From contig JAGCSI010000019.1 in assembly GCA_017964255.1 (NCBI GenBank), positions 8,286 through 72,285 of the forward strand: DNA of 64,000 nt, given 5' to 3'. Below the pieces are notes generated by a model. The model did not search any database and was not told the DNA's origin. It was given only the letters and a program-made list of their open reading frames with translations. This document shows positions 1 to 64,000 of this stretch, piece by piece. The position numbers were made by a program, and so were the translations under genes. Position 1 is the first letter of the stretch. The number at the start of each line of letters is the position of its first letter. This DNA is from Bacteroidales bacterium. Its GTDB lineage: Bacteria > Bacteroidota > Bacteroidia > Bacteroidales > WCHB1-69.

Positions 1-1462
1 TGGTGGTAGGATTATAGTATGCGTTCACGGTCTGAGGAGTCATCTGCCATTCAGTCGGGTCAACGGGTTTACCAATCTTCGACATCTGGTACTCGTTCTC
101 AAAGCGACGGGCACGCAGCACATTGGCATAATAGCTGTCATTCTTGATTTCCAACTTGCCATAATCTCTCCATTTGTCAGGATAACCAATTTTCACAATG
201 ATAGCGTCCAGTTTTTCTTTGGCGCGCATCTTGGTGGAATCGCTCATCCAGTTGGCATCCTGAATACGCTCGCCCAAAGAAATCTTCAGGTTGTCAACCA
301 GTTTCAGCATACGCTCTTTGGCGGCAGCAGGGAAGTATTTCTCCACATACAGCTGGCCCACAGCTTCGCCGAGGCAACCGTCAACAGTACCCACCACACG
401 TTTCCAGCGGGGTTTGTTTTCTTCTTTACCAGACAGCACTTTGCCGTAGAAATTAAAGCTGGCATCCACAAAGTCGCTGCTCAGATAAGGAGCTGCGGCG
501 TCAATCACTTGCCAAGCCAAATAAGCCTTGATGGTGTTCAGATCGGTGGTTTTCAGAATCTGGCTCAAAGCGGAAACATAGTCAACTTGACCCACATTCA
601 CGCTTTCCAGACTGCCCAGACCCTGAGCTTCCAGATATTCCTTCACATTGATAGCCGGCAGCATTTTCTGGAGCTGATCGATAGTTCTGATGTTGTGGGT
701 TTTGAAAGGATCACGCATGGTGTTCTTATCCATAAACTTCTCAGCCATAGCGGTTTCGAGTTTCAGCACAGCGGCGGCCATTTCGTTTTCACGACCTTCC
801 ATATTCACGAGCTTGCTGTATCCTGAGAGTTTGAACATTTCGGCCATCATCTCCACGTATTTGTCGCGGGTGTTCTGCTGGTCGGGTTTCAGATAATAAT
901 CGCGGTCACCGATGCCGAGGCCACTCTGCCACAACCAGGCGATATTCATACTGCTATTGTCAGGATCGGCCTCTCCGAAGATACCTAAGAAGGGATTCAA
1001 ACCGTTCATGCTCATGTCTGCCAGCATAGCGGTCAGACCTTTCAGGTCTTTCATGTCAGCGATGGTCTTCAGCTCTTCCTGAATGGGCTCTGCACCCTGT
1101 TGCTCAATGGTCAAGCTGTCCATACCCATATTATAGAGGTCACCAATTTTCTGGGCCACCGTACCCTGCTCGTTCTGCTGGGCTGCGGTTTCGGTAATGA
1201 TTTCCTTCAGCTGCAGTTGATTGTTTTCTCCCAACACGTCGAAGCTGCCGTAACGGGAATATTCGGGTTTCAGCGGATTGTTCTTCATCCAACCGCCGCA
1301 GGCGAACTGATAAAAATCATCGTTCGGTGATGCCGTGGTATCCAAATTAGCCAAGTCAATACCTGAGGTAAGGGTCACCTCTTCACCTTTTTGTTTGGAC
1401 TTGCAGCTGCTAAGAAGACATAAAATGGCGCAAATCATAAGCGGAAAAGCAATTTTTTTCAT
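1..1462 (-). CDS. M13 family metallopeptidase (PepO/neprilysin-like), N-terminal ~487 aa; the 3' end lies beyond the window start
   Basis: Absent from the ORF track because it runs off the window. My minus-strand translation from ATG 1462-1460 gives MKKIAFPLMICAILCLLSSCKSK (lipoprotein signal), then DFYQFACGGWMKNNPL, YVEKYFP, WMSDSTKMRAKEKLDAI and QTVNAYYNPT, typical of Peptidase_M13_N. Confidence 0.8.
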   Translation of the reverse strand, partial: MKKIAFPLMICAILCLLSSCKSKQKGEEVTLTSGIDLANLDTTASPNDDFYQFACGGWMKNNPLKPEYSRYGSFDVLGENNQLQLKEIITETAAQQNEQGTVAQKIGDLYNMGMDSLTIEQQGAEPIQEELKTIADMKDLKGLTAMLADMSMNGLNPFLGIFGEADPDNSSMNIAWLWQSGLGIGDRDYYLKPDQQNTRDKYVEMMAEMFKLSGYSKLVNMEGRENEMAAAVLKLETAMAEKFMDKNTMRDPFKTHNIRTIDQLQKMLPAINVKEYLEAQGLGSLESVNVGQVDYVSALSQILKTTDLNTIKAYLAWQVIDAAAPYLSSDFVDASFNFYGKVLSGKEENKPRWKRVVGTVDGCLGEAVGQLYVEKYFPAAAKERMLKLVDNLKISLGERIQDANWMSDSTKMRAKEKLDAIIVKIGYPDKWRDYGKLEIKNDSYYANVLRARRFENEYQMSKIGKPVDPTEWQMTPQTVNAYYNPTT

Positions 1463-1537
1463 TTGTAAATCTTTATAAATCAATATTTTAGTTATATTAT
1501 TTCCGTAAAATTCAGGAGCGCAAATATACAAAAAATA

Positions 1538-1630
1538 ATTAGCAAATGAGAAAATTAGCAAATTAGTTAATGTGACAATGTGCTAATGTGCTAATGGAAT
1601 TCAAAATTCAAAATTCAGAATTCAAAAATT
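1538..1630. repeat. Short tandem word arrays (ttagcaaa, gtgctaat, aattcaR repeats)
   Basis: Read directly: aattagcaaatgagaaaattagcaaattag, gtgctaatgtgctaatg, gaattcaaaattcaaaattcagaattcaaaa. The aattcaaaattc words recur at at least 8 other sites. Confidence 0.9.
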
Positions 1631-1644
1631 ATATTGCGTTTTTA

Positions 1645-1927
1645 GATTGGTGATCAAAGTGCGTTATCAAATGGTATGCAATGTAAGCGATTAGTCGTGC
1701 TGAAAGCACGCAATCCTATTAACCCCGCATAAGCGTAGCGCAATGTGGGGTATGCGGCAAACTACTCTGATCAAGCGTGCCGTAGGTACGCTACTTTGGA
1801 GAGGATGTAGCGTACTTTCAGCACGCAGACGTGGGTTGTCATCATCCACCCCACACAATAAATTGTGCGGGGTTAATAATATATCGTGCCTTTGGCACGC
1901 CTCCTTGTCTTTCAAATCAAAAAAGTA
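1645..1927. repeat. R1 multi-hairpin repeat, copy 1 (inverted relative to 49019-49303)
   Basis: The reverse complement of 49019-49303 aligns along the whole length by eye. It contains hairpins gtgctgaaagcac, ccccgcat..atgtgggg, ccccacaca..tgtgcgggg and cgtgcctttggcacg. Confidence 0.85.
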
Positions 1928-2005
1928 AATTTGCAAATTTGCTCATTGAACAAACTTTCTGAAAAAAATTTCGCTTCAGGTGCTTTTGTATTGAATTTTT
2001 TTTTA

Positions 2006-2013
2006 TAATTTTG
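2006..2013 (+). promoter_or_regulatory. Candidate Bacteroides-type -7 box (TAATTTTG)
   Basis: Matches TAnnTTTG, 24 nt upstream of ATG 2037. Confidence 0.4.
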
Positions 2014-2036
2014 CATTTTGAAATATTTTAGTGTAA

Positions 2037-2843
2037 ATGGGAAAGAAAATTTTATACGTTACGCCGGAGATTTATCCGTATCTGGAAGAGAATTACATCT
2101 CTCATATCTGCCGCTATCTGCCGCAGGGCATTCAGGAAAGGGAAAACGAAATCCGCACCTTCATGCCTAAATACGGATGTGTTAACGAACGGAAGAATCT
2201 GTTGCACGAGGTCATCCGTTTGTCGGGACAGAACATCATCATCGAAGATACTGACCATCCTTTGATCATCAAAGTGGCCTCTTTGCAGGCGGTGAGAATG
2301 CAGATTTATTTCATCGACAGCGAGGATTTCTTCAAACGCAAAGCCATCTTCCGCGACGAGGAGGGCAAGTTTTTCGATGACAACGACTCGCGCGCCATCT
2401 TTTTCGCCAAAGGCGTGATTGAGACAGTCAGGAAGTTAGGCTGGGCGCCCGATGTCATCCACTGCCACGGCTGGATTACCGCATTGGTCCCCATTTTCAT
2501 CAAAACCTGCTACAAAGATAATCCCTTGTTCCAGGACATGAAGATGGTTTTCTCCGTCTATAACGACCAATTCCCCGAAAAGTTCTCTTCAGATTTCGCC
2601 AAGAAACTGAAACTGACCGGCATTCCCAAAGAATATGCGGCCAAGTTCAGGTCTCCCGGCTATGACACCATCTGCAAAGCGGCTATCGACTTCTCCGACG
2701 GTGTGGTCATCGGCCATCCGAAAGCCAAGAAAACCATCCAGACCTACATGGAGAAATCGGGACTTCCTCTGCTCGTTCACCCCGACAGTGAAGACTATGT
2801 TGAACAATATGACAATTTTTACGACCAACTGTTAGCCCACTAA
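2037..2843 (+). CDS. Glycogen/starch synthase-like glycosyltransferase (short GT5 form common in Bacteroidota)
   Basis: 268 aa. N-terminus KILYVTPEIYPY and DVIHCHGWITALVP resemble the starch synthase catalytic domain. Followed by a DUF4270-like gene, as in Bacteroides. Confidence 0.7.
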   Translation: MGKKILYVTPEIYPYLEENYISHICRYLPQGIQERENEIRTFMPKYGCVNERKNLLHEVIRLSGQNIIIEDTDHPLIIKVASLQAVRMQIYFIDSEDFFKRKAIFRDEEGKFFDDNDSRAIFFAKGVIETVRKLGWAPDVIHCHGWITALVPIFIKTCYKDNPLFQDMKMVFSVYNDQFPEKFSSDFAKKLKLTGIPKEYAAKFRSPGYDTICKAAIDFSDGVVIGHPKAKKTIQTYMEKSGLPLLVHPDSEDYVEQYDNFYDQLLAH

Positions 2844-2857
2844 TCACCGCTTCCACA

Positions 2858-4180
2858 ATGACACATCTAAAAAAAGCCGCATTTCTGCTTGCGCTGATTG
2901 TTTGTCTGCTTTCATGCAAGAAAGAATACAACTCCATAGGTTTGAATATGGCCGATGACCTGTTGGGCACCACCATGGAGACTTTCGATGTCAAAGCATG
3001 GTCTGTTTTGCACGACACAATCAACACCACCAACATGTCCAGTCAGCAACTAGGCGAGTTGCACGACCCTGTTTTCGGCAAAACCACCGCCTCCGTCTAT
3101 GCACAATTCCTGCAGTCAGGTTCCACCCCTTATTTTGGCGAGAATCCGGTCATTGACTCCATCGTGCTCACACTCCAGACAGCGAATTATTACGGTGACA
3201 CCGCCGCTGCGTTGAGATTCGAGGTCTATGAATTGAACGAGGATCTATCCACCACGGACGACAAATATTACAATTACAGCACCACGGGACACAGCTATGA
3301 CAATCTGCTCAATTCTCCCGGCACTGGATACCACATACGGCCTAACACCCCGCTAACGATCAACAGCGAGATTCTGTCCCCTCATTTGCGCATCCGCCTG
3401 AGACCCGACTTCGGACAAAGACTGATAGATGAAAGCCCCGACTGGTACACCGATGAAGACCTGCTGGAGGATTTCAAAGGATTGTACATCACCGTCAGCA
3501 GCAACCACCCGACCGGATGTATTTTCTCTTGCAACATGACCAGCTCTCTATCGGGTCTTACCATATATTACCACAATACGGCTGGTGAAGGTTTCAACTA
3601 CACCTTCCGTCCTTCAGAATCAGGAATCTCCTACAATAATTATAACCATTATGATTATGCCGATGCGAATCAGGACTTGAGACGGCAAATCATCAATCAT
3701 GACACAACCAATATCAGCCGCGTGTATTTGCAGTCCATGGCTGGCGTGCGCGCAAGAATAGGATTCCCCGGCATACGGGAGAGATTCGCCGTCTTTAACA
3801 ACAAAGTGGTCATCAATCGCGCCGAGCTGGTAATCAGCAACTGCAATCCTTCCGAAGCTATCTTTACCTATCCCACAGGATTAAGCATTCAAGCTGTCAT
3901 GAAAGATGGTTCACTTTATTACATTCCCGATGATGACCTGCTCAGCGCCGACGGTTATTTCGGCGGAACTTACGATGCCAGCAAGGGAGAATACCGTATC
4001 AGAATCACCCAGTATCTGCAACAACTGATTTTGAACCAAGGCAATTATGCCGACTATATATACCTTATTGTAAAGGGCTCCGGTATACATGCCACACGCC
4101 TGGAATTCCACAGCAGCACCCCTGACATTGTTTCAGAAGACAAGAAATTGCGTGTGGAAGTGGCGTATTCGACGTACTAA
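2858..4180 (+). CDS. DUF4270-like lipoprotein
   Basis: 440 aa with signal plus lipobox (LLSCKK) and a GELHDPVFGKTTAS segment. Its position after the glycogen-synthase-like gene fits the DUF4270 family as I recall it. Confidence 0.6.
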   Translation: MTHLKKAAFLLALIVCLLSCKKEYNSIGLNMADDLLGTTMETFDVKAWSVLHDTINTTNMSSQQLGELHDPVFGKTTASVYAQFLQSGSTPYFGENPVIDSIVLTLQTANYYGDTAAALRFEVYELNEDLSTTDDKYYNYSTTGHSYDNLLNSPGTGYHIRPNTPLTINSEILSPHLRIRLRPDFGQRLIDESPDWYTDEDLLEDFKGLYITVSSNHPTGCIFSCNMTSSLSGLTIYYHNTAGEGFNYTFRPSESGISYNNYNHYDYADANQDLRRQIINHDTTNISRVYLQSMAGVRARIGFPGIRERFAVFNNKVVINRAELVISNCNPSEAIFTYPTGLSIQAVMKDGSLYYIPDDDLLSADGYFGGTYDASKGEYRIRITQYLQQLILNQGNYADYIYLIVKGSGIHATRLEFHSSTPDIVSEDKKLRVEVAYSTY

Positions 4181-4238
4181 TTGACAATTGATAATTATAT
4201 TGCGGTAGAACCGCAAACATAACATCAGCATATAATAA

Positions 4239-5768
<1,530 letters not shown>

Positions 5769-5785
5769 ATCTCAAAAACAAAGCC

Positions 5786-6022
5786 ATGAAATTAGACATC
5801 ACCACTCCCGACAAACAACTTTTCTCAGGAGAAGCCAGCTTGGTACAGTTGCCAGGACTGGACGGTTTGTTTGAAATTCTGGAAAACCATGCTCCGATGG
5901 TGGCTGCCCTCAAAAAAGGAAAAGTCAAAGTACAACAGAGCGATGGCAGCACCGAGTTCTTTGAGATTAACGGAGGCACCGCCGAAGTGCTTCATAATAA
6001 CATATTAGTATTAGCAGAATAA
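5786..6022 (+). CDS. atpC: F0F1 ATP synthase subunit epsilon
   Basis: 78 aa, immediately downstream of atpD. Short epsilon N-terminal beta-sandwich type sequence (LDITTPDKQLFSGEASLVQLPG). Confidence 0.85.
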   Translation: MKLDITTPDKQLFSGEASLVQLPGLDGLFEILENHAPMVAALKKGKVKVQQSDGSTEFFEINGGTAEVLHNNILVLAE

Positions 6023-6033
6023 ATCCTACATTT

Positions 6034-7914
6034 ATGAAAACAATACGTCTTTCAATCATTGCTTTGATGGCATTCCTGCTGGCGGCTATCACCCCCTTGC
6101 ACGGCCAGAAGCTGAAACCCGACGCCGTTCCGGAAGAAGTCAAACAGACGATGGATTTCGAATACTCCAATGTCAAGATTCTGTACTGGGAATTGAGCGA
6201 CGGTGTTTACATCGCCAACTTCAAAGAGGATAACTCACCTGGCAAATGCTATATCACCAAAGACGGGCAATGGCAAAAGACCGTATATCCTGTGCCTCGC
6301 ACCGAGCTGCCCTCCGCCATCACGGACTATGTGAAACAGAATTTCACCAACTACACCATTGCGGTTTCACAGCTGCAGGAAATGCCCAACGTGCGCATAC
6401 ATTATTATATTGAAGCCAAGCCGGAAGGTGTGGGTTATGAACCCTCTATCCTCACCTTCAATGAGGTAGGTGCCTTGAAAGATCGCCATGACCCCGCCAA
6501 CTTCGACAAAGAGGCCAAGTCGGTGGTGGATCCCAAAGCAGCGAAACCCGCACCCGCTGCCAACAACAATACGAATGCCAATGCTGGCAAGACCACGGCT
6601 TCCAACAACACAGGCAAGACAGCCACCAATACAGGAAAGCCTGCCACAAGCAGCCAGTCGGCTAGCAAGCCTACACAATCCAGCTCAAGCGCAGGGAAAC
6701 CTGCTACCAACACTGGAAAACCAGCCACCAGCAGCACTGCTAGCAACGCTGGCAAAACCACCTCTACCACTGGCAAGCCCGCCAGCAGCCAGTCAGCTGG
6801 TAAACCGGCTCAATCTAGCTCAAGCGCAAGCAAAACCGCTGCCAACACTGGGAAACCGGCCACCAACACCAGCAGTACCGCCAGCACCGCTGGTAAAGCT
6901 ACCTCTACAACAGGAAAGCCCGCCAGCAGCCAATCAGCTAACAAGCCTGCCTCTCCGGCGGCCAACTCCAGCAACAAAAATGCCACTGCCAGCAACAACA
7001 AACCTAAAAAAGAAAAAGAAGAGGAACCTGTGTATGACGAAAGAGGCAACAAGGCCATTGACGTCAACAGTGTGCCTGCTGCAGTAAAGACAACCCTATC
7101 CAAGAAGATTCAACGCCCCGAAGAGTTACACTGGTTCAAGGTGGACACCTTCTATGTGGCCAACTTCATCGCCCGCGAACAGAAAAACGAAGTGTTCATC
7201 GGTCCATCGGGAACTTGGGTAAAGACCTACACAGTCCTCCCCGAAGTATCCGTCAGCGGCAACATGGCCAAACATCTGCAGACCTATTACAAAGGTTACC
7301 GTTTCAAGAACGCCATCAAGGAAACCCGCGCCGACAAAAAAGATGTCGTTATGGTGGAAATCTACGAGAAGGACAACTGGAAGCAGAAGCTGGTCACCAC
7401 CTTCTACTTCGACAAAACCGGCAAACTGCTGCGTACAGTCGACCCGAATTACGAATTGGGAGGACAGACCAAAGAAAGTGCCGAGGACGAATCTCTGGAG
7501 AAGTATTACGAGAAGATGAACATGTCGAACAAATCGGACGACAATAATAATATTCCCAAGGATGTGCTGAACGCATTCAAAGCTAAATATCCCCATGTAA
7601 CTGGTGTGACCTGGGCAGAAACCAGCGACGGCAGCTACAGCGCCAGCTATTACGGTACCCGCGGCAAGGAAATCTGCATCATCAACAGCTACGGCACCAT
7701 CACCGAGACCATGACCTTGGGTAACCCCGACAATCTGTTGAGCAGCATCTCCAGCTACATCAAACAGAACTACAAAAACAACAAAGTTGTTGAATATTAT
7801 GCGGTAAAGAAGATTGTGGACAAGAAGAACTTTTACAAGGTCATCATTGCCGACAAAAAAACCAAGGTGGAGCAAGAGCTATGGTTCACCACCTCGGGCA
7901 AGTTCGTTGAATAA
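6034..7914 (+). CDS. Secreted PepSY-like (DUF2874-type) repeat protein with a long low-complexity linker
   Basis: 626 aa with a signal peptide. Recurrent modules of the form lP..v...l...YPn..i..v.....g.Y.v flank a ~190-aa Ser/Thr/Ala/Lys-Pro linker (TGKPATS, SAGKPAQSSSS repeats). Confidence 0.6.
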   Translation: MKTIRLSIIALMAFLLAAITPLHGQKLKPDAVPEEVKQTMDFEYSNVKILYWELSDGVYIANFKEDNSPGKCYITKDGQWQKTVYPVPRTELPSAITDYVKQNFTNYTIAVSQLQEMPNVRIHYYIEAKPEGVGYEPSILTFNEVGALKDRHDPANFDKEAKSVVDPKAAKPAPAANNNTNANAGKTTASNNTGKTATNTGKPATSSQSASKPTQSSSSAGKPATNTGKPATSSTASNAGKTTSTTGKPASSQSAGKPAQSSSSASKTAANTGKPATNTSSTASTAGKATSTTGKPASSQSANKPASPAANSSNKNATASNNKPKKEKEEEPVYDERGNKAIDVNSVPAAVKTTLSKKIQRPEELHWFKVDTFYVANFIAREQKNEVFIGPSGTWVKTYTVLPEVSVSGNMAKHLQTYYKGYRFKNAIKETRADKKDVVMVEIYEKDNWKQKLVTTFYFDKTGKLLRTVDPNYELGGQTKESAEDESLEKYYEKMNMSNKSDDNNNIPKDVLNAFKAKYPHVTGVTWAETSDGSYSASYYGTRGKEICIINSYGTITETMTLGNPDNLLSSISSYIKQNYKNNKVVEYYAVKKIVDKKNFYKVIIADKKTKVEQELWFTTSGKFVE

Positions 7915-7924
7915 GAAAACAGCT

Positions 7925-7954
7925 GCGGCCATGTCCCCCAAAAGACATGGCCGC
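7925..7954 (+). terminator. Stem-loop after the PepSY-like gene
   Basis: gcggccatgtc / gacatggccgc is an 11-bp perfect stem with loop ccccaaaa. No U-tract follows. Confidence 0.5.
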
Positions 7955-7992
7955 AATTGAATATAGCAGTATCATCAAGCATTTATAACAAA

Positions 7993-8835
7993 ATGAATTA
8001 CATCGAAATTAAAATCCATTTCTCCGCCGCTGAACCGTGGAAGGAGATTTTCAGCTCATTTTTAGCCGATGCCGGCTGCGAAAGTTTCATGGACGGCGAC
8101 ACCGACAATGACCTGCTTTGCTACATTCCCGACAATCTTTATGATGCCGATAACATCAAAAACATACTGGAAAATCACGGTCTGGATGTGGATATCAAAT
8201 ATGAGACCCAAGAAATAGAGCAACAGGATTGGAATGCCGTTTGGGAGTCGAACTATACCCCCGTGCTGGTTGCCGACCGATGCTATATCCGCGCCCCTTT
8301 CCATCCTGCCATGGAAGGTGTGGAATATGAAATTCTGATTGAACCCAAAATGTCGTTTGGCACCGCCCACCATGAGACCACATCGCAGATGATTGAATAC
8401 CTGCTGGAAGAAGACCTGGAAGGCAAGAGTGTGTTGGACATGGGCGCTGGTACTGGCGTGCTGGCCATCCTGGCCTATAAACGTGGTGCTCGCCCCGTGA
8501 CCGCCATCGACAATGACGAATGGGCTTATAACAACAACCTCGAAAACATCGCCCGCAACCACTGCGAGGACATGGAGGTGGTATTAGGTGACGCTTCCGC
8601 CCTGAAAGACAGGAAGTTTGAGTTCATCATCGCCAATATCAACCGCAACATTCTGGTCAACGATATGCCCGCATACGCCGAAGCCCTGTTGCCTGGCGGA
8701 ACTATCTTGTTCAGCGGCTTTTACGAAGACAACGACCTGGAGATCATCAAACAGCGCGCAGCAGAATTTGGCATTGAATACCAGTCGCACAAAGCGAAAA
8801 ACAGATGGTGCGCTATGAAAGCTATCAAGAGATAG
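7993..8835 (+). CDS. prmA: Ribosomal protein L11 methyltransferase
   Basis: MNYIEIKIHF start at ATG 7993; the track ORF begins earlier at TTG 7957. SAM-binding VLDMGAGTGVLAI and ANINRN motifs. Confidence 0.85.
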   Translation: MNYIEIKIHFSAAEPWKEIFSSFLADAGCESFMDGDTDNDLLCYIPDNLYDADNIKNILENHGLDVDIKYETQEIEQQDWNAVWESNYTPVLVADRCYIRAPFHPAMEGVEYEILIEPKMSFGTAHHETTSQMIEYLLEEDLEGKSVLDMGAGTGVLAILAYKRGARPVTAIDNDEWAYNNNLENIARNHCEDMEVVLGDASALKDRKFEFIIANINRNILVNDMPAYAEALLPGGTILFSGFYEDNDLEIIKQRAAEFGIEYQSHKAKNRWCAMKAIKR

Positions 8836-9231
8836 GTTTTAGGGGATAGGGATTAGGGAATAGTGGTTAGAATTCAAAATTCAAAATTCAGAATCACTAC
8901 CCCGGTCTTCGGACACCCGTTGGAGGCTACGCCTCCTTCACCTCCTCGCTCGGCAGAGCTCAAGCAAGCATGACTTTGCACTCGCTCGTTCGTCGAATCT
9001 AGAAGAAGGGGAATTTAGACTCCCCCTGCGTAGCACTCCCCTCGAGTGAAGCGAGACTCCCCTTGAGCACGAAGTGCGAAACTCCCCCAACTAAACACTA
9101 AACCCTAAACTCTAATCTCTGTAACCTGAAACCTGTAACCTGAAACCTGTAACCTGAAACCTGTAACCTTCTCACCTTCTCACCTTCTCACCTTCTCACC
9201 CTCTAACCCCTAATCCCTAACCCCTAAAACC
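8835..9231. repeat. Intergenic mosaic element bounded by ~24-bp terminal inverted repeats
   Basis: Left end ggttttaggggatagggattaggg is nearly the reverse complement of right end cccctaatccctaacccctaaaacc. Inside are aattcaaaattc words, a core shared with 41664-41757, (gtaacctgaaacct)x3 and (ttctcacc)x4 at 9169-9200. Confidence 0.8.
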
Positions 9232-9233
9232 TC

Positions 9234-10133
9234 ATGAACACCCACACCATCTCCTCTCCCGTCAGCCTGTCAGGCCGAGGCCTGCATACCGGAAAAAATG
9301 TAACGGTCACCTTTAATCCCGCCCCTGAACACACGGGCATCCTGTTCCGTCGCGTTGATTTGCCTGGACAGCCCATGGTTCATGCTATTGCCACCAATGT
9401 GTTCGACACCTCGCGAGGCACTTCCATCAAGGAGAACAATGCCGAGGTGCGCACGGTAGAGCATCTGATGGCGGCATTGGCTGGTTTGCAGATTGACAAT
9501 GTCATCGTGGATATCGATGCCGAGGAGACTCCGATTCTGGACGGCAGCGCCCGCTATTATGTGGAGGCCCTGCAAAAAGCTGGCATCGTGGAGCAGCAGC
9601 AGGAAAGAGAATACTTTGTGGTGACGAAACCGTACAGTTTCTCCTTGCCTGAAAAACAGATAGAGATACGAGTGGAACCTTACGATGGCTTCGACATCAA
9701 GGTGGATGTGGATTATGGCACCGCGGTGTTGGCTACCCAAACGGCTGAACTGAACGACATCACCCGTTTTTATCCGGAGATATACAATTGCCGTACCTTT
9801 GTCTTTCTGCATGAATTGCAATTCCTGATTGCCAACAACCTGGTGAAAGGCGGCGATGTGGACAATGCCATTGTTTTTGTGGCCCAGATGCCTGAACAGA
9901 AAGTGCTGGACCAGCTGAGTGCTTTCTTCAACCGTAAGAATCTGAAGGTCACAGAGAACGGTGTGCTGGACAATGTGGAGCTGCATCATTCCAACGAGCC
10001 GGCACGGCATAAGCTCCTCGACCTTGTGGGTGACCTGTACCTGCTGGGTAAACCACTGAAAGGCAAGGTGTATGCCAGCCATCCTGGACATTTCGCCAAC
10101 ACGGAATTGGCCAAGAAAATGTTGTCTGAATAA
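9234..10133 (+). CDS. lpxC: UDP-3-O-acyl-N-acetylglucosamine deacetylase (stand-alone, no FabZ domain)
   Basis: 299 aa with SGRGLHTGK, TSIKENNAEVRTVEHLMAALAGLQIDN, ETPILDGSA and HHSNEPARHKLLDLVGDL. Confidence 0.9.
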   Translation: MNTHTISSPVSLSGRGLHTGKNVTVTFNPAPEHTGILFRRVDLPGQPMVHAIATNVFDTSRGTSIKENNAEVRTVEHLMAALAGLQIDNVIVDIDAEETPILDGSARYYVEALQKAGIVEQQQEREYFVVTKPYSFSLPEKQIEIRVEPYDGFDIKVDVDYGTAVLATQTAELNDITRFYPEIYNCRTFVFLHELQFLIANNLVKGGDVDNAIVFVAQMPEQKVLDQLSAFFNRKNLKVTENGVLDNVELHHSNEPARHKLLDLVGDLYLLGKPLKGKVYASHPGHFANTELAKKMLSE

Positions 10134-10153
10134 CCGCAAAAAAAAGAACACGC

Positions 10154-10759
10154 ATGGTCACAAGAATCGCACTCACCGGAGGTCCCTGTGCGGGAAAATC
10201 AACCATACTGAAACGCATCAGAGAGAAATTCGAGACGAAAGGCTATGCGGTTTATTTGCTGCCCGAGGCGGCCACGCTCTTCATTGAGGCTGGGGCTGAT
10301 TTCCTGACCAAAGACGCTCATTTGTCGTATATTACAGAGGAATCAAAGTTGCAATTCCAGCTGCAGATGGAAGACAGCATGATGCATATAGCGGAGAATT
10401 GCGGCAAGCCGGCCCTGCTGATTTGCGACAGGGGCACCATGGACACCGCTGCCTATATGCCGAAGGAGGTGTGGCAGCATATCAAAGAGGACATCGGTAT
10501 GAACGAACAGCAGCTGCGCAATGAGCGTTACGATGCGGTGCTGCATATATGCACCGCCGCCAAAGGTGCTGAGGACTTCTATACCTTATATAATAATAAG
10601 TGCCGCTCCGAGTCGGTTGAGGTGGCCCGCGATGTGGACGACCGAATCCTGGCCGTGTGGCAGGGGCATCCGGTGTTGCGGGTAATCAAAGCCGAAATCT
10701 GTTTCGAAGATAAGATTCAGCATGTGCTGAAGGTGTTGGAAGAAATTGAAATGGGATAG
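10154..10759 (+). CDS. P-loop NTPase (AAA_28/NadR-like ATPase)
   Basis: 201 aa with Walker A TGGPCAGKST at the N-terminus and a Walker B-like LLICDRG. Confidence 0.65.
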   Translation: MVTRIALTGGPCAGKSTILKRIREKFETKGYAVYLLPEAATLFIEAGADFLTKDAHLSYITEESKLQFQLQMEDSMMHIAENCGKPALLICDRGTMDTAAYMPKEVWQHIKEDIGMNEQQLRNERYDAVLHICTAAKGAEDFYTLYNNKCRSESVEVARDVDDRILAVWQGHPVLRVIKAEICFEDKIQHVLKVLEEIEMG

Positions 10760-10872
10760 ACAAAAAATTCCACTTTTTCAGGGCAAAACTGCCTGTTTCC
10801 AAAAATCTCTTTTGTTGATAAGAATGTTTATAAATTTTGGATTTTATGCATCTTAAATCCAAAATGATGTCT

Positions 10873-10880
10873 TATTTTTG
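10873..10880 (+). promoter_or_regulatory. Candidate -7 box (TATTTTTG) driving the riboswitch-nrdDG leader
   Basis: Matches TAnnTTTG just upstream of the riboswitch. Confidence 0.45.
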
Positions 10881-10887
10881 CAACTGT

Positions 10888-11050
10888 TAGGGTTCTGAAA
10901 AGAATAATAGGGAACGCTGTGAAAATCAGTGGCTATACCCGTAGCTGTAAGTTCTGAAAATGACATTTTCACACTAGGTCACTGACCATCCGGTTGGGAA
11001 GACGTGGAAATGGGAACGAGCCAGAAGACCTGCCCCAACGTAGTGTTCAT
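10888..11050 (+). promoter_or_regulatory. Cobalamin (B12) riboswitch
   Basis: aatagggaa, gtgaaaatc and acccgtagctgtaag are conserved core segments. The B12 box gagccagaagacctgcc lies at ~11028-11044, in the 5' leader of nrdD. Confidence 0.8.
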
Positions 11051-11131
11051 GCTTTCGGGATTAAGAGCAATTGAGGACGGTTGAGAACGTGCAATTTCTC
11101 CCTAAGCGGCTTTAAAAATCTTATTATCAAC

Positions 11132-13222
11132 ATGATGATGGACCAGTTGTACATTATTAAAAGAAACGGTAAGCGGGAGCCTTTTTCCGCAGACAAAATC
11201 AAAAACGCTATCTCCAAGGCATTCTTGTCCGTGGACAGTTTTGCCACGCAAGAGGTGCTCATCGACGTGATGAGCCGCCTGAAGATTTATGACGGTATTT
11301 CGGTGGAGGAGATTCAGAACCAGGTGGAGGTGGCCCTGATGGCCGAACGCTACTACGAGGTGGCGAAGTCATACATTTTGTACCGCCAGCGTCATTATGA
11401 AGACCGTGAGGTGAAGGAGAAACTGGACTTCCTCATCAACTATTGCAATGCTTCCAACGCCGCTACCGGAAGCAAATACGACGCCAACGCCAATGTGGAG
11501 AAGAAAAATATCGCCACTTTGATAGGAGAATTGCCGAAGTCGAATTTCATCCGTCTCAACCGTCGAATGCTGTGCGACAAAATCAAGGATTTGTATGGCA
11601 AGGAACTGGCCGATAAATATATGTATTTATTGAATCATCATTTTATATATAAGAATGATGAAACCAGTATCGCCAATTACTGCGCCAGTATCACCATGTA
11701 TCCCTGGCTGCTGGGCGGTACCAAGAGCATCGGCGGCAATGCCTCCGCTCCCACCAACCTGAAATCGTATTGCGGCGGTTTCGTCAACATGGTATTTATG
11801 GTCTCCAGCATGTTGAGCGGCGCCTGCGCTACTCCCGAATTCCTGATGTACATGGATTATTTCATCCGCAAGGAATATGGTGATGACTATTATTTGAATG
11901 CTGATAAGGTTGTGGATTTGTCGCTGAGACAACGCTCTATCGACAAGGTGATTACCGACTGCTTCGAGCAGGTGGTGTATTCTATCAACCAGCCTACGGG
12001 CGCCCGTAACTTCCAGTCGGTGTTCTGGAATGTGGCCTATTACGACCGCTACTATTTCGAGAGCCTCTTTGGCGAGTTCCGCTTCCCCGATGCCACCCAG
12101 CCTATCTGGGAGTCGCTTAGCTGGTTGCAGAAACGCTTCATGCGCTGGTTCAATGCCGAGCGTACCCGTTCCGTCCTGACTTTCCCGGTAGAAACGATGG
12201 CGCTGCTGTCCAAGGATGGCGATATCATGGACACCGAATACGCTGATTTCACAGCTGAAATGTATGCCGCCGGTCATTCGTTCTTTACCTACGTTAGCGA
12301 CAATGCCGACTCATTGAGTAGCTGTTGCCGCTTGCGCAACGAGATTCAGGACAATGGCTTCAGCTATACCTTGGGTGCGGGCGGTGTGTCCACCGGCTCC
12401 AAGAGTGTACTCACCATCAATATCAACCGCTGTATCCAGTACGAACATCGGAACAATATTCCTCATTTGCAGTTTGTGGGCGAGGTGATAGATTTGATGC
12501 ATAAGGTGCAGACGGCTTATAATGAGAATCTTAAATATTTGCAGAGCAAGGGTATGCTGCCGTTGTTCGATGCTGGTTACATTGCCATCAATCGTCAGTA
12601 CCTGACCATCGGTGTGAATGGTTTGGTGGAAGCCGCCGAATATCTGGGCATTCCGATCAATGATAATGAAGAATATCAGCATTTTATTGAAGGTATTTTG
12701 GGTTTGGTAGAGCAGTATAATCATCAATACAGAACGAAAGAGCTGATGTTCAACTGCGAAATGATTCCCGCAGAGAATGTAGGCGTGAAACATGCCAAAT
12801 GGGATCGTGAGGACGGCTATGAGGTACCTCGCGACTGCTACAACAGCTATTTCTATAAAGTAGAGGATGATTCTCTGAACCTGATTGACAAATTCAGATT
12901 GCATGGTTCCCGCTATATTGCCCATTTGACGGGTGGTTCAGCTCTTCATGCCAATTTGGAAGAACACCTGTCACAGGCCCAGTATCGCCAGCTGTTGCGT
13001 GTGGCTGCCCAGGAAGGTTGCAACTATTTCACCTTCAATATTCCGAACACGGTTTGCAACGACTGCGGTCATATCGACAAGCGTTATCTGCACGAATGCC
13101 CTGAATGTCACAGCAAGAATGTGGATTACCTGACCCGCGTGATCGGTTATATGAAACGTGTGAGCAGCTTCTCGCAAGCCCGCCAGGAGGAAGCCAGCCG
13201 CAGATATTACGGGAATATGTAA
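11132..13222 (+). CDS. nrdD: Anaerobic ribonucleoside-triphosphate reductase
   Basis: Start taken at MMMDQLYIIKRNGKREPF (ATP-cone). C-terminal Zn ribbon CNDCGH..CPECHS and glycyl-radical motif TRVIGYM. Confidence 0.92.
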   Translation: MMMDQLYIIKRNGKREPFSADKIKNAISKAFLSVDSFATQEVLIDVMSRLKIYDGISVEEIQNQVEVALMAERYYEVAKSYILYRQRHYEDREVKEKLDFLINYCNASNAATGSKYDANANVEKKNIATLIGELPKSNFIRLNRRMLCDKIKDLYGKELADKYMYLLNHHFIYKNDETSIANYCASITMYPWLLGGTKSIGGNASAPTNLKSYCGGFVNMVFMVSSMLSGACATPEFLMYMDYFIRKEYGDDYYLNADKVVDLSLRQRSIDKVITDCFEQVVYSINQPTGARNFQSVFWNVAYYDRYYFESLFGEFRFPDATQPIWESLSWLQKRFMRWFNAERTRSVLTFPVETMALLSKDGDIMDTEYADFTAEMYAAGHSFFTYVSDNADSLSSCCRLRNEIQDNGFSYTLGAGGVSTGSKSVLTININRCIQYEHRNNIPHLQFVGEVIDLMHKVQTAYNENLKYLQSKGMLPLFDAGYIAINRQYLTIGVNGLVEAAEYLGIPINDNEEYQHFIEGILGLVEQYNHQYRTKELMFNCEMIPAENVGVKHAKWDREDGYEVPRDCYNSYFYKVEDDSLNLIDKFRLHGSRYIAHLTGGSALHANLEEHLSQAQYRQLLRVAAQEGCNYFTFNIPNTVCNDCGHIDKRYLHECPECHSKNVDYLTRVIGYMKRVSSFSQARQEEASRRYYGNM

Positions 13223-13314
13223 GATGCGTTAAGACGTTAAGACGTGGAGGCGTTAAGACGATAAAGCATAATTTCGTCTCCACGTCTCCACGCTTTCACG
13301 TCTTGACGAAAAAA
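13223..13314. repeat. Short-word inverted repeat between nrdD and nrdG
   Basis: gttaagacg occurs 3 times (one extended as gacgtggag), opposed by cgtctccacgtctccacg. It can fold as a hairpin. Confidence 0.7.
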
Positions 13315-13776
13315 ATGACACCAGTGGCCCTTAAGTATTATAATTTCGATATTGTTTTCCAGGAAATTCCTGATGAAGTGACTTTGGCGGTCAACATCAC
13401 GAATTGTCCCCATCGCTGTGAGAACTGTCACAGTCCGCACTTGCACAATGATATTGGCCATGCCCTGAATGAGGCGGAGGTGGATGCACTGTTGAAGAAA
13501 TATGGCAAGCAGATTACCTGTTTTTGTTTTATGGGCGGAGATGCAGCACCGCAGGAGGTGGAGCATTTGGCAGCGTATGTCCGTCAGAAAAGCCGCCTGA
13601 AAGTGGCCTGGTATTCTGGCAATGCCCAATTGCCTAAAAGTTTCCCTGCTTTTGATTACGTAAAGGTCGGCTCATACCAGCCGAGTAAGGGAGGTTTGAA
13701 ATCCCGCACCACCAACCAGCGCCTCTACCGCAACCAGAACGGCAATCCGGTGGATATCACCGCGAAGTTCTGGTAA
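13315..13776 (+). CDS. nrdG: Anaerobic ribonucleotide reductase activating protein (radical SAM)
   Basis: Start at ATG 13315 (MTPVALKYYNF). Cys cluster CPHRCENCHSP. The track ORF's 70-aa N-terminal extension overlaps nrdD and the repeat, so I rejected it. Confidence 0.85.
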   Translation: MTPVALKYYNFDIVFQEIPDEVTLAVNITNCPHRCENCHSPHLHNDIGHALNEAEVDALLKKYGKQITCFCFMGGDAAPQEVEHLAAYVRQKSRLKVAWYSGNAQLPKSFPAFDYVKVGSYQPSKGGLKSRTTNQRLYRNQNGNPVDITAKFW

Positions 13777-13814
13777 AAAATTTCTCTTTTGAATTTAATA
13801 AAAAGAAAAAATAC

Positions 13815-13822
13815 TATCTTTG
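13815..13822 (+). promoter_or_regulatory. Candidate -7 box (TATCTTTG) for the TA pair
   Basis: Matches TAnnTTTG, 70 nt upstream of ATG 13892. Confidence 0.35.
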
Positions 13823-13891
13823 CAACGCAAACAAATTTGAGTCTTGCAATGTTGTCTGGCGTATGACAGGCGTATAAAAAAAGATAACAAT

Positions 13892-14095
13892 ATGGCAACT
13901 TATAGCATTACAATTAACGAACGCACCACCTTTGGAAAACAACTGCTGCTTTTTCTTAAAGGATTGGGTTTGATTAAGGAAAACGAAAAAAAAGGTATTG
14001 ATGCTACATTAAAAGCATGCGATGATGCCGATAAAGTACATCTGATTCATTACAAGGATATGGATGATTTTAAGGCACGGATGTATGCGTTATAA
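13892..14095 (+). CDS. Putative antitoxin (67 aa) of the YafQ-like toxin
   Basis: MATYSITINERTTF start. Overlaps the toxin start by 11 nt. No family recognised. Confidence 0.55.
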   Translation: MATYSITINERTTFGKQLLLFLKGLGLIKENEKKGIDATLKACDDADKVHLIHYKDMDDFKARMYAL

Positions 14096-14366
14096 TATTA
14101 CTGCAACTGTTCAATTTGAAAAAGATGTCAAGCTTTCGAAGAAACGTGGGCTTGACATAAACCTGCTATTCCAGATAGTCGATAAATTAGCTCTTAATGA
14201 GCCATTGCCCGCAGAATATAAGGATCATGCCATGAAAGGAGAGTTTGCAGGAAAAAGGGAATGTCACATTATGCCCAACTGGCTACTTATTTACAAAAAA
14301 GAAGATACCTTACAGTTGCTGAAGTTAGTCAGAACAGGATCTCATGCGGATCTGTTTGGCAAATAA
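14085..14366 (+). CDS. Type II toxin, YafQ family (RelE/ParE superfamily mRNA interferase)
   Basis: 93 aa from MRYNITAT. HAMKGEFAGKRECHIMPNWLLIYKKEDTLQLLKLVRTGSHADLF matches the YafQ C-terminal signature. Confidence 0.8.
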   Translation: MRYNITATVQFEKDVKLSKKRGLDINLLFQIVDKLALNEPLPAEYKDHAMKGEFAGKRECHIMPNWLLIYKKEDTLQLLKLVRTGSHADLFGK

Positions 14367-14396
14367 ACAGGAGCCAAAACTATATCTGTTCACTAC

Positions 14397-14760
14397 CTTT
14401 ACCGATACACCATCACATCCCCCTCAATCTCGCTGGTGCTGGCGTTCACGACTTGGGGTTAGAGGTGAATTAATCAGTTCTTTATCCTTGTTGTCGGCTA
14501 TGACGACATGCCGAAGGCATGAGACGCGCCGTCAGGCGCAATTAACACCATACAAGCGGCGGAGCCGCGCAGTGTGGTGAGAACCGGGACTGTGTGTATA
14601 GAGCATATCGGAGATATGCGACATCATACCACCGTCTTGCATAGACTGTCGCATCTCTCCGAGATGCTTGTATAGCGAGAGTACTTCATTCACCACACTG
14701 CGCCTGACGGCTTGTATGGTGTTAATTGCACTTCGTGCGTAGCATCTCTCCCGAGATGCT
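14397..14760. repeat. R2 structured repeat, copy A (direct repeat of 16463-16824)
   Basis: Aligns along ~362 bp with copy B by eye. Begins with a ~50-bp copy of a gene 3' end. Contains long internal inverted repeats (gcaattaacaccatacaagc ... gcttgtatggtgttaattgc; catatcggagatatgcgaca ... tgtcgcatctctccgagatg). Confidence 0.85.
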
Positions 14761-14807
14761 TTGGTATGAAATCAAGGCCAAATGCTGTTTTATAAGAGAA
14801 TGATTAA

Positions 14808-14952
14808 ATCAGCCAAAACATATACTATAAACATAAATTTGGCTAAATAAGAATAATCAAGTCAGCCAAATTTTACAATAAAAACATATTTTTGGCTGAA
14901 TAAGTATATTTAATTCAGCCAAATCAAATATTTTTTATATATTTGCGGCTGA
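14808..14952. promoter_or_regulatory. Iteron-like 52-53 bp tandem repeat (about 2.5 copies) carrying TTTGGCTRA / TCAGCCAAA palindromes
   Basis: tcagccaaa at 14809, 14862 and 14915. tttggctaa/tttggctga at 14838 and 14891, and ttgcggctga at 14943. The last unit overlaps the -7 box at 14938-14945. Confidence 0.6.
14938..14945 (+). promoter_or_regulatory. Candidate -7 box (TATATTTG) for the ATPase gene
   Basis: Matches TAnnTTTG, 24 nt upstream of ATG 14969. Confidence 0.45.
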
Positions 14953-14968
14953 ATAAAATTATAGTGGT

Positions 14969-16411
14969 ATGAGGCGGAAAATTATCGGAAGAAAATATGA
15001 ACAGTCTGAATTACAACATCTTAAAGAAAGTGATTCACCAGAATTGGTTGCCGTATATGGCCGTCGTCGGGTTGGAAAAACATTTCTGATCAGAGAATTT
15101 TTCCAAAATCAGTTTGTATTTTACCATACTGGGGTGTCTCCTCTCGAAATCAAAGGGAATCAGTTGACCAAGCGTCAGTTGGAGGAATTTTATGTTTCAT
15201 TGCGTGAGTATGGTCTGAAGGACATAACTTGTCCGACAACTTGGCCAGAAGCGTTTAGAATGTTGAGACAACTTGTTGAGAAACAGAGAGGTGAGGGTAA
15301 AAAAGTCGTATTTTTAGATGAATTTCCATGGATGGATACACCACGGTCGGGTTTTATTACCGCTTTCGAGCACTTTTGGAACGGATGGGCTTCCTCTCGT
15401 TCTGATCTTTTATTGATTGTCTGCGGTTCAGCCACTTCATGGATGAAAGACACACTTCTGAATAACAAAGGCGGTCTATATGGACGGGTGACTTATCATT
15501 TGAAACTAACTCCTTTCTCCTTGCTTGAGTGTGAAGAGTTCTTGAAAGACAAAAGAGTTGAACTGGATCGTTACGACATTGTTCAGAGCTATATGGCGGT
15601 AGGGGGGATTCCGTATTACTTGAATTATTTCCGGTCTGGTTTTTCCCTTGCGCAGAATATTGACCGTATTTATTTTGCGAAAAACGCACCGTTGCGTGGT
15701 GAGTTCGAACGATTATTCGCCTCGCTTTTTGGAAATCCTGAGGACTCCAAGGCAATTGTGAAATTGTTAGCCTCTCGCCGATATGGTTTTAGCAGAAAAG
15801 AGATTGCAGATAAACTGAACATGACTTCTGGTGGAACGCTGACCAAAACACTATCAGCGCTAACCAATAGTGATTTTATCACCTCATACGTACCATTAGA
15901 TAAGCGAAAAGAGACCTATTACAAGTTGACGGACAATTTCTGCCTTTTCTATTTGAATTTTATTGAAAAGAAACGATCTAATGATGAGTCGTTTTGGCAA
16001 CATTCTGCATTGTCGCCAGCAATCACCTCATGGCAAGGGTTCGCTTTTGAGGAAGTCTGTTTTGCACATCCTCGTCAAATAAAAGCTGCACTTGGTATCG
16101 CTGGAATTCAGACGAATATATCGTCTCTCATTATCGCCAAAGATGAACACCAATCCGGGATGCAGATTGATATGCTCATTGACCGTGCTGACAGGGTAAT
16201 CAATCTCTGCGAAATCAAATATTGCAACCAGGAATTCGTCATTGACAAAATTTACGAGGAAAAACTCCGGTGTCGTGCCGAAAGAATCAGAGAATTGACC
16301 AAAAACAAGAGGAACATCCACCTCACTCTTATCACCACATTCGGTCTCCGCTACAACGAATACAGCGGACGCATCCAGCAAACCATCACCATGGATGATT
16401 TGTTTGCGTAG
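14969..16411 (+). CDS. AAA ATPase, archaeal-ATPase/DUF234 type
   Basis: 480 aa with Walker A GRRRVGKTF and Walker B VVFLDEFPWM. The C-terminal part resembles DUF234. Confidence 0.75.
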   Translation: MRRKIIGRKYEQSELQHLKESDSPELVAVYGRRRVGKTFLIREFFQNQFVFYHTGVSPLEIKGNQLTKRQLEEFYVSLREYGLKDITCPTTWPEAFRMLRQLVEKQRGEGKKVVFLDEFPWMDTPRSGFITAFEHFWNGWASSRSDLLLIVCGSATSWMKDTLLNNKGGLYGRVTYHLKLTPFSLLECEEFLKDKRVELDRYDIVQSYMAVGGIPYYLNYFRSGFSLAQNIDRIYFAKNAPLRGEFERLFASLFGNPEDSKAIVKLLASRRYGFSRKEIADKLNMTSGGTLTKTLSALTNSDFITSYVPLDKRKETYYKLTDNFCLFYLNFIEKKRSNDESFWQHSALSPAITSWQGFAFEEVCFAHPRQIKAALGIAGIQTNISSLIIAKDEHQSGMQIDMLIDRADRVINLCEIKYCNQEFVIDKIYEEKLRCRAERIRELTKNKRNIHLTLITTFGLRYNEYSGRIQQTITMDDLFA

Positions 16412-16462
16412 AAGCGTATAATCTTTTGCTGTGGAGATATGCTACGTGAGGCATTTCGCACG

Positions 16463-16824
16463 CTTTTACCAATTCACCGTCACATCACCTTCAATCTTGC
16501 TGGTGTTGATGTTCACGACTTGGAGTTAGAGGTGAATTAATCAGTTCTGTATCCTCGTTGTAGGCTATTATGACATGCCGGAGGCATGAGACGCGCCGTT
16601 AGGCGCAATTAACACCATACAAGCGGCATAGCCGCGCAGTGTGGTGAGAGCCGGGAATGTGTGTATAGTGCATATCGGAGATATGCGACATTATACCACC
16701 GTCTTGCATAGACTGTCGCATCTCTCCAAGATGCCTGTATAGCGGAGTACCTCATCCACCACACTGCGCCTGACGGCTTGTATGGTGTTAATTGCACTGC
16801 GTGCGTAGCATCTCTCCCGAGATG
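16463..16824. repeat. R2 structured repeat, copy B
   Basis: See copy A. It is followed at 16855-16902 by a third copy of the 50-bp gene-end segment. Confidence 0.85.
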
Positions 16825-16836
16825 ATGATTTATTGC

Positions 16837-17013
16837 TCAATCTCTTTGCCATCCCATCGTCACATCACCCTCAATCTCGCCGGTGCTGATGTTTACGACT
16901 TGGATTTGGTCTGTGATGGCCGCCTTCTGCTGGAGGTAGACCTTCTCAGCAAGCCTTGTTTGTGGATAAAGTGTGCGGCACGGGAAGCGATGTTTCGGGA
17001 ATAACAGGGGTCG
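16837..17013 (-). pseudogene. 3' remnant (58 codons, no start) of an unidentified gene
   Basis: The minus frame reads RPLLFPKHRFPCRTLYPQTRLAEKVYLQQKAAITDQIQVVNISTGEIEGDVTMGWQRD-stop with no upstream ATG. Its last ~16 codons are the segment copied in R2 A and B. Confidence 0.3.
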
Positions 17014-17298
17014 TCAAATTTTTTTCTCAAAATATCATGCAGGTGTTAAATTTTTTGTATTTCTTTGGTCGAATCCCCCTGAGGTGGAATATACTAAAGT
17101 CTGCCCACTCTTCATGAAGTGAGCTTATTATTATGTGATCTCTAGGTGACCTCTCGATGATGTGTTGGGAATCTGTTTACAACAAACAACTCTTTAACCT
17201 AACCATGTAAAATAGTAAATCTTCTTGTACGAAAATATACTCTTTTTGAAAAACTAATGATGCTGTTTTGTGGTTATTTTGTGCTATTTATTTGATTA

Positions 17299-18639
17299 TC
17301 ATGGCTTAATAACAAGCCAAACATAATGTTTGTCGCAACGTGGGTGACTGTATAACTTATTATAAATGTCCATCCATGAACTATCAACTTTAAAACACTT
17401 AGCTTTATCCATACCGTCTTGTGTGGCTGTCCAAAAAGTTAACTCAGAATTATGATAATATATCCCATCGCTACACTTATAATGAGTAGATCCGTCATCA
17501 TTTTTACGAAATTTAAGGACATTTCCATTGGGTCCAGTCGCTTTATTACCACCTCCCAGATAACCAAGATCCTCCCACTTACAATTATCAATTAACTCTT
17601 TAGCCTGTTCTGCCGTTGGTAAACTATTCCCAAATTTCATTATTGCTTCGTCATAAGTATATAGTCCAACTCTTTTATTTGATGAGTTGCCTTCTCTATA
17701 TATTTTCCATAAAGTTCCGCTTGGAAGACCTAAATCTATCCAACCTTCATCTTTTAGTTGAGCCAGACGTTCTTCTTTTGCTTTCTGTTCTTGCTCCGCT
17801 TTAATTCTTGCCCGCCTTTCTTCTTCTATTTTTCGTTGTCTTTCTAGTTCCTTGGCTTGTACTGTCTGGTAATCATCACCATCGGTAACTAATAAAACGG
17901 TACCTCGCTTGATTTCTTTGCTCATATATTCCCCTGAGCCAAGGTAATTATTGGCACGCAATAGCGACAATTCCTCATTAGTAGGAATGCGCCAATTGTT
18001 ATAACCATACTGAGCCTGGGCATTGATATTACTGATAACAGAAGTTGGCTCTGATGAAAAAGTACCCAATTCCATTGGAAAAATTTTCAAATACCCCCAT
18101 AATGTTTCAACAGATGTTCGTGTTTTGGGAGTAGAAGATGAAGATGTTTGTGCTGGCACTGTACTTCCTGGCGATATGGCAATCTTGCTTGCCAATTTCT
18201 GTGCCACGCTTTGCATACTACTACGAAAAGACGAGGTGGCAAACGTTGCCCCTTCCGTGGCCGCTATGGTACCTGTTTCCACATTGATCACACGCGCATA
18301 CACTTGATATTGATCGGAAACAGAAATAAAATTAATTTCACCTACTACAATTTTCGACACATTCAATATCTTACCTACACGAACCATCTGAGCTTGTGTC
18401 ATCTGTGAACGTTGAAATCCCTGTTCTTTAATTACTTTATCTATTTGTGTTCGTTCCACCGTCGTATATCCTGTAGGACGGAAATAGGTGATGAATATGG
18501 CGTAGCTCCCATTCAAATCAGCTTGTGAGATGATACCGGAACCTGCATTGAAATCCAATACTGCGTAACGTTGAGCATTCACAGAAAATGCCATCAGGCA
18601 TAAAATTGCTATAATGAAAGATTTAATGGTGGTTTTCAT
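17299..18639 (-). CDS. Secreted protein: CsgG/LpoB-like N-domain, coiled coil, DUF1566-like C-terminal modules
   Basis: 446 aa with a signal peptide. RYAVLDFNAG...TVERTQIDKVIKEQGFQ...VGKILNVSKIVVGEI pattern, ELERQRKIEEERRARIKAEQEQKAKEE, and WRIPTNEELSLL. The gene is AT-rich. Confidence 0.55.
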   Translation of the reverse strand: MKTTIKSFIIAILCLMAFSVNAQRYAVLDFNAGSGIISQADLNGSYAIFITYFRPTGYTTVERTQIDKVIKEQGFQRSQMTQAQMVRVGKILNVSKIVVGEINFISVSDQYQVYARVINVETGTIAATEGATFATSSFRSSMQSVAQKLASKIAISPGSTVPAQTSSSSTPKTRTSVETLWGYLKIFPMELGTFSSEPTSVISNINAQAQYGYNNWRIPTNEELSLLRANNYLGSGEYMSKEIKRGTVLLVTDGDDYQTVQAKELERQRKIEEERRARIKAEQEQKAKEERLAQLKDEGWIDLGLPSGTLWKIYREGNSSNKRVGLYTYDEAIMKFGNSLPTAEQAKELIDNCKWEDLGYLGGGNKATGPNGNVLKFRKNDDGSTHYKCSDGIYYHNSELTFWTATQDGMDKAKCFKVDSSWMDIYNKLYSHPRCDKHYVWLVIKP

Positions 18640-18696
18640 TTTTACTTTGAGTTTGATTGTTTATTTGTGCTTTTATTCTTTTAATTTCTTTTGATG

Positions 18697-18704
18697 CAAA
18701 ATTA
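18697..18704 (-). promoter_or_regulatory. Candidate -7 box (TAATTTTG)
   Basis: Matches TAnnTTTG on the minus strand, 58 nt upstream of ATG 18639. Confidence 0.35.
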
Positions 18705-18772
18705 CAATTTCCCCTGTCTGCAAACCATTTCCAATCGTAACTATCCGTTACAATCCATTGGAAAAATCGTTG

Positions 18773-19045
18773 CTATGGATTGGCGTTTTTGTTCACAGAT
18801 TTTGGATAGGAAGGGGAGTTGCGCCAGTCGGAGCAGGCCTTGAAGAAGTCGTAGTCCAAGGCATCGCATATCTTGAACAAGACATCGGTGTAGATCCATT
18901 TGCGGCGCATGATTTTGTAGAGGTTCTCACGGGTATAGCCAATCTGTTGCGCTAACCAAGTGATGCTTCTTCCTTGCTTCATGAGCTCCGCCTTGATGGC
19001 TTGTCCGATGTGAAAGGTGTCTGTAGAGGTCTCTTTGTGGTCCAT
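18773..19045 (-). CDS. XRE-family helix-turn-helix protein
   Basis: 90 aa. IGQAIKAELMKQGRSITWLAQQIGYTRENLYKIMRRK is an HTH_3-like segment. Confidence 0.7.
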   Translation of the reverse strand: MDHKETSTDTFHIGQAIKAELMKQGRSITWLAQQIGYTRENLYKIMRRKWIYTDVLFKICDALDYDFFKACSDWRNSPSYPKSVNKNANP

Positions 19046-19136
19046 TGTTCTGTTCCGTTGGGAACTTTTACCCTTACCTCAAAGCAACAAAAAAGGCGTT
19101 CGCCATTTCATTGTCTGCTTATTAACTTGGTGGGCT

Positions 19137-19253
19137 CTGGTAAACCTATGACGATAATAAGCACGAAATGTCTCACGCCTGAAACGTGAACCTTCTCGCT
19201 ATGCTTATTCTCTCGTCATTAAAATTTACCAGATTTTACCAAGTGAGAATAAG
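19137..19253 (-). other. Long imperfect hairpin with an alternative pairing partner, in the putative leader of the XRE gene
   Basis: ctggtaaa/tttaccag, tgacga/tcgtca and aataagca/tgcttatt form a ~95-nt hairpin. cttattctc (19204-19212) can instead pair with gagaataag (19245-19253). Confidence 0.4.
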
Positions 19254-19542
19254 AGCGTAAAGCTCAGTTGTTATATTTTATCTTCGTTTAATCTTCTATA
19301 GTTTCAATAATTTGGTTGCTAATCAAAATGATGATGCAAAGTTACAACAATTCCCTGAATTATCTTTAGGGTGGATAAATTTTTATATCGCTATTGTGGG
19401 AAATCTTTGGCATCAACATAGAAGAGTAACTCTCTCTCTTGCGGTAAGAGAGTGCCATCATCAGAGACTCTACATAACGTGCCGCAAGGAGAGTAGATCA
19501 AACATTCCAGTCCCCACACTTCCGTGAGGAGTTACTGAGATT

Positions 19543-19560
19543 CGGCCTCTTCAGAGGCCG
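19543..19560 (-). terminator. Stem-loop downstream of the dipeptidase gene
   Basis: cggcctc ttca gaggccg is a 7-bp GC-rich stem, 52 nt past the stop codon. Confidence 0.5.
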
Positions 19561-19611
19561 TAACCTGAGTGCCGATGCGAAAGATAGTCCTAATTGTCAA
19601 CTGTCAACTGT

Positions 19612-21213
19612 TTAGAATCCTGTCCAGAACATCTCCCAGAATTTGTGTTCCAGCTCCTGCCAGGTTTGGCGGGTGGCACCGGCAAAGTCTGAGGTGTAGT
19701 TGTTCAGCAGTTTTACAGCGTCTTCTTTCTTTCCATCTTGGAGCATCTTTACGGCCTTGTCTTCCAATGCGGGTAGCTCCTCAAAGGCTTTGTCCTCGTA
19801 GCGGAGAATGCTGCTCAGCATAATGTCTTTGGTGCGGCCCCATCTTACCTGGGCCAGCTTGTTGGCCTTGCGGTAATGCCACAACACGGCGTTGTCGTTG
19901 TAGCCGAAATGACCGCAGATGTTGAAGCCTGCGGGCAGTTTGGTCTCGCCGGCATAGATGGGAATACGGGGACTCTGTCCCGGGTTTTCCAAGGAGAACC
20001 AGCACAGACCACCCACTTCGTCGGGTAGCCATTCGCGGCACTGGATGATGGTGGAGTAAGAGCACCACGACATGGCCACGCCGCGGTAGAAGGTTATGGT
20101 GCCGGGCTTCAGGGCGTTATACAGGGCACGTTCGTTGCCGTCCATCCAGGGGTTGGCGTTGGGGCACACGATGGTGTCGATGAGGGTACTGCCGTCTTTC
20201 TGCTTGCGCTTGCGCTCAATCTTCAGCTGGGCAGTCTGATCCAGCAGCTCGGAGCCCTCGTAGTTGGCACGGAACAGCTCCATCACCTTGCGCACATCCA
20301 CTTTCTCGGCAGGCTTGATGGAGAAAGGCAGTTCGTCGGCCTCGAAATCCAAATGCAGGTCGGGATTCAATTCATTGAAAATGTACCATTCGCGCTCTTT
20401 GAAGTTCTTGTTGCCCGAATAGCTTGAGGGGAAGGCTTTCCACCAGATGAAATCACCTTTGCCATCCCATAAACCGTATTTTTTGGCCACTGCTTCGATG
20501 TTGTCGGAGGCGAGGAAATGGTCTTTGTCTTTGCGGTTGATTTTGCCGATACGGGCCACATTGCAGCTCACGGCCACCTCGTCGTCGGGCACACGCTGGG
20601 CCACCCAGATGCCACCAATTTTGTCAGGACCCTCGCCCAAAATCTCCATCTGCCACACTTCGCGTTTGTCGGCAATGGTGATGCACTCGCCGCCGTCACC
20701 GTAGCCATATTCCTTAATCAGTTTGCCAATCAGCAGGATGGCGTCACGGGCATTGTCGCAGCGTTGCAGGGCAATGCGTTGCAGCTCCTCAATCAGAAAC
20801 ATGCCTTTTTCGTTCACCAGGGTGTCGGGACCGGAGAAGGTGCTCTCGCCCATAGCCAGCTGCTTCTCGTTCATGCAGGGGTAGGAGGTGTTCATATAAG
20901 CGTAGGTGTGGGGTGCTTCGGGAATCTCGCCCACCAGCTCCATGCCTTCCATGCTGTTGGGGGTCTGTGTGTGCATGGTGCCTTTGTAAACCTTGTGCAT
21001 AGTGCCTTCCTTGTGGTCGGCGGCGGGTTCCATGGTCACCCAAGTGCGGTATTTGCTGTCGCATGTGTGCGAGGTGATGACCGAGCCGTCGGCAGATGCC
21101 TTGCGGCCTACCATGATGGAGGTGCAGTTGGCGCCCACCAATTCATCTTCCTGGGCGAAAGAAAATAATACAAAAATGCTGAATAACAGGGTTAAGAGGC
21201 TTCTTTTCTTCAT
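19612..21213 (-). CDS. C69 family dipeptidase
   Basis: 533 aa. Signal peptide followed by CTSIMVGRKASADGSVITSHTCD (N-terminal nucleophile Cys). Confidence 0.85.
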   Translation of the reverse strand: MKKRSLLTLLFSIFVLFSFAQEDELVGANCTSIMVGRKASADGSVITSHTCDSKYRTWVTMEPAADHKEGTMHKVYKGTMHTQTPNSMEGMELVGEIPEAPHTYAYMNTSYPCMNEKQLAMGESTFSGPDTLVNEKGMFLIEELQRIALQRCDNARDAILLIGKLIKEYGYGDGGECITIADKREVWQMEILGEGPDKIGGIWVAQRVPDDEVAVSCNVARIGKINRKDKDHFLASDNIEAVAKKYGLWDGKGDFIWWKAFPSSYSGNKNFKEREWYIFNELNPDLHLDFEADELPFSIKPAEKVDVRKVMELFRANYEGSELLDQTAQLKIERKRKQKDGSTLIDTIVCPNANPWMDGNERALYNALKPGTITFYRGVAMSWCSYSTIIQCREWLPDEVGGLCWFSLENPGQSPRIPIYAGETKLPAGFNICGHFGYNDNAVLWHYRKANKLAQVRWGRTKDIMLSSILRYEDKAFEELPALEDKAVKMLQDGKKEDAVKLLNNYTSDFAGATRQTWQELEHKFWEMFWTGF

Positions 21214-21289
21214 GTTGCTGTAAATTATAATTGATTATTTTTATTCTGATTTTTCAAATGCAAAGATAAAAAATTTGTTTTTACCAAGA

Positions 21290-21578
21290 GTGTCGAAGAC
21301 ACGATATTCTATTACCCCCGCACAACTTATTGTGTGGGGTACAATGGCAAGTACTTTGCTCTTACGTGTCGAAGGCACGATATTCTATTAACCCCTAACA
21401 AGGCCGAAGGCCGCAGTTTGGGGTGGCGATGCTCTTGGCGGGAATACAGCGTGCCGAAGGTACGCTACTTCATAGGGTGTCATTGTAGTGGCGTGTCTTC
21501 GACACGCTATATGAGATGACATGTTTCTCACCCCACACTTACGTGCGGGGTTAATAGGATGGTGTGCCTTTGGCACAC
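21290..21578. repeat. R1-related multi-hairpin repeat cluster
   Basis: gtgtcgaagacac, cccccgcacaa..ttgtgtgggg, gtgccgaaggtacgc, ccccacact..gtgcgggg and gtgtgcctttggcacac, the same hairpin vocabulary as R1. More hairpins extend to ~21760. Confidence 0.75.
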
Positions 21579-21853
21579 AGGTTGATATTCGTGTGGTACG
21601 GATACGGGTGTATGTGGATATGGACGCATGCGATGCGTCCCTACATACCGTGTGGATGTCGTGGTGCGGCTGCCACGATGTGACGGCCCTACATTACGAG
21701 GAGGTAGATGTTTGCAGTCCGATACGACACGGCATTGAAGATGCCAAATCTAAATAACCCAGGCGGGAGTTTGGGGTGAATTGTGATGTAAACAATTTAA
21801 TAGATAAACAATTCAACAAAAAAATGTATTTTTGCATTTTATATCTGAAAAAA

Positions 21854-22555
21854 ATGAAAAAACAAGACTGGTTGCTTATTTTGGGTGTCGTGATCGTGCT
21901 GACACCGTTCTTTATTCCCGCTACGGGCTTTTTCGCATGGTTTAACAACGCTACGGCTACCCATCCCTTTATCATGGCTTTCTTCAAATTTGCTATCCTG
22001 GCTACTTTGGGCGAGATGCTGGCTTTGCGTATCCGAAAAGGTGTTTATACCGAAAAGGGCTTTGGGGTGTTGCCCCGCATGATGGTCTGGGGCTTCCTGG
22101 GCATGTGCATCACTATGGCGATGATGATCTTCAAGTCGGGAACTCCGTTTTTCATGTCCAAGGTGGCGTCTTGCGACTATGCCTCGCTGATGGATGTGTT
22201 CAATTCACCAACCCTTACCTGGGGCAAGGTGGGTATCGCTTTCTGTGTCAGTGTAGCCATGAACACCATCTTCGCACCGGTGATGATGACCTTCCACAAA
22301 TGTACTGATATTCATATTTTGGAGACAGGTGGCACGGTAGCCGGTCTGCTGAAACCTATGGATATGAAGCGCATGTTGGGCAGCATCAACTGGGATGTCC
22401 AGTGGGGCCTGGTCTTCAAGAAAACCATTCCCTTGTTCTGGTATCCTGCCCATACCATCACTTTCATCCTGCCGCCGAATTTGCAGGTACTGTTCGCCGC
22501 GCTGTTAGGTGTCGCCCTTGGCCTGATTTTGGCCCTGGCCAATCCTCAAAAATAG
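21854..22555 (+). CDS. Multi-pass membrane protein, family not recognised
   Basis: 233 aa from MKKQDWLLILGVVIV with several hydrophobic spans. Start chosen at ATG 21854 rather than the track start. Confidence 0.6.
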   Translation: MKKQDWLLILGVVIVLTPFFIPATGFFAWFNNATATHPFIMAFFKFAILATLGEMLALRIRKGVYTEKGFGVLPRMMVWGFLGMCITMAMMIFKSGTPFFMSKVASCDYASLMDVFNSPTLTWGKVGIAFCVSVAMNTIFAPVMMTFHKCTDIHILETGGTVAGLLKPMDMKRMLGSINWDVQWGLVFKKTIPLFWYPAHTITFILPPNLQVLFAALLGVALGLILALANPQK

Positions 22556-22634
22556 AGGGAAATATCATAAAACACCATTCCGGGAATAGCATCAGTATTA
22601 GTTCCTGATCCAATACAAAGGGGCTGTCCGTAGG

Positions 22635-25600
22635 TTAAAAGACGGTGACAGTCCCTTTTTTCTTGTTTTCATTTCCTGTTCCGTCGGTGTAAAAGATCAC
22701 GTAGTTGTAGATGCTGTATTTTGTCATTTTTCCGTTATAAGAGCCATCCCATTTGAAATGGGAGTCATTGGACTGGAATACAAGTTCTCCCCATCTTGAA
22801 TAGATTACAATCTCCTGGAATTGGATTTCTCCACTGAAATAGATGGAGAAATAATCGTTGATGCCGTCTTTATTGCTGGGAGTGAATGAATTGGGTACAT
22901 AGAAGGTGCCTTCACCGCCATTTACACGTGGTATGTGTACTTCCTGAAGGGTGGAGCAGGCTTCATCGGTAATCAAAATCCAGTAATCACCAGCGTCAAG
23001 TCCATAGACAATCAGTTGATTGGTGTATTCGTCCAAACGTATGGTTAGATATGGATCTGCGAACCATTCAATGGTATAGTTCCCGTAAAAATGGTTCACT
23101 TGCAGGGTAACCGCTCCGTCATGCATGTTGAGCATGGCTTCGATATTGGTGATTTCGATTTCCGGAGGAGTGATATTGTCCACGGTGATATCGTATAGGG
23201 TCTGGCTACAGCCCATTTGGTCGGTTGCGGTGACATGATAGTTGCCTGCAGAAAGGTTGTAAATCTGGTTTTCGTTGGTATTGTAGCCATTGGACCATAG
23301 TAGTGTTACAGGGGGAAAGTCGGTTTGTACGTCTATGCCGATACTGCCATTGCGTCCTTCGCAGGTCTCATCATGAATGTTGTTGATTGAAATACCAGGT
23401 AATTCGCTGGTCTCTACCAATATGCTGTCCTGTACTTCGCAGAATTGGTTGCTGGAAGTCAGAATGTAGTGACTCGATTGTGGTGGTGTCGCTGTGATTA
23501 CAGCACTGTCTGTGGCAGAAATAATGCTTCCATCGGGATTCGAAGACCATTGATAGCTAAATGGATGGATGCTGCTTACGGCAAGATGTATGGTGTCGTT
23601 GGGACAGACTAACTGGGGCGACTGCAAAAGGATTTGAGGATACGGCAGCACCACAATAGTTGTAGTGGCATTCTTGGCGCATCCGGTCTGGCTGTTGTAA
23701 GCATGCAAGGAATAAACACTGGTGGTGGCAGGGTGTTCCACAATGTGGGTGCCCGTGCTGCCCGTGCTCCATGTGTACTGGTCTGCCGAGCCGTAATACC
23801 ACAGTGTGGTACTGTCACCTACGCAAATGGTATCTTTGGTAACCATTAAATTCAGATTGAAATCAGGCTTCACCTGAACTTCCGTGTGTTTGGTAGTGAC
23901 ACAGCCGTGCTCATCGATGGAGCTTACGGAGTAGGTCGTGTTTTCGGTGGGTGTAATGGTAAAGCTGCTGCTGGTCTCACCATTGCTCCACAAGTAATTC
24001 CAGGCTCCCGAAACGGTTAAAGTCAGGCTTTCTCCCAAACAGAGGGCAGTGTCGGGAGTGATTTGCATAGGAAGAGGTGGATATACATTAATATGTACAG
24101 TTACCGAGTCAATACAACCGTACTGGTTGACAATCCGTCCGACATAGTCGGTGGTTACCTCGGGCTGAACCAAAGTTCTATTGTTATCGTGATAAATGAT
24201 GCCGGTCATCGGTGACCAGGTCCAGTCGTTTTGTCCGCTGATGCTGATTTGGGCGGTGTCGCCTACACAAAGGGTTTGAGGGGGCACTCCGATTGAATAA
24301 TCCGGAATAGGATAAATGGCGATATCTATGCTGTCGCTGGCAGTACACAAAAATTCAGTATAAGCGGTAACTTTGTATTGTCCGTTAGTTAATTGGTTGA
24401 TAATCAAGCTGTCGCCCACATGGCCTGTGCTCCACTGGTAGGATGCGGCATTGCCAACCGCTTTCAAACGGATTTGTTCTCCAAGACACACCACGGTCTC
24501 ATCGGCCAGAATGGAAACCTGAGGCCGAGGCTTCACATCAACAAATCTTTCCGCTTGGAAATGACAACCGTACACATTGGTGAGAGTGGCCGTGTAAGTG
24601 GTCGGAACCAAAGGTGATACCTTGATGATGTCGGTGGTGTCAAGTGTGCTCCATAAGATGTTTGTGTAATTCTGGTTAGAGACATACAACACAATGCTGT
24701 CGTCTTTGCAGATGTATTCCTGGTAAGGAAGTATGTTGAAAACAGGATCAGGCATCCTTACTATCGGATATTCAGCGGTAGTAACACAATTGACACTAGT
24801 GTTTATGGCGGTCAGTGTGTAAACGGTGCTTTCGGTCGGATATACCGTGATGACCGAGTCTCTGCTTCCAGTACTCCATTCGTAGGTGTCGCCCGCTCCG
24901 TATGCCATGAGTGTGATGGCATTGTTTTCCAGACAGAAACTGTCGCGAGAGGCGATGATGTTGATATCAAACATGGGGAATACTATTACTTTCAGACTGT
25001 CAATGGTCTGACAGTGATACTGGTTGTACGAGGTGACGGTATAAACACTTGTTGTATCGGGAGTTACTGTCCTGAAATCGTTGGTGGAACCATCTTCCCA
25101 GATATAGGAAGATGCTCCTGATACCCTGAAGGAGAAATCGTTGCCTTGACAGATTTCCACTTCATGCGGCATGCTGAGTTCAGGTACGGGATAAACATTC
25201 ATGTGGAAGGACATGGAATCCACACATCCGTATTCATTGGTAAGACGGATCGTATAGGTCTGGCTTTCCGACAGCGTAATGGTGACGGAAGAGTCTGAGA
25301 TCTCTGACAATCCGACGTTAGGATACCAATCGCATTGGTTGAGGCCGCTGGTACGCACCGTTACAGGCACGTTGGCACAGGTACTTCTGGGACCGCGCAC
25401 ACTGTCTTGCGGCATGATGTCAATGACCTGGATATTCAGTGTGTCGGTGCCAATGCAATTGTTGGTGTCAATACCCATGACAATATACTGTTGCCCTTGT
25501 TCTGCCACATGGGTAATGGTTTGGCTATTGCCTAACATCTGGTTGTTGAGGAACCACATGTAGCGACGGGCTCCGGTGGCGGACAGCTCTGCTTCGCTGT

Positions 25601-28600
25601 GAAGACAGACAATTTCGGGCTCGACGGAAGCATGAATCACCGGAACAGGGAACACCTGGACGAACTCTGTGTCAATGGCACTGCAAACCACTCCGTCAAT
25701 GGCATAGTAACCCCTGATATAATAGGTCGTGTTGGTGTCGGGTGAGACAAAGGTAACCTGTCCATCGCTCACTATCGTATTGTCGGCAGGAACCGAACTC
25801 CATTGGTAGTTGGTGCTGAAAATATTACTTTGCACAGTGATACCCAAGAAGTTGGAACCATTATTACATAGGAATCCCGGATAGGATACATTCACATCCA
25901 ATTGCGGAAGAGGATAAACCATCACTTCTATTGGCAGGTCACTTTTACAACCAAATTCATCAGTACCTACAACCTGATAACGTGCGGAAGGCAGTTCTTC
26001 CGGCAGGGTTGGATAGGGATTACCAGTATAGATCAAACAGGTCTTATCATTGTTGAACCACTGATATTCAACAGCTCCTGACATGTCAATGATAAGGCTG
26101 TCACCTAAACACATGCTATGGGGGGCATTGGAATGGAGAACGGGAAGCTGATGTACGGTAATTTTAACAGAATCTACTGTTTTACAATGAGTTGTTGTAT
26201 CTGTAACCTGAACCGTATATAAACAGGTGGTTTGGGGTGATGCCAAAGGATTGGCAATATTGATGGCACTCAGAGAGAAAAAGTTGTCCCATGCGTATTG
26301 ATGACCATTACTGCTGATATTGAGTTGAACGGTATCTCCTCGGCAAATGGCGGAATCAGAGACGATGATGTTGACTTCAGGATGCTCATGCACGGTAACG
26401 GTGTAAACTTCAGTGTCGTAGCACCCGTGCGGATTCATGGCTTGTATGGTATAGTCGGTGGTTTGTGTGGGTGAGATTGTGATGACATTGACATTCCCTA
26501 TGCTGTTAGTTGTACCATCCTCGTACCAGCTGTAAGAAATGCCCCCGCTGGCCATTAAACTTAAAGAGTCTCCCAAACAAATATGCCCTCCTTCAGAAGT
26601 GGCTGCAATGTTGATATCGGGAAGAGCATGGATGATATATGGTATTTGCAAAGAAGTATTGCAACCGAACTCATTTAAGAAACCTGTAACGGTAAATATT
26701 TCCGTATGGTCTTGAACACTGCTTACAGGGTGAACGGTGGCGGAACCGTCACTGTTGCCTGAGAGAATGGCGTTGGGAACCCATTCGTAACTGTCCGCAC
26801 CCGTTACCATGATGAATCCCGTGTCGTTGGCACAGATGGGCGAACTGCTGTTTTGCACCGACAGGGTGGGGACTACCATGACGATGACATCCACTGTATC
26901 GCGGGTGTAGCAACTTACATTGTGGGCAGTATTCCCCACGAGTACACTGTATTGTTGTGACTGGTACAAATATGGTGTGACAATGGAATAGGTAGTGCTG
27001 CCATTGCTCCATACAATGCTCTCGAAGTCTCCTATCGCCGATATGGTGACATTGCCGCCTGCACAAACGGTGTCTGCAGACAGCCTCAGTTCAATGCTCG
27101 GCGAAGGGTTGATATTCAGGCTATAGCTAGTGCTGTTCCTGCAGCCGTGTTCATCGGTGCCTATAACCTGATAGTTTTGACTAAGAGGTGGCGTAATCTG
27201 CAGATGGTCTCCAACTTGTCCGTTGCTCCATACATAGTCTTGCGCACCGGAAGCTATCAGGGTATAGCTTTCGTTATCACAAAAATAATTGCTATTATGC
27301 TCACTGCGAATAGAGACAGTGGGCAGTGGATGGGTCTCCACTGTTTTGCTTATTTCCAAATAACAACCATATTCGGTGGTGGCTTTGACACGATAGGTGG
27401 TGTTTTGCAGCTGGGTGGTCCATACTGTGTCGTTGGATGACTGTTCTTGTGTGATAGGCTGATACCAATGGTATATGTAGTTGCCTGACAGGGTCATCAT
27501 GATGGTGTCGGTGACACAAAGGTCTGAAGGAGCGGTTATTTCCTCGCGTGGCATGGGATGTACCGTAATCAAAGCCTGCCCTTGCCGGTGACATCCATAT
27601 AGATTCACCAGATCAACAGTAAGGGTATCCGTATAAGAATATGGAATATCTTGCAAGGGATGATAGGTGAACTGCGGAGTCGAGGTCCCCAAGCCGGGAT
27701 AACTCCAATAATATTCCATATTGCTGAATGACGGATAGATGGTTACATTAACGGTCCCGTCATAGCACAAACTGGTATCAGTTAATTCAATGTCAAATAC
27801 GGGGGGTAATCCATTAACCACAATGTTATGACTTGCAGAACTCATACAGTTGAAGTCGGAATAGGCATTGACCTGATAAACAGTGCTGTTTTCGGGACTG
27901 ATTTGAATGCTGCGGTTCGTATCGCCAGTCGTCCACACAAAATGACGGGCATCGCCTTCCACTGTCAATACTGTGTTATCACCCACACAGAGGGTGTCCT
28001 GTTCGGACACAATGTTGATGATAGGATAAGGCATTACCACCACAGTGTCATAAATAAGCATTGAGCAGTTGGTAGAGGCATTCAATACAAACAAGGATAC
28101 CACAAGATTTGTTTCGCTGGTGGTACTGTCCGAGGTCATTGTGATGGAATTACTATTGAACAACGGATTTTGATTCCATTCGAATGTACTTCCTCCGTAT
28201 GCTGTAAATGTCACTTCGCTATTGGGACAGATACTGTCGGCACTGGCGACAATATTCATGGGGAAATAGGGAATTACATTAACTGTCACCTCTCCATAGG
28301 AACCACAGCCTATATAATCATACACAAAAACATGATACGTAGTGGTGTCGACAGGCGCCACCACGATGCTGTCGGTAGTGCTGTGGTCGGGGTCGTCCCA
28401 AAGGAAAAACAGACCACCGGAAGCCTGTAATACCGTACTGTCGTTTCGACAAATGGTAATATCTGGGGAAAGTGTTGGCGTAGGAAATTCAAATACCGCA
28501 ATGGTTACACGTGTGGTATCGGTGCAGCCATATTCATTCTCGTAGCTCACCGTATATACGGTTGTTGTGGAAGGTGTTACTATGGCCGTGTCTCCCGACA

Positions 28601-31600
28601 CAGAAACTTCAACATCTGGATTGTGCCATTGGTAATTCAAAGCACGTCCGGAAAGCACCAGCGTTTTGGAACTATTGGCGCAGATACTGTCATTGCTCAA
28701 TATCTCGTGTTCTGGCGAGGGAAGGATGGTAAGAGGCACACTTCTTTTAGCAGAGCACCCGTTTCCATCAATTCCGGTAACGAAATATTCCATAGCTGTT
28801 TGTGGCTCTACAATTCTGATATTAGTAGTGGTGCTGTCATCCCATAGCCAACTTACAATTGTGGCGCCTGAAGCATGGAGTGTACTGCTGGAACGGGGAC
28901 AAATGACACCGGGCTCTGCCGTGATTTCTATTTCGGGCTGGGGATATAAATGAACGGGGAAATACAGAATGGTGTCGCAACCGTTAGGATGAATCACCCT
29001 CAGTTGATAGGTGCAGGAACTGTCTGGGATAATGCTGAACATGGCTTCCCTACCAATGATGTTGTCAGTCCCAACCTCTTGCCATTCAAAGCTATAGTTT
29101 GTCTCCTCGTCAATCATGTTTACCTTGAAAAAGGCTGTGTCCTGCTCACAAATGTAGGAAGTGCTATAAATATCCGAAATTTTGGGCTTCGGAAGCACAC
29201 TGACATGGATAAAAGCGTTTGTACGATTGCGGCAACCATTGCTGTCCGTACCCAAAACTCGGTAATCAGCATCTTGTAAAGGTTGTACCCAAAGCGAGTC
29301 AGCGGCCCCGTCTTGTAGGGTAGTATATTCAAAATCAATTAAATGGTCGGTCTGAATAATTGTTACTTTGAATCGTTTGGAGAAGCCGGAATAAGATTCG
29401 GGACATCGAAAGCCAGGGTCATGAAGTTCGTCCACATAGAAAGTGTCGATTCTGTTTAAATTCGGCTGCGTTTGCTGTACTAAAACGATGCCGTTTTCAG
29501 AATTGATATTGCGTATCGTGGAGCATATTTCAGAACCGTTTATACCCTGAATCACGCGGGTATAGGTGCTGTCCCATCGAAGTGTGTCTATTTTTTGCCA
29601 TATATAATGGTCAAGTCCTGATGCCCGCATTAAAAGACTGTCACCGTAACATAGCGTGTATTCACTTACATAGTTCAGGTCAGCCATAGGATTGATAGAT
29701 ATTTTCAGGGTGTCGTAGCTGACACACCCATTGTCATCGGTACCTCGTAAGTAAACCCTGTCATTTCTAGTCGGCGTGAAAATGGTAATTTCATCCTGAT
29801 GAGTAATGGGGGAAGAAAGGGTGTCATGGAGGGCTGTCCAATTGTAGGTAAGGTTGTTGTGTGCCGTCAAATCCAAAGGTTCTCCCTCGCATGTGATTAG
29901 CCAGGAGGTGTCCATGTCGTTTACCCACAGTGTCACGTCGGGCAGTGTGTCCACATGGAAATGAATAATGGCGCGGGTTACAGAATGCCCCTCGGTATAA
30001 GCGGTGAGCATGAGAAAACCGTCCTCGGTAATGGGACCGGTGGTGTAACAACCGGAACTGTATTCCCCGGGAATGCTCATTATATATGTGTTGGTATCGT
30101 TGACAATGTAAGAGCTGTCTAACTCTATGTTGGGGATGTGCAGGATGTATGGAGATTGCCATACCAACCTCTTTTGAACGGGTTGTATGTCTGCGTTGAT
30201 GGAAAAGTTATAACAGAAATAGAAAGAATCACCATAGCAAACCCTTTGATTGGTCTCGTGTATAATGATGTTGGTATTGGTGCCGGGTTCAGCGCAACCG
30301 CATGCATTGGTGGAGTCAATATAGGCTCCACTGGGGATATACACCGAATCGGTCATCACAATAAAATCCTGAACACTGTCCCCTAATGTTACAAAATAGG
30401 AATAGCAGAATACGTTACTGTACACCACATCCAAGCTGGTTGACGAATCAGTGGCGTTTTCATTGGTGCAATTCGAATAGACGGAAATGGTATAGAAATA
30501 ACACTCGTTGGGATTCAATCCGTTGATAATTTGAAAAGTGTCGATAGTACTTCCCGAAAAGATTGGCGTACTGTCTGATGCCGTGTATATATCATAATTG
30601 TAAGTCAGATCATTGCCTTCTCCGGGAATCCAGTTGATGAACGCAGTGGTGTCACTGTTCATGTATCCGTAAAGGTTTAATGGCAAACCGGGAGTTTGAC
30701 AGCACTTGGCCTGCAACTCAAAACCACCGGAGGTACAGGTCGAGTCGGATTGCATACGCAAGGTAATGGGTTGGCCAGGGGTCGCTGACATAAATTCAGG
30801 CTCGTCTTCATTGCCTAATTGGTGCGAGCCTGGACCCGTGATGGTGTCGTATGGAACCAGGGTGGAGTCGAGGGTGATGTCGCCATTGTATATGAACAGC
30901 GTATCCCCGCATTCCATCAAGCTGTTACCCCATATTTTCAGTTTTGAACGAAGGTCACCAGGATACAGTACTAAATATCCGTTTTCGTTGTTCGAGTAGT
31001 CACCGCTGGCATCGTCTTGCTGTGAGTTTGTACCGGAGTCGTATATGAAATGGTTGTCGTCGTTACATACCAGATTTCGAACAACACCATATCGGCCCCA
31101 TACAATGTACGCATCGTCATCAGCTCTTCGCCTTTGATTGAATCTTAACAGAATGGTGTCGGGCGTGCAGGCACAAAAGTCCTCGCTGTTCAGGTATCGG
31201 TCGCCACGGTTGACCATAATACCTACCACACCCGTGTAATTGGCTCTCCATGAAAGTCCTGCTGCCGCATTGCCGGGTACGGTAGAGTTGACCGCACGGT
31301 CTGAAACAACGGCAGAGGTCTGGAAATCATCGTAAAAAAGGGTGATTTTAGTACGAAGTTGGTCGTTGCCGTGAGTGGGTACGTTGCCATAGCTGATATC
31401 GGTATTCCATTCATAGATGCCGTTGGCCTCCACATAGAATCGGTATATCATGCCGCATTGGATGCGTAATGTGTCTCCCATGAAATAGGTGATGTGGGGT
31501 ATTCCATTCGTGTCATACTCAAGATAGGAGTCCCTGAAGAGCATGGAGTTAAAATGATGAATCCGCAAATCTCCCGCAGCAATTGTAGCGGAGTCAGGAG

Positions 31601-31724
31601 GTGGACAGGGCGTCGGGGTGCACGGATGAGGGGTGCATTGACCATACATTTTGTTGCTCAATGTGAGCAGCAAAAAAAATGATGGTAATAAATAAACTAT
31701 AATAAAACGTATAAATTTTGCCAT
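22635..31724 (-). CDS. Giant (3029 aa) T9SS type-B-sorted surface protein with dozens of Cys-paired Ig-like repeats
   Basis: Signal peptide. C-terminus FYVPNSFTPSNKDGINDYF...YSRWGELVF...WDG matches the gliding-motility-associated / T9SS type B CTD. ~75-80-aa repeats of the form C.GDS..L.ASG...Y.W......I.V.P..TT.Y.V......GC...D.I.V.V.P.P run through most of the protein. Confidence 0.9.
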   Translation of the reverse strand: MAKFIRFIIVYLLPSFFLLLTLSNKMYGQCTPHPCTPTPCPPPDSATIAAGDLRIHHFNSMLFRDSYLEYDTNGIPHITYFMGDTLRIQCGMIYRFYVEANGIYEWNTDISYGNVPTHGNDQLRTKITLFYDDFQTSAVVSDRAVNSTVPGNAAAGLSWRANYTGVVGIMVNRGDRYLNSEDFCACTPDTILLRFNQRRRADDDAYIVWGRYGVVRNLVCNDDNHFIYDSGTNSQQDDASGDYSNNENGYLVLYPGDLRSKLKIWGNSLMECGDTLFIYNGDITLDSTLVPYDTITGPGSHQLGNEDEPEFMSATPGQPITLRMQSDSTCTSGGFELQAKCCQTPGLPLNLYGYMNSDTTAFINWIPGEGNDLTYNYDIYTASDSTPIFSGSTIDTFQIINGLNPNECYFYTISVYSNCTNENATDSSTSLDVVYSNVFCYSYFVTLGDSVQDFIVMTDSVYIPSGAYIDSTNACGCAEPGTNTNIIIHETNQRVCYGDSFYFCYNFSINADIQPVQKRLVWQSPYILHIPNIELDSSYIVNDTNTYIMSIPGEYSSGCYTTGPITEDGFLMLTAYTEGHSVTRAIIHFHVDTLPDVTLWVNDMDTSWLITCEGEPLDLTAHNNLTYNWTALHDTLSSPITHQDEITIFTPTRNDRVYLRGTDDNGCVSYDTLKISINPMADLNYVSEYTLCYGDSLLMRASGLDHYIWQKIDTLRWDSTYTRVIQGINGSEICSTIRNINSENGIVLVQQTQPNLNRIDTFYVDELHDPGFRCPESYSGFSKRFKVTIIQTDHLIDFEYTTLQDGAADSLWVQPLQDADYRVLGTDSNGCRNRTNAFIHVSVLPKPKISDIYSTSYICEQDTAFFKVNMIDEETNYSFEWQEVGTDNIIGREAMFSIIPDSSCTYQLRVIHPNGCDTILYFPVHLYPQPEIEITAEPGVICPRSSSTLHASGATIVSWLWDDSTTTNIRIVEPQTAMEYFVTGIDGNGCSAKRSVPLTILPSPEHEILSNDSICANSSKTLVLSGRALNYQWHNPDVEVSVSGDTAIVTPSTTTVYTVSYENEYGCTDTTRVTIAVFEFPTPTLSPDITICRNDSTVLQASGGLFFLWDDPDHSTTDSIVVAPVDTTTYHVFVYDYIGCGSYGEVTVNVIPYFPMNIVASADSICPNSEVTFTAYGGSTFEWNQNPLFNSNSITMTSDSTTSETNLVVSLFVLNASTNCSMLIYDTVVVMPYPIINIVSEQDTLCVGDNTVLTVEGDARHFVWTTGDTNRSIQISPENSTVYQVNAYSDFNCMSSASHNIVVNGLPPVFDIELTDTSLCYDGTVNVTIYPSFSNMEYYWSYPGLGTSTPQFTYHPLQDIPYSYTDTLTVDLVNLYGCHRQGQALITVHPMPREEITAPSDLCVTDTIMMTLSGNYIYHWYQPITQEQSSNDTVWTTQLQNTTYRVKATTEYGCYLEISKTVETHPLPTVSIRSEHNSNYFCDNESYTLIASGAQDYVWSNGQVGDHLQITPPLSQNYQVIGTDEHGCRNSTSYSLNINPSPSIELRLSADTVCAGGNVTISAIGDFESIVWSNGSTTYSIVTPYLYQSQQYSVLVGNTAHNVSCYTRDTVDVIVMVVPTLSVQNSSSPICANDTGFIMVTGADSYEWVPNAILSGNSDGSATVHPVSSVQDHTEIFTVTGFLNEFGCNTSLQIPYIIHALPDINIAATSEGGHICLGDSLSLMASGGISYSWYEDGTTNSIGNVNVITISPTQTTDYTIQAMNPHGCYDTEVYTVTVHEHPEVNIIVSDSAICRGDTVQLNISSNGHQYAWDNFFSLSAINIANPLASPQTTCLYTVQVTDTTTHCKTVDSVKITVHQLPVLHSNAPHSMCLGDSLIIDMSGAVEYQWFNNDKTCLIYTGNPYPTLPEELPSARYQVVGTDEFGCKSDLPIEVMVYPLPQLDVNVSYPGFLCNNGSNFLGITVQSNIFSTNYQWSSVPADNTIVSDGQVTFVSPDTNTTYYIRGYYAIDGVVCSAIDTEFVQVFPVPVIHASVEPEIVCLHSEAELSATGARRYMWFLNNQMLGNSQTITHVAEQGQQYIVMGIDTNNCIGTDTLNIQVIDIMPQDSVRGPRSTCANVPVTVRTSGLNQCDWYPNVGLSEISDSSVTITLSESQTYTIRLTNEYGCVDSMSFHMNVYPVPELSMPHEVEICQGNDFSFRVSGASSYIWEDGSTNDFRTVTPDTTSVYTVTSYNQYHCQTIDSLKVIVFPMFDINIIASRDSFCLENNAITLMAYGAGDTYEWSTGSRDSVITVYPTESTVYTLTAINTSVNCVTTAEYPIVRMPDPVFNILPYQEYICKDDSIVLYVSNQNYTNILWSTLDTTDIIKVSPLVPTTYTATLTNVYGCHFQAERFVDVKPRPQVSILADETVVCLGEQIRLKAVGNAASYQWSTGHVGDSLIINQLTNGQYKVTAYTEFLCTASDSIDIAIYPIPDYSIGVPPQTLCVGDTAQISISGQNDWTWSPMTGIIYHDNNRTLVQPEVTTDYVGRIVNQYGCIDSVTVHINVYPPLPMQITPDTALCLGESLTLTVSGAWNYLWSNGETSSSFTITPTENTTYSVSSIDEHGCVTTKHTEVQVKPDFNLNLMVTKDTICVGDSTTLWYYGSADQYTWSTGSTGTHIVEHPATTSVYSLHAYNSQTGCAKNATTTIVVLPYPQILLQSPQLVCPNDTIHLAVSSIHPFSYQWSSNPDGSIISATDSAVITATPPQSSHYILTSSNQFCEVQDSILVETSELPGISINNIHDETCEGRNGSIGIDVQTDFPPVTLLWSNGYNTNENQIYNLSAGNYHVTATDQMGCSQTLYDITVDNITPPEIEITNIEAMLNMHDGAVTLQVNHFYGNYTIEWFADPYLTIRLDEYTNQLIVYGLDAGDYWILITDEACSTLQEVHIPRVNGGEGTFYVPNSFTPSNKDGINDYFSIYFSGEIQFQEIVIYSRWGELVFQSNDSHFKWDGSYNGKMTKYSIYNYVIFYTDGTGNENKKKGTVTVF

Positions 31725-31740
31725 TTGCGTTAAAAAAAGG

Positions 31741-31748
31741 CAAAATTA
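31741..31748 (-). promoter_or_regulatory. Candidate -7 box (TAATTTTG) for the giant adhesin gene
   Basis: Matches TAnnTTTG on the minus strand, 17 nt upstream of ATG 31724. Confidence 0.4.
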
Positions 31749-31848
31749 CATTTTTTTTCTAAAAAAACATATTTATATATTTATTTCCTTGTATTAATTT
31801 GCAATTTTTAACAAATTTACAGTGCACACTTTGAAATTGAAGGAACGA

Positions 31849-32679
31849 TTATTTCACTTTTGCCTTTTCTACCTGAAGTACTTCCTTGCTGCTTTCGTCC
31901 AATAAAATGGCAATGACGCTGCAATTTTCAGGTACCCAGTCTGTTCCGTTGAAATCAATGGAATAGCCATACAGATAAGAGGAATCCTTGCTGACCAAAC
32001 CGCCAGTGGAAATACGCTCGCCGTAGTTGCCGTTGATACCGGCTCTTAGCACATGGTTGTGAACGTAGAAGGTGTCCACATGGTCGCTGAATTTCTGAGG
32101 CTTAACAATGTTATCCTCTACCAGCAGTAACGACAGCATCACCGTTTGGTCATAGTCTTCCAGCAGGGTGGTTTTGGTGTTGATTTTCAAGGATTGATTT
32201 GCCGTGTTATATTGGTTGATAATCTGAATGGCGGCATGAAGGGTGCGGTCGGCATTTTGCATCTCGCTGCTCCAGAAACTTTTGTCCAGAGGGGCTCCGC
32301 TTCTGTTGATAATGGCTTGGGGATTGTTGCTGATATGGTAATCAGTATACAGCTGTTCGCCGGTGGGAGTGCGGAAATCGTATGAGAAAACTCCTGCTTC
32401 GGGCTCCGCAAACCAGTTGGCATGAATGCCCACCGCCACCAGGGTGTCACCGTATTGCGACAGTAACTGGTCCAAGATGGTGTGCCCTTCGGGACAGCCG
32501 ATGCAGGTATGGCCGGTATATTCGTCAAACAGGACTTTGCGGTACACTGCGCTGGGGTCCAAGTCCGGGAAATCCACATCCACAGACTCTTGCTGTGACA
32601 TTGTGAGATAGGGACCTTCAATCTTGTTGCATGCCGCAAAACAAAGGGCTATTGCGATAAAAAGAAGTGCTTTTTTCAT
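31849..32679 (-). CDS. Omp28-related outer membrane lipoprotein
   Basis: 276 aa with lipobox FAACNK. LFDEYTGHTCIGCPEGH is a thioredoxin-like CxxC segment typical of the Omp28-related family, as I recall it. Confidence 0.6.
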   Translation of the reverse strand: MKKALLFIAIALCFAACNKIEGPYLTMSQQESVDVDFPDLDPSAVYRKVLFDEYTGHTCIGCPEGHTILDQLLSQYGDTLVAVGIHANWFAEPEAGVFSYDFRTPTGEQLYTDYHISNNPQAIINRSGAPLDKSFWSSEMQNADRTLHAAIQIINQYNTANQSLKINTKTTLLEDYDQTVMLSLLLVEDNIVKPQKFSDHVDTFYVHNHVLRAGINGNYGERISTGGLVSKDSSYLYGYSIDFNGTDWVPENCSVIAILLDESSKEVLQVEKAKVK

Positions 32680-32695
32680 ATTGTCGTTTTTTGTT

Positions 32696-32946
32696 GTGAG
32701 CTATGAGCTATCAGCTGTGAGCTTTTGTTATTATATGTTTTTTTTTTGATGAATCGTTTAATGTTTAGAGTTTAGTGTTTAGGGGTTAGGAAGGTTAGGA
32801 GGTGAGAAGGTGAGAAGGTTGCAGGGGGATAGTTTGAGGTTAGGAAGGTTAGAAGGTGAGAAGGTTATGGATTATGGATTTTGGATTTTGAATTCTATTC
32901 CATCAACTATCAACTGTCAACTATCAATTGTCAATTGTCAACTGTC
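32696..32946. repeat. Intergenic word-array mosaic
   Basis: Order on the plus strand: (gtgagctat)n, (gtttag)n, (ggttagga)n, (ggtgagaa)n, (ggattatg/ggattttg)n, gaattc, (caactgt/caactat)n. The last array supplies the TGA of the 166-aa gene. Confidence 0.9.
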
Positions 32947-33438
32947 CATCAGGTTGTCCGCAAAGGGGTCGAGTATGTGCAGGTTGAAGTCGGGGGTGGC
33001 GAAGCACATGAAATCTTCCTGCTGTCCGTTTTTGTAGTAGCTGGCCGAAATCCAATAGAGTAAAAGTTGTTGATTGTCAGCCGATTCACCGTCTTCAATG
33101 GCTCTGAAATAGTCCGTTTGGACCGAAATCTGGCGCAGCGAACGGTCAAGGGATGTTATTTTGGCATCATCGTCTGCCAGGGTAGCTTCGTCGTACAGTT
33201 GCTTGTACTGGAATTCCAGGTTCTCCAACATCTCCAGCATCAGTTTTGCGTACGACATTTGCGTGAGGGTGTCTATTTTGGTAACCACCACCGAATCGGC
33301 ATCAGTCACATTCAACTCCGTCTTCACATACGTCTCGGCACATTGATGCATTTTCTGCTGAAACACATCCACTTCAGCTTTTTGACGACACCCGCCCATC
33401 AGGACTATCAAACAAAAAACAAATCCTATTTTTTTCAT
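32938..33438 (-). CDS. Hypothetical lipoprotein (166 aa)
   Basis: Signal plus lipobox LMGGCRQ. No family recognised. Confidence 0.55.
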   Translation of the reverse strand: MKKIGFVFCLIVLMGGCRQKAEVDVFQQKMHQCAETYVKTELNVTDADSVVVTKIDTLTQMSYAKLMLEMLENLEFQYKQLYDEATLADDDAKITSLDRSLRQISVQTDYFRAIEDGESADNQQLLLYWISASYYKNGQQEDFMCFATPDFNLHILDPFADNLMDS

Positions 33439-33460
33439 ATTGGTTCAAATTTTTATTTTG

Positions 33461-33567
33461 CTGTGAGCCATGAGCTGTGAGCCATGAGCTATGAGATGAT
33501 TTTGGATTTTGGATTTTGAATTCTTAAACTATGAACTTTCAGTTTTTAACTTTCAACTGTCAACTTA
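33461..33567. repeat. Intergenic word-array mosaic (shorter version of 32696-32946, same orientation)
   Basis: (gtgagccat)n, (ggattttg)x3, gaattc, then caactgtcaac abutting the stop of the next gene. Confidence 0.9.
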
Positions 33568-34665
33568 AAAAACGAATCCCACTTCCTCCAACTCCGGATC
33601 CAAATTGACGGGCAGCGTTTCAATTTCGCCCCTTTGCAGTAACTGGTATATACCGAAGTGATGCACTGTCTCATAGTTGTGCTGCAGGTCGATATACACT
33701 GCTTGAGGATGACGTATGCAGAAACCTTTGTTTTTGCTTTTAACGTCTTGGTTTTTAATTGCTTTTGTTTTGTTGAAAGGAGTGAGCAATAAGCTGTAGT
33801 TGGCTGCTGTGACTGAGTTGGTGGGAATGAATCCTGTATTCTGGTCGAGGCTGAACAGCGGCAGGGTAGTGTCGTCTTTTTCAGGAATCACATACAGGGT
33901 GTAGTGGATTTCGTCTTCCAGCACAATACCGCGGAACAGGTCAAGATAGTCGTTTTCAGCTTGGTTCAACTGCGTAATCATCAGTTCCAGAGCCTCTTTG
34001 TTGTAGGCTACTTCCTGTTCGCCGGCAATCAGGCTGTTGCGCTCTTTGCGGATTTGTATGATGCGGTCTGCTGCCTCCTGCACTTTCTGTTCGGCACTTT
34101 TGTTGACCAGTCGTGTGCGGTTGGCGGGCACTTGTGTCACCACGCCATTGATGATTTTGGTCTCCACAAAGGCATCCTCGGTCTCGGTATAGTTCACGTT
34201 GGAATAGTTCTGGAAGAAATCAGGAATGCCTTTTGTCTGGATGCTGTAGGTTTCTTCAAATACATCATTCTGAACCGCTTGCGATTTTAACAAGGCCTTG
34301 GCATAGGCTTGCTCTTTCACTTGCTGCGATGACGGCTCTACGGCAAAGGCAAATTTGGCGTCAGGAACCCTAATGGTTTCAATGCTGACATTTTTCAGCT
34401 TGTAAAAAGTGCGGTTGTCGGAGATGATATTGGTCAGTCCCAACAATTTCTCAGCATGGTCGGCATAATAGCCTTTAATTTCGCGCACCTTGGTCACGGT
34501 CACATTCACCTTGATGGCGGTGGTGGGCATCTGATAATAGAAGTGGTTGGCACTGAGTTTGATGGTGCTGTCCAAGGGTAGGGGATAGACTTGTTTTTGG
34601 GAGAAGGCATTGTTGGTGAATATCGCCAGTGCCAGCATCAAGCTGAAAAGAATTAATCGTTTCAT
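33565..34665 (-). CDS. Hypothetical lipoprotein/secreted protein (possibly DUF4831 family)
   Basis: 366 aa from MKRLILFSLMLALAIF (ATG 34665). The family assignment is only a recollection. Confidence 0.5.
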   Translation of the reverse strand: MKRLILFSLMLALAIFTNNAFSQKQVYPLPLDSTIKLSANHFYYQMPTTAIKVNVTVTKVREIKGYYADHAEKLLGLTNIISDNRTFYKLKNVSIETIRVPDAKFAFAVEPSSQQVKEQAYAKALLKSQAVQNDVFEETYSIQTKGIPDFFQNYSNVNYTETEDAFVETKIINGVVTQVPANRTRLVNKSAEQKVQEAADRIIQIRKERNSLIAGEQEVAYNKEALELMITQLNQAENDYLDLFRGIVLEDEIHYTLYVIPEKDDTTLPLFSLDQNTGFIPTNSVTAANYSLLLTPFNKTKAIKNQDVKSKNKGFCIRHPQAVYIDLQHNYETVHHFGIYQLLQRGEIETLPVNLDPELEEVGFVF

Positions 34666-34749
34666 GTTTTTATTTTTAAATTTCTGATTGAAAATGCAAA
34701 AGTACGACATGGTTTCCCCTGCCGTTGAAAAAAATATTTTCGATTTTTC

Positions 34750-35052
34750 CTATACGATTTTGATGATATTGGAAAAACCGGTAATGTCAAACACTTCCTT
34801 GACCTGAGGTTGCATGTTGCAGAGCACCAAGCTTCCCTGGTGAGACATCACATGTTTTTGAAGCATGAGAAAGTAACGTAAACCTTGGGAAGAGGTATAG
34901 GTCATGCCTGTGCAGTCTATTTGGATTTCAGCGTTTGACGCTTCCATTAAAGGTTTCAGGTCTTGCTCAAATTGAGCGGCGTTAGAAGTGTCAACGCGTC
35001 CATCCAAGATCACGTTGTACTTGTTTCCTTCTTGATTGATAGTTACATTCAT
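34750..35052 (-). CDS. STAS-domain anti-sigma-factor antagonist (RsbV/SpoIIAA-like)
   Basis: 100 aa. LDGRVDTSNAAQFEQDL ... YTSSQGLRYFL ... VFDITGF is the typical STAS pattern with a phosphorylatable Ser. Confidence 0.8.
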   Translation of the reverse strand: MNVTINQEGNKYNVILDGRVDTSNAAQFEQDLKPLMEASNAEIQIDCTGMTYTSSQGLRYFLMLQKHVMSHQGSLVLCNMQPQVKEVFDITGFSNIIKIV

Positions 35053-35070
35053 ATTCGTAATTTTTTTTGG

Positions 35071-36972
35071 TTAATCTTTTTTATAAGAAATGGTCAGAAT
35101 GGTGATGTCGTCATTTTGCGTGGCCTCACCAGTAAAATTTTTGACTTCGGTAATCAGTTTGTCGACGATGTCTTTTGAACTGTCATGATCATCAATTCTG
35201 TTGGCAAAATCAAGGAGTCTTTGCTCTCCGAATTGAGCTTCTGTCACATCTTCGGCCTCTGTGACCCCATCGGTATAAAGAATCAGGCGACTGCCTTTCT
35301 CCAGTTGGGTAGTTTCGGGTTGGTAGTTGAAATTCTCGAATGCGCCCACAACGATGTTGTTCTTGGCCTTAAGGTATTCGGCGTGACCATCGGCATGTCG
35401 GATGACAATAGGATTATGCCCCGCATTGCAATAGTACATCTCACCGGTGGTCAGATTGATTTTGCCGACAAACAGCGTGACAAACATATTATTCTCATTA
35501 CTCGCGCTAAGGGTGTTGTTGATTTTTTCTACCATTTTGTCGATGGACAACCCCAGACCGCTGAGGAAACGGAAAGATGCCTTGGTAATCGCCATCACCA
35601 AAGACGCAGGAACTCCCTTGCCCGACACGTCGCCGATGACGAAAAACACATTGTCGCCTTTTTCCTGAAAGTCGTAAAAATCGCCTCCCACCTCTCTGGC
35701 GGGTTGCAGAAGGGCATGAATGGACAATTTCTCGTTGTCGGGGAAGTCCGTGGGTACCATACTCAGCTGGATTTGGCGGGCAATATTCAGCTCACTTTCA
35801 AAACGTTCCTTGGTGGCAGTTGTGGTTTGCAGTTCCTGGATATAATGAGTGATGGATTGCTGCATGTACTCGAATGAGTCGTGCAGGTCTTTGATTTCGT
35901 CTTCCGTTTTTATCTGGGGAAGCTGGGCGTGAAAATCTCCTTTGGCCATCACCAATGCCGCCTTGGAGAATTCAGTGACAGGCCGGGTGAGGGTCTTGAT
36001 GATTCTCATGCATGATAAAAAGAGCAGTAGCAGACCAATAACTGACACGATGGCGATGATGAATTGCATGCTATCCAGTTTGGCGAATATGTATCTGTAA
36101 GGACTGATGATGGCAGTGGACCATCCGTTCAGCAAGGGCCCATAGACGGCAAACGAAAAGTGGTTGTCGGTTCTCAGGGTCATGGTTCCCGTTTCCTGGG
36201 AGGTCATTTTCTTTATCAGACGCTGGAAAGCAGGACTCTTTTTGGCTTGCTCGTATGTTGCAATGTCGTCCTGAAAGCCCATGTCAGGAAGATTTCCCGA
36301 GATATATTGTCCTCTGTCTCCAATAAGAAGAATTTTGGAATCTTCATTGAGATTGAGGTCGCATAATTTGGAGGTGAGCCAGTCGATACTGATATCGGCA
36401 GTGATAACGGCAATCACCTCGTTTTTGTCGTTCATGACAGGATAGGAGTAGGTGGTCATCATGATTTGGCCGCCGTCTTCATCAAAATAAGGATTGCACC
36501 AATGCGGCTGCTTGGTCAGGTAGGGTATCGTAAACCAGTCCTTCTTGAAGTAGTTATAATGGTCATTTCCCAATTGCTTTGTCTTTAGAGTGTCTCCTTC
36601 TGAATCGTAAGCGTATGGAGCAAAATAGTGCTTGCCTTTGAAATAATCGGGACGGAAGGCGACACAGCTGCCAACGATTTCTTCATTAATAACCACCACC
36701 GCTGATGTGATGCTGTACATGTAAGTGGTGTCTTCGAGCCGTTCTTCCACCAACCATGCCATGTTCTTTACGGTTGACTCCGTTTCGGCAAGGGTATGGG
36801 CAATGTTGAGGGAGGTGATGGAGAGCATTTCCGCCGCGTTCTTTTCCGCCTCTTCCGCAATGATCTTGTGGGAGAAAAACATCACCACCAACATGGAGAC
36901 AATGAACAGCATGGAGGTGATGAGCAGTATGGTGCTGCTGAGACGGGCTGAAAATGATTTTGATTTTCTCAT
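35071..36972 (-). CDS. Membrane sensor PP2C phosphatase (Cache-like periplasmic domain, HAMP, SpoIIE/RsbU domain)
   Basis: Two TM segments flank a ~270-aa extracytoplasmic region, followed by a HAMP-like LTRPVTEFSKAALVMAKGDF and REVGGDFYDF ... DVSGKGVPASL ... LYTDGVTEA. Start chosen at ATG 36972 (MRKSKSF), 11 nt after the upstream stop. Confidence 0.85.
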   Translation of the reverse strand: MRKSKSFSARLSSTILLITSMLFIVSMLVVMFFSHKIIAEEAEKNAAEMLSITSLNIAHTLAETESTVKNMAWLVEERLEDTTYMYSITSAVVVINEEIVGSCVAFRPDYFKGKHYFAPYAYDSEGDTLKTKQLGNDHYNYFKKDWFTIPYLTKQPHWCNPYFDEDGGQIMMTTYSYPVMNDKNEVIAVITADISIDWLTSKLCDLNLNEDSKILLIGDRGQYISGNLPDMGFQDDIATYEQAKKSPAFQRLIKKMTSQETGTMTLRTDNHFSFAVYGPLLNGWSTAIISPYRYIFAKLDSMQFIIAIVSVIGLLLLFLSCMRIIKTLTRPVTEFSKAALVMAKGDFHAQLPQIKTEDEIKDLHDSFEYMQQSITHYIQELQTTTATKERFESELNIARQIQLSMVPTDFPDNEKLSIHALLQPAREVGGDFYDFQEKGDNVFFVIGDVSGKGVPASLVMAITKASFRFLSGLGLSIDKMVEKINNTLSASNENNMFVTLFVGKINLTTGEMYYCNAGHNPIVIRHADGHAEYLKAKNNIVVGAFENFNYQPETTQLEKGSRLILYTDGVTEAEDVTEAQFGEQRLLDFANRIDDHDSSKDIVDKLITEVKNFTGEATQNDDITILTISYKKD

Positions 36973-36983
36973 GGAAAAGTCTT

Positions 36984-37391
36984 TTAAGCAGGTATGACTC
37001 TTTTTGACATGGTGAGCACGTTGCAACCGTCTTTGTATTCGTATTCAATCTTATCCATCATTTGCTTGCTGATGAAGATACCCAAGCCGCCAATGGGGCG
37101 GTCTTCCGCGGACAGACTGATATCCGGATCAGGTTTGTCCAAGGGGTTGAACGGCGTGCCCGCATCAATGAAGTGAATGTACAATATGCCATCTTCCTGC
37201 TGGGTGCCGACTTCCAGAAATCCGGAGCCGTTGTCGTAGGCGTATTGCACAATGTTCTCAATGACTTCCTCAATGGAAAGCCTGATTTTGAAAATCAAAT
37301 CATCCTGTGACGGTATATCTGGTGATGCCATCACATATTCTATGATTTCATTGCACTTGTCCTTAATAGGCTCAAAACGTTTGGTGTACAT
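36984..37391 (-). CDS. RsbW/SpoIIAB-like anti-sigma serine kinase (HATPase_c_2)
   Basis: 135 aa with EEVIENIVQYAY (N box), DAGTPFNP (G1) and IGGLGIFISKQMMD (G2). Confidence 0.8.
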   Translation of the reverse strand: MYTKRFEPIKDKCNEIIEYVMASPDIPSQDDLIFKIRLSIEEVIENIVQYAYDNGSGFLEVGTQQEDGILYIHFIDAGTPFNPLDKPDPDISLSAEDRPIGGLGIFISKQMMDKIEYEYKDGCNVLTMSKRVIPA

Positions 37392-37420
37392 GTTATATTG
37401 TTTTTTATATTCTTTCTTTC

Positions 37421-37545
37421 CCTAAACTCTAAACTCTAAACCTTAAACTCTTAATTCTACCCCCTAAACCCTAATCCCCAAAACCTAACTCCTAACTCCT
37501 AACCCCTCAATTATCAACTGTCAATTATCAACTGTCAACTGTCAC
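37421..37545. repeat. Intergenic word-array mosaic
   Basis: (ctaaact)n, ccctaaaccctaatcccc, (ctaactc)n, (tcaactg/tcaatta)n. The last array contains the stop codon of the PrsW-like gene. Confidence 0.9.
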
Positions 37546-38537
37546 AGCAGTGCATTCACCACCCAGCGGTCCACATCATTGATGTTTACAATGGGCTGCA
37601 CGGCGGTCACACCTGCTTTGCCGATACGTTTTCTCAATGCGGTCAGCTCGTTGATGCGCGCTTTGGTCTCTTCACTATGTATTACAGGAAAACCGGATTC
37701 CTTTAACAGCAAATTGCTTTTGGCGGTGATAGAAAGTTCCAGATATTCAGAGATATAGCAGCAAATATCGAAGAACGTCTCCGGCTCAAAGGCGTCTTTG
37801 ATGGACAAGAGGTATTTTCCCGCGTTGGTATTGGAAAGTTCTCCCTTCCGGATGGAACCCAACAAAGCCACGTCATTGTTGAGGCATTGGTCAATCCACG
37901 AATGGATGGCTTTTTCGTTTTTCTTGAAAATATGTCGTTTGCTGACCAAAAAGTAAACCACTAGGATGGAGGTCAGAATAATGGGATTGATAGGCGCCAC
38001 ATTATGAATGATATGCACCACCATAGCTGCCGCAAAGGCGGCCCCTACTCCTAAGTTTCTGACGGTGAACGACCTGTTGGATGTCTCTTGTTTGGCGATG
38101 ATCAGTCCGTAGGCCAACAGCGAGGTGCAGCCAATATGCATTACCGCCGCCTCGAAACCCAGCATTACCGCCATGTCGTGACTGAAATAATCACTCAACA
38201 CTATAAGGATATTCTCGAAGATAGCAAAGCCAGCCCCTACCGCAGAACCGTAGATGGTGGCGTCGCCCAACATCACAATCTTCCGTCTCTGTACAAGATA
38301 GAGCAGGGGCAAACCCTTCAGAAATTCGGCCACAATAGCGGTGATATAGGGCATTGCGGCCGATTCAATGGTCAGCTCTCCAAGTACCCACGTCAGCATA
38401 AAACACAGCCCGCCACTGATCAGACAGAATGCCAATCTCTTTTTGTCCGTAAGCGAAAACGCATCCATCAGGATGACGACTACCACGAAAAGCAGGATGG
38501 GAACCAATGCGAGTGTGAATATGAGAATCTGATACAT
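37542..38537 (-). CDS. PrsW-family intramembrane metalloprotease with a ~130-aa C-terminal cytoplasmic extension
   Basis: 331 aa, multi-pass. Motifs AEFLKG, GFAIFEN and HIIHN correspond to the PrsW EExxK / FxxxE / HxxxN pattern. Confidence 0.6.
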   Translation of the reverse strand: MYQILIFTLALVPILLFVVVVILMDAFSLTDKKRLAFCLISGGLCFMLTWVLGELTIESAAMPYITAIVAEFLKGLPLLYLVQRRKIVMLGDATIYGSAVGAGFAIFENILIVLSDYFSHDMAVMLGFEAAVMHIGCTSLLAYGLIIAKQETSNRSFTVRNLGVGAAFAAAMVVHIIHNVAPINPIILTSILVVYFLVSKRHIFKKNEKAIHSWIDQCLNNDVALLGSIRKGELSNTNAGKYLLSIKDAFEPETFFDICCYISEYLELSITAKSNLLLKESGFPVIHSEETKARINELTALRKRIGKAGVTAVQPIVNINDVDRWVVNALL

Positions 38538-38543
38538 CGGCTG

Positions 38544-40016
38544 TTATGATTTTAAGGGTTCTTTTTTGCTGATGGCCAGCAGACATAAAAATACCAATGC
38601 GCCGTTCAGAATCAGCAGTTCGAAGCCGAATTTGTAGCCGTTGAAGAGCTGTTGGGAGTTTTTGGACAGCATGTAGCAGATGCAGGGAACTAATACGGCA
38701 ATAAACGGAATAGCCCAGGTTTGGCGGATGGTGCGTTGGGTGAAGATGCTGAACACAAACAGTCCGAGGATGGGTCCGTAGGTGTAACTGGCCACCATGA
38801 AAATGGTGCGGATGATGGCATCGTTGTGGTGATTCGAGAAAATGATGATAATGGCCACGAATATCAGGGAGATAAACACATGCACGAGGCGTCTGACGGT
38901 GGTCTGTTTTTTCTCGTCGGGGAAGCGTTTCTCAATGTTCAGCATGTCGTAGCAGATGGTGGTGGTGAGGGCGGTAAAAGTGCCGTCTGCACTGGAATAT
39001 CCTGCTGAAATCAAGCCTATTACAAAGAAGATGGCAGCGACTTTGTCCAAATGGTTGAAGGCCAGTTCGGGGAAAATCTGGTCGGTCTTGCCAGCAGCGA
39101 TCAAAGCACTAAGGTCGATGCCTTTCTGCTGGGCGTAAACCAGCATGCTTCCGCCTAAAAGTAGGAACAAAACATTGACAATCACCAAAATACCGGTAAA
39201 CGACATCATGTTGCGTTGCGAGTCTTTCAAAGTTTTGCAGGACAGGTTTTTCTGCATCATATCCTGATCCAAACCGGTCATGACAATGGTAATGAACATG
39301 CCGCCGAAAATCTGTTTGAGGAAATGGGTGTTGGAATGCCAGTCGGTATTGAATGTTTTGGTGTATCCGGCCTGGTCCATTTCACGCCACATGTCGCTGA
39401 GATTGTAGCCTAACGACTTGAAAATCACAATCAAAGTGATGATCAAAGCGGTCAGCATAAAGGTGGTCTGCAGGGTGTCGGTCCATACCACGGTCTTCAA
39501 TCCGCCTTTGAAAGTGTACAAAAGAATGATGATAATCATCACACAGGCGCTAACCCATATAGGAATGCCCCAGGCATCGAAGACAAAGGTCTGCAACACA
39601 AAGATAACCAGATACATGCGAAGAGCAGATCCCAGCAGTCTCGAGAGGATGAACAGGGCAGATCCGGTTTTCTGTGCGGTATTGTCGATGCGCTGGCCAA
39701 GGAATTCGTATATGGAGGTGAGATTGTATTTATAGTAGATGGGCAGCAGCACGTAGGCGATGGTGAGGTAGCCGAGGATATAGCCAAGCACCACTCCGAA
39801 ATAAGTGAACTGGGTGGTGGCCACATCGCCAGGTACCGACATGAAGGTGACTCCCGACAGCGAAGCGCCGATCATGCCGTAAGCCACTACAAACCAAGGA
39901 GATTTGCGGTTGCCGGTGAAGTAGGTCTTGTTGTTGGCCTTGTGCGAGGTGATGCCCGTGATGACAAACAACAGGATGGTGTAGAGGATGAAGAAGCTGA
40001 AGATTAAGGTTTGCAT
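38544..40016 (-). CDS. Sodium:solute symporter family transporter
   Basis: 490 aa, ~13 hydrophobic spans. GNRKSPWFVVAYGMIGASLSGVTFMSVPG is typical of the SSF family. Confidence 0.8.
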   Translation of the reverse strand: MQTLIFSFFILYTILLFVITGITSHKANNKTYFTGNRKSPWFVVAYGMIGASLSGVTFMSVPGDVATTQFTYFGVVLGYILGYLTIAYVLLPIYYKYNLTSIYEFLGQRIDNTAQKTGSALFILSRLLGSALRMYLVIFVLQTFVFDAWGIPIWVSACVMIIIILLYTFKGGLKTVVWTDTLQTTFMLTALIITLIVIFKSLGYNLSDMWREMDQAGYTKTFNTDWHSNTHFLKQIFGGMFITIVMTGLDQDMMQKNLSCKTLKDSQRNMMSFTGILVIVNVLFLLLGGSMLVYAQQKGIDLSALIAAGKTDQIFPELAFNHLDKVAAIFFVIGLISAGYSSADGTFTALTTTICYDMLNIEKRFPDEKKQTTVRRLVHVFISLIFVAIIIIFSNHHNDAIIRTIFMVASYTYGPILGLFVFSIFTQRTIRQTWAIPFIAVLVPCICYMLSKNSQQLFNGYKFGFELLILNGALVFLCLLAISKKEPLKS

Positions 40017-40048
40017 ATCGTGTTAGATTCAACGTACATTTAAAAATG

Positions 40049-40056
40049 CAAATTTA
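40049..40056 (-). promoter_or_regulatory. Candidate -7 box (TAAATTTG) for the symporter
   Basis: Matches TAnnTTTG on the minus strand, 33 nt upstream of ATG 40016. Confidence 0.35.
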
Positions 40057-40156
40057 CATAAAAATATTGAATATATGATTTGACAGGTGAAAATTTATTT
40101 CATTTTTATTCTTTCGTTTTCATAAAAAAAACAATACTAGATTGGTGCATTTTTAT

Positions 40157-40164
40157 TATTTTTG
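40157..40164 (+). promoter_or_regulatory. Candidate -7 box (TATTTTTG) for the malic enzyme gene
   Basis: Matches TAnnTTTG, 23 nt upstream of ATG 40187. Confidence 0.4.
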
Positions 40165-40186
40165 CAACTTATTTTAAAGCAAGATA

Positions 40187-41632
40187 ATGAAGACACTTGA
40201 CAACGTAGAAACCTTCTTTCCTTCAGATTTTACTGAAGAACAAAAAGCAAAAGCCAAAACTTTATTCTTCAAGAATTTAGCCCTGAAAGCCCACCGGTTT
40301 TATGGTGGTAAAATCCAAACCGTTCCGTTGGCTCCAATTTATGGCTTCAACTGGTTCAATGTATGGTACACCCCGGGGGTGTCGGCGGTTTCCACTGCCA
40401 TTCGTGACGATAACGACCGCTCGTTTGAGCTGAGCAATCGCAAGAATCTGGTGGCGGTGGTGAGCGACAGTACCCGCGTGCTGGGTGACGGCGACTGCAC
40501 CCCTCCCGGAGGTCTTGGTGTGATGGAAGGCAAGGCTATGTTGATGAAATATCTTGGCGGCGTGGATGCCATCGCCCTCTGTGTGGATAGCCGTGATGAA
40601 AAGGGTGAGCATCAGGCAGATAAGTTGATAGACTTTGTGAAGATGGTGCAGCCATCGTTCGGAGCTATCAACTTGGAGGATATTTCCCAGCCCAATTGCT
40701 TCAAGGTGCTGGACGAATTGCGTGAGCAGTGCAATATTCCCGTTTGGCACGACGATGCTCAGGGTACCGCCTGCGTGACCTTGGCAGGTATCCTCAACGC
40801 TTTGAAGCTGACAGGCAAAAAGTTGTCGGAGATTAAAACGGTGTTGTATGGTTCAGGTGCCGCCAATACTTGTATCGCTCGCCTGATGATTAGTGATGGT
40901 GCCGACCCCAAGAAGATGATAATGTTCGATAGTAAGGAGGCCCTGCACGACCAACGGGAACGTTACAGCGGTGATGCTCGTTACTATCGTCAGTGGGAAC
41001 TGTGTAAAATTACTAATCCTGAGCATATTAAGACCGAAGAAGAAGCTTTCAAAGATGCCGATTTGTTGGTGGCGCTGTCCAAACCGGGTCCCGATACCAT
41101 CAAGCCCGAGTGGATTAAGCTGATGGCGGATAAGGCTATCGTCTTCGTGTGTGCCAACCCCGTTCCGGAAATCTATCCCTACAAGGCGAAAGAAGCTGGA
41201 GCGTACATCGTGGCTACCGGTCGTGGCGACTTCCCCAACCAGGTAAACAATTCAGTGTGTTTCCCTGCTATTTTAAAGGGAACTTTGTTGGTTTCCGCAC
41301 GTAAGATTACTGACGAGATGGCCATCTGTGCTGCCCATTCCATCGCCGACTTCGCCGAAGAGCGGGGTATCAGCGTGGACAATATCATGCCTAACATGCT
41401 CGAGAGTGCCCTCTTCCCCAAAGTGGCTGCCGATGTGGCCATGCAGGCCATCAAGGACGGTGTCGCTATCAAAAATCTAACCTGGGACGAAGTGTATCAG
41501 CAAGCTAAGAAAGATATTGACAAAGCCCATGAGATGAGCAACTTGCTGCAAGAAAAAGGCCTTATTCCCGAATTTCCAGAGGAAATCATCAAAGAAGTTG
41601 TCGCAGAGGTCGTGAAGGAAGTGAAGAAATAA
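40187..41632 (+). CDS. NAD(P)-dependent malic enzyme (short form, no PTA domain)
   Basis: 481 aa with YTPGVS, VAVVSDSTRVLGDGD, GVMEGKAMLMKYLGGVDA, INLEDISQPNCF and GSGAAN. Confidence 0.9.
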   Translation: MKTLDNVETFFPSDFTEEQKAKAKTLFFKNLALKAHRFYGGKIQTVPLAPIYGFNWFNVWYTPGVSAVSTAIRDDNDRSFELSNRKNLVAVVSDSTRVLGDGDCTPPGGLGVMEGKAMLMKYLGGVDAIALCVDSRDEKGEHQADKLIDFVKMVQPSFGAINLEDISQPNCFKVLDELREQCNIPVWHDDAQGTACVTLAGILNALKLTGKKLSEIKTVLYGSGAANTCIARLMISDGADPKKMIMFDSKEALHDQRERYSGDARYYRQWELCKITNPEHIKTEEEAFKDADLLVALSKPGPDTIKPEWIKLMADKAIVFVCANPVPEIYPYKAKEAGAYIVATGRGDFPNQVNNSVCFPAILKGTLLVSARKITDEMAICAAHSIADFAEERGISVDNIMPNMLESALFPKVAADVAMQAIKDGVAIKNLTWDEVYQQAKKDIDKAHEMSNLLQEKGLIPEFPEEIIKEVVAEVVKEVKK

Positions 41633-41869
41633 GAATTCAAAATTCAGAATTCAAAATTCAATTCCCCATCTTCTAGATTTGACGAATGAGCGAGTGCAGA
41701 GATAAAATTCCCCTTCTTCTAGAAGGGGTGCCCGAAGGGCGGGGTAGTGACGTAAATTTAATTCAAAATTCAAAATCCATAATCCATAATCCATTAACCA
41801 TAGCTTCTCACCTTCTCACCTTTCTAACCCTCCTAACCCTCCTAACCCTCCTAACCCTCTAACCCCTAG
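41633..41869. repeat. Intergenic mosaic starting at the base after the malic enzyme stop codon
   Basis: aattcaaaattc words, a core (41664-41757) that is the reverse complement of part of 8897-9094, then caaaatcc/cataatcc, (ttctcacc), (ctcctaacc)x3 and ctaacccctag. This is the same module order as 32760-32895, inverted. Confidence 0.9.
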
Positions 41870-41896
41870 AAACAATTAGCAAAAAAATAAACCATA

Positions 41897-42985
41897 ATGA
41901 AAAAAATCACATTATTATTATGTTCGGCCTTACTGGTGTTGGCCGCTTGCAACAAACATCAGAATGAATATACCCTCAACGGTCATTTGGATGATGCCGC
42001 TTTTGAAGGCAAGATGGTGTACCTGTACGACGCTTTTATGGGTACGGTAATGGATTCCACTACCATCACCAATGGCGTTTTCACTTTCAAGGACACTGTC
42101 AGTTCTCCCAAAATGGTAACCATCCGAACCAACGAGGAGGATATGAATTACAATCTGTTGGCCGTATTGGAACCGGGAACAATTTATGCTGATTTGGTGA
42201 CCGATTCATTGTCTGGCACCGCTTTGAACGATGTGCTGCACAGTTTCTTGGTGAAAGAGAATGAGTTGGGCGCAGGCTTGGAAGAAGACTACTATTCCTT
42301 GATGATGATAGAGGATGAGGAGGAACAGAAAGCTGCCATGCAAGAGTTCCAGGTGAGGTATGATGAGGCTATGGCCGAAGATAACAAGCTTATCAATCAG
42401 TATTATAACGAGAATAAGACCAATATCCTGGGTGTTTATTTCCTTAATAATATGATGGAAGTGACTTATGATCAACTGGAGACATTGTTGCAAGGTGCCG
42501 CTCCCGAAGTGGTGAACCATCCCAGCGTGCAGATGAAGATGGAGATGCTGAAAAAACTGGAAGCTACCAGGGTTGGTCAGCCCTATGCTGATATTGATGT
42601 GATTGATTTCCAGACTGGTAATGCTGCCAAATTGAGCGATTATGTGGCAGGAAAGATTGCTTTGGTGGATTTTTGGGCGTCCTGGTGCAGACCTTGCCGT
42701 GGCGAAATTCCCAATATCGCCAATATTTATAAGAAATATGGTGACAAGATCGTGGTGATCAGCCTGAATGTATGGGATAAGCCCGAGTCACAGGCAGAAG
42801 CCATTCAGGAATTGAATATGAACTGGATTCAGCTGACAGATCCCACCAAAAATGCCACCGAAGCATACGGTGTGAACGGTATTCCACAGATTATTCTCAT
42901 CGGCGCCGATGGCACTATCCTTGCCCGAGACCTCCGCAAAGAAGCGATTGAAGAAGCTGTTGTGAACGCACTAAAGGGTGCATAA
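41897..42985 (+). CDS. TlpA-family thiol:disulfide oxidoreductase lipoprotein (DUF4369 N-domain plus thioredoxin fold)
   Basis: 362 aa with lipobox LAACNK, active site WASWCRPCRGE, and GIPQIILIGADG. Confidence 0.85.
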   Translation: MKKITLLLCSALLVLAACNKHQNEYTLNGHLDDAAFEGKMVYLYDAFMGTVMDSTTITNGVFTFKDTVSSPKMVTIRTNEEDMNYNLLAVLEPGTIYADLVTDSLSGTALNDVLHSFLVKENELGAGLEEDYYSLMMIEDEEEQKAAMQEFQVRYDEAMAEDNKLINQYYNENKTNILGVYFLNNMMEVTYDQLETLLQGAAPEVVNHPSVQMKMEMLKKLEATRVGQPYADIDVIDFQTGNAAKLSDYVAGKIALVDFWASWCRPCRGEIPNIANIYKKYGDKIVVISLNVWDKPESQAEAIQELNMNWIQLTDPTKNATEAYGVNGIPQIILIGADGTILARDLRKEAIEEAVVNALKGA

Positions 42986-43012
42986 AAATTTGCTTTTTTC
43001 TTATATATTTTC

Positions 43013-43020
43013 TATTTTTG
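43013..43020 (+). promoter_or_regulatory. Candidate -7 box (TATTTTTG)
   Basis: Matches TAnnTTTG, 20 nt upstream of ATG 43040. Confidence 0.4.
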
Positions 43021-43039
43021 CGGAATTAAAACGATAAAG

Positions 43040-43645
43040 ATGTCGCGGTTGCGATTAAATGCCTGTATTTTAGTCTTTTGTATGCTCGCGGTTTTGCCTG
43101 TCTCATGCAAGAGGGAGGTTTCGCTTTGTCGTCTGCCTGATGCTGATGAATGGGCTGCGCTTCAAACTGGCGACCTTGTATTCTGTGTTGGACATTCGGC
43201 TAAAAGTGCTGCGGTGAGATTTTTGTCCTCTGACCAAAGTACATTCTCTCATGTCGGTTTTGTCGTGAAAGCGTCTGATAGTACCGGATTGATGTGCCAC
43301 ATGTCTGCCGATGACAAATGTATCGCGCAGGAATCTTTGAATAGTTATATTACAAAAAGCAATGTAACCCAGCTTGCCTTTTATCGCTTGCCCTCGTGCG
43401 TGGATGCGGATAGATTGAGTTCTGTACTGGATTCGATGTTGTTTCAGAAAGTTGTTTTTGATGAAGATTTCAATTTTTCCAGCAATGATAAATTATATTG
43501 TACAGAGTTTATCGTAAAAACATTATCCAAAGTAGGAAATCATGATTTGGATATGGTGGATACGAAAAAACATATTTATCCATCGGATCTTATCCAACAA
43601 AGTCATCTTATATTTTTGTTTGAAATACCTAACCTTATTCAATAA
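43040..43645 (+). CDS. YiiX/YaeF-like permuted papain-fold (C92) protein
   Basis: 201 aa with GDLVF...FSHVGFV...LYCTEFIVK, the permuted NlpC/P60-type order. Confidence 0.6.
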   Translation: MSRLRLNACILVFCMLAVLPVSCKREVSLCRLPDADEWAALQTGDLVFCVGHSAKSAAVRFLSSDQSTFSHVGFVVKASDSTGLMCHMSADDKCIAQESLNSYITKSNVTQLAFYRLPSCVDADRLSSVLDSMLFQKVVFDEDFNFSSNDKLYCTEFIVKTLSKVGNHDLDMVDTKKHIYPSDLIQQSHLIFLFEIPNLIQ

Positions 43646-43671
43646 TTTAATCACCTTTAAAATTAGTTATT

Positions 43672-44112
43672 ATGGACAAATTGACAAAAAATCATTTGAA
43701 ATGGGCTGTTATTATTTCATCAGCTTTAATGATCATCACTTGGTTGGCAATTCCTGCTATTGATGTGATGGGAAAAGTGAAATTTACGATGTTGAAATTC
43801 ATCACAAGTTCAGAGCTTAACCCTGGCTTTTTCAGAGTTCTCATTATTTTGTTGCTTTTACTTGCTCCCATATACGTTGTTATGGCTTTGTATAAAGATA
43901 GTGAATCATTGCAGAAAATCAAAGGGATTTTTAATTACAATAAAAAAATACTGTTTTCAATCCCGCTGATTGTTATGGTACTTTTTATTTTGGTTTTCGC
44001 CACCCAAAGTGGTATGGGTCTTGCAATTGGCTCATATTTTTATCTGATAGCAGCCATCGTGGTATGTGCGACCGCTTTTGTAAAACCAATTGATGGAGAT
44101 CCCGAGGATTAA
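43672..44112 (+). CDS. Small membrane protein (146 aa), unknown family
   Basis: Four hydrophobic spans. No motif recognised. Confidence 0.5.
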   Translation: MDKLTKNHLKWAVIISSALMIITWLAIPAIDVMGKVKFTMLKFITSSELNPGFFRVLIILLLLLAPIYVVMALYKDSESLQKIKGIFNYNKKILFSIPLIVMVLFILVFATQSGMGLAIGSYFYLIAAIVVCATAFVKPIDGDPED

Positions 44113-44137
44113 AAATGTATTAGGAGACAATAATGTA

Positions 44138-44176
44138 AAAAAGAGAGGCGCTTTTTCAAGTTGCCTCTTTTTTTGT
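44138..44176. terminator. Bidirectional intrinsic-terminator-like hairpin
   Basis: aaaaagagaggc ... gcctcttttttt is a stem flanked by an A-run and a T-run, between convergent genes. Confidence 0.6.
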
Positions 44177-44209
44177 GGTTCGCTAAAAAACAAATTTAAG
44201 ATATTTATA

Positions 44210-44325
44210 CGACCTCGAAGAGGTCGAATTTGAGTAACCCCGCACGTAAGTGTGGGGTTTTGTGGAAAGTGACCAGTACAAAGCACCGAGGGTACGACAT
44301 ATCTGTAACCCCGCACGTAAGTGTG
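44210..44325. repeat. R1-related hairpin repeats
   Basis: cgacctcgaagaggtcg plus two copies of gtaaccccgcacgtaagtgtg(ggg). Confidence 0.7.
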
Positions 44326-44336
44326 TTTTTTTTGCG

Positions 44337-45926
44337 TCAAAATCCGTTGAAATGCAAAAACAGAGGTGGAAGCAATAACAGGAATCCGATGATAATCAGT
44401 CCGATAATAAAGGGCCAGATAAACTTCACCCATTTGGCATAGGGGATACGGGCCACGCCCAACACCCCGATCAGTACGCCTGAGGTAGGGGTGATCATGT
44501 TGGTGATGCCGTCGCCAAACTGGAAGGCCAATACGGTCAATTGCCGCGAAACGCCAATAATGTCCGAAAACTCTGCCATCATCGGGATGGTGAGCGCAGC
44601 CTTGGCGGAACCTGATGGAATGAAGATGTTAAGCACCGTCTGGATGGCGTACATCGCCCCAACAGCCCCTTCTTTTCCTGTGTCGGTCATGGCTTGGGAG
44701 ATGCCATGCAGGATGGTGTCGATGATTCTGCCATCTTCTAAAATAATGATGATGCCACCAGCCATGCCCACGACCAAAGCGGCCACCATGATGTCTTTGC
44801 AGCCGTCGAGGAAAAGGCGGATGGTTTTGTCGAGCTTCAGGCTGTATGCCGCTCCTGTGGCCAATCCCATGGCAAAGAACAGTCCGGCAATTTCCATCAC
44901 ATACCAGCCGTAACCTAACACGCCTGTTACCAGCGTGATGATGGTGTAAAGCAGGATGGTGAGGATAAAATAATGCACTGATTTCCATGCACCGAGGAAG
45001 CCGATGAGCAGGTAGGTGCCTGCGATGATGGGCCATAATACAATGTTATACTGTCCGTTGCCGATGCTGATATCGGTGCGCGGGAAGCGGATAGCGCAGT
45101 AAACCATCACCACTCCGATGAGGGCATAGACTACCCAAGTGGCAATGGAGGAGGGGCGACTTTCTACAGAGGTTTCCTCCGCTTGCTTGTCACGCCAGAA
45201 TGCATCTATATCGTAAGTGATGGATTTGCTTGGATTTTTCTTGATATAGGCGGCATAGAGTAGGGTGAAGATGATGGCTACCAAGGTAAAAACACACCAG
45301 CAGATAAAGCGGTATTCGATGCCGGAGAAGGGAGCCAAACCCGATAAGCCTTGGGCGATGCCGATGGTGAAAGGGTTGAGCATGGCGCCGGCAAAACCGA
45401 CGTGGGCTGCCACATAGCACATCAGTACTCCGGTGATGGAGTCGTAGCCCATGGAGATAGCCAGGGGCACAAAGATGACAATGAAGGCAATGGTCTCTTC
45501 GCTCATGCCAAAAACAGAGCCGAAGAGACTGAACATCAAAATGATAAGAATGATGATCAAATTGTTGACCCCCAATTTGCCCAATAGCTTGTTTTGCTGA
45601 AGCCTTTGTGTTTTTTTCAGGAAGGAGTAAATGCCCACATTGATGGCGTTGGTCTCGTTCATAATCCAGAAGCCTCCGCCAATCATCAGAATGAAGACGA
45701 TGATATTGGCGGTGCGCTCGAAACCCTTAAAGAAAGAGGTGAAGATCTGCCATGTTTGCGGTTGGCTATCAACCTGATGGAAGGAATCTGACACCACCAC
45801 ATTGCGCTCGCTTCCGTCCACCGTGACGGCTTGCCGGTCGAATTCTCCGCCCGGAATGATCCAGGTCATCACAGCGCATAAAACAATGATGGAAAAGACA
45901 ATGGTAAAAGTATGGGGTATCTTCAT
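44337..45926 (-). CDS. YfcC family transporter (C4-dicarboxylate anaerobic carrier-like)
   Basis: 529 aa. MKIPHTFTIVFSIIVLCAVMTWIIPGGEFDR N-terminus is typical of YfcC; polytopic. Confidence 0.8.
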   Translation of the reverse strand: MKIPHTFTIVFSIIVLCAVMTWIIPGGEFDRQAVTVDGSERNVVVSDSFHQVDSQPQTWQIFTSFFKGFERTANIIVFILMIGGGFWIMNETNAINVGIYSFLKKTQRLQQNKLLGKLGVNNLIIILIILMFSLFGSVFGMSEETIAFIVIFVPLAISMGYDSITGVLMCYVAAHVGFAGAMLNPFTIGIAQGLSGLAPFSGIEYRFICWCVFTLVAIIFTLLYAAYIKKNPSKSITYDIDAFWRDKQAEETSVESRPSSIATWVVYALIGVVMVYCAIRFPRTDISIGNGQYNIVLWPIIAGTYLLIGFLGAWKSVHYFILTILLYTIITLVTGVLGYGWYVMEIAGLFFAMGLATGAAYSLKLDKTIRLFLDGCKDIMVAALVVGMAGGIIIILEDGRIIDTILHGISQAMTDTGKEGAVGAMYAIQTVLNIFIPSGSAKAALTIPMMAEFSDIIGVSRQLTVLAFQFGDGITNMITPTSGVLIGVLGVARIPYAKWVKFIWPFIIGLIIIGFLLLLPPLFLHFNGF

Positions 45927-46010
45927 AATCTTATGATTTGAAAAATATTATTGAAGTATTGAGAACAGCGGCAAAAATACAAAATTTTACCGATTCTTCA
46001 AAAAATAACC

Positions 46011-46042
46011 TTCTCACCTTCTCACCTTCTCACCTTCTCACC
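46011..46042. repeat. (ttctcacc)x4 tandem array
   Basis: Read directly. The same octamer array occurs at 9169-9200, 41803-41821 and, inverted, at 32797-32860. Confidence 0.95.
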
Positions 46043-46066
46043 TGAGTGCCACATTAAAAATTTTCG

Positions 46067-46074
46067 TATCTTTG
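46067..46074 (+). promoter_or_regulatory. Candidate -7 box (TATCTTTG)
   Basis: Matches TAnnTTTG, 24 nt upstream of ATG 46098. Confidence 0.4.
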
Positions 46075-46097
46075 CAGTTTCAAAATAGTATTGTGAT

Positions 46098-46514
46098 ATG
46101 GAAATGATAGGAAAATTATTGCAGAAGCTGCCTCTTCAGTCGGGTATCGGTCGTACAGGCAACAGCTGGCAGAAACAGGAATTTGTGATTGAAACCATCG
46201 AGCAGTATCCCAAGAAAGTGTGTGCCAACCTTTGGGGTGACAAATTGGATATGCTTGATACTGTGAATATTGGCGATACCGTGAAGGTGTCGTTCTCCAT
46301 TGAGTCTCGTGAGTTCAACGGCAAATGGTATACTGATGTGAAGGCTTGGAAGATAGAACCGGCCACAGAGAATCCGATGCAGGCCGCCGCTCCGGCTTAT
46401 CAGGCTACTCCCGCTACCCCTGCAGCTACTGCTGCTGCTGGGATGATGCCTCCCATGGCTTCTGACGATTTGGATACCTTCACTGATAATGGCGGTGACG
46501 ACCTGCCTTTCTAA
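46098..46514 (+). CDS. DUF3127 domain protein (OB-fold-like)
   Basis: 138 aa. GKLLQKLPLQSGIGRTGNSWQKQEFVIETIEQYPKKVCANLWGDKLD matches the DUF3127 N-terminal signature. Acidic DDLPF tail. Confidence 0.8.
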   Translation: MEMIGKLLQKLPLQSGIGRTGNSWQKQEFVIETIEQYPKKVCANLWGDKLDMLDTVNIGDTVKVSFSIESREFNGKWYTDVKAWKIEPATENPMQAAAPAYQATPATPAATAAAGMMPPMASDDLDTFTDNGGDDLPF

Positions 46515-46517
46515 GCG

Positions 46518-47366
46518 ATGAGTTACGGCGTTTGTATTTTGTCGGTGGTGCCTTTGCGTGCAGAGGCCTCCGAGCGGGCCGAAATGGTGTCGCAACTGCT
46601 TTTCGGTGATACCTACGAGTTGCTTGCCGAAGAAGGTAATTGGCTGAGAATCAAAACATCAGATTGCAGATACGAGGGCTTTCTGAACTTGAAATACCAT
46701 CATGCACTGACTGATGAGCAGTTTCAGGAGATGAAAAATGCTCCACAGTCGCTGGTGAGTGATTTCAAGACTTTGATTTGCGAAGAAAAATCCCAAACGG
46801 TTTTCCCCGTCTTCATCGGCACTTCCTTCCCTAAACCCGATGCCCAAGGCCATTTCAAGCTAGGTGATGCCGCTTTCGCTTTGCCATCTTGGTCAGCAGA
46901 CTCAGATGAGAATTCAGAATTCAAAATTCAAAATCCAAAAACAGTAGCATCGCAGGACTCCCAACTGTCAACTGTCAACTGTCAACTGTCAACTATGCTA
47001 GAGTTTGCCATGCGCTTCCTCCGCGCTCCCTACCTTTGGGGTGGCCGGACTCCTGCAGGTATTGATTGCTCAGGTTTTACTCAGTTGATATACAAGAGCA
47101 TAGGAATGCTGATTCCTCGTGATGCTTCTCAGCAAGTGGAGCTGGGACAGCCATTGGATTTCGCTTCTGAAGGTCAAATCGGCGACTTGGCGTTCTTCCA
47201 GAATGAAGAAGGCCGCATTGTGCATGTGGGCATGATTTGCGCTCCAGGCAAGATTATCCATGCTTCTGGCCAGGTGCGTATCGACAAACTTGACGATACC
47301 GGCATTTTTAACTGTGATACAGGGAAGTATTCCCATCAATTACGAATTATCAAACGTTTGTTGTAA
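46518..47366 (+). CDS. C40 (NlpC/P60) peptidase with N-terminal SH3b-like domain
   Basis: 282 aa with YLWGGRTPAGIDCSGFTQLIY (catalytic Cys) and HVGMI. Confidence 0.85.
   Translation: MSYGVCILSVVPLRAEASERAEMVSQLLFGDTYELLAEEGNWLRIKTSDCRYEGFLNLKYHHALTDEQFQEMKNAPQSLVSDFKTLICEEKSQTVFPVFIGTSFPKPDAQGHFKLGDAAFALPSWSADSDENSEFKIQNPKTVASQDSQLSTVNCQLSTMLEFAMRFLRAPYLWGGRTPAGIDCSGFTQLIYKSIGMLIPRDASQQVELGQPLDFASEGQIGDLAFFQNEEGRIVHVGMICAPGKIIHASGQVRIDKLDDTGIFNCDTGKYSHQLRIIKRLL
46910..46994. repeat. Word arrays (gaattcagaattcaaaattcaaaatcc ... (caactgt)x4) lying in frame inside the C40 peptidase CDS
   Basis: Same words as the intergenic mosaics. Translated as ENSEFKIQNPK...QLSTVNCQLST between the two domains. 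Confidence 0.9.
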
Positions 47367-47458
47367 TGGCAGATTCCTCTCAAAAAGGCATGGTGCCATC
47401 TGCGTCCCCGCAGATGAAGACAGGTGGTAATTCTATGGAGGCATCTGCGTCCTCGCAG

Positions 47459-47998
47459 ATGTATGCTGTTAACCCGTTACAGACAGAACACGTCCGTCTC
47501 CGGGCCATGGAACCCCGTGATGTAGACCTCCTTTACCGTTGGGAAAACGACCCAGAGGTGTGGAAGGTCAGCGACACCATGGTGCCTTTCTCGAAGTTCA
47601 CCTTGCAAGAGTTCATCAAGACTTCCACAATGGATATCTATGCGTCGCGGCAGCTGCGCCTGATGGTGGAGGATTGGAAAGGAAACACGGTGGGCGCCGT
47701 GGATGTGTTTGATTTTGAGCCTTTTCACCGTCGCGCCGGAATAGGTATTCTCATTGCCAAAGAGTATCGCGAAAATGGTTACGCGGAAGAGGCGGTACGT
47801 TGCGTGTGCCAGTATTTGTTTTCGGTGTTCCAATTGCATCAGGTGTATTGTAATGTAATGGAAGACAATGAGATAAGTTTGAAATTGTTTCAGCATGTCG
47901 GCTTTGTGCTGACAGGAAGAAAGAAGGATTGGATGCGGGGAAAGAACGGTTTTTTGGATGTTTTGATTTTACAGTTGATACATGAAAATGAGAAATAG
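47459..47998 (+). CDS. GNAT family N-acetyltransferase (RimJ/RimL-like)
   Basis: Start uncertain (47459 or 47413). LRAMEPRDVDLLYRWENDPEVW and a GNAT core (RRAGIGILI...GYAEEA). Confidence 0.75.
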   Translation: MYAVNPLQTEHVRLRAMEPRDVDLLYRWENDPEVWKVSDTMVPFSKFTLQEFIKTSTMDIYASRQLRLMVEDWKGNTVGAVDVFDFEPFHRRAGIGILIAKEYRENGYAEEAVRCVCQYLFSVFQLHQVYCNVMEDNEISLKLFQHVGFVLTGRKKDWMRGKNGFLDVLILQLIHENEK

Positions 47999-48995
47999 AA
48001 CCATATTGTTGGTTGTCGTGATTATCATCGCGGTGGGGGGCACAATGGCCTATAACACTGTCTTTAAGAATAATAATGTGGCTGTTGAGGCGGCAATGAT
48101 AACGGTGCCGAAAAATGCCACTTTCGACCAGTTGATGGACTCGCTGAAGGTTCATCAGGTATTGATCAATGAGCGTACTTTCTTGTGGACCTGCGACTTG
48201 CGGCGTTTCAAAACCCCTCGTATGGGACATTATGAGCTGAAAGCGGGCATGACGAACTTGGAACTCACAAGCCTGCTGCGTCAGGGCCAGCATTATAGCG
48301 TGCAGTTCACATTCAATAATTTACGGACCAAAAAGCAGTTGGTGGACAAGGTGGATCATCGTTTCTTTTTTGCCCCTGAAGAATTGTCCAATCTTTTGAA
48401 CGACAATGATTTTCTGTCAAAATATGGCTTTGACACGGCGACTTGTGTGGCCGCTTTTATCCCCAATAGCTATGAGTTTTTTTATGACATCACGGCGGAG
48501 GATTTCTTTGAACGCATGATGAGCTATTATCACAAGTTCTGGAACGAGGAGCGCTTGAAACAGGCGAAGGAGATAGGCCTCAGTCCCACAGAAGTGGCGG
48601 TGCTGGCTTCTATCGTGGAGGAGGAGAACCACCGGGCTGTGGAAAAAGCGATGATTGCCGGGGTGTATATGAACCGTTTGAACAAGGGCATGTTGCTGCA
48701 GGCCGACCCGACGGTGAAGTTTGCCGTGGGCGATCCGACATTGAAGCGTATTTTGTTAGTACATACAACGATAGATTCCCCGTATAACACTTATTTGTAC
48801 CCAGGACTTCCCCCTGCTCCCATTCGCATTCCCGAAGCTTCCACCATGGATTCGGTATTGCATTATACGCATCATAACTATCTGTATATGTGTGCCAAAG
48901 AGGATTTGTCGGGCTATCATAACTTTGCTGCCACGCTGGCGGAGCACAACCGCAATGCCGCTGCCTATCACCAAGCACTGAACCGGTTGAGATAA
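47982..48995 (+). CDS. mltG: Endolytic murein transglycosylase MltG (YceG-like)
   Basis: 337 aa with an N-terminal TM, LASIVEEE, LQADPTV and SPYNTYLYPGLPPAPIRIP. Confidence 0.9.
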   Translation: MKMRNRTILLVVVIIIAVGGTMAYNTVFKNNNVAVEAAMITVPKNATFDQLMDSLKVHQVLINERTFLWTCDLRRFKTPRMGHYELKAGMTNLELTSLLRQGQHYSVQFTFNNLRTKKQLVDKVDHRFFFAPEELSNLLNDNDFLSKYGFDTATCVAAFIPNSYEFFYDITAEDFFERMMSYYHKFWNEERLKQAKEIGLSPTEVAVLASIVEEENHRAVEKAMIAGVYMNRLNKGMLLQADPTVKFAVGDPTLKRILLVHTTIDSPYNTYLYPGLPPAPIRIPEASTMDSVLHYTHHNYLYMCAKEDLSGYHNFAATLAEHNRNAAAYHQALNRLR

Positions 48996-49018
48996 TTCAA
49001 AATTCAAAATAATGATTT

Positions 49019-49303
49019 TTCGATTTTTTGATTTGAAAGATACAGAGGCGTGCCAAAGGCACGATATCCTATTAACCCCGCACAACTCGTTGTGTGGGGT
49101 GGATAATGACCAGGTCCTGTCTGCGTGCAGAAAGCACGCTACATATACTCCAATGTGGCGTACCTACGGCACGCAGGAGCAAAGTGTTTTGCCGTATACC
49201 CCACATTGCGCTACGCTTATGCGGGGTTAATAGGATTGCGTGCTTTCAGCACGACTGATCACCTACATTGTACATCACTTTATAACACACTTTTATCACC
49301 AAC
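49019..49303. repeat. R1 multi-hairpin repeat, copy 2 (inverted relative to 1645-1927)
   Basis: See copy 1. Alignment by eye extends across ~285 bp including the flanks gatttgaaaga... and ...ttatcaccaa. Confidence 0.85.
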
Positions 49304-49374
49304 CAAAATAAGAAAATATAGCAAAACTAATAAACCATAAACTATCAATTATTAATTATTAATTGTAAATTACC

Positions 49375-50769
49375 ATGCGCCGCTTCCTGCTCATAGCCAT
49401 TGCCCTTCTTATACCTTTCGCTGCATTCTCACAGATTGCGGGTGTTTGGGAGGGTAAATTGCCTGTGGGCACAGATTCCCTGCGTTTGGTGTTGGCGGTG
49501 GAGCAGCATGGTGACAGTCTTTACGCCGAGATGGACAGTCCCGACCAGTATGCGGCTGGAATTGAAGTCAATAGCATCAGTTTCAAGAACGATACCCTGA
49601 AGTTGAAGTCAAAGGGTGTCGGCGCTAGTTTTCAAGGAGTTTATAATGCTGAAAATGAAAAAATTAAAGGTGTTTTCAAGCAGGGTGGGGGAAAACTGCC
49701 TTTGACCTTGTATCGGGTGGCGGAGCGATGGAAACTGAATCGTCCGCAGACCCCGCAGGAGCCTTTCCCCTACGAGACCGAGGAGGTGAAACTGCAGTTT
49801 CCTCATGCCACTTTGGGCCAGATTCCGATTACGGGAACGCTGTCGTATCCTTCTCGCAAACATGAATTTAACAATAAACTGCTGATTTTGGTCTCCGGCT
49901 CGGGTTGGCAGGACCGCGACGAGAGCATCATGGGTCACAAACCCTTTGCCGTCATCGCCGATTATCTGACCCGGCGAGGTTATGCCGTTTTCCGTTACGA
50001 TGATCTTCCTCGGGCACAGTATGCTAAATGCACCACGCTCGATTTTGCTGATGTGGCTTCTTTTGTGGTGGACTATTTCAAGCTTTTTAATGAGCATTTC
50101 AAGCAGGCCGAAGTGGGAATCCTCGGTCATAGCGAAGGGGGCACCATTGCGGTGATGGTGGCCGCGAAGAACAAAAATGTTGCTTTTATCATTTCTATGG
50201 CCGGCATGATGGCTTCCGCCAAAATGACCTTGTTGTATCAGATAGAGTCTCTTTATCAGCAAGATACAACCCTTTCCGCAGAGGAAAAAGCGGAGTCTGT
50301 GCGGATATCGGAAGCGTTGTATACCACCATAGAGCAGGCCAAGAGCGTCAAGGAGGCTTCGGATCGTTGCGGACAGTTGCTGCGGGACTATAGCAGGGGT
50401 ATGTCGGAGGAACAACAGCAAAAACTGAATATGACGCAGGCGGGTATCTTTCAGACTATGAGAACGGTAAGCTCGCCTTGGTTTTATGAGTTGTTCCGGC
50501 TGAACCAGCCCAAATATCTGAAAAAGGTGAAGTGTCCTGTGCTGGCCTTGAACGGCAAGAATGATTTGCAGGTGGAGTGGGAGAGTAACTTTTCCGTTTT
50601 GGAACAAAACCTGCCCAAAAAGACCAACTTGTCCACTCATGCATACGAACGTCTGAATCATCTGTTCCAGCCTTGTGAAACTGGTCTGCCCACAGAATAT
50701 GGACAAATTGAGACCACCATTTCCGAAGAGGTGCTGCGTGATATCGAGCAGTGGTTGGAGGAACGGTAA
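49375..50769 (+). CDS. Secreted alpha/beta hydrolase
   Basis: 464 aa with a signal peptide and nucleophile elbow GHSEGG. Confidence 0.7.
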   Translation: MRRFLLIAIALLIPFAAFSQIAGVWEGKLPVGTDSLRLVLAVEQHGDSLYAEMDSPDQYAAGIEVNSISFKNDTLKLKSKGVGASFQGVYNAENEKIKGVFKQGGGKLPLTLYRVAERWKLNRPQTPQEPFPYETEEVKLQFPHATLGQIPITGTLSYPSRKHEFNNKLLILVSGSGWQDRDESIMGHKPFAVIADYLTRRGYAVFRYDDLPRAQYAKCTTLDFADVASFVVDYFKLFNEHFKQAEVGILGHSEGGTIAVMVAAKNKNVAFIISMAGMMASAKMTLLYQIESLYQQDTTLSAEEKAESVRISEALYTTIEQAKSVKEASDRCGQLLRDYSRGMSEEQQQKLNMTQAGIFQTMRTVSSPWFYELFRLNQPKYLKKVKCPVLALNGKNDLQVEWESNFSVLEQNLPKKTNLSTHAYERLNHLFQPCETGLPTEYGQIETTISEEVLRDIEQWLEER

Positions 50770-50886
50770 TGTTTTTTTCAGTGCGCTCCACAGGGTTTGA
50801 TTAAGGATAAAAGTTAACATGAACATTTTTTGTAATTATTTCAGACTTGGTGTAGTTTTCGGTCTTTTTCTTACGTTATTAATATT

Positions 50887-51354
50887 GTGAAACTACAGGA
50901 TCCTTTCGAAGCTATGCTCCACCGCTACCGCGGCTTGCTGTTCTCGCTGTGTCGACACTACTGCCGTCGTGGCTTGGAGGCCGAGGATTTGTTGCAGGAA
51001 GCCACGCTGGCGTTATGGCGCGACCGGGAGAGATTGCTTTCGCTACCCACGGTGCAACAAGCGGCACTGACTTGGAAGATAGGTCGCAACGCCATGATAG
51101 ACTGCTTGCGGCGGCTGAAAGAGACCGAGTCGCTTCCGGAAGAATACGAGACGGTTGAGGAGGACCGTAGCTTGTTGCGCGAATTGCATGAAAGGATAGC
51201 CTTGCTGGATGAACCCGACCGTTCTATCGTGAGGCTGCAACTGGAGGGTTATAATTATGAGGAGATTGGCCAGCAGGTGGGAATGACGGAAAAGAATGTG
51301 AGCGTGAGACTGGTGAGAATAAAAGAGAAACTTAGAAAATCAATGGCAATATGA
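50887..51354 (+). CDS. ECF-type RNA polymerase sigma-70 family factor
   Basis: 155 aa (GTG start; alternative ATG at 50914). Region 2 LLQEATLALW and a region 4 HTH (EEIGQQVGMTEKNVSVRLVRIKEKL). Confidence 0.8.
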   Translation: MKLQDPFEAMLHRYRGLLFSLCRHYCRRGLEAEDLLQEATLALWRDRERLLSLPTVQQAALTWKIGRNAMIDCLRRLKETESLPEEYETVEEDRSLLRELHERIALLDEPDRSIVRLQLEGYNYEEIGQQVGMTEKNVSVRLVRIKEKLRKSMAI

Positions 51355-51620
51355 CAGAAAACGAATTTGAAAAATTGTGGCAGCAGGCCGAGGTGAAAGG
51401 CTATGGACAACGCCTGGCCGCTGAATATCCTGTCTGGAGGCGGAAACAGCAGCGCATCGCCGGCGTGGTGACGGCATCGTTGGCTGTGGTGGTTCTGACC
51501 GTGGCGGTGCTTTTTGCCCAGCTGCAACAGCCCCGTGACTATAAGAAAGTATATTGTAACCGTGTCGGCACCACCGACGCGCAATGGGCTTCTTTGGCCG
51601 CAGAAATGCTGATGGAATAA
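51351..51620 (+). CDS. Small single-TM protein, putative anti-sigma-like partner
   Basis: 89 aa. ATGA overlap with the sigma gene. One TM (IAGVVTASLAVVVLTVAVLFA). Confidence 0.5.
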   Translation: MTENEFEKLWQQAEVKGYGQRLAAEYPVWRRKQQRIAGVVTASLAVVVLTVAVLFAQLQQPRDYKKVYCNRVGTTDAQWASLAAEMLME

Positions 51621-52021
51621 TGAAACGACTACTGATTTTTTTGATTTTGCTGCTTCCGATAGCGGCAATGGCGCAGAGCGAACTGTACAAACACTATGCT
51701 TCGCGACAGGACCTTACCGTGGCGCAGGTGAACGGCTTCAAGCTGAATGACGCCGTGCGTGTGGACGTGGTGCTCGTCGTAGCCGACAATGAGTCCGCCT
51801 GGAACCAGCTCAAGGAGGAACTGGATATCCGTGGCGATGAGGGGGTCAACAGTTGGTTGGGAGAACTGAAACAACCTGCCAAGCGGACCAATTGGAACGG
51901 GAAAACGGTGTTGCGTGTGGTCGCTTCACATGCCCGTCGTACCGTGGGGTTCTACCGCCTCAATACCGAGGAACAGTACGATGCTTTACTGGATTATCAA
52001 CTTGAAAAAATGAAAAAATAG
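51620..52021 (+). CDS. Secreted protein, possibly DUF4252
   Basis: 133 aa from MKRLLIFLILLLPIAAMA. TAATG overlap with the upstream gene. The family call is a recollection of the typical ECF / DUF4252 context. Confidence 0.45.
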   Translation: MKRLLIFLILLLPIAAMAQSELYKHYASRQDLTVAQVNGFKLNDAVRVDVVLVVADNESAWNQLKEELDIRGDEGVNSWLGELKQPAKRTNWNGKTVLRVVASHARRTVGFYRLNTEEQYDALLDYQLEKMKK

Positions 52022-52023
52022 AG

Positions 52024-52872
52024 ATGAAAAAACAAGCATATATAAAAAGAACATTGAAAATTACCGCACTGATGGCGCTTGTGGTGATGTGTCTTGCGGC
52101 ATGTAAAAAACAGGAAACTAATGTTGATGGAGGTGGGGGAGATGGCAATCATAATAAAGTGGAACGTGCCATCATTTATACGGTGGGACACAGTGAAAAC
52201 CAACGGACTGTGGCCACCGAGGCAGAGTGGGATGCCCTGTTGGACCATCTTTGCGACCAAGCACAGAGTGGTAACGAGGTGATATTCTATAACATGCGTC
52301 CCACAAGCTGCCATACGGGGAAGAAAGTTCAGGCTCCTAAGAGTCCGACAACCATCAGCACCAGCAGCCGTGACGAAATCAAAGCCTGGATGAAAGAGAT
52401 GGAGGAGCAAGGACACACGGTAAAAGTTTCTTATGACAGTTCCACCGGTACTTGGACTGGTGTGGCTTATTCCACGATGGCACACCTGGCCACAGACAGT
52501 ATTATAGGTACATGGCATTTCAATAGTTTGATGACAAACCAAATAGCTCCAGATGGTCATCTTCTGGAAGGCGATCTCTATGTCCCTGAGGAAAACGGAG
52601 GCTCCATGTACTATACTTTCAATGATAACGGGTATTTGTTGCTGACGTTCAATGCCATGGACGGGACTGTCGCTACAGATAGCACAACTTGGACTCTTAC
52701 GGATGAGGGCAAGCTTTACAGCGATTTGCTGCCCAATAACGGTTATTGGGATGTGAATTGGATAACCATGAGCACCATGATTATCTCACGAACTGGCTTG
52801 GGTGTAGGCGACAATGACTTCTATTATCAGCTGCAATTCAACAGACAAAGAAAAAAAATATCGCAGCTGTAG
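52024..52872 (+). CDS. Hypothetical lipoprotein (282 aa)
   Basis: Signal plus lipobox LAACKK. No family recognised. Confidence 0.55.
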   Translation: MKKQAYIKRTLKITALMALVVMCLAACKKQETNVDGGGGDGNHNKVERAIIYTVGHSENQRTVATEAEWDALLDHLCDQAQSGNEVIFYNMRPTSCHTGKKVQAPKSPTTISTSSRDEIKAWMKEMEEQGHTVKVSYDSSTGTWTGVAYSTMAHLATDSIIGTWHFNSLMTNQIAPDGHLLEGDLYVPEENGGSMYYTFNDNGYLLLTFNAMDGTVATDSTTWTLTDEGKLYSDLLPNNGYWDVNWITMSTMIISRTGLGVGDNDFYYQLQFNRQRKKISQL

Positions 52873-52950
52873 TTTTTTGTCCTTTCTTTTCGTTCTTATG
52901 ACAGAAACATTCAAATTCATCAAATAATCAAATTAAAAAACAAAAACAGT

Positions 52951-53544
52951 ATGAAAAAAAGTATTTTATTGATCGCAGTAGCCGCTTTCGTGCTTTGCCT
53001 GTCCTCTTGTCAGAAAGAAAATGTTGTTCGTGAAGGAAACGATATTATCAATGGAGGTACCACTCCTACCACACGTGTGACGACTACCGCCGACCTTTCC
53101 GGTACCAATTGGACCGCTAATTTCTCTCTTGGTGATTTAGTTTACGCTATGACGGGCATGAGCCTCAATGACTATGGTTGCCAGTTCCCAGAAGGTTTTG
53201 ATACCAATATGGTTTATCACATCAATTTTGATCCTCAATTTGCACACATCACTTTCTCCGGAAACATCAGCATGATTAATGTTGCCGAAGTGGCAGGTGG
53301 ATATACTATGGATGAGATCCAGCAGATGGATTTGGTATATGCTTATAACGGTTCAACCCATACTGGTACTTTGACCGCTGTAGGTACCGACGAGAATGGC
53401 GCCCCCATCAACTATCAGATTGACTTCACTTATGATGACAATAACGACACGATTACCATTTATCTGCAATTTGCTAATGCCGAGAATGAAAATACTACGA
53501 TAAACTTCCCGTTGGTGTTCCATCGCGATGGCGCAGCTGCCTAA
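52951..53544 (+). CDS. Hypothetical lipoprotein (197 aa)
   Basis: Signal plus lipobox LSSCQK. No family recognised. Confidence 0.55.
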   Translation: MKKSILLIAVAAFVLCLSSCQKENVVREGNDIINGGTTPTTRVTTTADLSGTNWTANFSLGDLVYAMTGMSLNDYGCQFPEGFDTNMVYHINFDPQFAHITFSGNISMINVAEVAGGYTMDEIQQMDLVYAYNGSTHTGTLTAVGTDENGAPINYQIDFTYDDNNDTITIYLQFANAENENTTINFPLVFHRDGAAA

Positions 53545-53596
53545 TCATTCTCCGCTTCTCCTCTGAATAACTGAATTCAGAATATATATTCATAAG

Positions 53597-53626
53597 CACC
53601 CGCCTTGTTGCGGGTGTTTTTTTTTT
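53597..53626 (+). terminator. Rho-independent terminator
   Basis: cacccgc cttgtt gcgggtg followed by a T10 run. Confidence 0.8.
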
Positions 53627-53656
53627 ACTGTGCCATATTTTTTCATAGTAAATGCT

Positions 53657-53664
53657 TATCTTTG
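53657..53664 (+). promoter_or_regulatory. Candidate -7 box (TATCTTTG) for the WYL regulator
   Basis: Matches TAnnTTTG, 20 nt upstream of ATG 53684. Confidence 0.45.
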
Positions 53665-53683
53665 CAGCATAAAATTAAGCATT

Positions 53684-54613
53684 ATGGGTAAAAATCTGAT
53701 TAATAGGTATATATGGCTGATAGATACCATTTATCAAGCTGGTTCATCGGGGATTACACTCCGTGAGATTTCGGAAAAATGGGAAAGCAACTGGCGAATG
53801 TCTGGTAAGGAGAAGTATCCGAGACGCACTTTTATGAACCACAAAGAAGATATTTGGGACATCTTCGGCATTGAAATAGGCTGTCATAAGCACTCCAATT
53901 GCTACTATATTGTGGATAGCGGGGACATTTCCGACTCGTCGGGTTTTCGCAGGTGGATGTTCGAGACGTTAGCCGTAAACAACCATATTAACGAGAGTGC
54001 CCAGTTGCACGACCGTATCTTGCTGGAAGACAATCCTTCTGGTGGTGAGTTCCTATCTACCATCCTGGAGGCGATGCGAGACGGCAAGATGATAACTTTC
54101 GACTACAAACCTTTCTGGGCAGAAGGAGATCGAGTGTCAAGCTTGTTCCATGTGGAGCCATACGCCTTGAAGGTGTTCAAACGCCGCTGGTATCTGTTGG
54201 GCAAATATGGCAACTCCCCGCTGAAACTCTATTGTCTCGATCGCTTTCTGAATATCGACATCGAATTCGAAGACTTTACGATGCCCCAGGACTTCAACGC
54301 AAACGCCTATTTCTCCACCTGTTTCGGCATTATCCTTGGCGATGAAGAACCACAGAGTATCAAGTTAAAAGTGGCTGACTATCAGGCAAACTATCTTCGT
54401 TCGCTTCCTCTGCATCACTCACAGAAAGAGGAGAAACGCACCGATGAGCACACCATTTTCAGCTATTATCTGCGTCCCACATTTGACTTCGTACAAGAGT
54501 TGCTCTCCATGGGCGAAACCGTGGAAGTACTTGAGCCCGCCTCCCTACGTTCGGAGATGGAGCGGATTGGGAAAGAGATTGCGAAGAATCATAAAGGAAA
54601 GAGGAATGCATAG
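53684..54613 (+). CDS. WYL-domain transcriptional regulator (wHTH-WYL-WCX architecture)
   Basis: 309 aa from MGKNLINRYIWLID, with N-terminal ITLREISEKW and a WYL motif FKRRWYLLGKY. Confidence 0.8.
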   Translation: MGKNLINRYIWLIDTIYQAGSSGITLREISEKWESNWRMSGKEKYPRRTFMNHKEDIWDIFGIEIGCHKHSNCYYIVDSGDISDSSGFRRWMFETLAVNNHINESAQLHDRILLEDNPSGGEFLSTILEAMRDGKMITFDYKPFWAEGDRVSSLFHVEPYALKVFKRRWYLLGKYGNSPLKLYCLDRFLNIDIEFEDFTMPQDFNANAYFSTCFGIILGDEEPQSIKLKVADYQANYLRSLPLHHSQKEEKRTDEHTIFSYYLRPTFDFVQELLSMGETVEVLEPASLRSEMERIGKEIAKNHKGKRNA

Positions 54614-54628
54614 GTATATTTAATAATT

Positions 54629-55741
54629 TTATTCCGGTTTCTTCCACTTCACATTATTCCCGTAGATGGAAACCAACGCATTGAACGGCAGACTGTTGAT
54701 GGTTTCGATGGTCTTCGGTAGTTCGTTGATGATTTTTAGGAACTGCTCCATTTTTTCGTAACGGACGTGGAAGGTCAGGCACCGCCGGTTTTTGCACTTG
54801 ATTTTAAGCTCAATGCCAGCCGCCTTCCCACTGCGACAACCCTCATTTCCGTACCATTGGAACAAGGCATATTCCAGCGAAAGTTCCTGCATTTTGGTTT
54901 CCAGCAGGTTCTCCATCGTTTTTTTATTAATACTGCAGAGTTTTGTTCTCTTTATCGCTTCATCAGTAATCATACAAGTTTGATTGTACAGAGCTGGTAC
55001 GATTTCCGCCAATGCACGGACTCTCTCTACGGTCAATTCTCTGTTAGTGTAGCAATCAATCCCCTTGTATTCAATAAGGGCGCTGAACATGCGTCTTGTG
55101 TAGGAGATTTTCACTTCTCCGAGTTTACAGAAATAGTCGGTGCCATTCTCTTCTTTGCGGAAAGAACATCCTTGTCTTCGTAACTCTGATAGAATATTGT
55201 CATGCTGCCGGAATTCTTTCGGCCATGTTTGGATTTTGTGCTCTAGTATTTTTTCGAAAACTTGTTTCAAGATCCATCGTGAATCATTTGGTGATCTCGC
55301 AGTTAATTCCATGGCAAATCTTTCCCAGTTCTTCTTGAAATTCTGTTCGCACACATCATATACTTGTTGTTCAATGGAGTTCCACTCTTCAAACAGTTTG
55401 GGAAGTTTGGCATTATAGTCAAGCAGTGAAGACAATGCAAGTGGATAGTGTAAATGGAGACTTAAGTCCAAGTCTGCTTTTCCCTGTGAATTATAGACCA
55501 CAACATCGTAGATACCATAGTACTCCTCGCAAGTGACCTTTATATTAGAAAGCCGGAACTGGATTTTTAATGGATCATGGTTGGGGTTAGTGTAGGGAAT
55601 ATTGTTGGCAGGAAGCTCAACGGCCATTTTACTGCGACTCCTGGCATATATCCAATGGTTCAAGAAAAAATGTTCTTTTGCTTCGTGGATGTCGTCAGTA
55701 TGAATGCGTTTCAGTTTGTCAAAATAATTCTCGTTTTCCAT
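54629..55741 (-). CDS. Hypothetical protein (370 aa), last gene of the MoxR/VWA operon
   Basis: Long ORF 34 nt downstream of the VWA gene. No motif recognised. AT-rich. Confidence 0.6.
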   Translation of the reverse strand: MENENYFDKLKRIHTDDIHEAKEHFFLNHWIYARSRSKMAVELPANNIPYTNPNHDPLKIQFRLSNIKVTCEEYYGIYDVVVYNSQGKADLDLSLHLHYPLALSSLLDYNAKLPKLFEEWNSIEQQVYDVCEQNFKKNWERFAMELTARSPNDSRWILKQVFEKILEHKIQTWPKEFRQHDNILSELRRQGCSFRKEENGTDYFCKLGEVKISYTRRMFSALIEYKGIDCYTNRELTVERVRALAEIVPALYNQTCMITDEAIKRTKLCSINKKTMENLLETKMQELSLEYALFQWYGNEGCRSGKAAGIELKIKCKNRRCLTFHVRYEKMEQFLKIINELPKTIETINSLPFNALVSIYGNNVKWKKPE

Positions 55742-55775
55742 TTTTTTTATTTTTCAAAAATTATAATACACTTGT

Positions 55776-56981
55776 TTATTCTCGAATAAATGCTGCTTTT
55801 CCACTCTTTCGCATCCATTCCCGGTGCCGTTCGTAGTTTTGCTCACAGTCGCAAATCCAGAGCACTTTAGTTTGCATCGGTTGTGGTACTTTGGGTTCGG
55901 AGGCATGGCCGTCGGTGAAAATGATCATGCCGTCATAATGCGGGTGCTTCGCAATATAGTCGAACAGTATTTGGAAGTTTGTGCCGCCGCGCCCCTCAAT
56001 CTTCACCTCCTTTGGCGCTTTTTTGAGTGTGATGAGTTCCTTCAAACCCGCATCGAATGGCAGTACATAGATTGTTTCCACTCCGTATTTGAAAAAACGG
56101 GCAGTGGCCGAATAGAAGGTGGACAGTGCGTCTGAAGAGACAGAACCGCTCACATCCACGCATACTAAAATGTTGGATGCCAGCTCGTAACGACTTCCCA
56201 TCTGCTGAAAACCGCTGCGCCGGTTGGGCCTCATTCGTGTGAGCCGCCGCCTGCTGCATAGGATGCTGGTGTGGAAACTTCGCAGGATGGCCTTGTAGTT
56301 GAGTTTCACCTTGAGTGTGGCCACCACCATTTCCGCGAAATGTCCCGGAATGGTGCCCCACGACTGCGAGGCCTCCAATTTCCGTATCAGTTCGTTGGTC
56401 TCTTCCTGGGCCAGCATATCCTCCTCCCACAGTCCGCTATAATCGGCCCACCGCTGGTCACTCTTATAATCACTATCTTTGGGGCTCGGTCCTTCGTCAT
56501 TGTCGCCCTCTAGCGTTTGTTTGCCGTCAGAGGGAATCCAGCTATCATCCGAATTGTCTCCGCTTTTACCAATCAAGTTGTTCAGTTTCAATGCGTACCA
56601 CTCGAAGCTCTCTCCAATTGGAAGCTGAAATTCGTGCGCTTTCGGGCATTCGAAATGGCAGAGCCGATAGTTCTGGTCCACCACGAAATTTCCCGCAATG
56701 GCGATGGATTCCGGCTTACAGCACTCGGGTTGCCGTTCGTATGGGTGCTTAAGCAAGATATGCAAGCACTCCACCTTAAGATACTCTTCCAACGCCTCAT
56801 CACTTAACATCCCGGCTAAAGCAGGGTTATATTCTATACGCCGTTCGCCTGTGCGCATCACGCACTTCATTTGCTCGTTTTCTGACAGCAAGTGACTACA
56901 ATAGACGGCGAAGAAGGTAGGCTCTGTGAGCCACCAGCGCTCCGTAATGTGTGTAATCCTTTCTTTAATGCTATAACTCAT
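55776..56981 (-). CDS. DUF2201-type protein: N-terminal metallopeptidase-like domain plus VWA domain
   Basis: 401 aa. N-domain WWLTEPTFF...RIEYNP...VECLHILLKHPYER and a VWA MIDAS motif ILVCVDVSGSVS. Overlaps the MoxR gene by 11 nt. Confidence 0.75.
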   Translation of the reverse strand: MSYSIKERITHITERWWLTEPTFFAVYCSHLLSENEQMKCVMRTGERRIEYNPALAGMLSDEALEEYLKVECLHILLKHPYERQPECCKPESIAIAGNFVVDQNYRLCHFECPKAHEFQLPIGESFEWYALKLNNLIGKSGDNSDDSWIPSDGKQTLEGDNDEGPSPKDSDYKSDQRWADYSGLWEEDMLAQEETNELIRKLEASQSWGTIPGHFAEMVVATLKVKLNYKAILRSFHTSILCSRRRLTRMRPNRRSGFQQMGSRYELASNILVCVDVSGSVSSDALSTFYSATARFFKYGVETIYVLPFDAGLKELITLKKAPKEVKIEGRGGTNFQILFDYIAKHPHYDGMIIFTDGHASEPKVPQPMQTKVLWICDCEQNYERHREWMRKSGKAAFIRE

Positions 56982-58041
56982 TTACAAAACTCCTTATCTG
57001 GTGATAGAAATCAACGTTGCGCCCCATAATCAGGGAAATAGCCCTTGGATAATTTCCTGATTCAAAAACAGATACTAGATGCGCAAAGGCTTCTTTGCTC
57101 TTCTTGCCCCGCAGCATTCGCCAGTATTGGTCGAAATTGGCCACTATGGTGGCCTCCTCTTCAGCCTCCCATTCCTGCATGTCAAGGAAACGGAAAATAT
57201 CTTCGTTCAACGTTGACAATTCGTGTAGTTTGTAGCGGGCGAGGCGTGCTTGACAGGCGTCGTAGTTCAGCAGTATTTTCTTGGCAGATAGTTGGTTGAA
57301 TGATGTCAGGAATTGGTAGAAGGCGGCAGTGGCGGGTGCTCCAACGATACCCGTACACATAATCTTCAAATCCTCCATGTTGTTCTGCCCTTTGATGCAG
57401 TCCGACAGTTTTTTCCACGCCCGTCGGTCGGGAGTTTTAGTGAGACCTGCCGCCTCGTCGCCACTGTATTTTCCATCGAGCATGTCGGTGTGGCTTTGTA
57501 TGAACTGTACCACGCGCTCGTCAAGATGGTTTTGACTGGCCCAGCGTATCCACTCCTGCACCGAGGGACGGAACTCGTAGATGTTGAAACGCGACACGAG
57601 GGCGGGGTCGAGGTCGGTAAGCTGGTACTCATCGCCGTCATTTACGGCTGAAATCACACGGCTGCCTTCGGGAAGTGCATGTCCTGCAAGAGTACGGTTA
57701 AGGGCAAGTTCCATAATGGTCTGCAGGATTTCGGGACGGGCGCGGTTCAACTCGTCCAAAAACAGCACCACGGGCTTTCCATCGACAGGGAACCAATAGG
57801 GTGGCATAAATTCGGTGATGCCGGTTTCTTCGTTCAGGCGCGGCAGCCCGATAAGGTCGCCGGGGTCGCTCATCTGTCCGAGGAAGAGCGCCACCACGGG
57901 GATTCCCTTGTCGGCGAAATAGTGGGTGAGGATTTCTGATTTGCCGATGCCGTGTTTGCCCACGAGCATGATGTTCTGGCTGGAGGGCATCACGCTTAAA
58001 ATATTCTCTAATTGTTTGATGTTGATTTTGCTGAGATTCAT
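56971..58041 (-). CDS. MoxR-like AAA+ ATPase (AAA_5)
   Basis: 356 aa with Walker A GKHGIGKSE, Walker B VVLFLDELNRA, a sensor region SAVN and a DPALVSRF arginine-finger region. Confidence 0.8.
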   Translation of the reverse strand: MNLSKINIKQLENILSVMPSSQNIMLVGKHGIGKSEILTHYFADKGIPVVALFLGQMSDPGDLIGLPRLNEETGITEFMPPYWFPVDGKPVVLFLDELNRARPEILQTIMELALNRTLAGHALPEGSRVISAVNDGDEYQLTDLDPALVSRFNIYEFRPSVQEWIRWASQNHLDERVVQFIQSHTDMLDGKYSGDEAAGLTKTPDRRAWKKLSDCIKGQNNMEDLKIMCTGIVGAPATAAFYQFLTSFNQLSAKKILLNYDACQARLARYKLHELSTLNEDIFRFLDMQEWEAEEEATIVANFDQYWRMLRGKKSKEAFAHLVSVFESGNYPRAISLIMGRNVDFYHQIRSFVNEL

Positions 58042-58042
58042 C

Positions 58043-58414
58043 TTATTGTATGTTAATGGTTTCTATCAAATTCTCCAGATTCTGCAACTTTTTCTCCAAG
58101 TATGCACCATTCCGCTTTTGATGCAGCGGGTCCAGTTTGTCGAGAGTGTTGTAGAATTCGCGGCTGTGGTTGTGATGAATCAGGTGGCATAGTTCGTGGA
58201 AAATCACATGGCGGATGCTATCAGTGGATATGTCGCCCAACAATACATTGAATGTGATTTGTCCTGAAGAAGAGGTTCTTCCGCCGATATGCGGCGCAAG
58301 CTTCTTCACTTCCACGCTGGGATAAGGAACGGTTGGATGTCGAGCCGAAAAAATCGGCCAGCAGTAGCTGAATTCGTTCAGGATTCTTCCTTTAGGGTTA
58401 TCGTTTTGCGGCAT
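58043..58414 (-). CDS. DUF45/YgjP-like (M48-related) zinc metallopeptidase, short form
   Basis: 123 aa from MPQNDNPKG (ATG 58414) with HELCHLIHHNHSREFYNTL. Its stop is 1 nt from the MoxR start. Confidence 0.7.
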   Translation of the reverse strand: MPQNDNPKGRILNEFSYCWPIFSARHPTVPYPSVEVKKLAPHIGGRTSSSGQITFNVLLGDISTDSIRHVIFHELCHLIHHNHSREFYNTLDKLDPLHQKRNGAYLEKKLQNLENLIETINIQ

Positions 58415-58440
58415 ACTCCATTTGGTTTTGAATGATGCTG

Positions 58441-58462
58441 CAAAAATAACGCACAGGTGTGC
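58441..58462 (-). promoter_or_regulatory. Promoter-operator module copy 1 (TATTTTTG -7 box plus GCACA-N2-TGTGC palindrome)
   Basis: The minus strand reads ttgcacacctgtgcgttatttttgcag, 27 nt upstream of ATG 58414. Near-identical to 59538-59562. Confidence 0.5.
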
Positions 58463-58511
58463 AAGAATGTGGCATTGTACTGCCGTAATGTCTTTCGCAA
58501 CCGTTACGCCA

Positions 58512-59510
58512 TCATTCATAGAACATCACCGAAAACCGAAGCTCTTTACCAAGTCGATTGTCGGTGTTCACCATATAGCCGACCTGTCCTTTGGCCATCT
58601 TCGACACCCGACCTATCAGTCGGTGATCATCTTGGGTGAAAGGGTAATCGGGAGAAACGGTTATGACCATCATCAGGTTTTCAAAATGCTTTCCCACAAA
58701 AGCATTGTATTTGTCTATCAAATCCAGCATCCAATGGGTGCGCTGTGAGGTATCGCCTGCGTAGGATTGATAAGAATATTTGCTGCCGTGTTGCGACAGG
58801 AAGAGTTGTTCTATTGCTTCCGGAGTCATGCCGTAATTCTCTGAGGCTGGGGTCAGACAATGCTCCGCAAATTCACCTACAATACCGATACGCCGATCAT
58901 ATTCTTGTTGAATAGCCTCACGACTGTACCATCTTTTCTTACGCAAATGACCATGGTGTTCCGTTGGCTCCGACTGTATTCGTTCCATAGATTCTTTCAC
59001 GTCTTTTCGGAAAGAGGGAATGGTCAACAACGCTTTTTTTGAGGGAATATGGATGCCCTGTTGAATCAATTTGGACATCACCCGTTTTGTGCGTATCCTT
59101 TGGAGATCCTTGTCGTTCAGATTTCGTGCGTATCCATAGAGCTGCTCGGCGGTTTTGCTCCGCTGCTCTTTTGTGTAGCCGTATAAGGAGCTGTGCCACA
59201 AACAGCAGGTGGCGATTTCCTCAGGAGTTGCCTTGATTTCGGGTTCCACGACAATCTCTCTGGACAAACTTGCTTCCCATAAATCACCCTCCAAAGGAAA
59301 AGCCTGGAGTGCAGCAAAACCTCCCGATTTGTTTTTTGACACCACGATGTTTGGGTGGTCGGAGTCCTCTTTTCGGGGGGCAAGAAGTCGAAGCATGTCA
59401 TAATGCGTTTTGCACCACGGGAGGTCATCAGTGGGAAAGCTGAAATAAAAAGGGATATAGGGTAGGAGCTCGTCAAAAGTGACTTGGTGTAATAATTCGC
59501 TGTAAGTCAT
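58512..59510 (-). CDS. Hypothetical protein (332 aa), first gene of the operon
   Basis: Long ORF with its own promoter module. No motif recognised. Confidence 0.6.
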   Translation of the reverse strand: MTYSELLHQVTFDELLPYIPFYFSFPTDDLPWCKTHYDMLRLLAPRKEDSDHPNIVVSKNKSGGFAALQAFPLEGDLWEASLSREIVVEPEIKATPEEIATCCLWHSSLYGYTKEQRSKTAEQLYGYARNLNDKDLQRIRTKRVMSKLIQQGIHIPSKKALLTIPSFRKDVKESMERIQSEPTEHHGHLRKKRWYSREAIQQEYDRRIGIVGEFAEHCLTPASENYGMTPEAIEQLFLSQHGSKYSYQSYAGDTSQRTHWMLDLIDKYNAFVGKHFENLMMVITVSPDYPFTQDDHRLIGRVSKMAKGQVGYMVNTDNRLGKELRFSVMFYE

Positions 59511-59537
59511 AAGGCCGTTTTGTTTGGATTACAGCGG

Positions 59538-59562
59538 CAAAAATAGCGCACAGGTGTGCAAA
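59538..59562 (-). promoter_or_regulatory. Promoter-operator module copy 2
   Basis: The minus strand reads tttgcacacctgtgcgctatttttgcc, 28 nt upstream of ATG 59510. Confidence 0.5.
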
Positions 59563-59604
59563 AATGTGGCATTGTAGGGTGCAGCATTGTAAGGCTGTCG
59601 CAAT

Positions 59605-59633
59605 GTAGGGCTGTCTCAATGCGGCAGCCCTAC
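59605..59633 (-). terminator. Stem-loop downstream of the PLD nuclease gene
   Basis: gtagggctg ... cagccctac is a 9-bp stem, 10 nt after the stop. Confidence 0.5.
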
Positions 59634-59642
59634 AGTTGTGGA

Positions 59643-60158
59643 TTAAACAATCGGATCTGGGCACACGTCTCTCCGTTGGCACTTCTCGCACTCGCTGCCG
59701 CGCCACACTTTGTCGAACTCCTCGATGGCGGCAGCCACGATGGCGGGTTCATCGGAAAGGATTCCCGCCTCGAAGTTGCGGCGGTGGGGCGATTTCATCC
59801 CCATTCCCGCACCCGTGAGGTTAGCGCTGCCCACATAGCAGACCGTTTGGTCGATGACGATGATCTTGAAGTGTACCCGCGGACACATCACCCGTTCCAG
59901 CATCTTGGCCAATCGCGGGTAGCGGTCGAAGTCGGCACGGAAGATCGGCCCCGGCTCCTTCGCGTGGATCAGCCGCACCTCCACGCCCTTCCCCAGCAGT
60001 TCCGCCAGCACCCCGAGAAACGGCTTCTCGATTTTCCCTTGCAACACATACAGGTCTTTGATGTCGGCGGTACCAATCCACAACGAGTGCTTGGCCTTCA
60101 TCGCGAGGTCAAGGACGGTGGTGTAGTGGGAGGAGTCGGTGATGAGGGTGGTGGGCAT
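59643..60158 (-). CDS. Single-HKD phospholipase D superfamily nuclease (Nuc/BfiI-like)
   Basis: 171 aa with VHFKIIVIDQTVCYVGSANLTGAG (HxK..D..GSxN). Confidence 0.8.
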   Translation of the reverse strand: MPTTLITDSSHYTTVLDLAMKAKHSLWIGTADIKDLYVLQGKIEKPFLGVLAELLGKGVEVRLIHAKEPGPIFRADFDRYPRLAKMLERVMCPRVHFKIIVIDQTVCYVGSANLTGAGMGMKSPHRRNFEAGILSDEPAIVAAAIEEFDKVWRGSECEKCQRRDVCPDPIV

Positions 60159-60242
60159 TATAAATCGGTTATTATCAGTTGATTAATGCGTTTTGTTTCG
60201 CAGGAATGGTATATTGACAATTGTGCGAAACAGAAATATGAA

Positions 60243-61490
60243 TTACTGAATCCTGTCGCACCAATAGCAAGGCATCATGCGAATGGGTGGTTCATCGGAA
60301 AAATAGTTGAGATTAGCCACATAGCAATGGATGTCGGCATTGTCAAAGGCAGCGGCGAGGTTGGCTACAGCTGGTATTTTCAGTTTTTTTGTATTGCTTT
60401 GGAACTTACATTCGACCAATACTTTACGAGAAGGGCCATCCATCACAAAATCCACTTCGGTACCGTTCAGCGTGCGATAGAACTGTAGTGTTTCGCCTGC
60501 ATTCCGCTTGCGCCAAAGTTCAAGCATCACTTCGTTCTCAAAAATCGCTCCTTTGTCGGCCCGGAAATCCACCTCGTTGAAACTGTTATATACCATATTG
60601 CGTAGTCCGAGGTCATAGAAATAGACTTTCTTCATCTGTGAGATGGTCTTCCTTTTATTTACAGACATCGGTTCAATCATCCGGATAATATACATTTGCT
60701 GCAAAAGGTGGATATAGTTTTCGCATACGGCATATTTCAATCCACACTCTCTGCTCAGTTCGTTGATATTTACCAAATTGCCGATTTGCGCTGCCAAAAG
60801 TCTGATTAAGCGTGTAAAGCCAACAAAATGCTCGTTCCGAATGTATTTGCGCACATCATTGAGGAGATAGGTTTGGTATATATCGTTGATGAGTGCTATT
60901 TTGTCGGTGTTTTTGTCGGCCAAGGCCACACGCGGCAGTCCTCCAAAAATCAAATATTCGCGATAGGTATTCAGCAGTGGGGTCATCAAAGTCTCGTCCG
61001 CGACAGTGGCGTTTTGTTGCAAATGCCAAAGCTTTGGGTCCTTAAAGAGCAGATATTCGGCGAACGAGAGAGAAAGCACCTCGATGACGCGCACTCGTCC
61101 CGCCATTGTTTCCTCCACGCGCTGAAGTATGTCAAGACTGGAACTTCCCGTGCATAAAATCCGCAGGTTTTCATGCTTGTCGCACAGCAGTTTGAGCAGG
61201 GTGGAGATGTTTTCCACATACTGGAATTCATCGATGAGAAGCAAGCCGTCAAAGTTGGGGTTGAGCCAGATGCGCAGATATTCCTCCACGGTGCTCAGTT
61301 TGTCGAAAAGGGCAGCCACTTCTGGATCCTGCCCGAACAAATGCAGTGTAGGTACTTGGGCTTTTTCCGCGAAACTGTTCATAATGGTGGTTTTGCCCAC
61401 TTGTCGCGCGCCGATGAGCACCACGATAGGCACATAGCGAAAAGCATCGTGAATGCTTTGCTGATATTGGTTCCTTTCAATGATTGCCAT
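60243..61490 (-). CDS. AAA ATPase, AAA_14 plus DUF4143 type
   Basis: 415 aa from MAIIERNQYQ (ATG 61490) with Walker A GARQVGKTT and Walker B LLLIDEFQY. The C-terminal half resembles DUF4143. Confidence 0.75.
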   Translation of the reverse strand: MAIIERNQYQQSIHDAFRYVPIVVLIGARQVGKTTIMNSFAEKAQVPTLHLFGQDPEVAALFDKLSTVEEYLRIWLNPNFDGLLLIDEFQYVENISTLLKLLCDKHENLRILCTGSSSLDILQRVEETMAGRVRVIEVLSLSFAEYLLFKDPKLWHLQQNATVADETLMTPLLNTYREYLIFGGLPRVALADKNTDKIALINDIYQTYLLNDVRKYIRNEHFVGFTRLIRLLAAQIGNLVNINELSRECGLKYAVCENYIHLLQQMYIIRMIEPMSVNKRKTISQMKKVYFYDLGLRNMVYNSFNEVDFRADKGAIFENEVMLELWRKRNAGETLQFYRTLNGTEVDFVMDGPSRKVLVECKFQSNTKKLKIPAVANLAAAFDNADIHCYVANLNYFSDEPPIRMMPCYWCDRIQ

Positions 61491-61504
61491 ATTGAAATTT
61501 TTGG

Positions 61505-61530
61505 CAAATATACGGAATTTTTCAAATATA
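61505..61530 (-). promoter_or_regulatory. Two candidate -7 boxes (TATATTTG twice) for the DUF4143 ATPase gene
   Basis: caaatata at 61505-61512 and 61523-61530 on the plus strand. Confidence 0.4.
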
Positions 61531-61551
61531 CATAAATTTTCGTATGAATTT

Positions 61552-61659
61552 TTATGTGATAGTGTCGACGGCGCCAATCCACAGCGACCGCTTGGCCTTC
61601 ATCGCGAGGTCAAGCACGGTGGTGTAGTGGGAGGAGTCGGTGATGAGGGTGGTGGGCAT
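61552..61659 (-). pseudogene. Displaced 5' fragment of the PLD nuclease gene (35 codons then stop)
   Basis: Encodes MPTTLITDSSHYTTVLDLAMKAKRSLWIGAVDTIT-stop. Positions 61564-61659 match 60063-60158 with 7 mismatches in 96 by my count. Confidence 0.7.
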
Positions 61660-61689
61660 GGGAACTATTTCAACTGTCAATCAAAATAC

Positions 61690-62076
61690 TTATTTAGCAA
61701 GTAATTCAACAATATCGTTATAAATAGAATTAGGTGACTCATGGGAAATTAATCTCCTATCTGTTTCTTTTAAGATATTTATCTCATCTTTACAATCTTT
61801 GACAACAATTGCAACAATACGATTTAGTTTCTCAGAATCAGGACTGTAGCCCCTTGATATCATTTGCATGACACATTGGTGATATAAATTAACCAAAGAT
61901 TTCCCGTATGCGAATCCACTTAAAACAATAAAGACAGGAACATCGTATTCGCGATATTCTCGTCCATTGTGGACATACATATTATCATTATCCTCTGAAA
62001 AAAGGAATTGCATTTTAGTCATTGCTGATTTAGCGATGGCAATGTAAATATCTTCTTTTTCGATGTATATTCCCAT
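61690..62076 (-). CDS. Hypothetical protein (128 aa) between the GmrSD-like and PLD genes
   Basis: ORF starts 12 nt after the GmrSD-like stop. No motif recognised. AT-rich. Confidence 0.55.
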   Translation of the reverse strand: MGIYIEKEDIYIAIAKSAMTKMQFLFSEDNDNMYVHNGREYREYDVPVFIVLSGFAYGKSLVNLYHQCVMQMISRGYSPDSEKLNRIVAIVVKDCKDEINILKETDRRLISHESPNSIYNDIVELLAK

Positions 62077-62088
62077 AAATATCGAATA

Positions 62089-64000
62089 TTATTCCAAATT
62101 GGTTTCAGGATTCAGTCCAAACATTTTCAAGAAACTTTTATAAATATTTACTGATCGAGTGATGATGGCTTTAGCATGAAATTTGACATATTCTTCATCA
62201 TCATTCTTTATATTCTTGTGCTTGGCATCCAATCGTTTCCAATACTCTAGATCGTTTTCGCAGATAAAAAAATCCTCATTGGTTTTATCAAAACGCTCTG
62301 CTGGCGATAAATTGTTGTTTTCGCTTCTATTGTCAGTTAATGACATAGCACGGAAATTTCCGATGCGGTTTTCCCATGTTCTGGTGCGTGGGTCAATATA
62401 CCATTGGCCATACACCCAACTATTGGGATAGATATGGTCCCAATCCCATGGTGTGTTTGTGTCTTCAAGGTCGTCCAATTGGTTAAAATCTTCAAATGTA
62501 CGATTGATATAGTCTCTTTGAGCCAATAATATTAAGGATTTGTCTCTAGAGCCTAATAATTTCCACAAAAAGTTTCTCCACGCTCCTAAGATTCTATCTT
62601 GATATTGCTCATCTGTAAGATTCTCTGATCGTGGAAGTGACAACTCCCAAATTTGCCAAATATCGCTACAATCAGGCATGTTGGGACTGATGTCGTGGTT
62701 TTCTTCAGAACTTTTGAGACGTTCTTCCAAGAATGTCAATAATTGTTCCGGTTTTATCAGCGGATATTGTCTAATCCAATCTTTATTGTCGAAATACTTG
62801 TCACTCCAAAAGTCTGGTTCTAAAACCTTATTCCAATTTTCTCGTACATAATAGTCAAAATCGTTTCCAAACCAATGGTTCCTGTATAGACGTGAGGCAA
62901 TCTCCCTTTTCCTCGTTTCGTCAATCTGCACTCCTTCGTTTTCAAATAGCCAGTGCAACAGTAACAAGAAGCCATTAGGTGACTCTCGAATATATTTCTT
63001 CACAACCACATCCGGAACATTCCCATATTTAAGAATATTAATGGCACACTTGATTTTTTCCTTTATAGGGCTGGAAAGATTATCCCCTATTTTATCTTTT
63101 AATTTTTTTATGAATTCTTCATCTTGAACATGTTTTCTGAACTGAGCCAATGATAATCCCGAAACAAAACTGTTGCTGGAAAGTATTAAACGAGATGTGA
63201 GAGTAATTATTCGAGAAGGTGGAATAATGTTCATTCCAATGCAATCCACAAGATTCTTTACCTCAGGACATGTTGCTTTAAACATAGAATACATCAACTC
63301 TTCGCCTTCAATCTTGGTCCCCTGAGAATTGAGACGAACAAACAATGTTGATTCGTCAGGAGATGAATCTGTTTTGTCTATAAGCAATTCTTCAGGAAGA
63401 ACGATAGTAGGTATCATTGTTGGCAGCACCCTGCCTTCTATTGTCTCAAGAAGCGAAGAAAAAAACTCGGAGCCAACTAAAGATTCTAGCATCGTGAAAT
63501 AGTCTTCACTTTCTGTCATACTTGAAGTACGGAACGCTTCAGGAATGTTATCCTTGCATTTTTCGATTAACCATTTGATGTCGTGATTATATCTCACAGT
63601 TTCCAGCAAGAAGCATAGTGGTATGGGGCAAGTGGCATCGTAAGGGATTCGCTGTTTGGGCAGAAGTTTCGTATAATTCGTATAAAATGACTGTCCGAAC
63701 AGCTTTGCATATTGAGTTGATGCAGCCCGTCTATATGGAACCGATAATATATTTTCGTTGTGCTGAAGTTGATATCCCCAAGGGTGCGATCGAGTTACGA
63801 CGCGGAAAACAAATTCTTGTGTGTCGGTTTTCTTCCTCGGATTAACATCAATCCAAACAGTTGGAAGATTGTTGGCATTCCCGATATGATCCTTGTCTTT
63901 TACCCACGGATTATAAAAACCCAAAGCGATGGATGTAGCACGCTGTTGTCCGTCAAGCAGCATCAAGTTTTCACCTTCACGCGATAACAACATTGCGCCA
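62089..64000 (-). CDS. GmrSD-like type IV restriction enzyme (DUF262 plus DUF1524), 5' end beyond the window
   Basis: LLDGQQRATSI (DUF262 DGQQR) lies near the window edge with the frame open to base 64000. The C-terminal WDWDHIYPNSW ... NRIGNFRAMSLTDNRSENN is a His-Me/DUF1524-like motif. Confidence 0.8.
   Translation of the reverse strand, partial: GAMLLSREGENLMLLDGQQRATSIALGFYNPWVKDKDHIGNANNLPTVWIDVNPRKKTDTQEFVFRVVTRSHPWGYQLQHNENILSVPYRRAASTQYAKLFGQSFYTNYTKLLPKQRIPYDATCPIPLCFLLETVRYNHDIKWLIEKCKDNIPEAFRTSSMTESEDYFTMLESLVGSEFFSSLLETIEGRVLPTMIPTIVLPEELLIDKTDSSPDESTLFVRLNSQGTKIEGEELMYSMFKATCPEVKNLVDCIGMNIIPPSRIITLTSRLILSSNSFVSGLSLAQFRKHVQDEEFIKKLKDKIGDNLSSPIKEKIKCAINILKYGNVPDVVVKKYIRESPNGFLLLLHWLFENEGVQIDETRKREIASRLYRNHWFGNDFDYYVRENWNKVLEPDFWSDKYFDNKDWIRQYPLIKPEQLLTFLEERLKSSEENHDISPNMPDCSDIWQIWELSLPRSENLTDEQYQDRILGAWRNFLWKLLGSRDKSLILLAQRDYINRTFEDFNQLDDLEDTNTPWDWDHIYPNSWVYGQWYIDPRTRTWENRIGNFRAMSLTDNRSENNNLSPAERFDKTNEDFFICENDLEYWKRLDAKHKNIKNDDEEYVKFHAKAIITRSVNIYKSFLKMFGLNPETNLE

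Follow-up and report, generated by a model that had tools for sequence, protein, structure and literature searches.

The closest described counterparts of the locus reported here are the MoxR-vWA ternary systems of Kaur, Burroughs, Iyer and Aravind (2020), in which a MoxR-vWA pair and a third conserved component are predicted to form threshold switches of conflict systems; VMAP, iSTAND, FtsH and beta-propeller types were predicted, and the MoxR proteins of the VMAP type are extended at the N-terminus by a stretch bearing WxhapG and PsWRxa motifs (PMC7159879). The class is large and purely predicted, and we found no experimentally characterised member in the literature. In addition, Iyer et al. 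(2021) drew attention to a jumbo-phage pair comprising MoxR and a metallopeptidase-vWA protein and proposed a role in virion assembly for it (PMC7824862). The MoxR-VWA pairs that have been characterised act in the maturation of, or metal insertion into, specific client enzymes (PMC9976466, PMC13036017).

Here we describe a MoxR-VWA locus in the genome of an uncultured member of the Bacteroidales. The lineage is a gut/rumen one, and its defence systems have been little explored. The stretch analysed spans 64,000 nucleotides (hereafter, the window), and outside the features listed below it is ordinary chromosome.

Organisation of the locus

53684..54613, plus strand: WYL+WCX protein (Pfam WYL and WCX; PADLOC WYL, 4e-31)
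54629..55741, minus strand: X, 370 aa (ORF with no Pfam match)
55776..56981, minus strand: VWA protein, DUF2201_N+DUF2201 (Pfam DUF2201_N, 3.9e-11; DUF2201, 1.1e-13)
56971..58041, minus strand: MoxR AAA+, AAA_5 (Pfam; phrog_1297, 2.5e-51)
58043..58414 (alternative 58043-58519), minus strand: DUF45/YgjP-like (WLM/SprT-like) zincin (YgjP-like, 4.5e-17; WLM, 1.7e-6)
58418..58479, minus strand: candidate promoter-like element, copy 2 (62-nt direct repeat D2), directly upstream of DUF45
58512..59510, minus strand: 332-aa protein (ORF with no Pfam match of its own)
59515..59609, minus strand: candidate promoter-like element, copy 1 (59515-59576), with tandem motifs, upstream of the 332-aa gene
59643..60158, minus strand: single-HKD PLD-family nuclease, DrmC/Nuc-like (PLDc_2, 2e-15; PADLOC DrmC and MkoB models)
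60243-61577, minus strand: DUF4143/AAA_14 ATPase (PADLOC PDC-S01)
62089-63993+, minus strand: GmrSD-type restriction enzyme (Pfam; the gene is cut by the window end)
60243..63993, minus strand: island context, comprising DUF4143/AAA_14, a 128-aa ORF and GmrSD (Pfam, PADLOC, gene calls)

The initial annotation had proposed a conflict system of five tightly packed minus-strand genes, from the 332-aa gene to X, beside a convergent WYL regulator. The five ORFs and the WYL ORF are all present where it had placed them, Pfam bears out each domain call, and the motifs HELCHLIHHNH (DUF45), GKHGIGKS and FLDELNRA (MoxR) and DVSGSVS (VWA) all occur in the translations. The spacings are also correct: DUF45 and MoxR are separated by 1 nt, MoxR and VWA overlap by 11 nt, 34 nt lie between VWA and X, and the convergent stops of X and WYL are 15 nt apart. 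The neighbouring genes are indeed a PLD nuclease, a DUF4143 ATPase and a GmrSD enzyme, and the 332-aa and 370-aa proteins, described as lacking any recognisable motif, return nothing from Pfam. The gene set also proved to be unassigned: the five operon proteins have no match in PADLOC-DB v2.0.0 or NCBIfam (only WYL, PLD and DUF4143 match PADLOC), no PADLOC v2 or NCBIfam model fits the combination, and it was not described in any paper retrieved by literature searches that combined DUF2201, DUF45 and MoxR with anti-phage terms.

What did not survive was the five-gene unit. The genes that travel together, in 15 distinct contexts, are four, and the conserved core across related loci is DUF45 zincin, MoxR AAA+, DUF2201-type VWA and X, a cassette of ~3.8 kb arranged as DUF45-MoxR-VWA-X or MoxR-DUF45-VWA-X; the 332-aa gene is present in just two of these 15 DUF45-containing contexts. 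The DUF45 start lies most likely at 58414, giving 123 aa, a position supported by independent gene calls and by the homologues in two related loci, L017 and L021. This start puts 97 nt between the 332-aa gene and DUF45, a spacer that holds the second promoter-like copy, so that the coupling of the 332-aa gene to the remaining four genes is not tight.

The 332-aa gene in fact sits between the two copies of the 62-nt element (58418-58479 and 59515-59576, 84% identical), while in L017 a single copy lies between PLD and DUF45. Bacteroidetes promoters follow the consensus TAnnTTTG, and copy 2 contains a -7-type box, TATTTTTG, the match from which we infer that the elements are candidate promoters. 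Copy 1 is overlapped by three tandem CCYTACAWTGC motifs (59569-59609), the sole cluster in the window and possibly an operator, the window-wide count of the motif being not significant (9 observed, 3.8 expected). The 332-aa gene is an inserted, separately acquired single-gene accessory cassette, and its product is a distant relative of DUF6557, which matches 14 of 23 family members. The AF2 model of the protein (pLDDT 88.6) retrieved exclusively FtsZ, TubZ or CetZ among the top 50 Foldseek matches in the PDB (E ~1e-4 over ~140 columns), suggesting, on this Foldseek result alone, that part of the protein has an FtsZ/tubulin-like fold, likely the C-terminal half. No GTPase domain is present, a profile search of the family against PDB sequences found nothing, and hhalign against E. 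coli FtsZ (an approximate sequence) was not significant (E 0.29).

Proteins of the four-gene cassette

The VWA protein has an N-terminal zincin-like domain lacking HExxH, after which come a short acidic linker, the basic motif RLTRMRPNRRSGF and the VWA domain, whose MIDAS sequence is DVSGS; in an alignment of homologues the globular parts are conserved and the length of the acidic linker is highly variable. In MoxR, Walker A starts at about residue 28, with no N-terminal extension, and midasin AAA domains rank first among its sequence matches in the PDB, accompanied by a weak CobS-like match. The two genes are adjacent in nearly all loci. McrB is also an AAA_5 protein; an McrB-type identity was rejected since McrC is absent, the partner is a VWA protein and the matches are midasin and CobS-like. 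An identity with the Bacteroides Bat/MoxR aerotolerance operon was also rejected, the partners there being different.

The pair belongs to a DUF2201 lineage that abounds in phages. Besides the MoxR match to phrog_1297, the VWA protein matches phrog_1314 (1e-42), MoxR relatives are encoded in 517 phage records and VWA relatives on over 550 viral contig stretches, and a tblastn search of GenBank phages with VWA at 1e-5 returned no match. These strong PHROG matches, the many viral relatives and the virion-assembly role proposed for the phage pair by Iyer et al. (PMC7824862), would suit a phage or mobile-element remnant, or cargo that serves an element (as an assembly/processing chaperone or in counter-defence) and not the host. 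We regard this as quite unlikely. The phage homologues are just 22-34% identical to the cellular ones, and 71 of 79 viral VWA homologues keep the HExxH that is lost in all 97 cellular copies (the window protein reads VECLHILLKH at this position), whereas MIDAS (DxSxS) is retained in every homologue scored, including the 97. Moreover, the loci examined contain no phage structural genes, neither they nor the window showed a recognisable integrase or tRNA, no DUF45, X, PLD or WYL gene turned up in 80 viral loci with the exception of L105, and plasmid relatives are almost absent (one weak tblastn match with VWA). The zincin domain fused to VWA thus appears to be catalytically dead throughout the cellular clade, and since the protease domain of the phage homologues seems live, the evolutionary contrast is a clean one.

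An intact protease motif is found in the stand-alone DUF45 protein, where HELCHLIHHNH provides HExxH and, further downstream, a third metal ligand. Of 14 unique DUF45 homologues, 13 keep HExxH..H intact, and DUF45 is the putative catalytic protease of the cassette.

X has no match in Pfam, PADLOC, NCBIfam or PHROG, and when X was searched against Pfam together with nine proteins related to it or encoded nearby, nothing significant emerged even at E up to 1, VMAP families included. Among relatives, MoxR is 89-93% and VWA 84-93% identical, and X is divided: its last 62 aa, ending in ...YGNNVKWKKPE, form a near-invariant module (87-92%), while the N-terminal 235 aa (30-58%) comprise two fast-evolving modules with block-wise mosaicism among homologues. 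This three-module view is taken purely from the secondary structure of the AF2 model (pLDDT 84), in which a beta-meander followed by a long helix occurs three times; hhalign detected no significant internal repeats. Fold searches gave nothing significant in the PDB (best E 0.02, TM below 0.15) and weak, low-TM viral matches in BFVD (best E 3.8e-4, TM 0.16), and a profile search against PDB sequences found nothing. As nothing usable emerged, PUR/Whirly-like and RnlA-like readings of X are unsupported. Fold comparison of the two proteins was informative for part of the 332-aa protein and not for X.

The C-terminal module of X recurs in proteins adjoining MoxR-VWA at L019 and L021, and a wider scan placed X-module proteins directly beside MoxR-VWA in 74 loci and nowhere else; in relatives that lack DUF45 the order is X-MoxR-VWA. 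Proteins of ~241 aa upstream of MoxR are linked to the module solely through an iterated HMM, in which profile drift is possible, and direct hhalign gave no match; we accept them as carriers because all matches adjoin a MoxR-VWA pair. X represents an unannotated third-component family of MoxR-VWA pairs, in a position analogous to that of VMAP and its counterparts; across the loci examined, this family is a marker of such systems.

Distribution and island setting

The cassette is accessory and rare, consistent with the view that it lies outside the core genome: a search for relatives of X gave matches in 2 of 185,579 species genomes and 16 representative clusters among 1.84 billion proteins, and presence varies between strains. 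Near-identical strains hold different cargo at the same chromosomal site. This swapping, together with the GmrSD, PDC-S01/DUF4143 and PLD neighbours, bears out the proposed defence-island setting; across loci the neighbouring genes comprise these three and AbiEii, PDDEXK_4, RNase T and RhuM/Fic.

PLD is the most frequent neighbour, lying within 10 kb in 9 of 15 DUF45-containing (type-A) contexts versus 3 of 60 contexts outside the DUF45 subtype (type B), and in L017 directly upstream of DUF45, which makes it a candidate effector or a co-resident gene. WYL (7 of 15 versus 3 of 60) and RNase T are similarly enriched near the DUF45 subtype. These counts derive from phmmer queries taken from the window and from loci that are phylogenetically non-independent, and the enrichment may stem from co-location in a single type of island and not from function.

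As for WYL, which had been put forward as the partner of the operon, it does recur with the cassette in the seven contexts above, yet it is probably not dedicated to it: in contigs L190 and L193, from sister strains, a WYL gene 95% identical is kept at the same site without the operon and with quite different cargo, homology stopping at the 3' end of WYL. Where WYL lies with respect to the operon, and in which orientation, varies across loci, and the tight convergent arrangement is seen again in L017 and L027. WYL sits at the conserved edge of the island and is a candidate island-level, not operon-specific, regulator. WYL-domain regulators of defence systems include BrxR and CapW, with which the window protein shares a WYL+WCX architecture and recurrence beside defence genes; it differs in being convergent, downstream of the operon and kept in strains that lack the operon.

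In one context (L011-13), the cassette lies among housekeeping genes and no defence gene could be recognised beside it, an observation that speaks against a defence reading. This context and the weak CobS-like match would suit a housekeeping MoxR-VWA chaperone that matures or metallates a client enzyme, like NorQD, CbbQO, CoxDE, RavA-ViaA or CobST, which is the established role of characterised pairs (PMC9976466, PMC13036017). Such a role is nonetheless highly improbable: no client enzyme gene is conserved beside the cassette across the loci compared, the cassette is extremely rare and patchy, with presence differing even between near-identical strains, and a hypervariable, recombining partner is unexpected for an enzyme-maturation factor.

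Possible function and comparison with known systems

With moderate confidence, we infer that the cassette is a chaperone-gated protease defence system residing in a chromosomal island, a variant of the MoxR-vWA ternary kind. Its ternary core would consist of the MoxR AAA+ ring, the VWA co-chaperone with its dead zincin, and X, whose near-invariant C-terminal module and tail may dock either onto VWA, at its MIDAS site, or onto MoxR; the fourth gene of the DUF45 subtype would supply an active small zincin. X would keep the complex off and, as its specificity or sensor subunit, recognise an invader protein, a role read solely from the evolutionary pattern, since the fold of X has no informative match. 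Invader binding would then trigger ATP-driven remodelling by MoxR via VWA, and the DUF45 protease, released or activated, would cleave a target of either the invader or the host. Nucleases of the same island, the PLD enzyme for instance, might be unleashed in this way, and propagation of the phage or mobile element would be blocked.

Proteases with a labile partner are common toxin-antitoxin logic. The cassette could accordingly be imagined as a selfish addiction or abortive module, for instance a protease-controlled toxin-antitoxin-like unit that stabilises the island and does not sense invaders, in keeping with the compact operon and with the AbiEii and Fic/RhuM-type genes of the island. We consider this very unlikely, as no recognisable toxin domain was found and an ATP-driven MoxR-VWA machine with a three-module hypervariable protein exceeds known addiction modules in elaboration. 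Such a module is hard to tell apart from abortive-infection defence.

The closest MoxR-VWA relatives outside Bacteroidales are phage genes, proposed virion-assembly helpers (PMC7824862), and this observation runs against a defence reading. An unlikely but specific scenario is that Bacteroidales domesticated a phage morphogenesis chaperone as an immune receptor, in which the dead protease domain would have become a bait or scaffold, X the specificity subunit and DUF45 the trigger that fires co-resident nucleases. If true, the scenario would provide the first anti-phage system based on MoxR-VWA, one that follows a guard-like logic and includes a fold family not seen before. The contrast between live phage and dead cellular protease domains suggests a route for exapting a viral assembly chaperone into immunity. 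The cassette is small, with clear mutable catalytic residues (Walker A/B, MIDAS and HExxH). New here are the X family, the loss of HExxH in cellular homologues versus its retention in phages, and a rare cassette in a cargo-swapping island.

Compared with the phage pair (PHROG 1297/1314), the same two families are involved, AAA_5 adjoining DUF2201_N+DUF2201. The phage proteins, however, retain HExxH and sit among phage genes, while the cellular clade has lost it and gained X, DUF45 and a defence-island location, and the flanks of the cassette are chromosomal and not within a phage genome. With NorQ/NorD, RavA/ViaA, CbbQ/CbbO, CobS/CobT and midasin/Rea1, the cassette shares an AAA_5 ring and a MIDAS-containing VWA partner, and with midasin an acidic low-complexity linker before the MIDAS domain; it differs from the characterised chaperones in being accessory, in lacking a client enzyme and in having an extra protease and a hypervariable partner.

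The resemblance to the ternary systems of Kaur et al. is broader: adjacent genes for a MoxR AAA+ and a MIDAS-bearing vWA protein (AAA_5 and DUF2201 here), a third protein that is particular to each system, conserved in its C-terminal domain and variable in its N-terminal parts, non-ATPase components that evolve fast (the X N-terminus versus MoxR) and a peptidase association; furthermore, the X-MoxR-VWA order of the DUF45-less relatives mirrors VMAP-MoxR-vWA. The pair had been taken for a conflict-system core, and a MoxR-VWA pair with MIDAS is indeed present, but it is not of the VMAP, iSTAND, FtsH or beta-propeller type. X is a new family, distinct from VMAP-C, inactive STAND, FtsH-type AAA+ and beta-propeller proteins; MoxR has no WxhapG/PsWRxa extension; the vWA protein carries an N-terminal dead DUF2201_N-type zincin in place of a C-terminal effector array; the protease is encoded by a separate DUF45 gene; and the host belongs to Bacteroidales and not to a multicellular lineage.

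The operon and its conserved unit

The initial annotation described five minus-strand genes and a convergent WYL gene, all of which were recovered in the ORF list (see below), and the motifs and junction distances that it quoted for the operon are all correct.

Genes of the operon and its surroundings
53684-54613, convergent to the operon: WYL and WCX domains (Pfam)
54629-55741, minus strand: X, 370 aa (ORF; no Pfam match)
55776-56981, minus strand: VWA protein, DUF2201_N and DUF2201 (Pfam)
56971-58041, minus strand: MoxR, AAA_5 (Pfam)
58043-58519, minus strand: DUF45 zincin, YgjP-like/WLM (Pfam)
58512-59510, minus strand: 332-aa gene (ORF; no Pfam match)
Operon neighbours: single-HKD PLD protein; DUF4143/AAA_14 ATPase (PADLOC candidate PDC-S01); GmrSD enzyme

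The DUF45 gene most likely starts at 58414, yielding a protein of 123 aa, and independent gene calls use the same start. None of the five operon proteins (0/5) matched PADLOC v2 or NCBIfam models, in agreement with the proposal that the operon belongs to no named system. The window derives from an uncultured Bacteroidales MAG and otherwise encodes ordinary chromosomal functions (e.g., NrdD, transporters and a T9SS adhesin); it contains no tRNA, and no integrase was recognised among the ORFs examined. At 22635-31724 (minus strand), a 3029-aa ORF with Ig_7 and a CHU_C type IX secretion signal encodes a surface adhesin of the usual Bacteroidota sort, unrelated to the cassette.

We collected genomic contexts for homologues of the VWA protein, of X and of the 332-aa protein; phmmer, together with HMMs built for this analysis, was used to annotate 104 cellular loci and 80 viral ones. 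DUF45, MoxR, VWA and an X-type protein co-occur in 15 distinct contexts (type A, as opposed to type B, the DUF45-less MoxR-VWA loci), arranged either as DUF45-(small X-like ORF)-MoxR-VWA-X or as MoxR-DUF45-VWA-X, whereas the 332-aa gene is found in only 2 of the 15. Thus, of the five genes expected to travel together, four do so, and the functional unit is a four-gene cassette comprising a ternary core and a protease. The locus can still reasonably be read as a candidate undescribed conflict system, but not as an operon of five genes with a WYL regulator of its own.

Several variations on this arrangement were observed. The small ORFs between DUF45 and MoxR (116-143 aa; L008 7219-7569, L011 7102-7533 and L027 282-647) consist of the C-terminal module of X alone, and the window has none in this position. 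The L011-L013 locus (about 6700-16000), flanked by housekeeping genes, holds two tandem systems: DUF45, small X-like ORF, MoxR, VWA and X make up the first and MoxR-VWA-X the second, with a 188-aa gene between them. In a DUF45-less subtype (L041 6323-8853, L044, L055, L057, L063, L065, L071 and L074), the gene order is a classical AAA gene (PF00004; ~590 aa, possibly with an N-terminal wHTH), an X-module gene (~241 aa), MoxR and VWA; a similar AAA protein is encoded ~10 kb away from the operon of the window (L001 1-228).

In the window, two copies of a 62-nt direct repeat (58418-58479, 59515-59576; 84% identical) bracket the 332-aa gene; the repeat carries TATTTTTG, which we take to be a Bacteroidetes-type -7 box. 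In another locus, L017, a single copy of this element lies directly between PLD and DUF45. The repeat on both sides of the gene, together with the single copy in L017, marks the 332-aa gene as an inserted cassette that has a putative promoter copy to itself. Upstream of the promoter-like copy that precedes the 332-aa gene, three tandem CCYTACAWTGC motifs (59569-59609, minus strand; 15-16 bp spacing) adjoin a 15-nt inverted repeat (59604-59634) and may constitute an operator; counted over the whole window, the motif is not significantly frequent. A second direct repeat, of 97 nt (60062-60158 and 61563-61659, 93% identical), is formed by the start of the PLD gene (its first 97 nt, with the ATG) and a further copy of that stretch immediately 5' of the DUF4143 gene. 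This suggests that DUF4143 entered, as the 332-aa gene seems to have done, as a cassette of one gene between repeats of the downstream gene's 5' end, in the manner of a Campbell-type integration through homologous recombination.

The initial annotation had recognised no motif in either the 332-aa protein or X, and fold searches were informative for the former only. The AF2 model of the 332-aa protein is confident (pLDDT 88.6), and its top 50 Foldseek matches in the PDB are all FtsZ, TubZ or CetZ (E about 1e-4, about 140 aligned columns). To judge from the secondary structure, the likeness probably lies in the C-terminal half, which resembles helix H7 and the FtsZ C-terminal domain; the N-terminal half does not form a GTPase domain. 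At the sequence level, neither a profile search against PDB sequences nor hhalign against FtsZ supported this likeness, and DUF6557 weakly matched 14 of 23 family members. Other cytoskeleton-related proteins were noted near the cassette in further type A loci: an MreB-like protein of 281 aa whose gene immediately precedes DUF45 (L008 5974-6819), an MreB/actin-like protein of about 408 aa (L019 1-960) and a 159-aa tubulin/FtsZ GTPase-like protein (L021 13669-14148). We regard cytoskeletal-fold accessories as a recurrent feature near type A cassettes, parallel to the FtsZ-like fold of the 332-aa protein.

Divergence of X and of the VWA protein

X has no family assignment. Its AF2 model (pLDDT 84) shows three units in succession, in each of which a long helix follows a beta-meander, and for which the fold search gave no significant match in the PDB and only weak, low-TM matches in BFVD. 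When homologues were compared to the window copy, MoxR was 89-93% and VWA 84-93% identical; in X, the last ~60-65 residues are almost invariant (87-92% over the last 62 aa) and the first ~235 strongly divergent (30-58%). Block-wise identity profiles of X are discontinuous: in the homologue P0007, residues 1-30 are 100% identical to the window copy, residues 31-270 only 30-57%, and those after 270 83-100%. Such blocks indicate that alleles of X have recombined.

In the distant loci L019 and L021, the proteins 3' of VWA share with X only the C-terminal ~130 residues (hhalign probability 86-92%). An iterated HMM of this module found ORFs of 127-400 aa in 74 loci, directly adjoining the MoxR-VWA pair in those loci whose maps were drawn; one member has a BspA-type LRR match, under Pfam's cut-off, in its N-terminal part. 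The subfamily of X itself (X370) is very rare: 185,579 species genomes yielded two loci, and 1.84 billion representative proteins yielded 16 clusters.

The VWA family is far larger (5348 matches) and abundant in viral contigs, and its MoxR partner gave 517 phage-record matches at 22-27% identity. The MIDAS motif is retained in all VWA homologues, viral and cellular. The HExxH of the N-terminal domain is kept in 71/79 viral homologues (as KHELLHIAFGH) and in none of the 97 cellular Bacteroidales homologues, whereas the stand-alone DUF45 has an intact HExxH..H in 13 of 14 unique sequences. Judged by this motif, the zincin domain fused to the cellular VWA protein is a dead protease domain. Before their VWA domain, the cellular proteins further carry an acidic, low-complexity linker, whose length varies greatly, and a basic RLTRMRPNRRSGF motif that is conserved.

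The island and its WYL edge

Type A cassettes are neighboured by GmrSD, DUF4143, PLD, RNase T-like, RhuM/Fic, AbiEii and PDDEXK_4 genes. Within 10 kb, PLD (9/15 type A, 3/60 type B), WYL (7/15, 3/60) and RNase T (7/15, 2/60) distinguish the two types, also when at least 10 kb of total flank is required; since the queries were drawn from the window and the loci are phylogenetically related, these contrasts may reflect a shared island type and not functional coupling. No defence neighbours were recognisable in the L011-L013 context. A more distant MoxR-VWA pair (37% identity; L022-L024, about 1-16000) is flanked on one side by a 1624-aa SACS/helicase protein and on the other by a UvrD-RNase T fusion. 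An Eco57I/ResIII enzyme, an SLFN/AlbA_2 protein and a ScoMcrA-type SBD protein lie close by, which is another defence-type setting with different partners.

The contexts do not support a WYL regulator dedicated to the operon. Two loci, L190 (1-6456) and L193 (1-4504), share with window positions 52000-54602 the flanking gene (197 aa, identical) and the WYL gene (95% identical), and their DNA homology to the window ends at about 54602, the WYL 3' end. Beyond it, L190 carries a 227-aa gene, PDDEXK_4 and RhuM-Fic, and L193 RhuM alone; the operon is in neither. As near-identical strains carry other cargo after WYL, the site is a cargo-swapping hotspot and the cassette accessory. On this comparison, the 3' end of WYL behaves like the breakpoint at which recombination exchanges island cargo, and WYL is part of the conserved island edge and not of the operon. 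The convergent WYL and X stop codons lie 15 nt apart in the window (54613-54629) and 12 nt apart in L017, leaving no space for a terminator, so that the two transcripts probably overlap as antisense.

Proposed mechanism and comparison with known systems

The four cassette genes are linked across contexts, with ATPase, MIDAS and DUF45 catalytic motifs intact, and they lie as accessory cargo in a defence island. We hold with middling confidence that the cassette is a conflict or defence system with MoxR/VWA-gated protease logic, and with much less confidence any individual step. On the model of MoxR-VWA chaperones that have been characterised, and of the predicted ternary conflict systems (PMC7159879), the invariant C-terminal module or tail of X would dock on the VWA/MoxR machine, its variable modules would act as the sensor, and ATP-driven remodelling would license the DUF45 protease, whose cleavage of an invader or host target would then lead to immunity or abortive infection, possibly by freeing PLD or RNase T-type nucleases.

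Closest in logic are the predicted MoxR-vWA ternary systems of Kaur et al. (PMC7159879). In these, the third component is VMAP, iSTAND, FtsH or a beta-propeller, none of which is X, and the cassette lacks both their MoxR N-terminal extension and their vWA effector array. By descent, its MoxR and VWA belong to the phage-rich DUF2201 lineage. Jumbo phages encode a MoxR-vWA pair whose vWA protein is fused to an N-terminal metallopeptidase domain, with a proposed role in virion assembly and processing (Iyer et al., PMC7824862); unlike phage DUF2201 members, the cellular proteins universally lack the protease motif, and their genomic setting differs. Literature searches found no paper describing this gene set, and we propose the cassette as an undescribed candidate variant within the predicted MoxR-vWA kind.

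Follow-up and report, generated by a model that had tools for sequence, protein, structure and literature searches.

The ATPase gene at this locus lies between an intact PLD nuclease gene and a second copy of that gene's 5' end. We interpret the upstream copy as the 5' stub of a second, gutted PLD gene, and the ATPase block as having spread by homologous recombination without a dedicated recombinase, a reading to which we assign a probability of about 0.6. The PLD ORF, which is common to many X-PLD units of defence islands (X being the partner gene), would serve as portable homology. Units would first stack head to tail to give PLD-X-PLD, an arrangement that is seen in relatives and that we suppose for the locus in the window (the whole 64,000-nt stretch of DNA that was analysed). 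The interior of the redundant upstream PLD would then be lost by microhomology-mediated deletion, starting at the GC-rich CCGCCGA (nt 89-95) and leaving a stub of ~95 nt. Comparison of loci indicates that, at that stage, 97-nt direct repeats flank the ATPase gene, and that the block of stub, ATPase and PLD 5' end has recently been taken up into PLD genes of at least six neighbourhoods through ordinary homologous recombination, the exchange lying inside the repeat. The block may have travelled as a circle excised by recombination between the repeats, and the two repeat copies within one locus probably also swap sequence by gene conversion.

The repeat pair and the genes it encloses

All genes at the locus lie on the minus strand (Table 1). 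A repeat search returned a 97-nt direct repeat, 93% identical, at 60062-60158 and 61563-61659, with the copies 1501 nt apart; the downstream copy is the first 97 nt of the intact PLD gene, and the two copies differ at seven positions, PLD nt 45, 71, 72, 76, 87, 88 and 92. These values agree with the preliminary description, which had counted seven mismatches in 96 bp and one in 65 nt, the latter holding for the 65 nt that adjoin the ATG. It had also noted, correctly, that the upstream copy reaches a stop after 35 codons (ATG at 61659 to TAA) and that the ~1.5 kb between the copies contains, besides the ATPase gene, only the boxes that belong to it and a hairpin. Beyond nt 97 the stub runs through a non-homologous tail to the in-frame TAA, and the resulting ORF encodes MPTTLITDSSHYTTVLDLAMKAKRSLWIGAVDTIT. 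The sequence that follows the stub, CTATCACATAA, is not recognisable as a PLD tail, and an 8-nt match to an inverted PLD tail at this junction (ACACTATC) was judged to be chance.

Table 1. Features of the ATPase-PLD locus, in window coordinates.
Feature	Position	Strand	Remarks
Intact PLD/HKD nuclease gene, 171 aa	59643..60158	-	Pfam PLDc_2 2e-15, PLDc 8.6e-9
CCGCCGA motif, putative deletion hotspot	60064..60070 (PLD nt 89-95)	-	Stub ends cluster beside the motif
ATPase-PLD spacer, 84 nt	60159..60242	-	Conserved hairpin, arms within 60195-60231
AAA_14 + DUF4143 ATPase gene, 415 aa	60243..61490	-	Pfam DUF4143 7.7e-33, AAA_14 7.4e-27
ATPase promoter region	61491..61562	-	Two TATATTTG boxes, 61505-61512 and 61523-61530
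PLD 5' stub	61552..61659	-	PLD nt 1-97 at 61659 to 61563, the upstream repeat copy
128-aa protein gene (p128)	61690-62076	-	Upstream of the stub
GmrSD_N-like protein gene	62089-63993	-	Truncated where the window stops; the L001 protein has 688 aa

Chance or an assembly artefact was rejected as the origin of a repeat of this length and identity whose layout recurs in many independent assemblies; these come from several studies, so that misassembly does not account for the layout. A target-site duplication, as left by a staggered cut of the transposase type, was also rejected, since the differences between the copies are cassette-linked (those at 71-92 do not vary among the upstream copies) and the length of the duplication varies from 57 to 516 nt.

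The translated PLD gene contains an HxKxxxxD motif (HFKIIVID) and GSANLT. Its PADLOC matches are weak and DrmC/MkoB-like, and among solved structures it has weak sequence matches only (PLD3, E~0.005). With PLDc_2, HxK(x)4D and GSxN all present, the 171-aa protein is predicted to be a PLD-superfamily (HKD) nuclease of the Nuc-like single-domain type. The ATPase matches the PADLOC PDC-S01 model PDLC04789 at 1e-85 across residues 5-387, and this profile match, together with the presence of both domains, identifies it as a predicted member of the candidate defence family PDC-S01. That family is defined as a candidate defence system made of a single gene (PMC12988326), and among single defence-candidate loci of rumen genomes its ATPases are reported to be the most frequent (PMC13356809, PMC12988326). 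DUF4143 is classified as a PD-(D/E)XK nuclease-like domain (PMC3424549, PMC12988326), and the superfamily covers DUF4143 and DUF234 alike.

Conserved structure 3' of the ATPase is limited to a hairpin of 8-9 bp, GTTTCGCA...TGCGAAAC at 60195-60231, for which none is expected by chance. It is specific to the ATPase-PLD spacer, other X-PLD cassettes ending 3-18 nt before the PLD ATG, and the hairpin spacer is conserved in loci L016, L126 and L127; 3 of its 14 pairs show compensatory changes in a comparison of only four sequences. Rfam searches of the repeats found no known structured RNA, the sole match being a cobalamin riboswitch elsewhere. At the other end of the gene, the TATATTTG boxes match TAnnTTTG, which we take to be the Bacteroidetes -7 motif. 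The promoter region is partly conserved upstream of ATPase orthologues in L126 and L136, and also in L016, although the ATPase ORF is missing there.

Upstream of the stub, a homologue of the GmrSD_N-like gene (74% identity) directly precedes a PLD relic in L111, and another of the stub's upstream contexts, a 127-aa gene, elsewhere has its own PLD relic directly 3' (L021, L052 and L108). The stub in the window is probably the remnant of a PLD gene that once stood 3' of the 128-aa and GmrSD_N-like genes. A functional 35-aa stub peptide was rejected: the 5' end of the stub is eroded in L010 and L012, with loss of the start, so that selection does not maintain the stub as a peptide, and equivalent stubs elsewhere have decayed to 50-60% identity.

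ATPase-PLD pairs and the proposed decay of upstream PLD copies

Orthologues of the ATPase at 80-83% identity have a PLD gene 84-95 nt downstream, and upstream of them lie unrelated genes and no PLD fragment (L126, L137). The ATPase and its downstream PLD gene are an old conserved pair that exists without the stub; the pairing is not obligatory, because an orthologue at 77% identity (L143) lacks any PLD. More widely, the PLD ORF is the sole sequence common to the X-PLD units of rumen and gut Bacteroidales, in which X includes four DUF4143/PDC-S01 subfamilies, a DUF234-type ATPase, and proteins of 158-233 aa that carry no assignment. The presence of a shared HKD nuclease 3' of the PDC-S01 subfamilies, the DUF234-type ATPase and the small proteins suggests a sensor-plus-shared-effector organisation.

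A series of decay stages of the upstream PLD is found around related ATPases. Both copies are full in L015, which reads PLD(full)-ATP382-PLD(full); the stub is 292 nt in L063 and 274 nt in L019 and L102; and shorter stubs occur in L127 and L140 (ATP415'-stub(~105)-ATP382-PLD), L136 (ATP415'-stub(~95)-ATP427-PLD) and L021 (stub(93)-DUF234 ATPase-PLD). Genes other than ATPases occupy the same frame, encoding 233 aa (L055), 158 aa (L092) and 169 aa (L074), and L070, L017 and L014 have a mirror-image arrangement with 3' relics. L137 and L136 differ in that the upstream PLD is undeleted in the former and deleted in the latter, the L137 contig stopping inside PLD. The preliminary description had set local recombination between two PLD paralogues against its own reading, and L015 and the decay intermediates come close to that origin, although among the loci compared we found no full-length upstream PLD for the window's ATPase (ATP415). 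For this reason, and because CTATCACATAA is not PLD-like, the deletion step is proposed for the window's stub by analogy with the relatives in which it is seen. Contigs carrying p128 gave no exact empty site for the window's upstream genes, since each either repeats the layout or breaks off at the repeat. In L013 and L056 the island flanks match and PLD is intact without an ATPase, but other genes lie upstream.

Stub lengths span the range from 57 nt to the full 516 nt, and 9 of 18 independent junctions end at PLD nt 86-105 (binomial P=1.5e-8). Partial direct repeats of CCGCCGA are present at PLD nt 375, 413, 428 and 505, and the observed deletion partners (94 to 372, 93/98 to 427, and to 505-508) agree with these positions. 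The junctions have no common core, just CCGCC/CCGA microhomologies to downstream PLD positions. PLD tail codons follow the stub in L021 ('ATTTTTTAA'), L055 ('ATAGAATAA') and L092 ('GTTGCTTAA'), and L136 and L142 have in common 'CCGA|TGGTAA' and the 3' flank, with different genes beyond. Because the last PLD codons are kept, several stubs are internal deletions rather than att sites; retention of both ends, or microhomology at the junction, was found in L021, L055, L092, L106/108, L109-114 and L136/L142. A restriction-type break at GGTACC (PLD nt 88-93) was considered as the cause of the hotspot and set aside, as no junction ends there and many stubs carry mutations in the site.

The same junctions could also have arisen in one step. 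An incoming ATPase-PLD segment would have paired with a resident PLD through the PLD ORF, and its non-homologous left end would have joined illegitimately inside the resident gene at nt 97, as in homology-facilitated illegitimate recombination, so that the stub formed without a full-length tandem intermediate and spread later by homologous recombination. We regard this as unlikely but credible. It accords with the lack of a full upstream PLD for ATP415 and of a recognisable PLD tail after the window's stub, and with L016, where the promoter region has an identical left edge (ATCA.ATAAAAATTC) in a different context. Illegitimate joins in homology-facilitated events favour GC-rich microhomologies near the anchor, which suits the clustering of stub ends near CCGCCGA. 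However, PLD tail codons or 3' flanks survive at no fewer than five related stubs, where a one-step join would have left none, and full-full and long-stub intermediates exist for ATP382.

Probable spread of the ATPase block among neighbourhoods

Across six contexts gathered by exact match to the ATPase protein, a selection that enriches identical ATPases and leaves the diverged flanks unexplained, the ATPase ORF is 99.8% and the spacer 99.2% identical. In the same six contexts identity is 90% for stub nt 1-57, 95% for PLD nt 1-65 and 92% for PLD nt 66-516. The PLD proteins remain 95-96% identical, so that the PLD differences are mostly synonymous. The near-identical block (99.2-99.8%), which takes in the stub from nt ~66 onwards, the promoter, the ATPase and the spacer, is present in at least six different neighbourhoods, and on this sequence comparison appears to be a discrete unit that has recently spread among strains. 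The data are from metagenome assemblies only, in which repeats can give chimeras; the contexts recur in independent samples.

The identical block begins and ends at variable points within the 97-nt repeat, its left boundary lying between nt 76 and 87 in L010 and near nt 51-70 in the other loci. The stub signature at 71, 72, 76, 87, 88 and 92 is constant in every locus with the window's ATPase except L010, which retains only positions 87, 88 and 92, and polymorphisms 9, 22 and 40 are present in both repeat copies of L006. A near-identical insert, diverged flanks and exchange points within the homology are thus all found, as expected if the block spread by homologous recombination (insertion-duplication), the process that we take to have operated here. 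In such secondary events the resident PLD would be split and yet remain intact, because a second 5' end sits behind the ATPase. A single crossover of a circle predicts one exchange point per locus, and L006, L010 and L011 require additional gene conversion. No junction indicative of a circle or tandem (spacer-repeat-promoter) was present among 144 loci, and the ATPase block had no match in plasmid, phage and viral-contig collections.

A bolder extension, which we consider quite unlikely, is that the first ~95 nt of PLD act as a recombinase-independent attachment site, such that single defence genes with one copy of the PLD 5' segment excise as circles by recombination between the repeats and re-enter any PLD as integron-like, homology-driven cassettes, perhaps stimulated by breaks at CCGCCGAC made by PD-(D/E)XK ATPases or PLD. 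If true, rumen Bacteroidales defence genes with one common nuclease effector would gain an integron-like cassette system.

Conversely, the stub-ATPase-PLD block may never have moved, the neighbours on both sides having been exchanged and the apparent youth of the ATPase being an effect of exact-match selection. We find this doubtful. The loci were indeed gathered by identity to the ATPase protein, and left and right contexts that are otherwise unrelated are clearly joined by recombination at the PLD ORF. However, selection on the protein cannot explain near-zero synonymous change in 1248 nt beside 8% divergence in 451 nt, and both boundaries of the identical tract lie within the 97-nt repeat in every context. 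In outcome, moreover, a static block is the same process, homologous exchange within PLD, seen from the opposite side.

It is less probable still that breaks near CCGCCGAC in PLD genes create a hotspot that drives both deletions and cassette gain in a homing-like manner, the break being made by the ATPase PD-(D/E)XK domain, the PLD nuclease or a resident restriction system. The tight clustering of junctions (P~1e-8), the membership of DUF4143 and DUF234 in one nuclease superfamily, and identity tracts centred on the ATPase with diverged flanks, like co-conversion around homing genes, are consistent with this. But small non-nuclease genes fill the same frame, homing makes no flanking duplications, and microhomology to internal PLD repeats already accounts for the hotspot.

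No recombinase was found by Pfam scans of the ORFs between 41.9 and 64 kb, which reach ~18 kb to one side of the locus, or among the called genes within ~8 kb beyond the window end, and the earlier remark that none is nearby holds over this range. IstB and DDE genes are present in just two unrelated contexts (L012, L138), and no tRNA or tmRNA targets were found. Least probable of all is the site-specific integrative logic of the preliminary description, in which the ATPase would target PLD at a defined core and bring a replacement 5' end, with the recombinase encoded elsewhere: the block is near-identical in many contexts, eight different genes stand behind stubs ending within ~20 nt of one PLD position, and the downstream copy always starts at or near the PLD start codon, but no recombinase lies in the tracts scanned, block boundaries vary inside the repeat instead of falling at the stub end, stubs differ widely in length and lack a fixed crossover core, PLD tails are kept after stubs, and the ATPase-PLD pair is ancestral and exists without a stub, while L015 has two full copies. 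What stands of the proposal that these ATPase genes travel as cassettes is the near-identity of the block in at least six neighbourhoods; of a dedicated integrase there is no sign in the tracts scanned.

Relation to known systems and the second ATPase gene

The organisation resembles Campbell-type insertion-duplication, or unequal recombination between repeated genes, in that diverged direct repeats of host sequence flank the insert; the exchange points within them vary, there is no dedicated recombinase, and the event would be reversible by recombination between the repeats. It differs in that the homology comes from a small defence nuclease ORF which many different partner genes have in common, and in that the circle was not observed. 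As in Rhs/CdiA orphan toxin-immunity arrays, a conserved segment acts as the recombination anchor, variable modules accumulate and truncated copies remain as scars, but those arrays have 3' tips downstream and fused domains, whereas here 5' stubs lie upstream, the variable parts are separate genes, and it is a 171-aa PLD nuclease gene that is conserved. Integron gene cassettes likewise form arrays of single-gene, mostly promoter-proximal units with a recurring element between them and variable content at one site; unlike these, the present units involve no IntI-type integrase, have no attC-like imperfect palindrome at the cassette ends, each carry their own promoter, and are separated by a coding fragment of 57-516 nt. 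Islands and prophages that target tRNA, tmRNA or other genes also leave the interrupted gene intact through a second copy of its end across the insert, but they have an integrase and a fixed core, neither of which is found here, and the downstream gene in our case is the long-standing partner of the ATPase. The window's ATPase strongly matches the models of the PADLOC candidate PDC-S01 (AAA_14 + DUF4143), but where PDC-S01 is a single-gene candidate, several subfamilies here are operon-like partners of the PLD nuclease.

These observations suggest how defence genes may be reshuffled and passed from strain to strain without mobile-element machinery, a short and highly conserved effector ORF supplying the homology and recurrent microhomology deletions clearing redundant copies. 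They also advise caution in annotation: repeat-bracketed genes of defence islands should not be called integrative elements unless a recombinase and a fixed core are present, and PLD-like stubs can break metagenome assemblies and mislead gene callers.

The preliminary description had pointed to an analogous layout around the DUF234-type ATPase gene at 14969. The bracketing repeats are real (14387-14758 and 16454-16824, 91-96% identical), but they belong to a structured tandem array with a 380-nt unit and variable copy number, and we rejected a gene-end duplication at this site. The DUF234-type ATPase gene itself is present as promoter plus ORF at two unrelated sites, with 81% nucleotide identity that ends at the stop codon.

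The repeat-bracketed ATPase gene and its nuclease partner

A repeat search of the window identified a 97-nt direct repeat whose copies bracket an ATPase gene, with all genes of the locus on the minus strand. The preliminary description had reported such a pair with seven mismatches, an upstream copy that soon runs into a stop, and an ATPase gene, sequence boxes and a hairpin between the copies, and all of these features are evident here. The mismatches lie at nt 45, 71, 72, 76, 87, 88 and 92 of the PLD-family gene (PLD nt, counted from its ATG), and the upstream copy (the stub), read in gene orientation, extends from an ATG at 61659 to a TAA after 35 codons. On their profile matches, the ATPase is assigned to PDC-S01 and the nuclease to the HKD/PLD family. 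In rumen genomes PDC-S01 is reported to be the commonest of the single candidate loci, and for most defence candidates of this kind experimental validation is still to come (PMC13356809, PMC12988326); the PD-(D/E)XK classification covers both the DUF4143 and DUF234 families (PMC3424549).

Coordinates and properties of features in the window
Feature	Position	Strand	Properties
97-nt direct repeat	60062-60158 and 61563-61659		93% identity; spacing 1501 nt
PLD-family gene (PLD)	60158->59643	-	Intact, 171 aa; PLDc_2 2e-15, HKD motif 8.6e-9 (Pfam); HFKIIVID and GSANLT in translation; downstream repeat copy is its start
AAA_14+DUF4143 ATPase gene	between repeat copies	-	415 aa (Pfam); PADLOC PDC-S01 1e-85
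Two TATATTTG boxes	between repeat copies
ATPase-PLD spacer			84 nt; hairpin GTTTCGCA(N21)TGCGAAAC
62-nt direct repeat	58418-58479 and 59515-59576		84% identity
332-aa gene	58512-59510
Palindrome TGTAGGGCTG...CAGCCCTACA	59604-59634
Antitoxin-like ORF and YafQ-type toxin gene	13844-14366
380-nt unit	14387-14758 and 16454-16824 (unit 16454-16833)		third partial copy 16834-16903
Three tandem 53-nt units	14797-14955		each with inverted repeat CAGCCAAA...TTTGGCTG
DUF234-type ATPase gene	14969-16411
Cobalamin riboswitch	10873-11050		101 bits
NrdD-like gene	11081-13222		anaerobic ribonucleotide reductase
Single long ORF	22635-31724	-	3029 aa

The preliminary description took the start of the downstream PLD gene for a 96-bp replacement copy, and this is not borne out by comparison with homologous loci from genome and metagenome assemblies (L numbers). 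ATPase orthologues with 80–83% identity (L126, L137–L139) have PLD 84–95 nt downstream, follow unrelated upstream genes and have no PLD fragment there, and the hairpin spacer is kept in L016, L126 and L127, some of the changes in it being compensatory (four sequences only). The preferred reading of the downstream PLD is therefore that of a partner gene belonging to the ATPase rather than a 96-bp patch. A 77% ATPase homologue in L143 has no PLD at all. In L016 (5878-6000) a promoter remnant adjoins the hairpin spacer and then PLD, with no stub; the ATPase ORF is lacking, the gap running from its ATG to about 8 nt beyond the stop. This is either an empty frame or the result of a microhomology deletion (AAT) of great precision.

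The locus lies in a chromosomal defence island with the gene order GmrSD-like, 128 aa, stub, ATPase, PLD, 332 aa, YgjP-like, AAA_5, DUF2201, 370 aa and a convergent WYL regulator, beyond which are the housekeeping genes sigma factor, YceG and NlpC/P60. As first described, no recombinase is nearby: there is no integrase or transposase between about 42 kb and the end of the window, nor in the 8 kb that follow. A window search found no tRNA genes, and the sole Rfam family found was the cobalamin riboswitch at 10.9 kb, upstream of the NrdD-like gene. PLD repeatedly has as neighbours a gene for a WYL-domain regulator and one for an RNase_T-like exonuclease (about 15 of 41 genome loci; L013-L051, L054-L120; e.g. 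L025, L037-L040, L016, L022), and this pair looks like a conserved frame around a variable defence island. The 62-nt repeat precedes both the YgjP-like and 332-aa genes, and the repeated upstream element includes the palindrome; as the 332-aa gene is absent between PLD and YgjP in L006, L009 and L013, this gene, too, is of the presence/absence type and bracketed by copies of an upstream element.

Recent spread of the ATPase block

Contigs encoding exactly this ATPase protein show at least six distinct upstream contexts and at least four distinct downstream ones. In every context PLD is downstream at constant spacing, and the stub/promoter junction upstream is always GTCGACA/CTATCACAT, indicating that the junction arose once. 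The stub lacks its first 22–27 nt in L010/L054 and L012, and thus is not preserved as a coding sequence. Averaged over pairs of contexts, identity is 99.8% for the ATPase ORF (0–6 differences in 1248 nt) and 99.2% for the spacer, with 90% for stub nt 1-57, 95% for PLD nt 1-65, and 92% for PLD nt 66-516 (16–45 differences in 451 nt). The PLD proteins are still 95–96% identical; the flanks are therefore alleles of long standing whose differences are mostly synonymous, and the ATPase block is a recent arrival.

In every context the near-identical tract has both its boundaries inside the 97-nt repeat. A signature linked to the block marks positions 71-92 of the upstream copies; L010 takes it up only past nt 76, and in L006 positions 9, 22 and 40 are common to both copies. 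Such a mosaic is the pattern left by gene conversion and homologous recombination, and not one that a fixed-core recombinase would leave. The proposal that the ATPase travels as a cassette is thus sustained in that its spread is cassette-like, but not in its site-specific integrative logic, as the exchange points are mosaic, there is no fixed core, and no integrase is nearby.

PLD fragments and a deletion hotspot

Scanning with the PLD protein yielded 41 loci in genomes and 67 in metagenomes, nearly all of them from Bacteroidales of the rumen or gut, and we derived architectures by mapping every PLD-like segment in them. Three further DUF4143 subfamilies (ATP382, ATP416 and ATP427) are only about 22% identical to the window ATPase. 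The series includes PLD(full)-ATP382-PLD(full) in L015, PLD(1-292) with a truncated ATP382 and PLD in L063/64, and PLD(1-274)-ATP382-PLD in L019/L102. Behind orthologues of the window ATPase (ATP415') we find PLD(1-~105)-ATP382-PLD (L127/L128/L140) and PLD(1-~95)-ATP427-PLD (L136). L021 has two stubs (nt 1-57 and 27-93), a DUF234-type ATPase and PLD; in L055/72, L092 and L074/76 a stub is followed by an unrelated gene with no Pfam match (233, 158 and 169 aa respectively) and then full PLD. Mirror cases with 3' relics are seen in L070/71, L017/L067 and L014. Homology among closely related PLD genes (>90% identity) is bounded by the start and stop codons, with about ten unrelated flank types per side, and the PLD ORF is therefore the only homology common to units in which a gene X precedes PLD (X-PLD).

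Nine of 18 independent stub right ends fall in nt 86-105 (binomial P=1.5e-8), and a CCGCCGA motif is located at PLD nt 89-95, with partial direct repeats at 375 (CCGCCG), 413 and 428 (CCGCC), and 505 (CCGAT). Internally deleted 'mini' PLD relics of about 175–230 nt, in which the first ~94–98 nt are fused to the last ~90–145 nt (L106, L108, L109-L112, L114; e.g. L108:2011-2193), recur in several contexts. They join motif sites (94 to 372 in L106/L108; 93 or 98 to 427 in L109-L114), and were formed at CCGCC microhomologies. Several apparently simple 5' stubs run straight into PLD tail codons and then a stop (L021 ATTTTTTAA, L055 ATAGAATAA, L092 GTTGCTTAA), and L136 and L142 have in common CCGCCGA/TGGTAA and about 40 nt of 3' flank, past which lie ATP427 and an RNase_T gene respectively. 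These stubs are thus full upstream PLD genes gutted by microhomology-mediated deletion, not insertion junctions. By analogy, the window stub probably also originated by deletion, a one-step illegitimate join being less likely; the CTATCACATAA that follows this stub is not assignable to a PLD tail.

We propose, as the likeliest history, that X-PLD units came into tandem, that the PLD of the upstream unit was gutted at the hotspot, and that the ATPase, bracketed by 97-nt repeats, then spread by homologous recombination into PLD genes downstream of other genes. Some of these other genes are found elsewhere with their own PLD relic directly behind (the 127-aa gene in L021, L052 and L108; GmrSD in L111). 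The transferred molecule may have held only the 97-nt-repeat length of PLD, e.g. a circle from recombination between the repeats, and tract boundaries within the repeat would then be expected; a linear donor could cross over at any point of the 516 nt and is unlikely to give within-repeat boundaries in all contexts. We infer a circle-type transfer as the last step; no circle junction was found in the 144 loci searched, and no carrier of the block in phage, plasmid or viral collections.

The mechanism is ordinary, and in its working the layout is comparable to insertion-duplication through homologous recombination and to Rhs/CDI orphan arrays; its likeness to integrons is only superficial, and it lacks both the recombinase and the fixed core of integrase-based families. 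What sets it apart is that one small nuclease ORF recurs as the partner that many defence genes share and as the anchor for their recombination, together with a sharp hotspot of deletion.

PLD is also third in a conserved trio in about ten loci (L026, L029, L031, L034, L035, L042, L043, L045, L050, L051), after a KaiC/RecA-like ATPase (~283 aa) and a ~356-aa protein whose gene's stop overlaps the PLD start; this is a candidate for another multi-gene system with the same nuclease. In L004 an opposite-strand RhuM-family gene is bracketed by a ~290-nt direct repeat (9761-10052 and 11312-11614; 98%, then 84% identical), in which the 3' ends of PLD and of the WYL gene are duplicated along with the intergenic region, and nothing is restored.

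The DUF234-type ATPase gene and its repeats

The analogous layout described for the DUF234-type ATPase gene is real in that a repeat brackets it, but this is a 380-nt tandem unit and no gene end is duplicated, so it lends no support to the cassette logic. Two units are upstream in L122 (2549-3300), and copy number differs between assemblies. The unit has a much stronger fold than its shuffled versions (z = -7), has no Rfam match and no ORF, and may be a structured RNA of a new kind or a repeat element; within it lies an inverted repeat of 20 nt without mismatches, GCAATTAACACCATACAAGC.

The gene itself is nevertheless portable: a copy with 88% protein identity is behind PLD stubs in L021 and L103, its nucleotide homology being confined to about 105 nt of upstream 53-nt repeats and the ORF to its stop codon. 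The 53-nt units are directly upstream of the window gene, two travel with it to the other locus (L021:4419-4523), and they likely constitute a promoter or operator array. The array of 380-nt repeats and the ATPase gene are directly preceded by the small antitoxin-like ORF and YafQ-type toxin gene.
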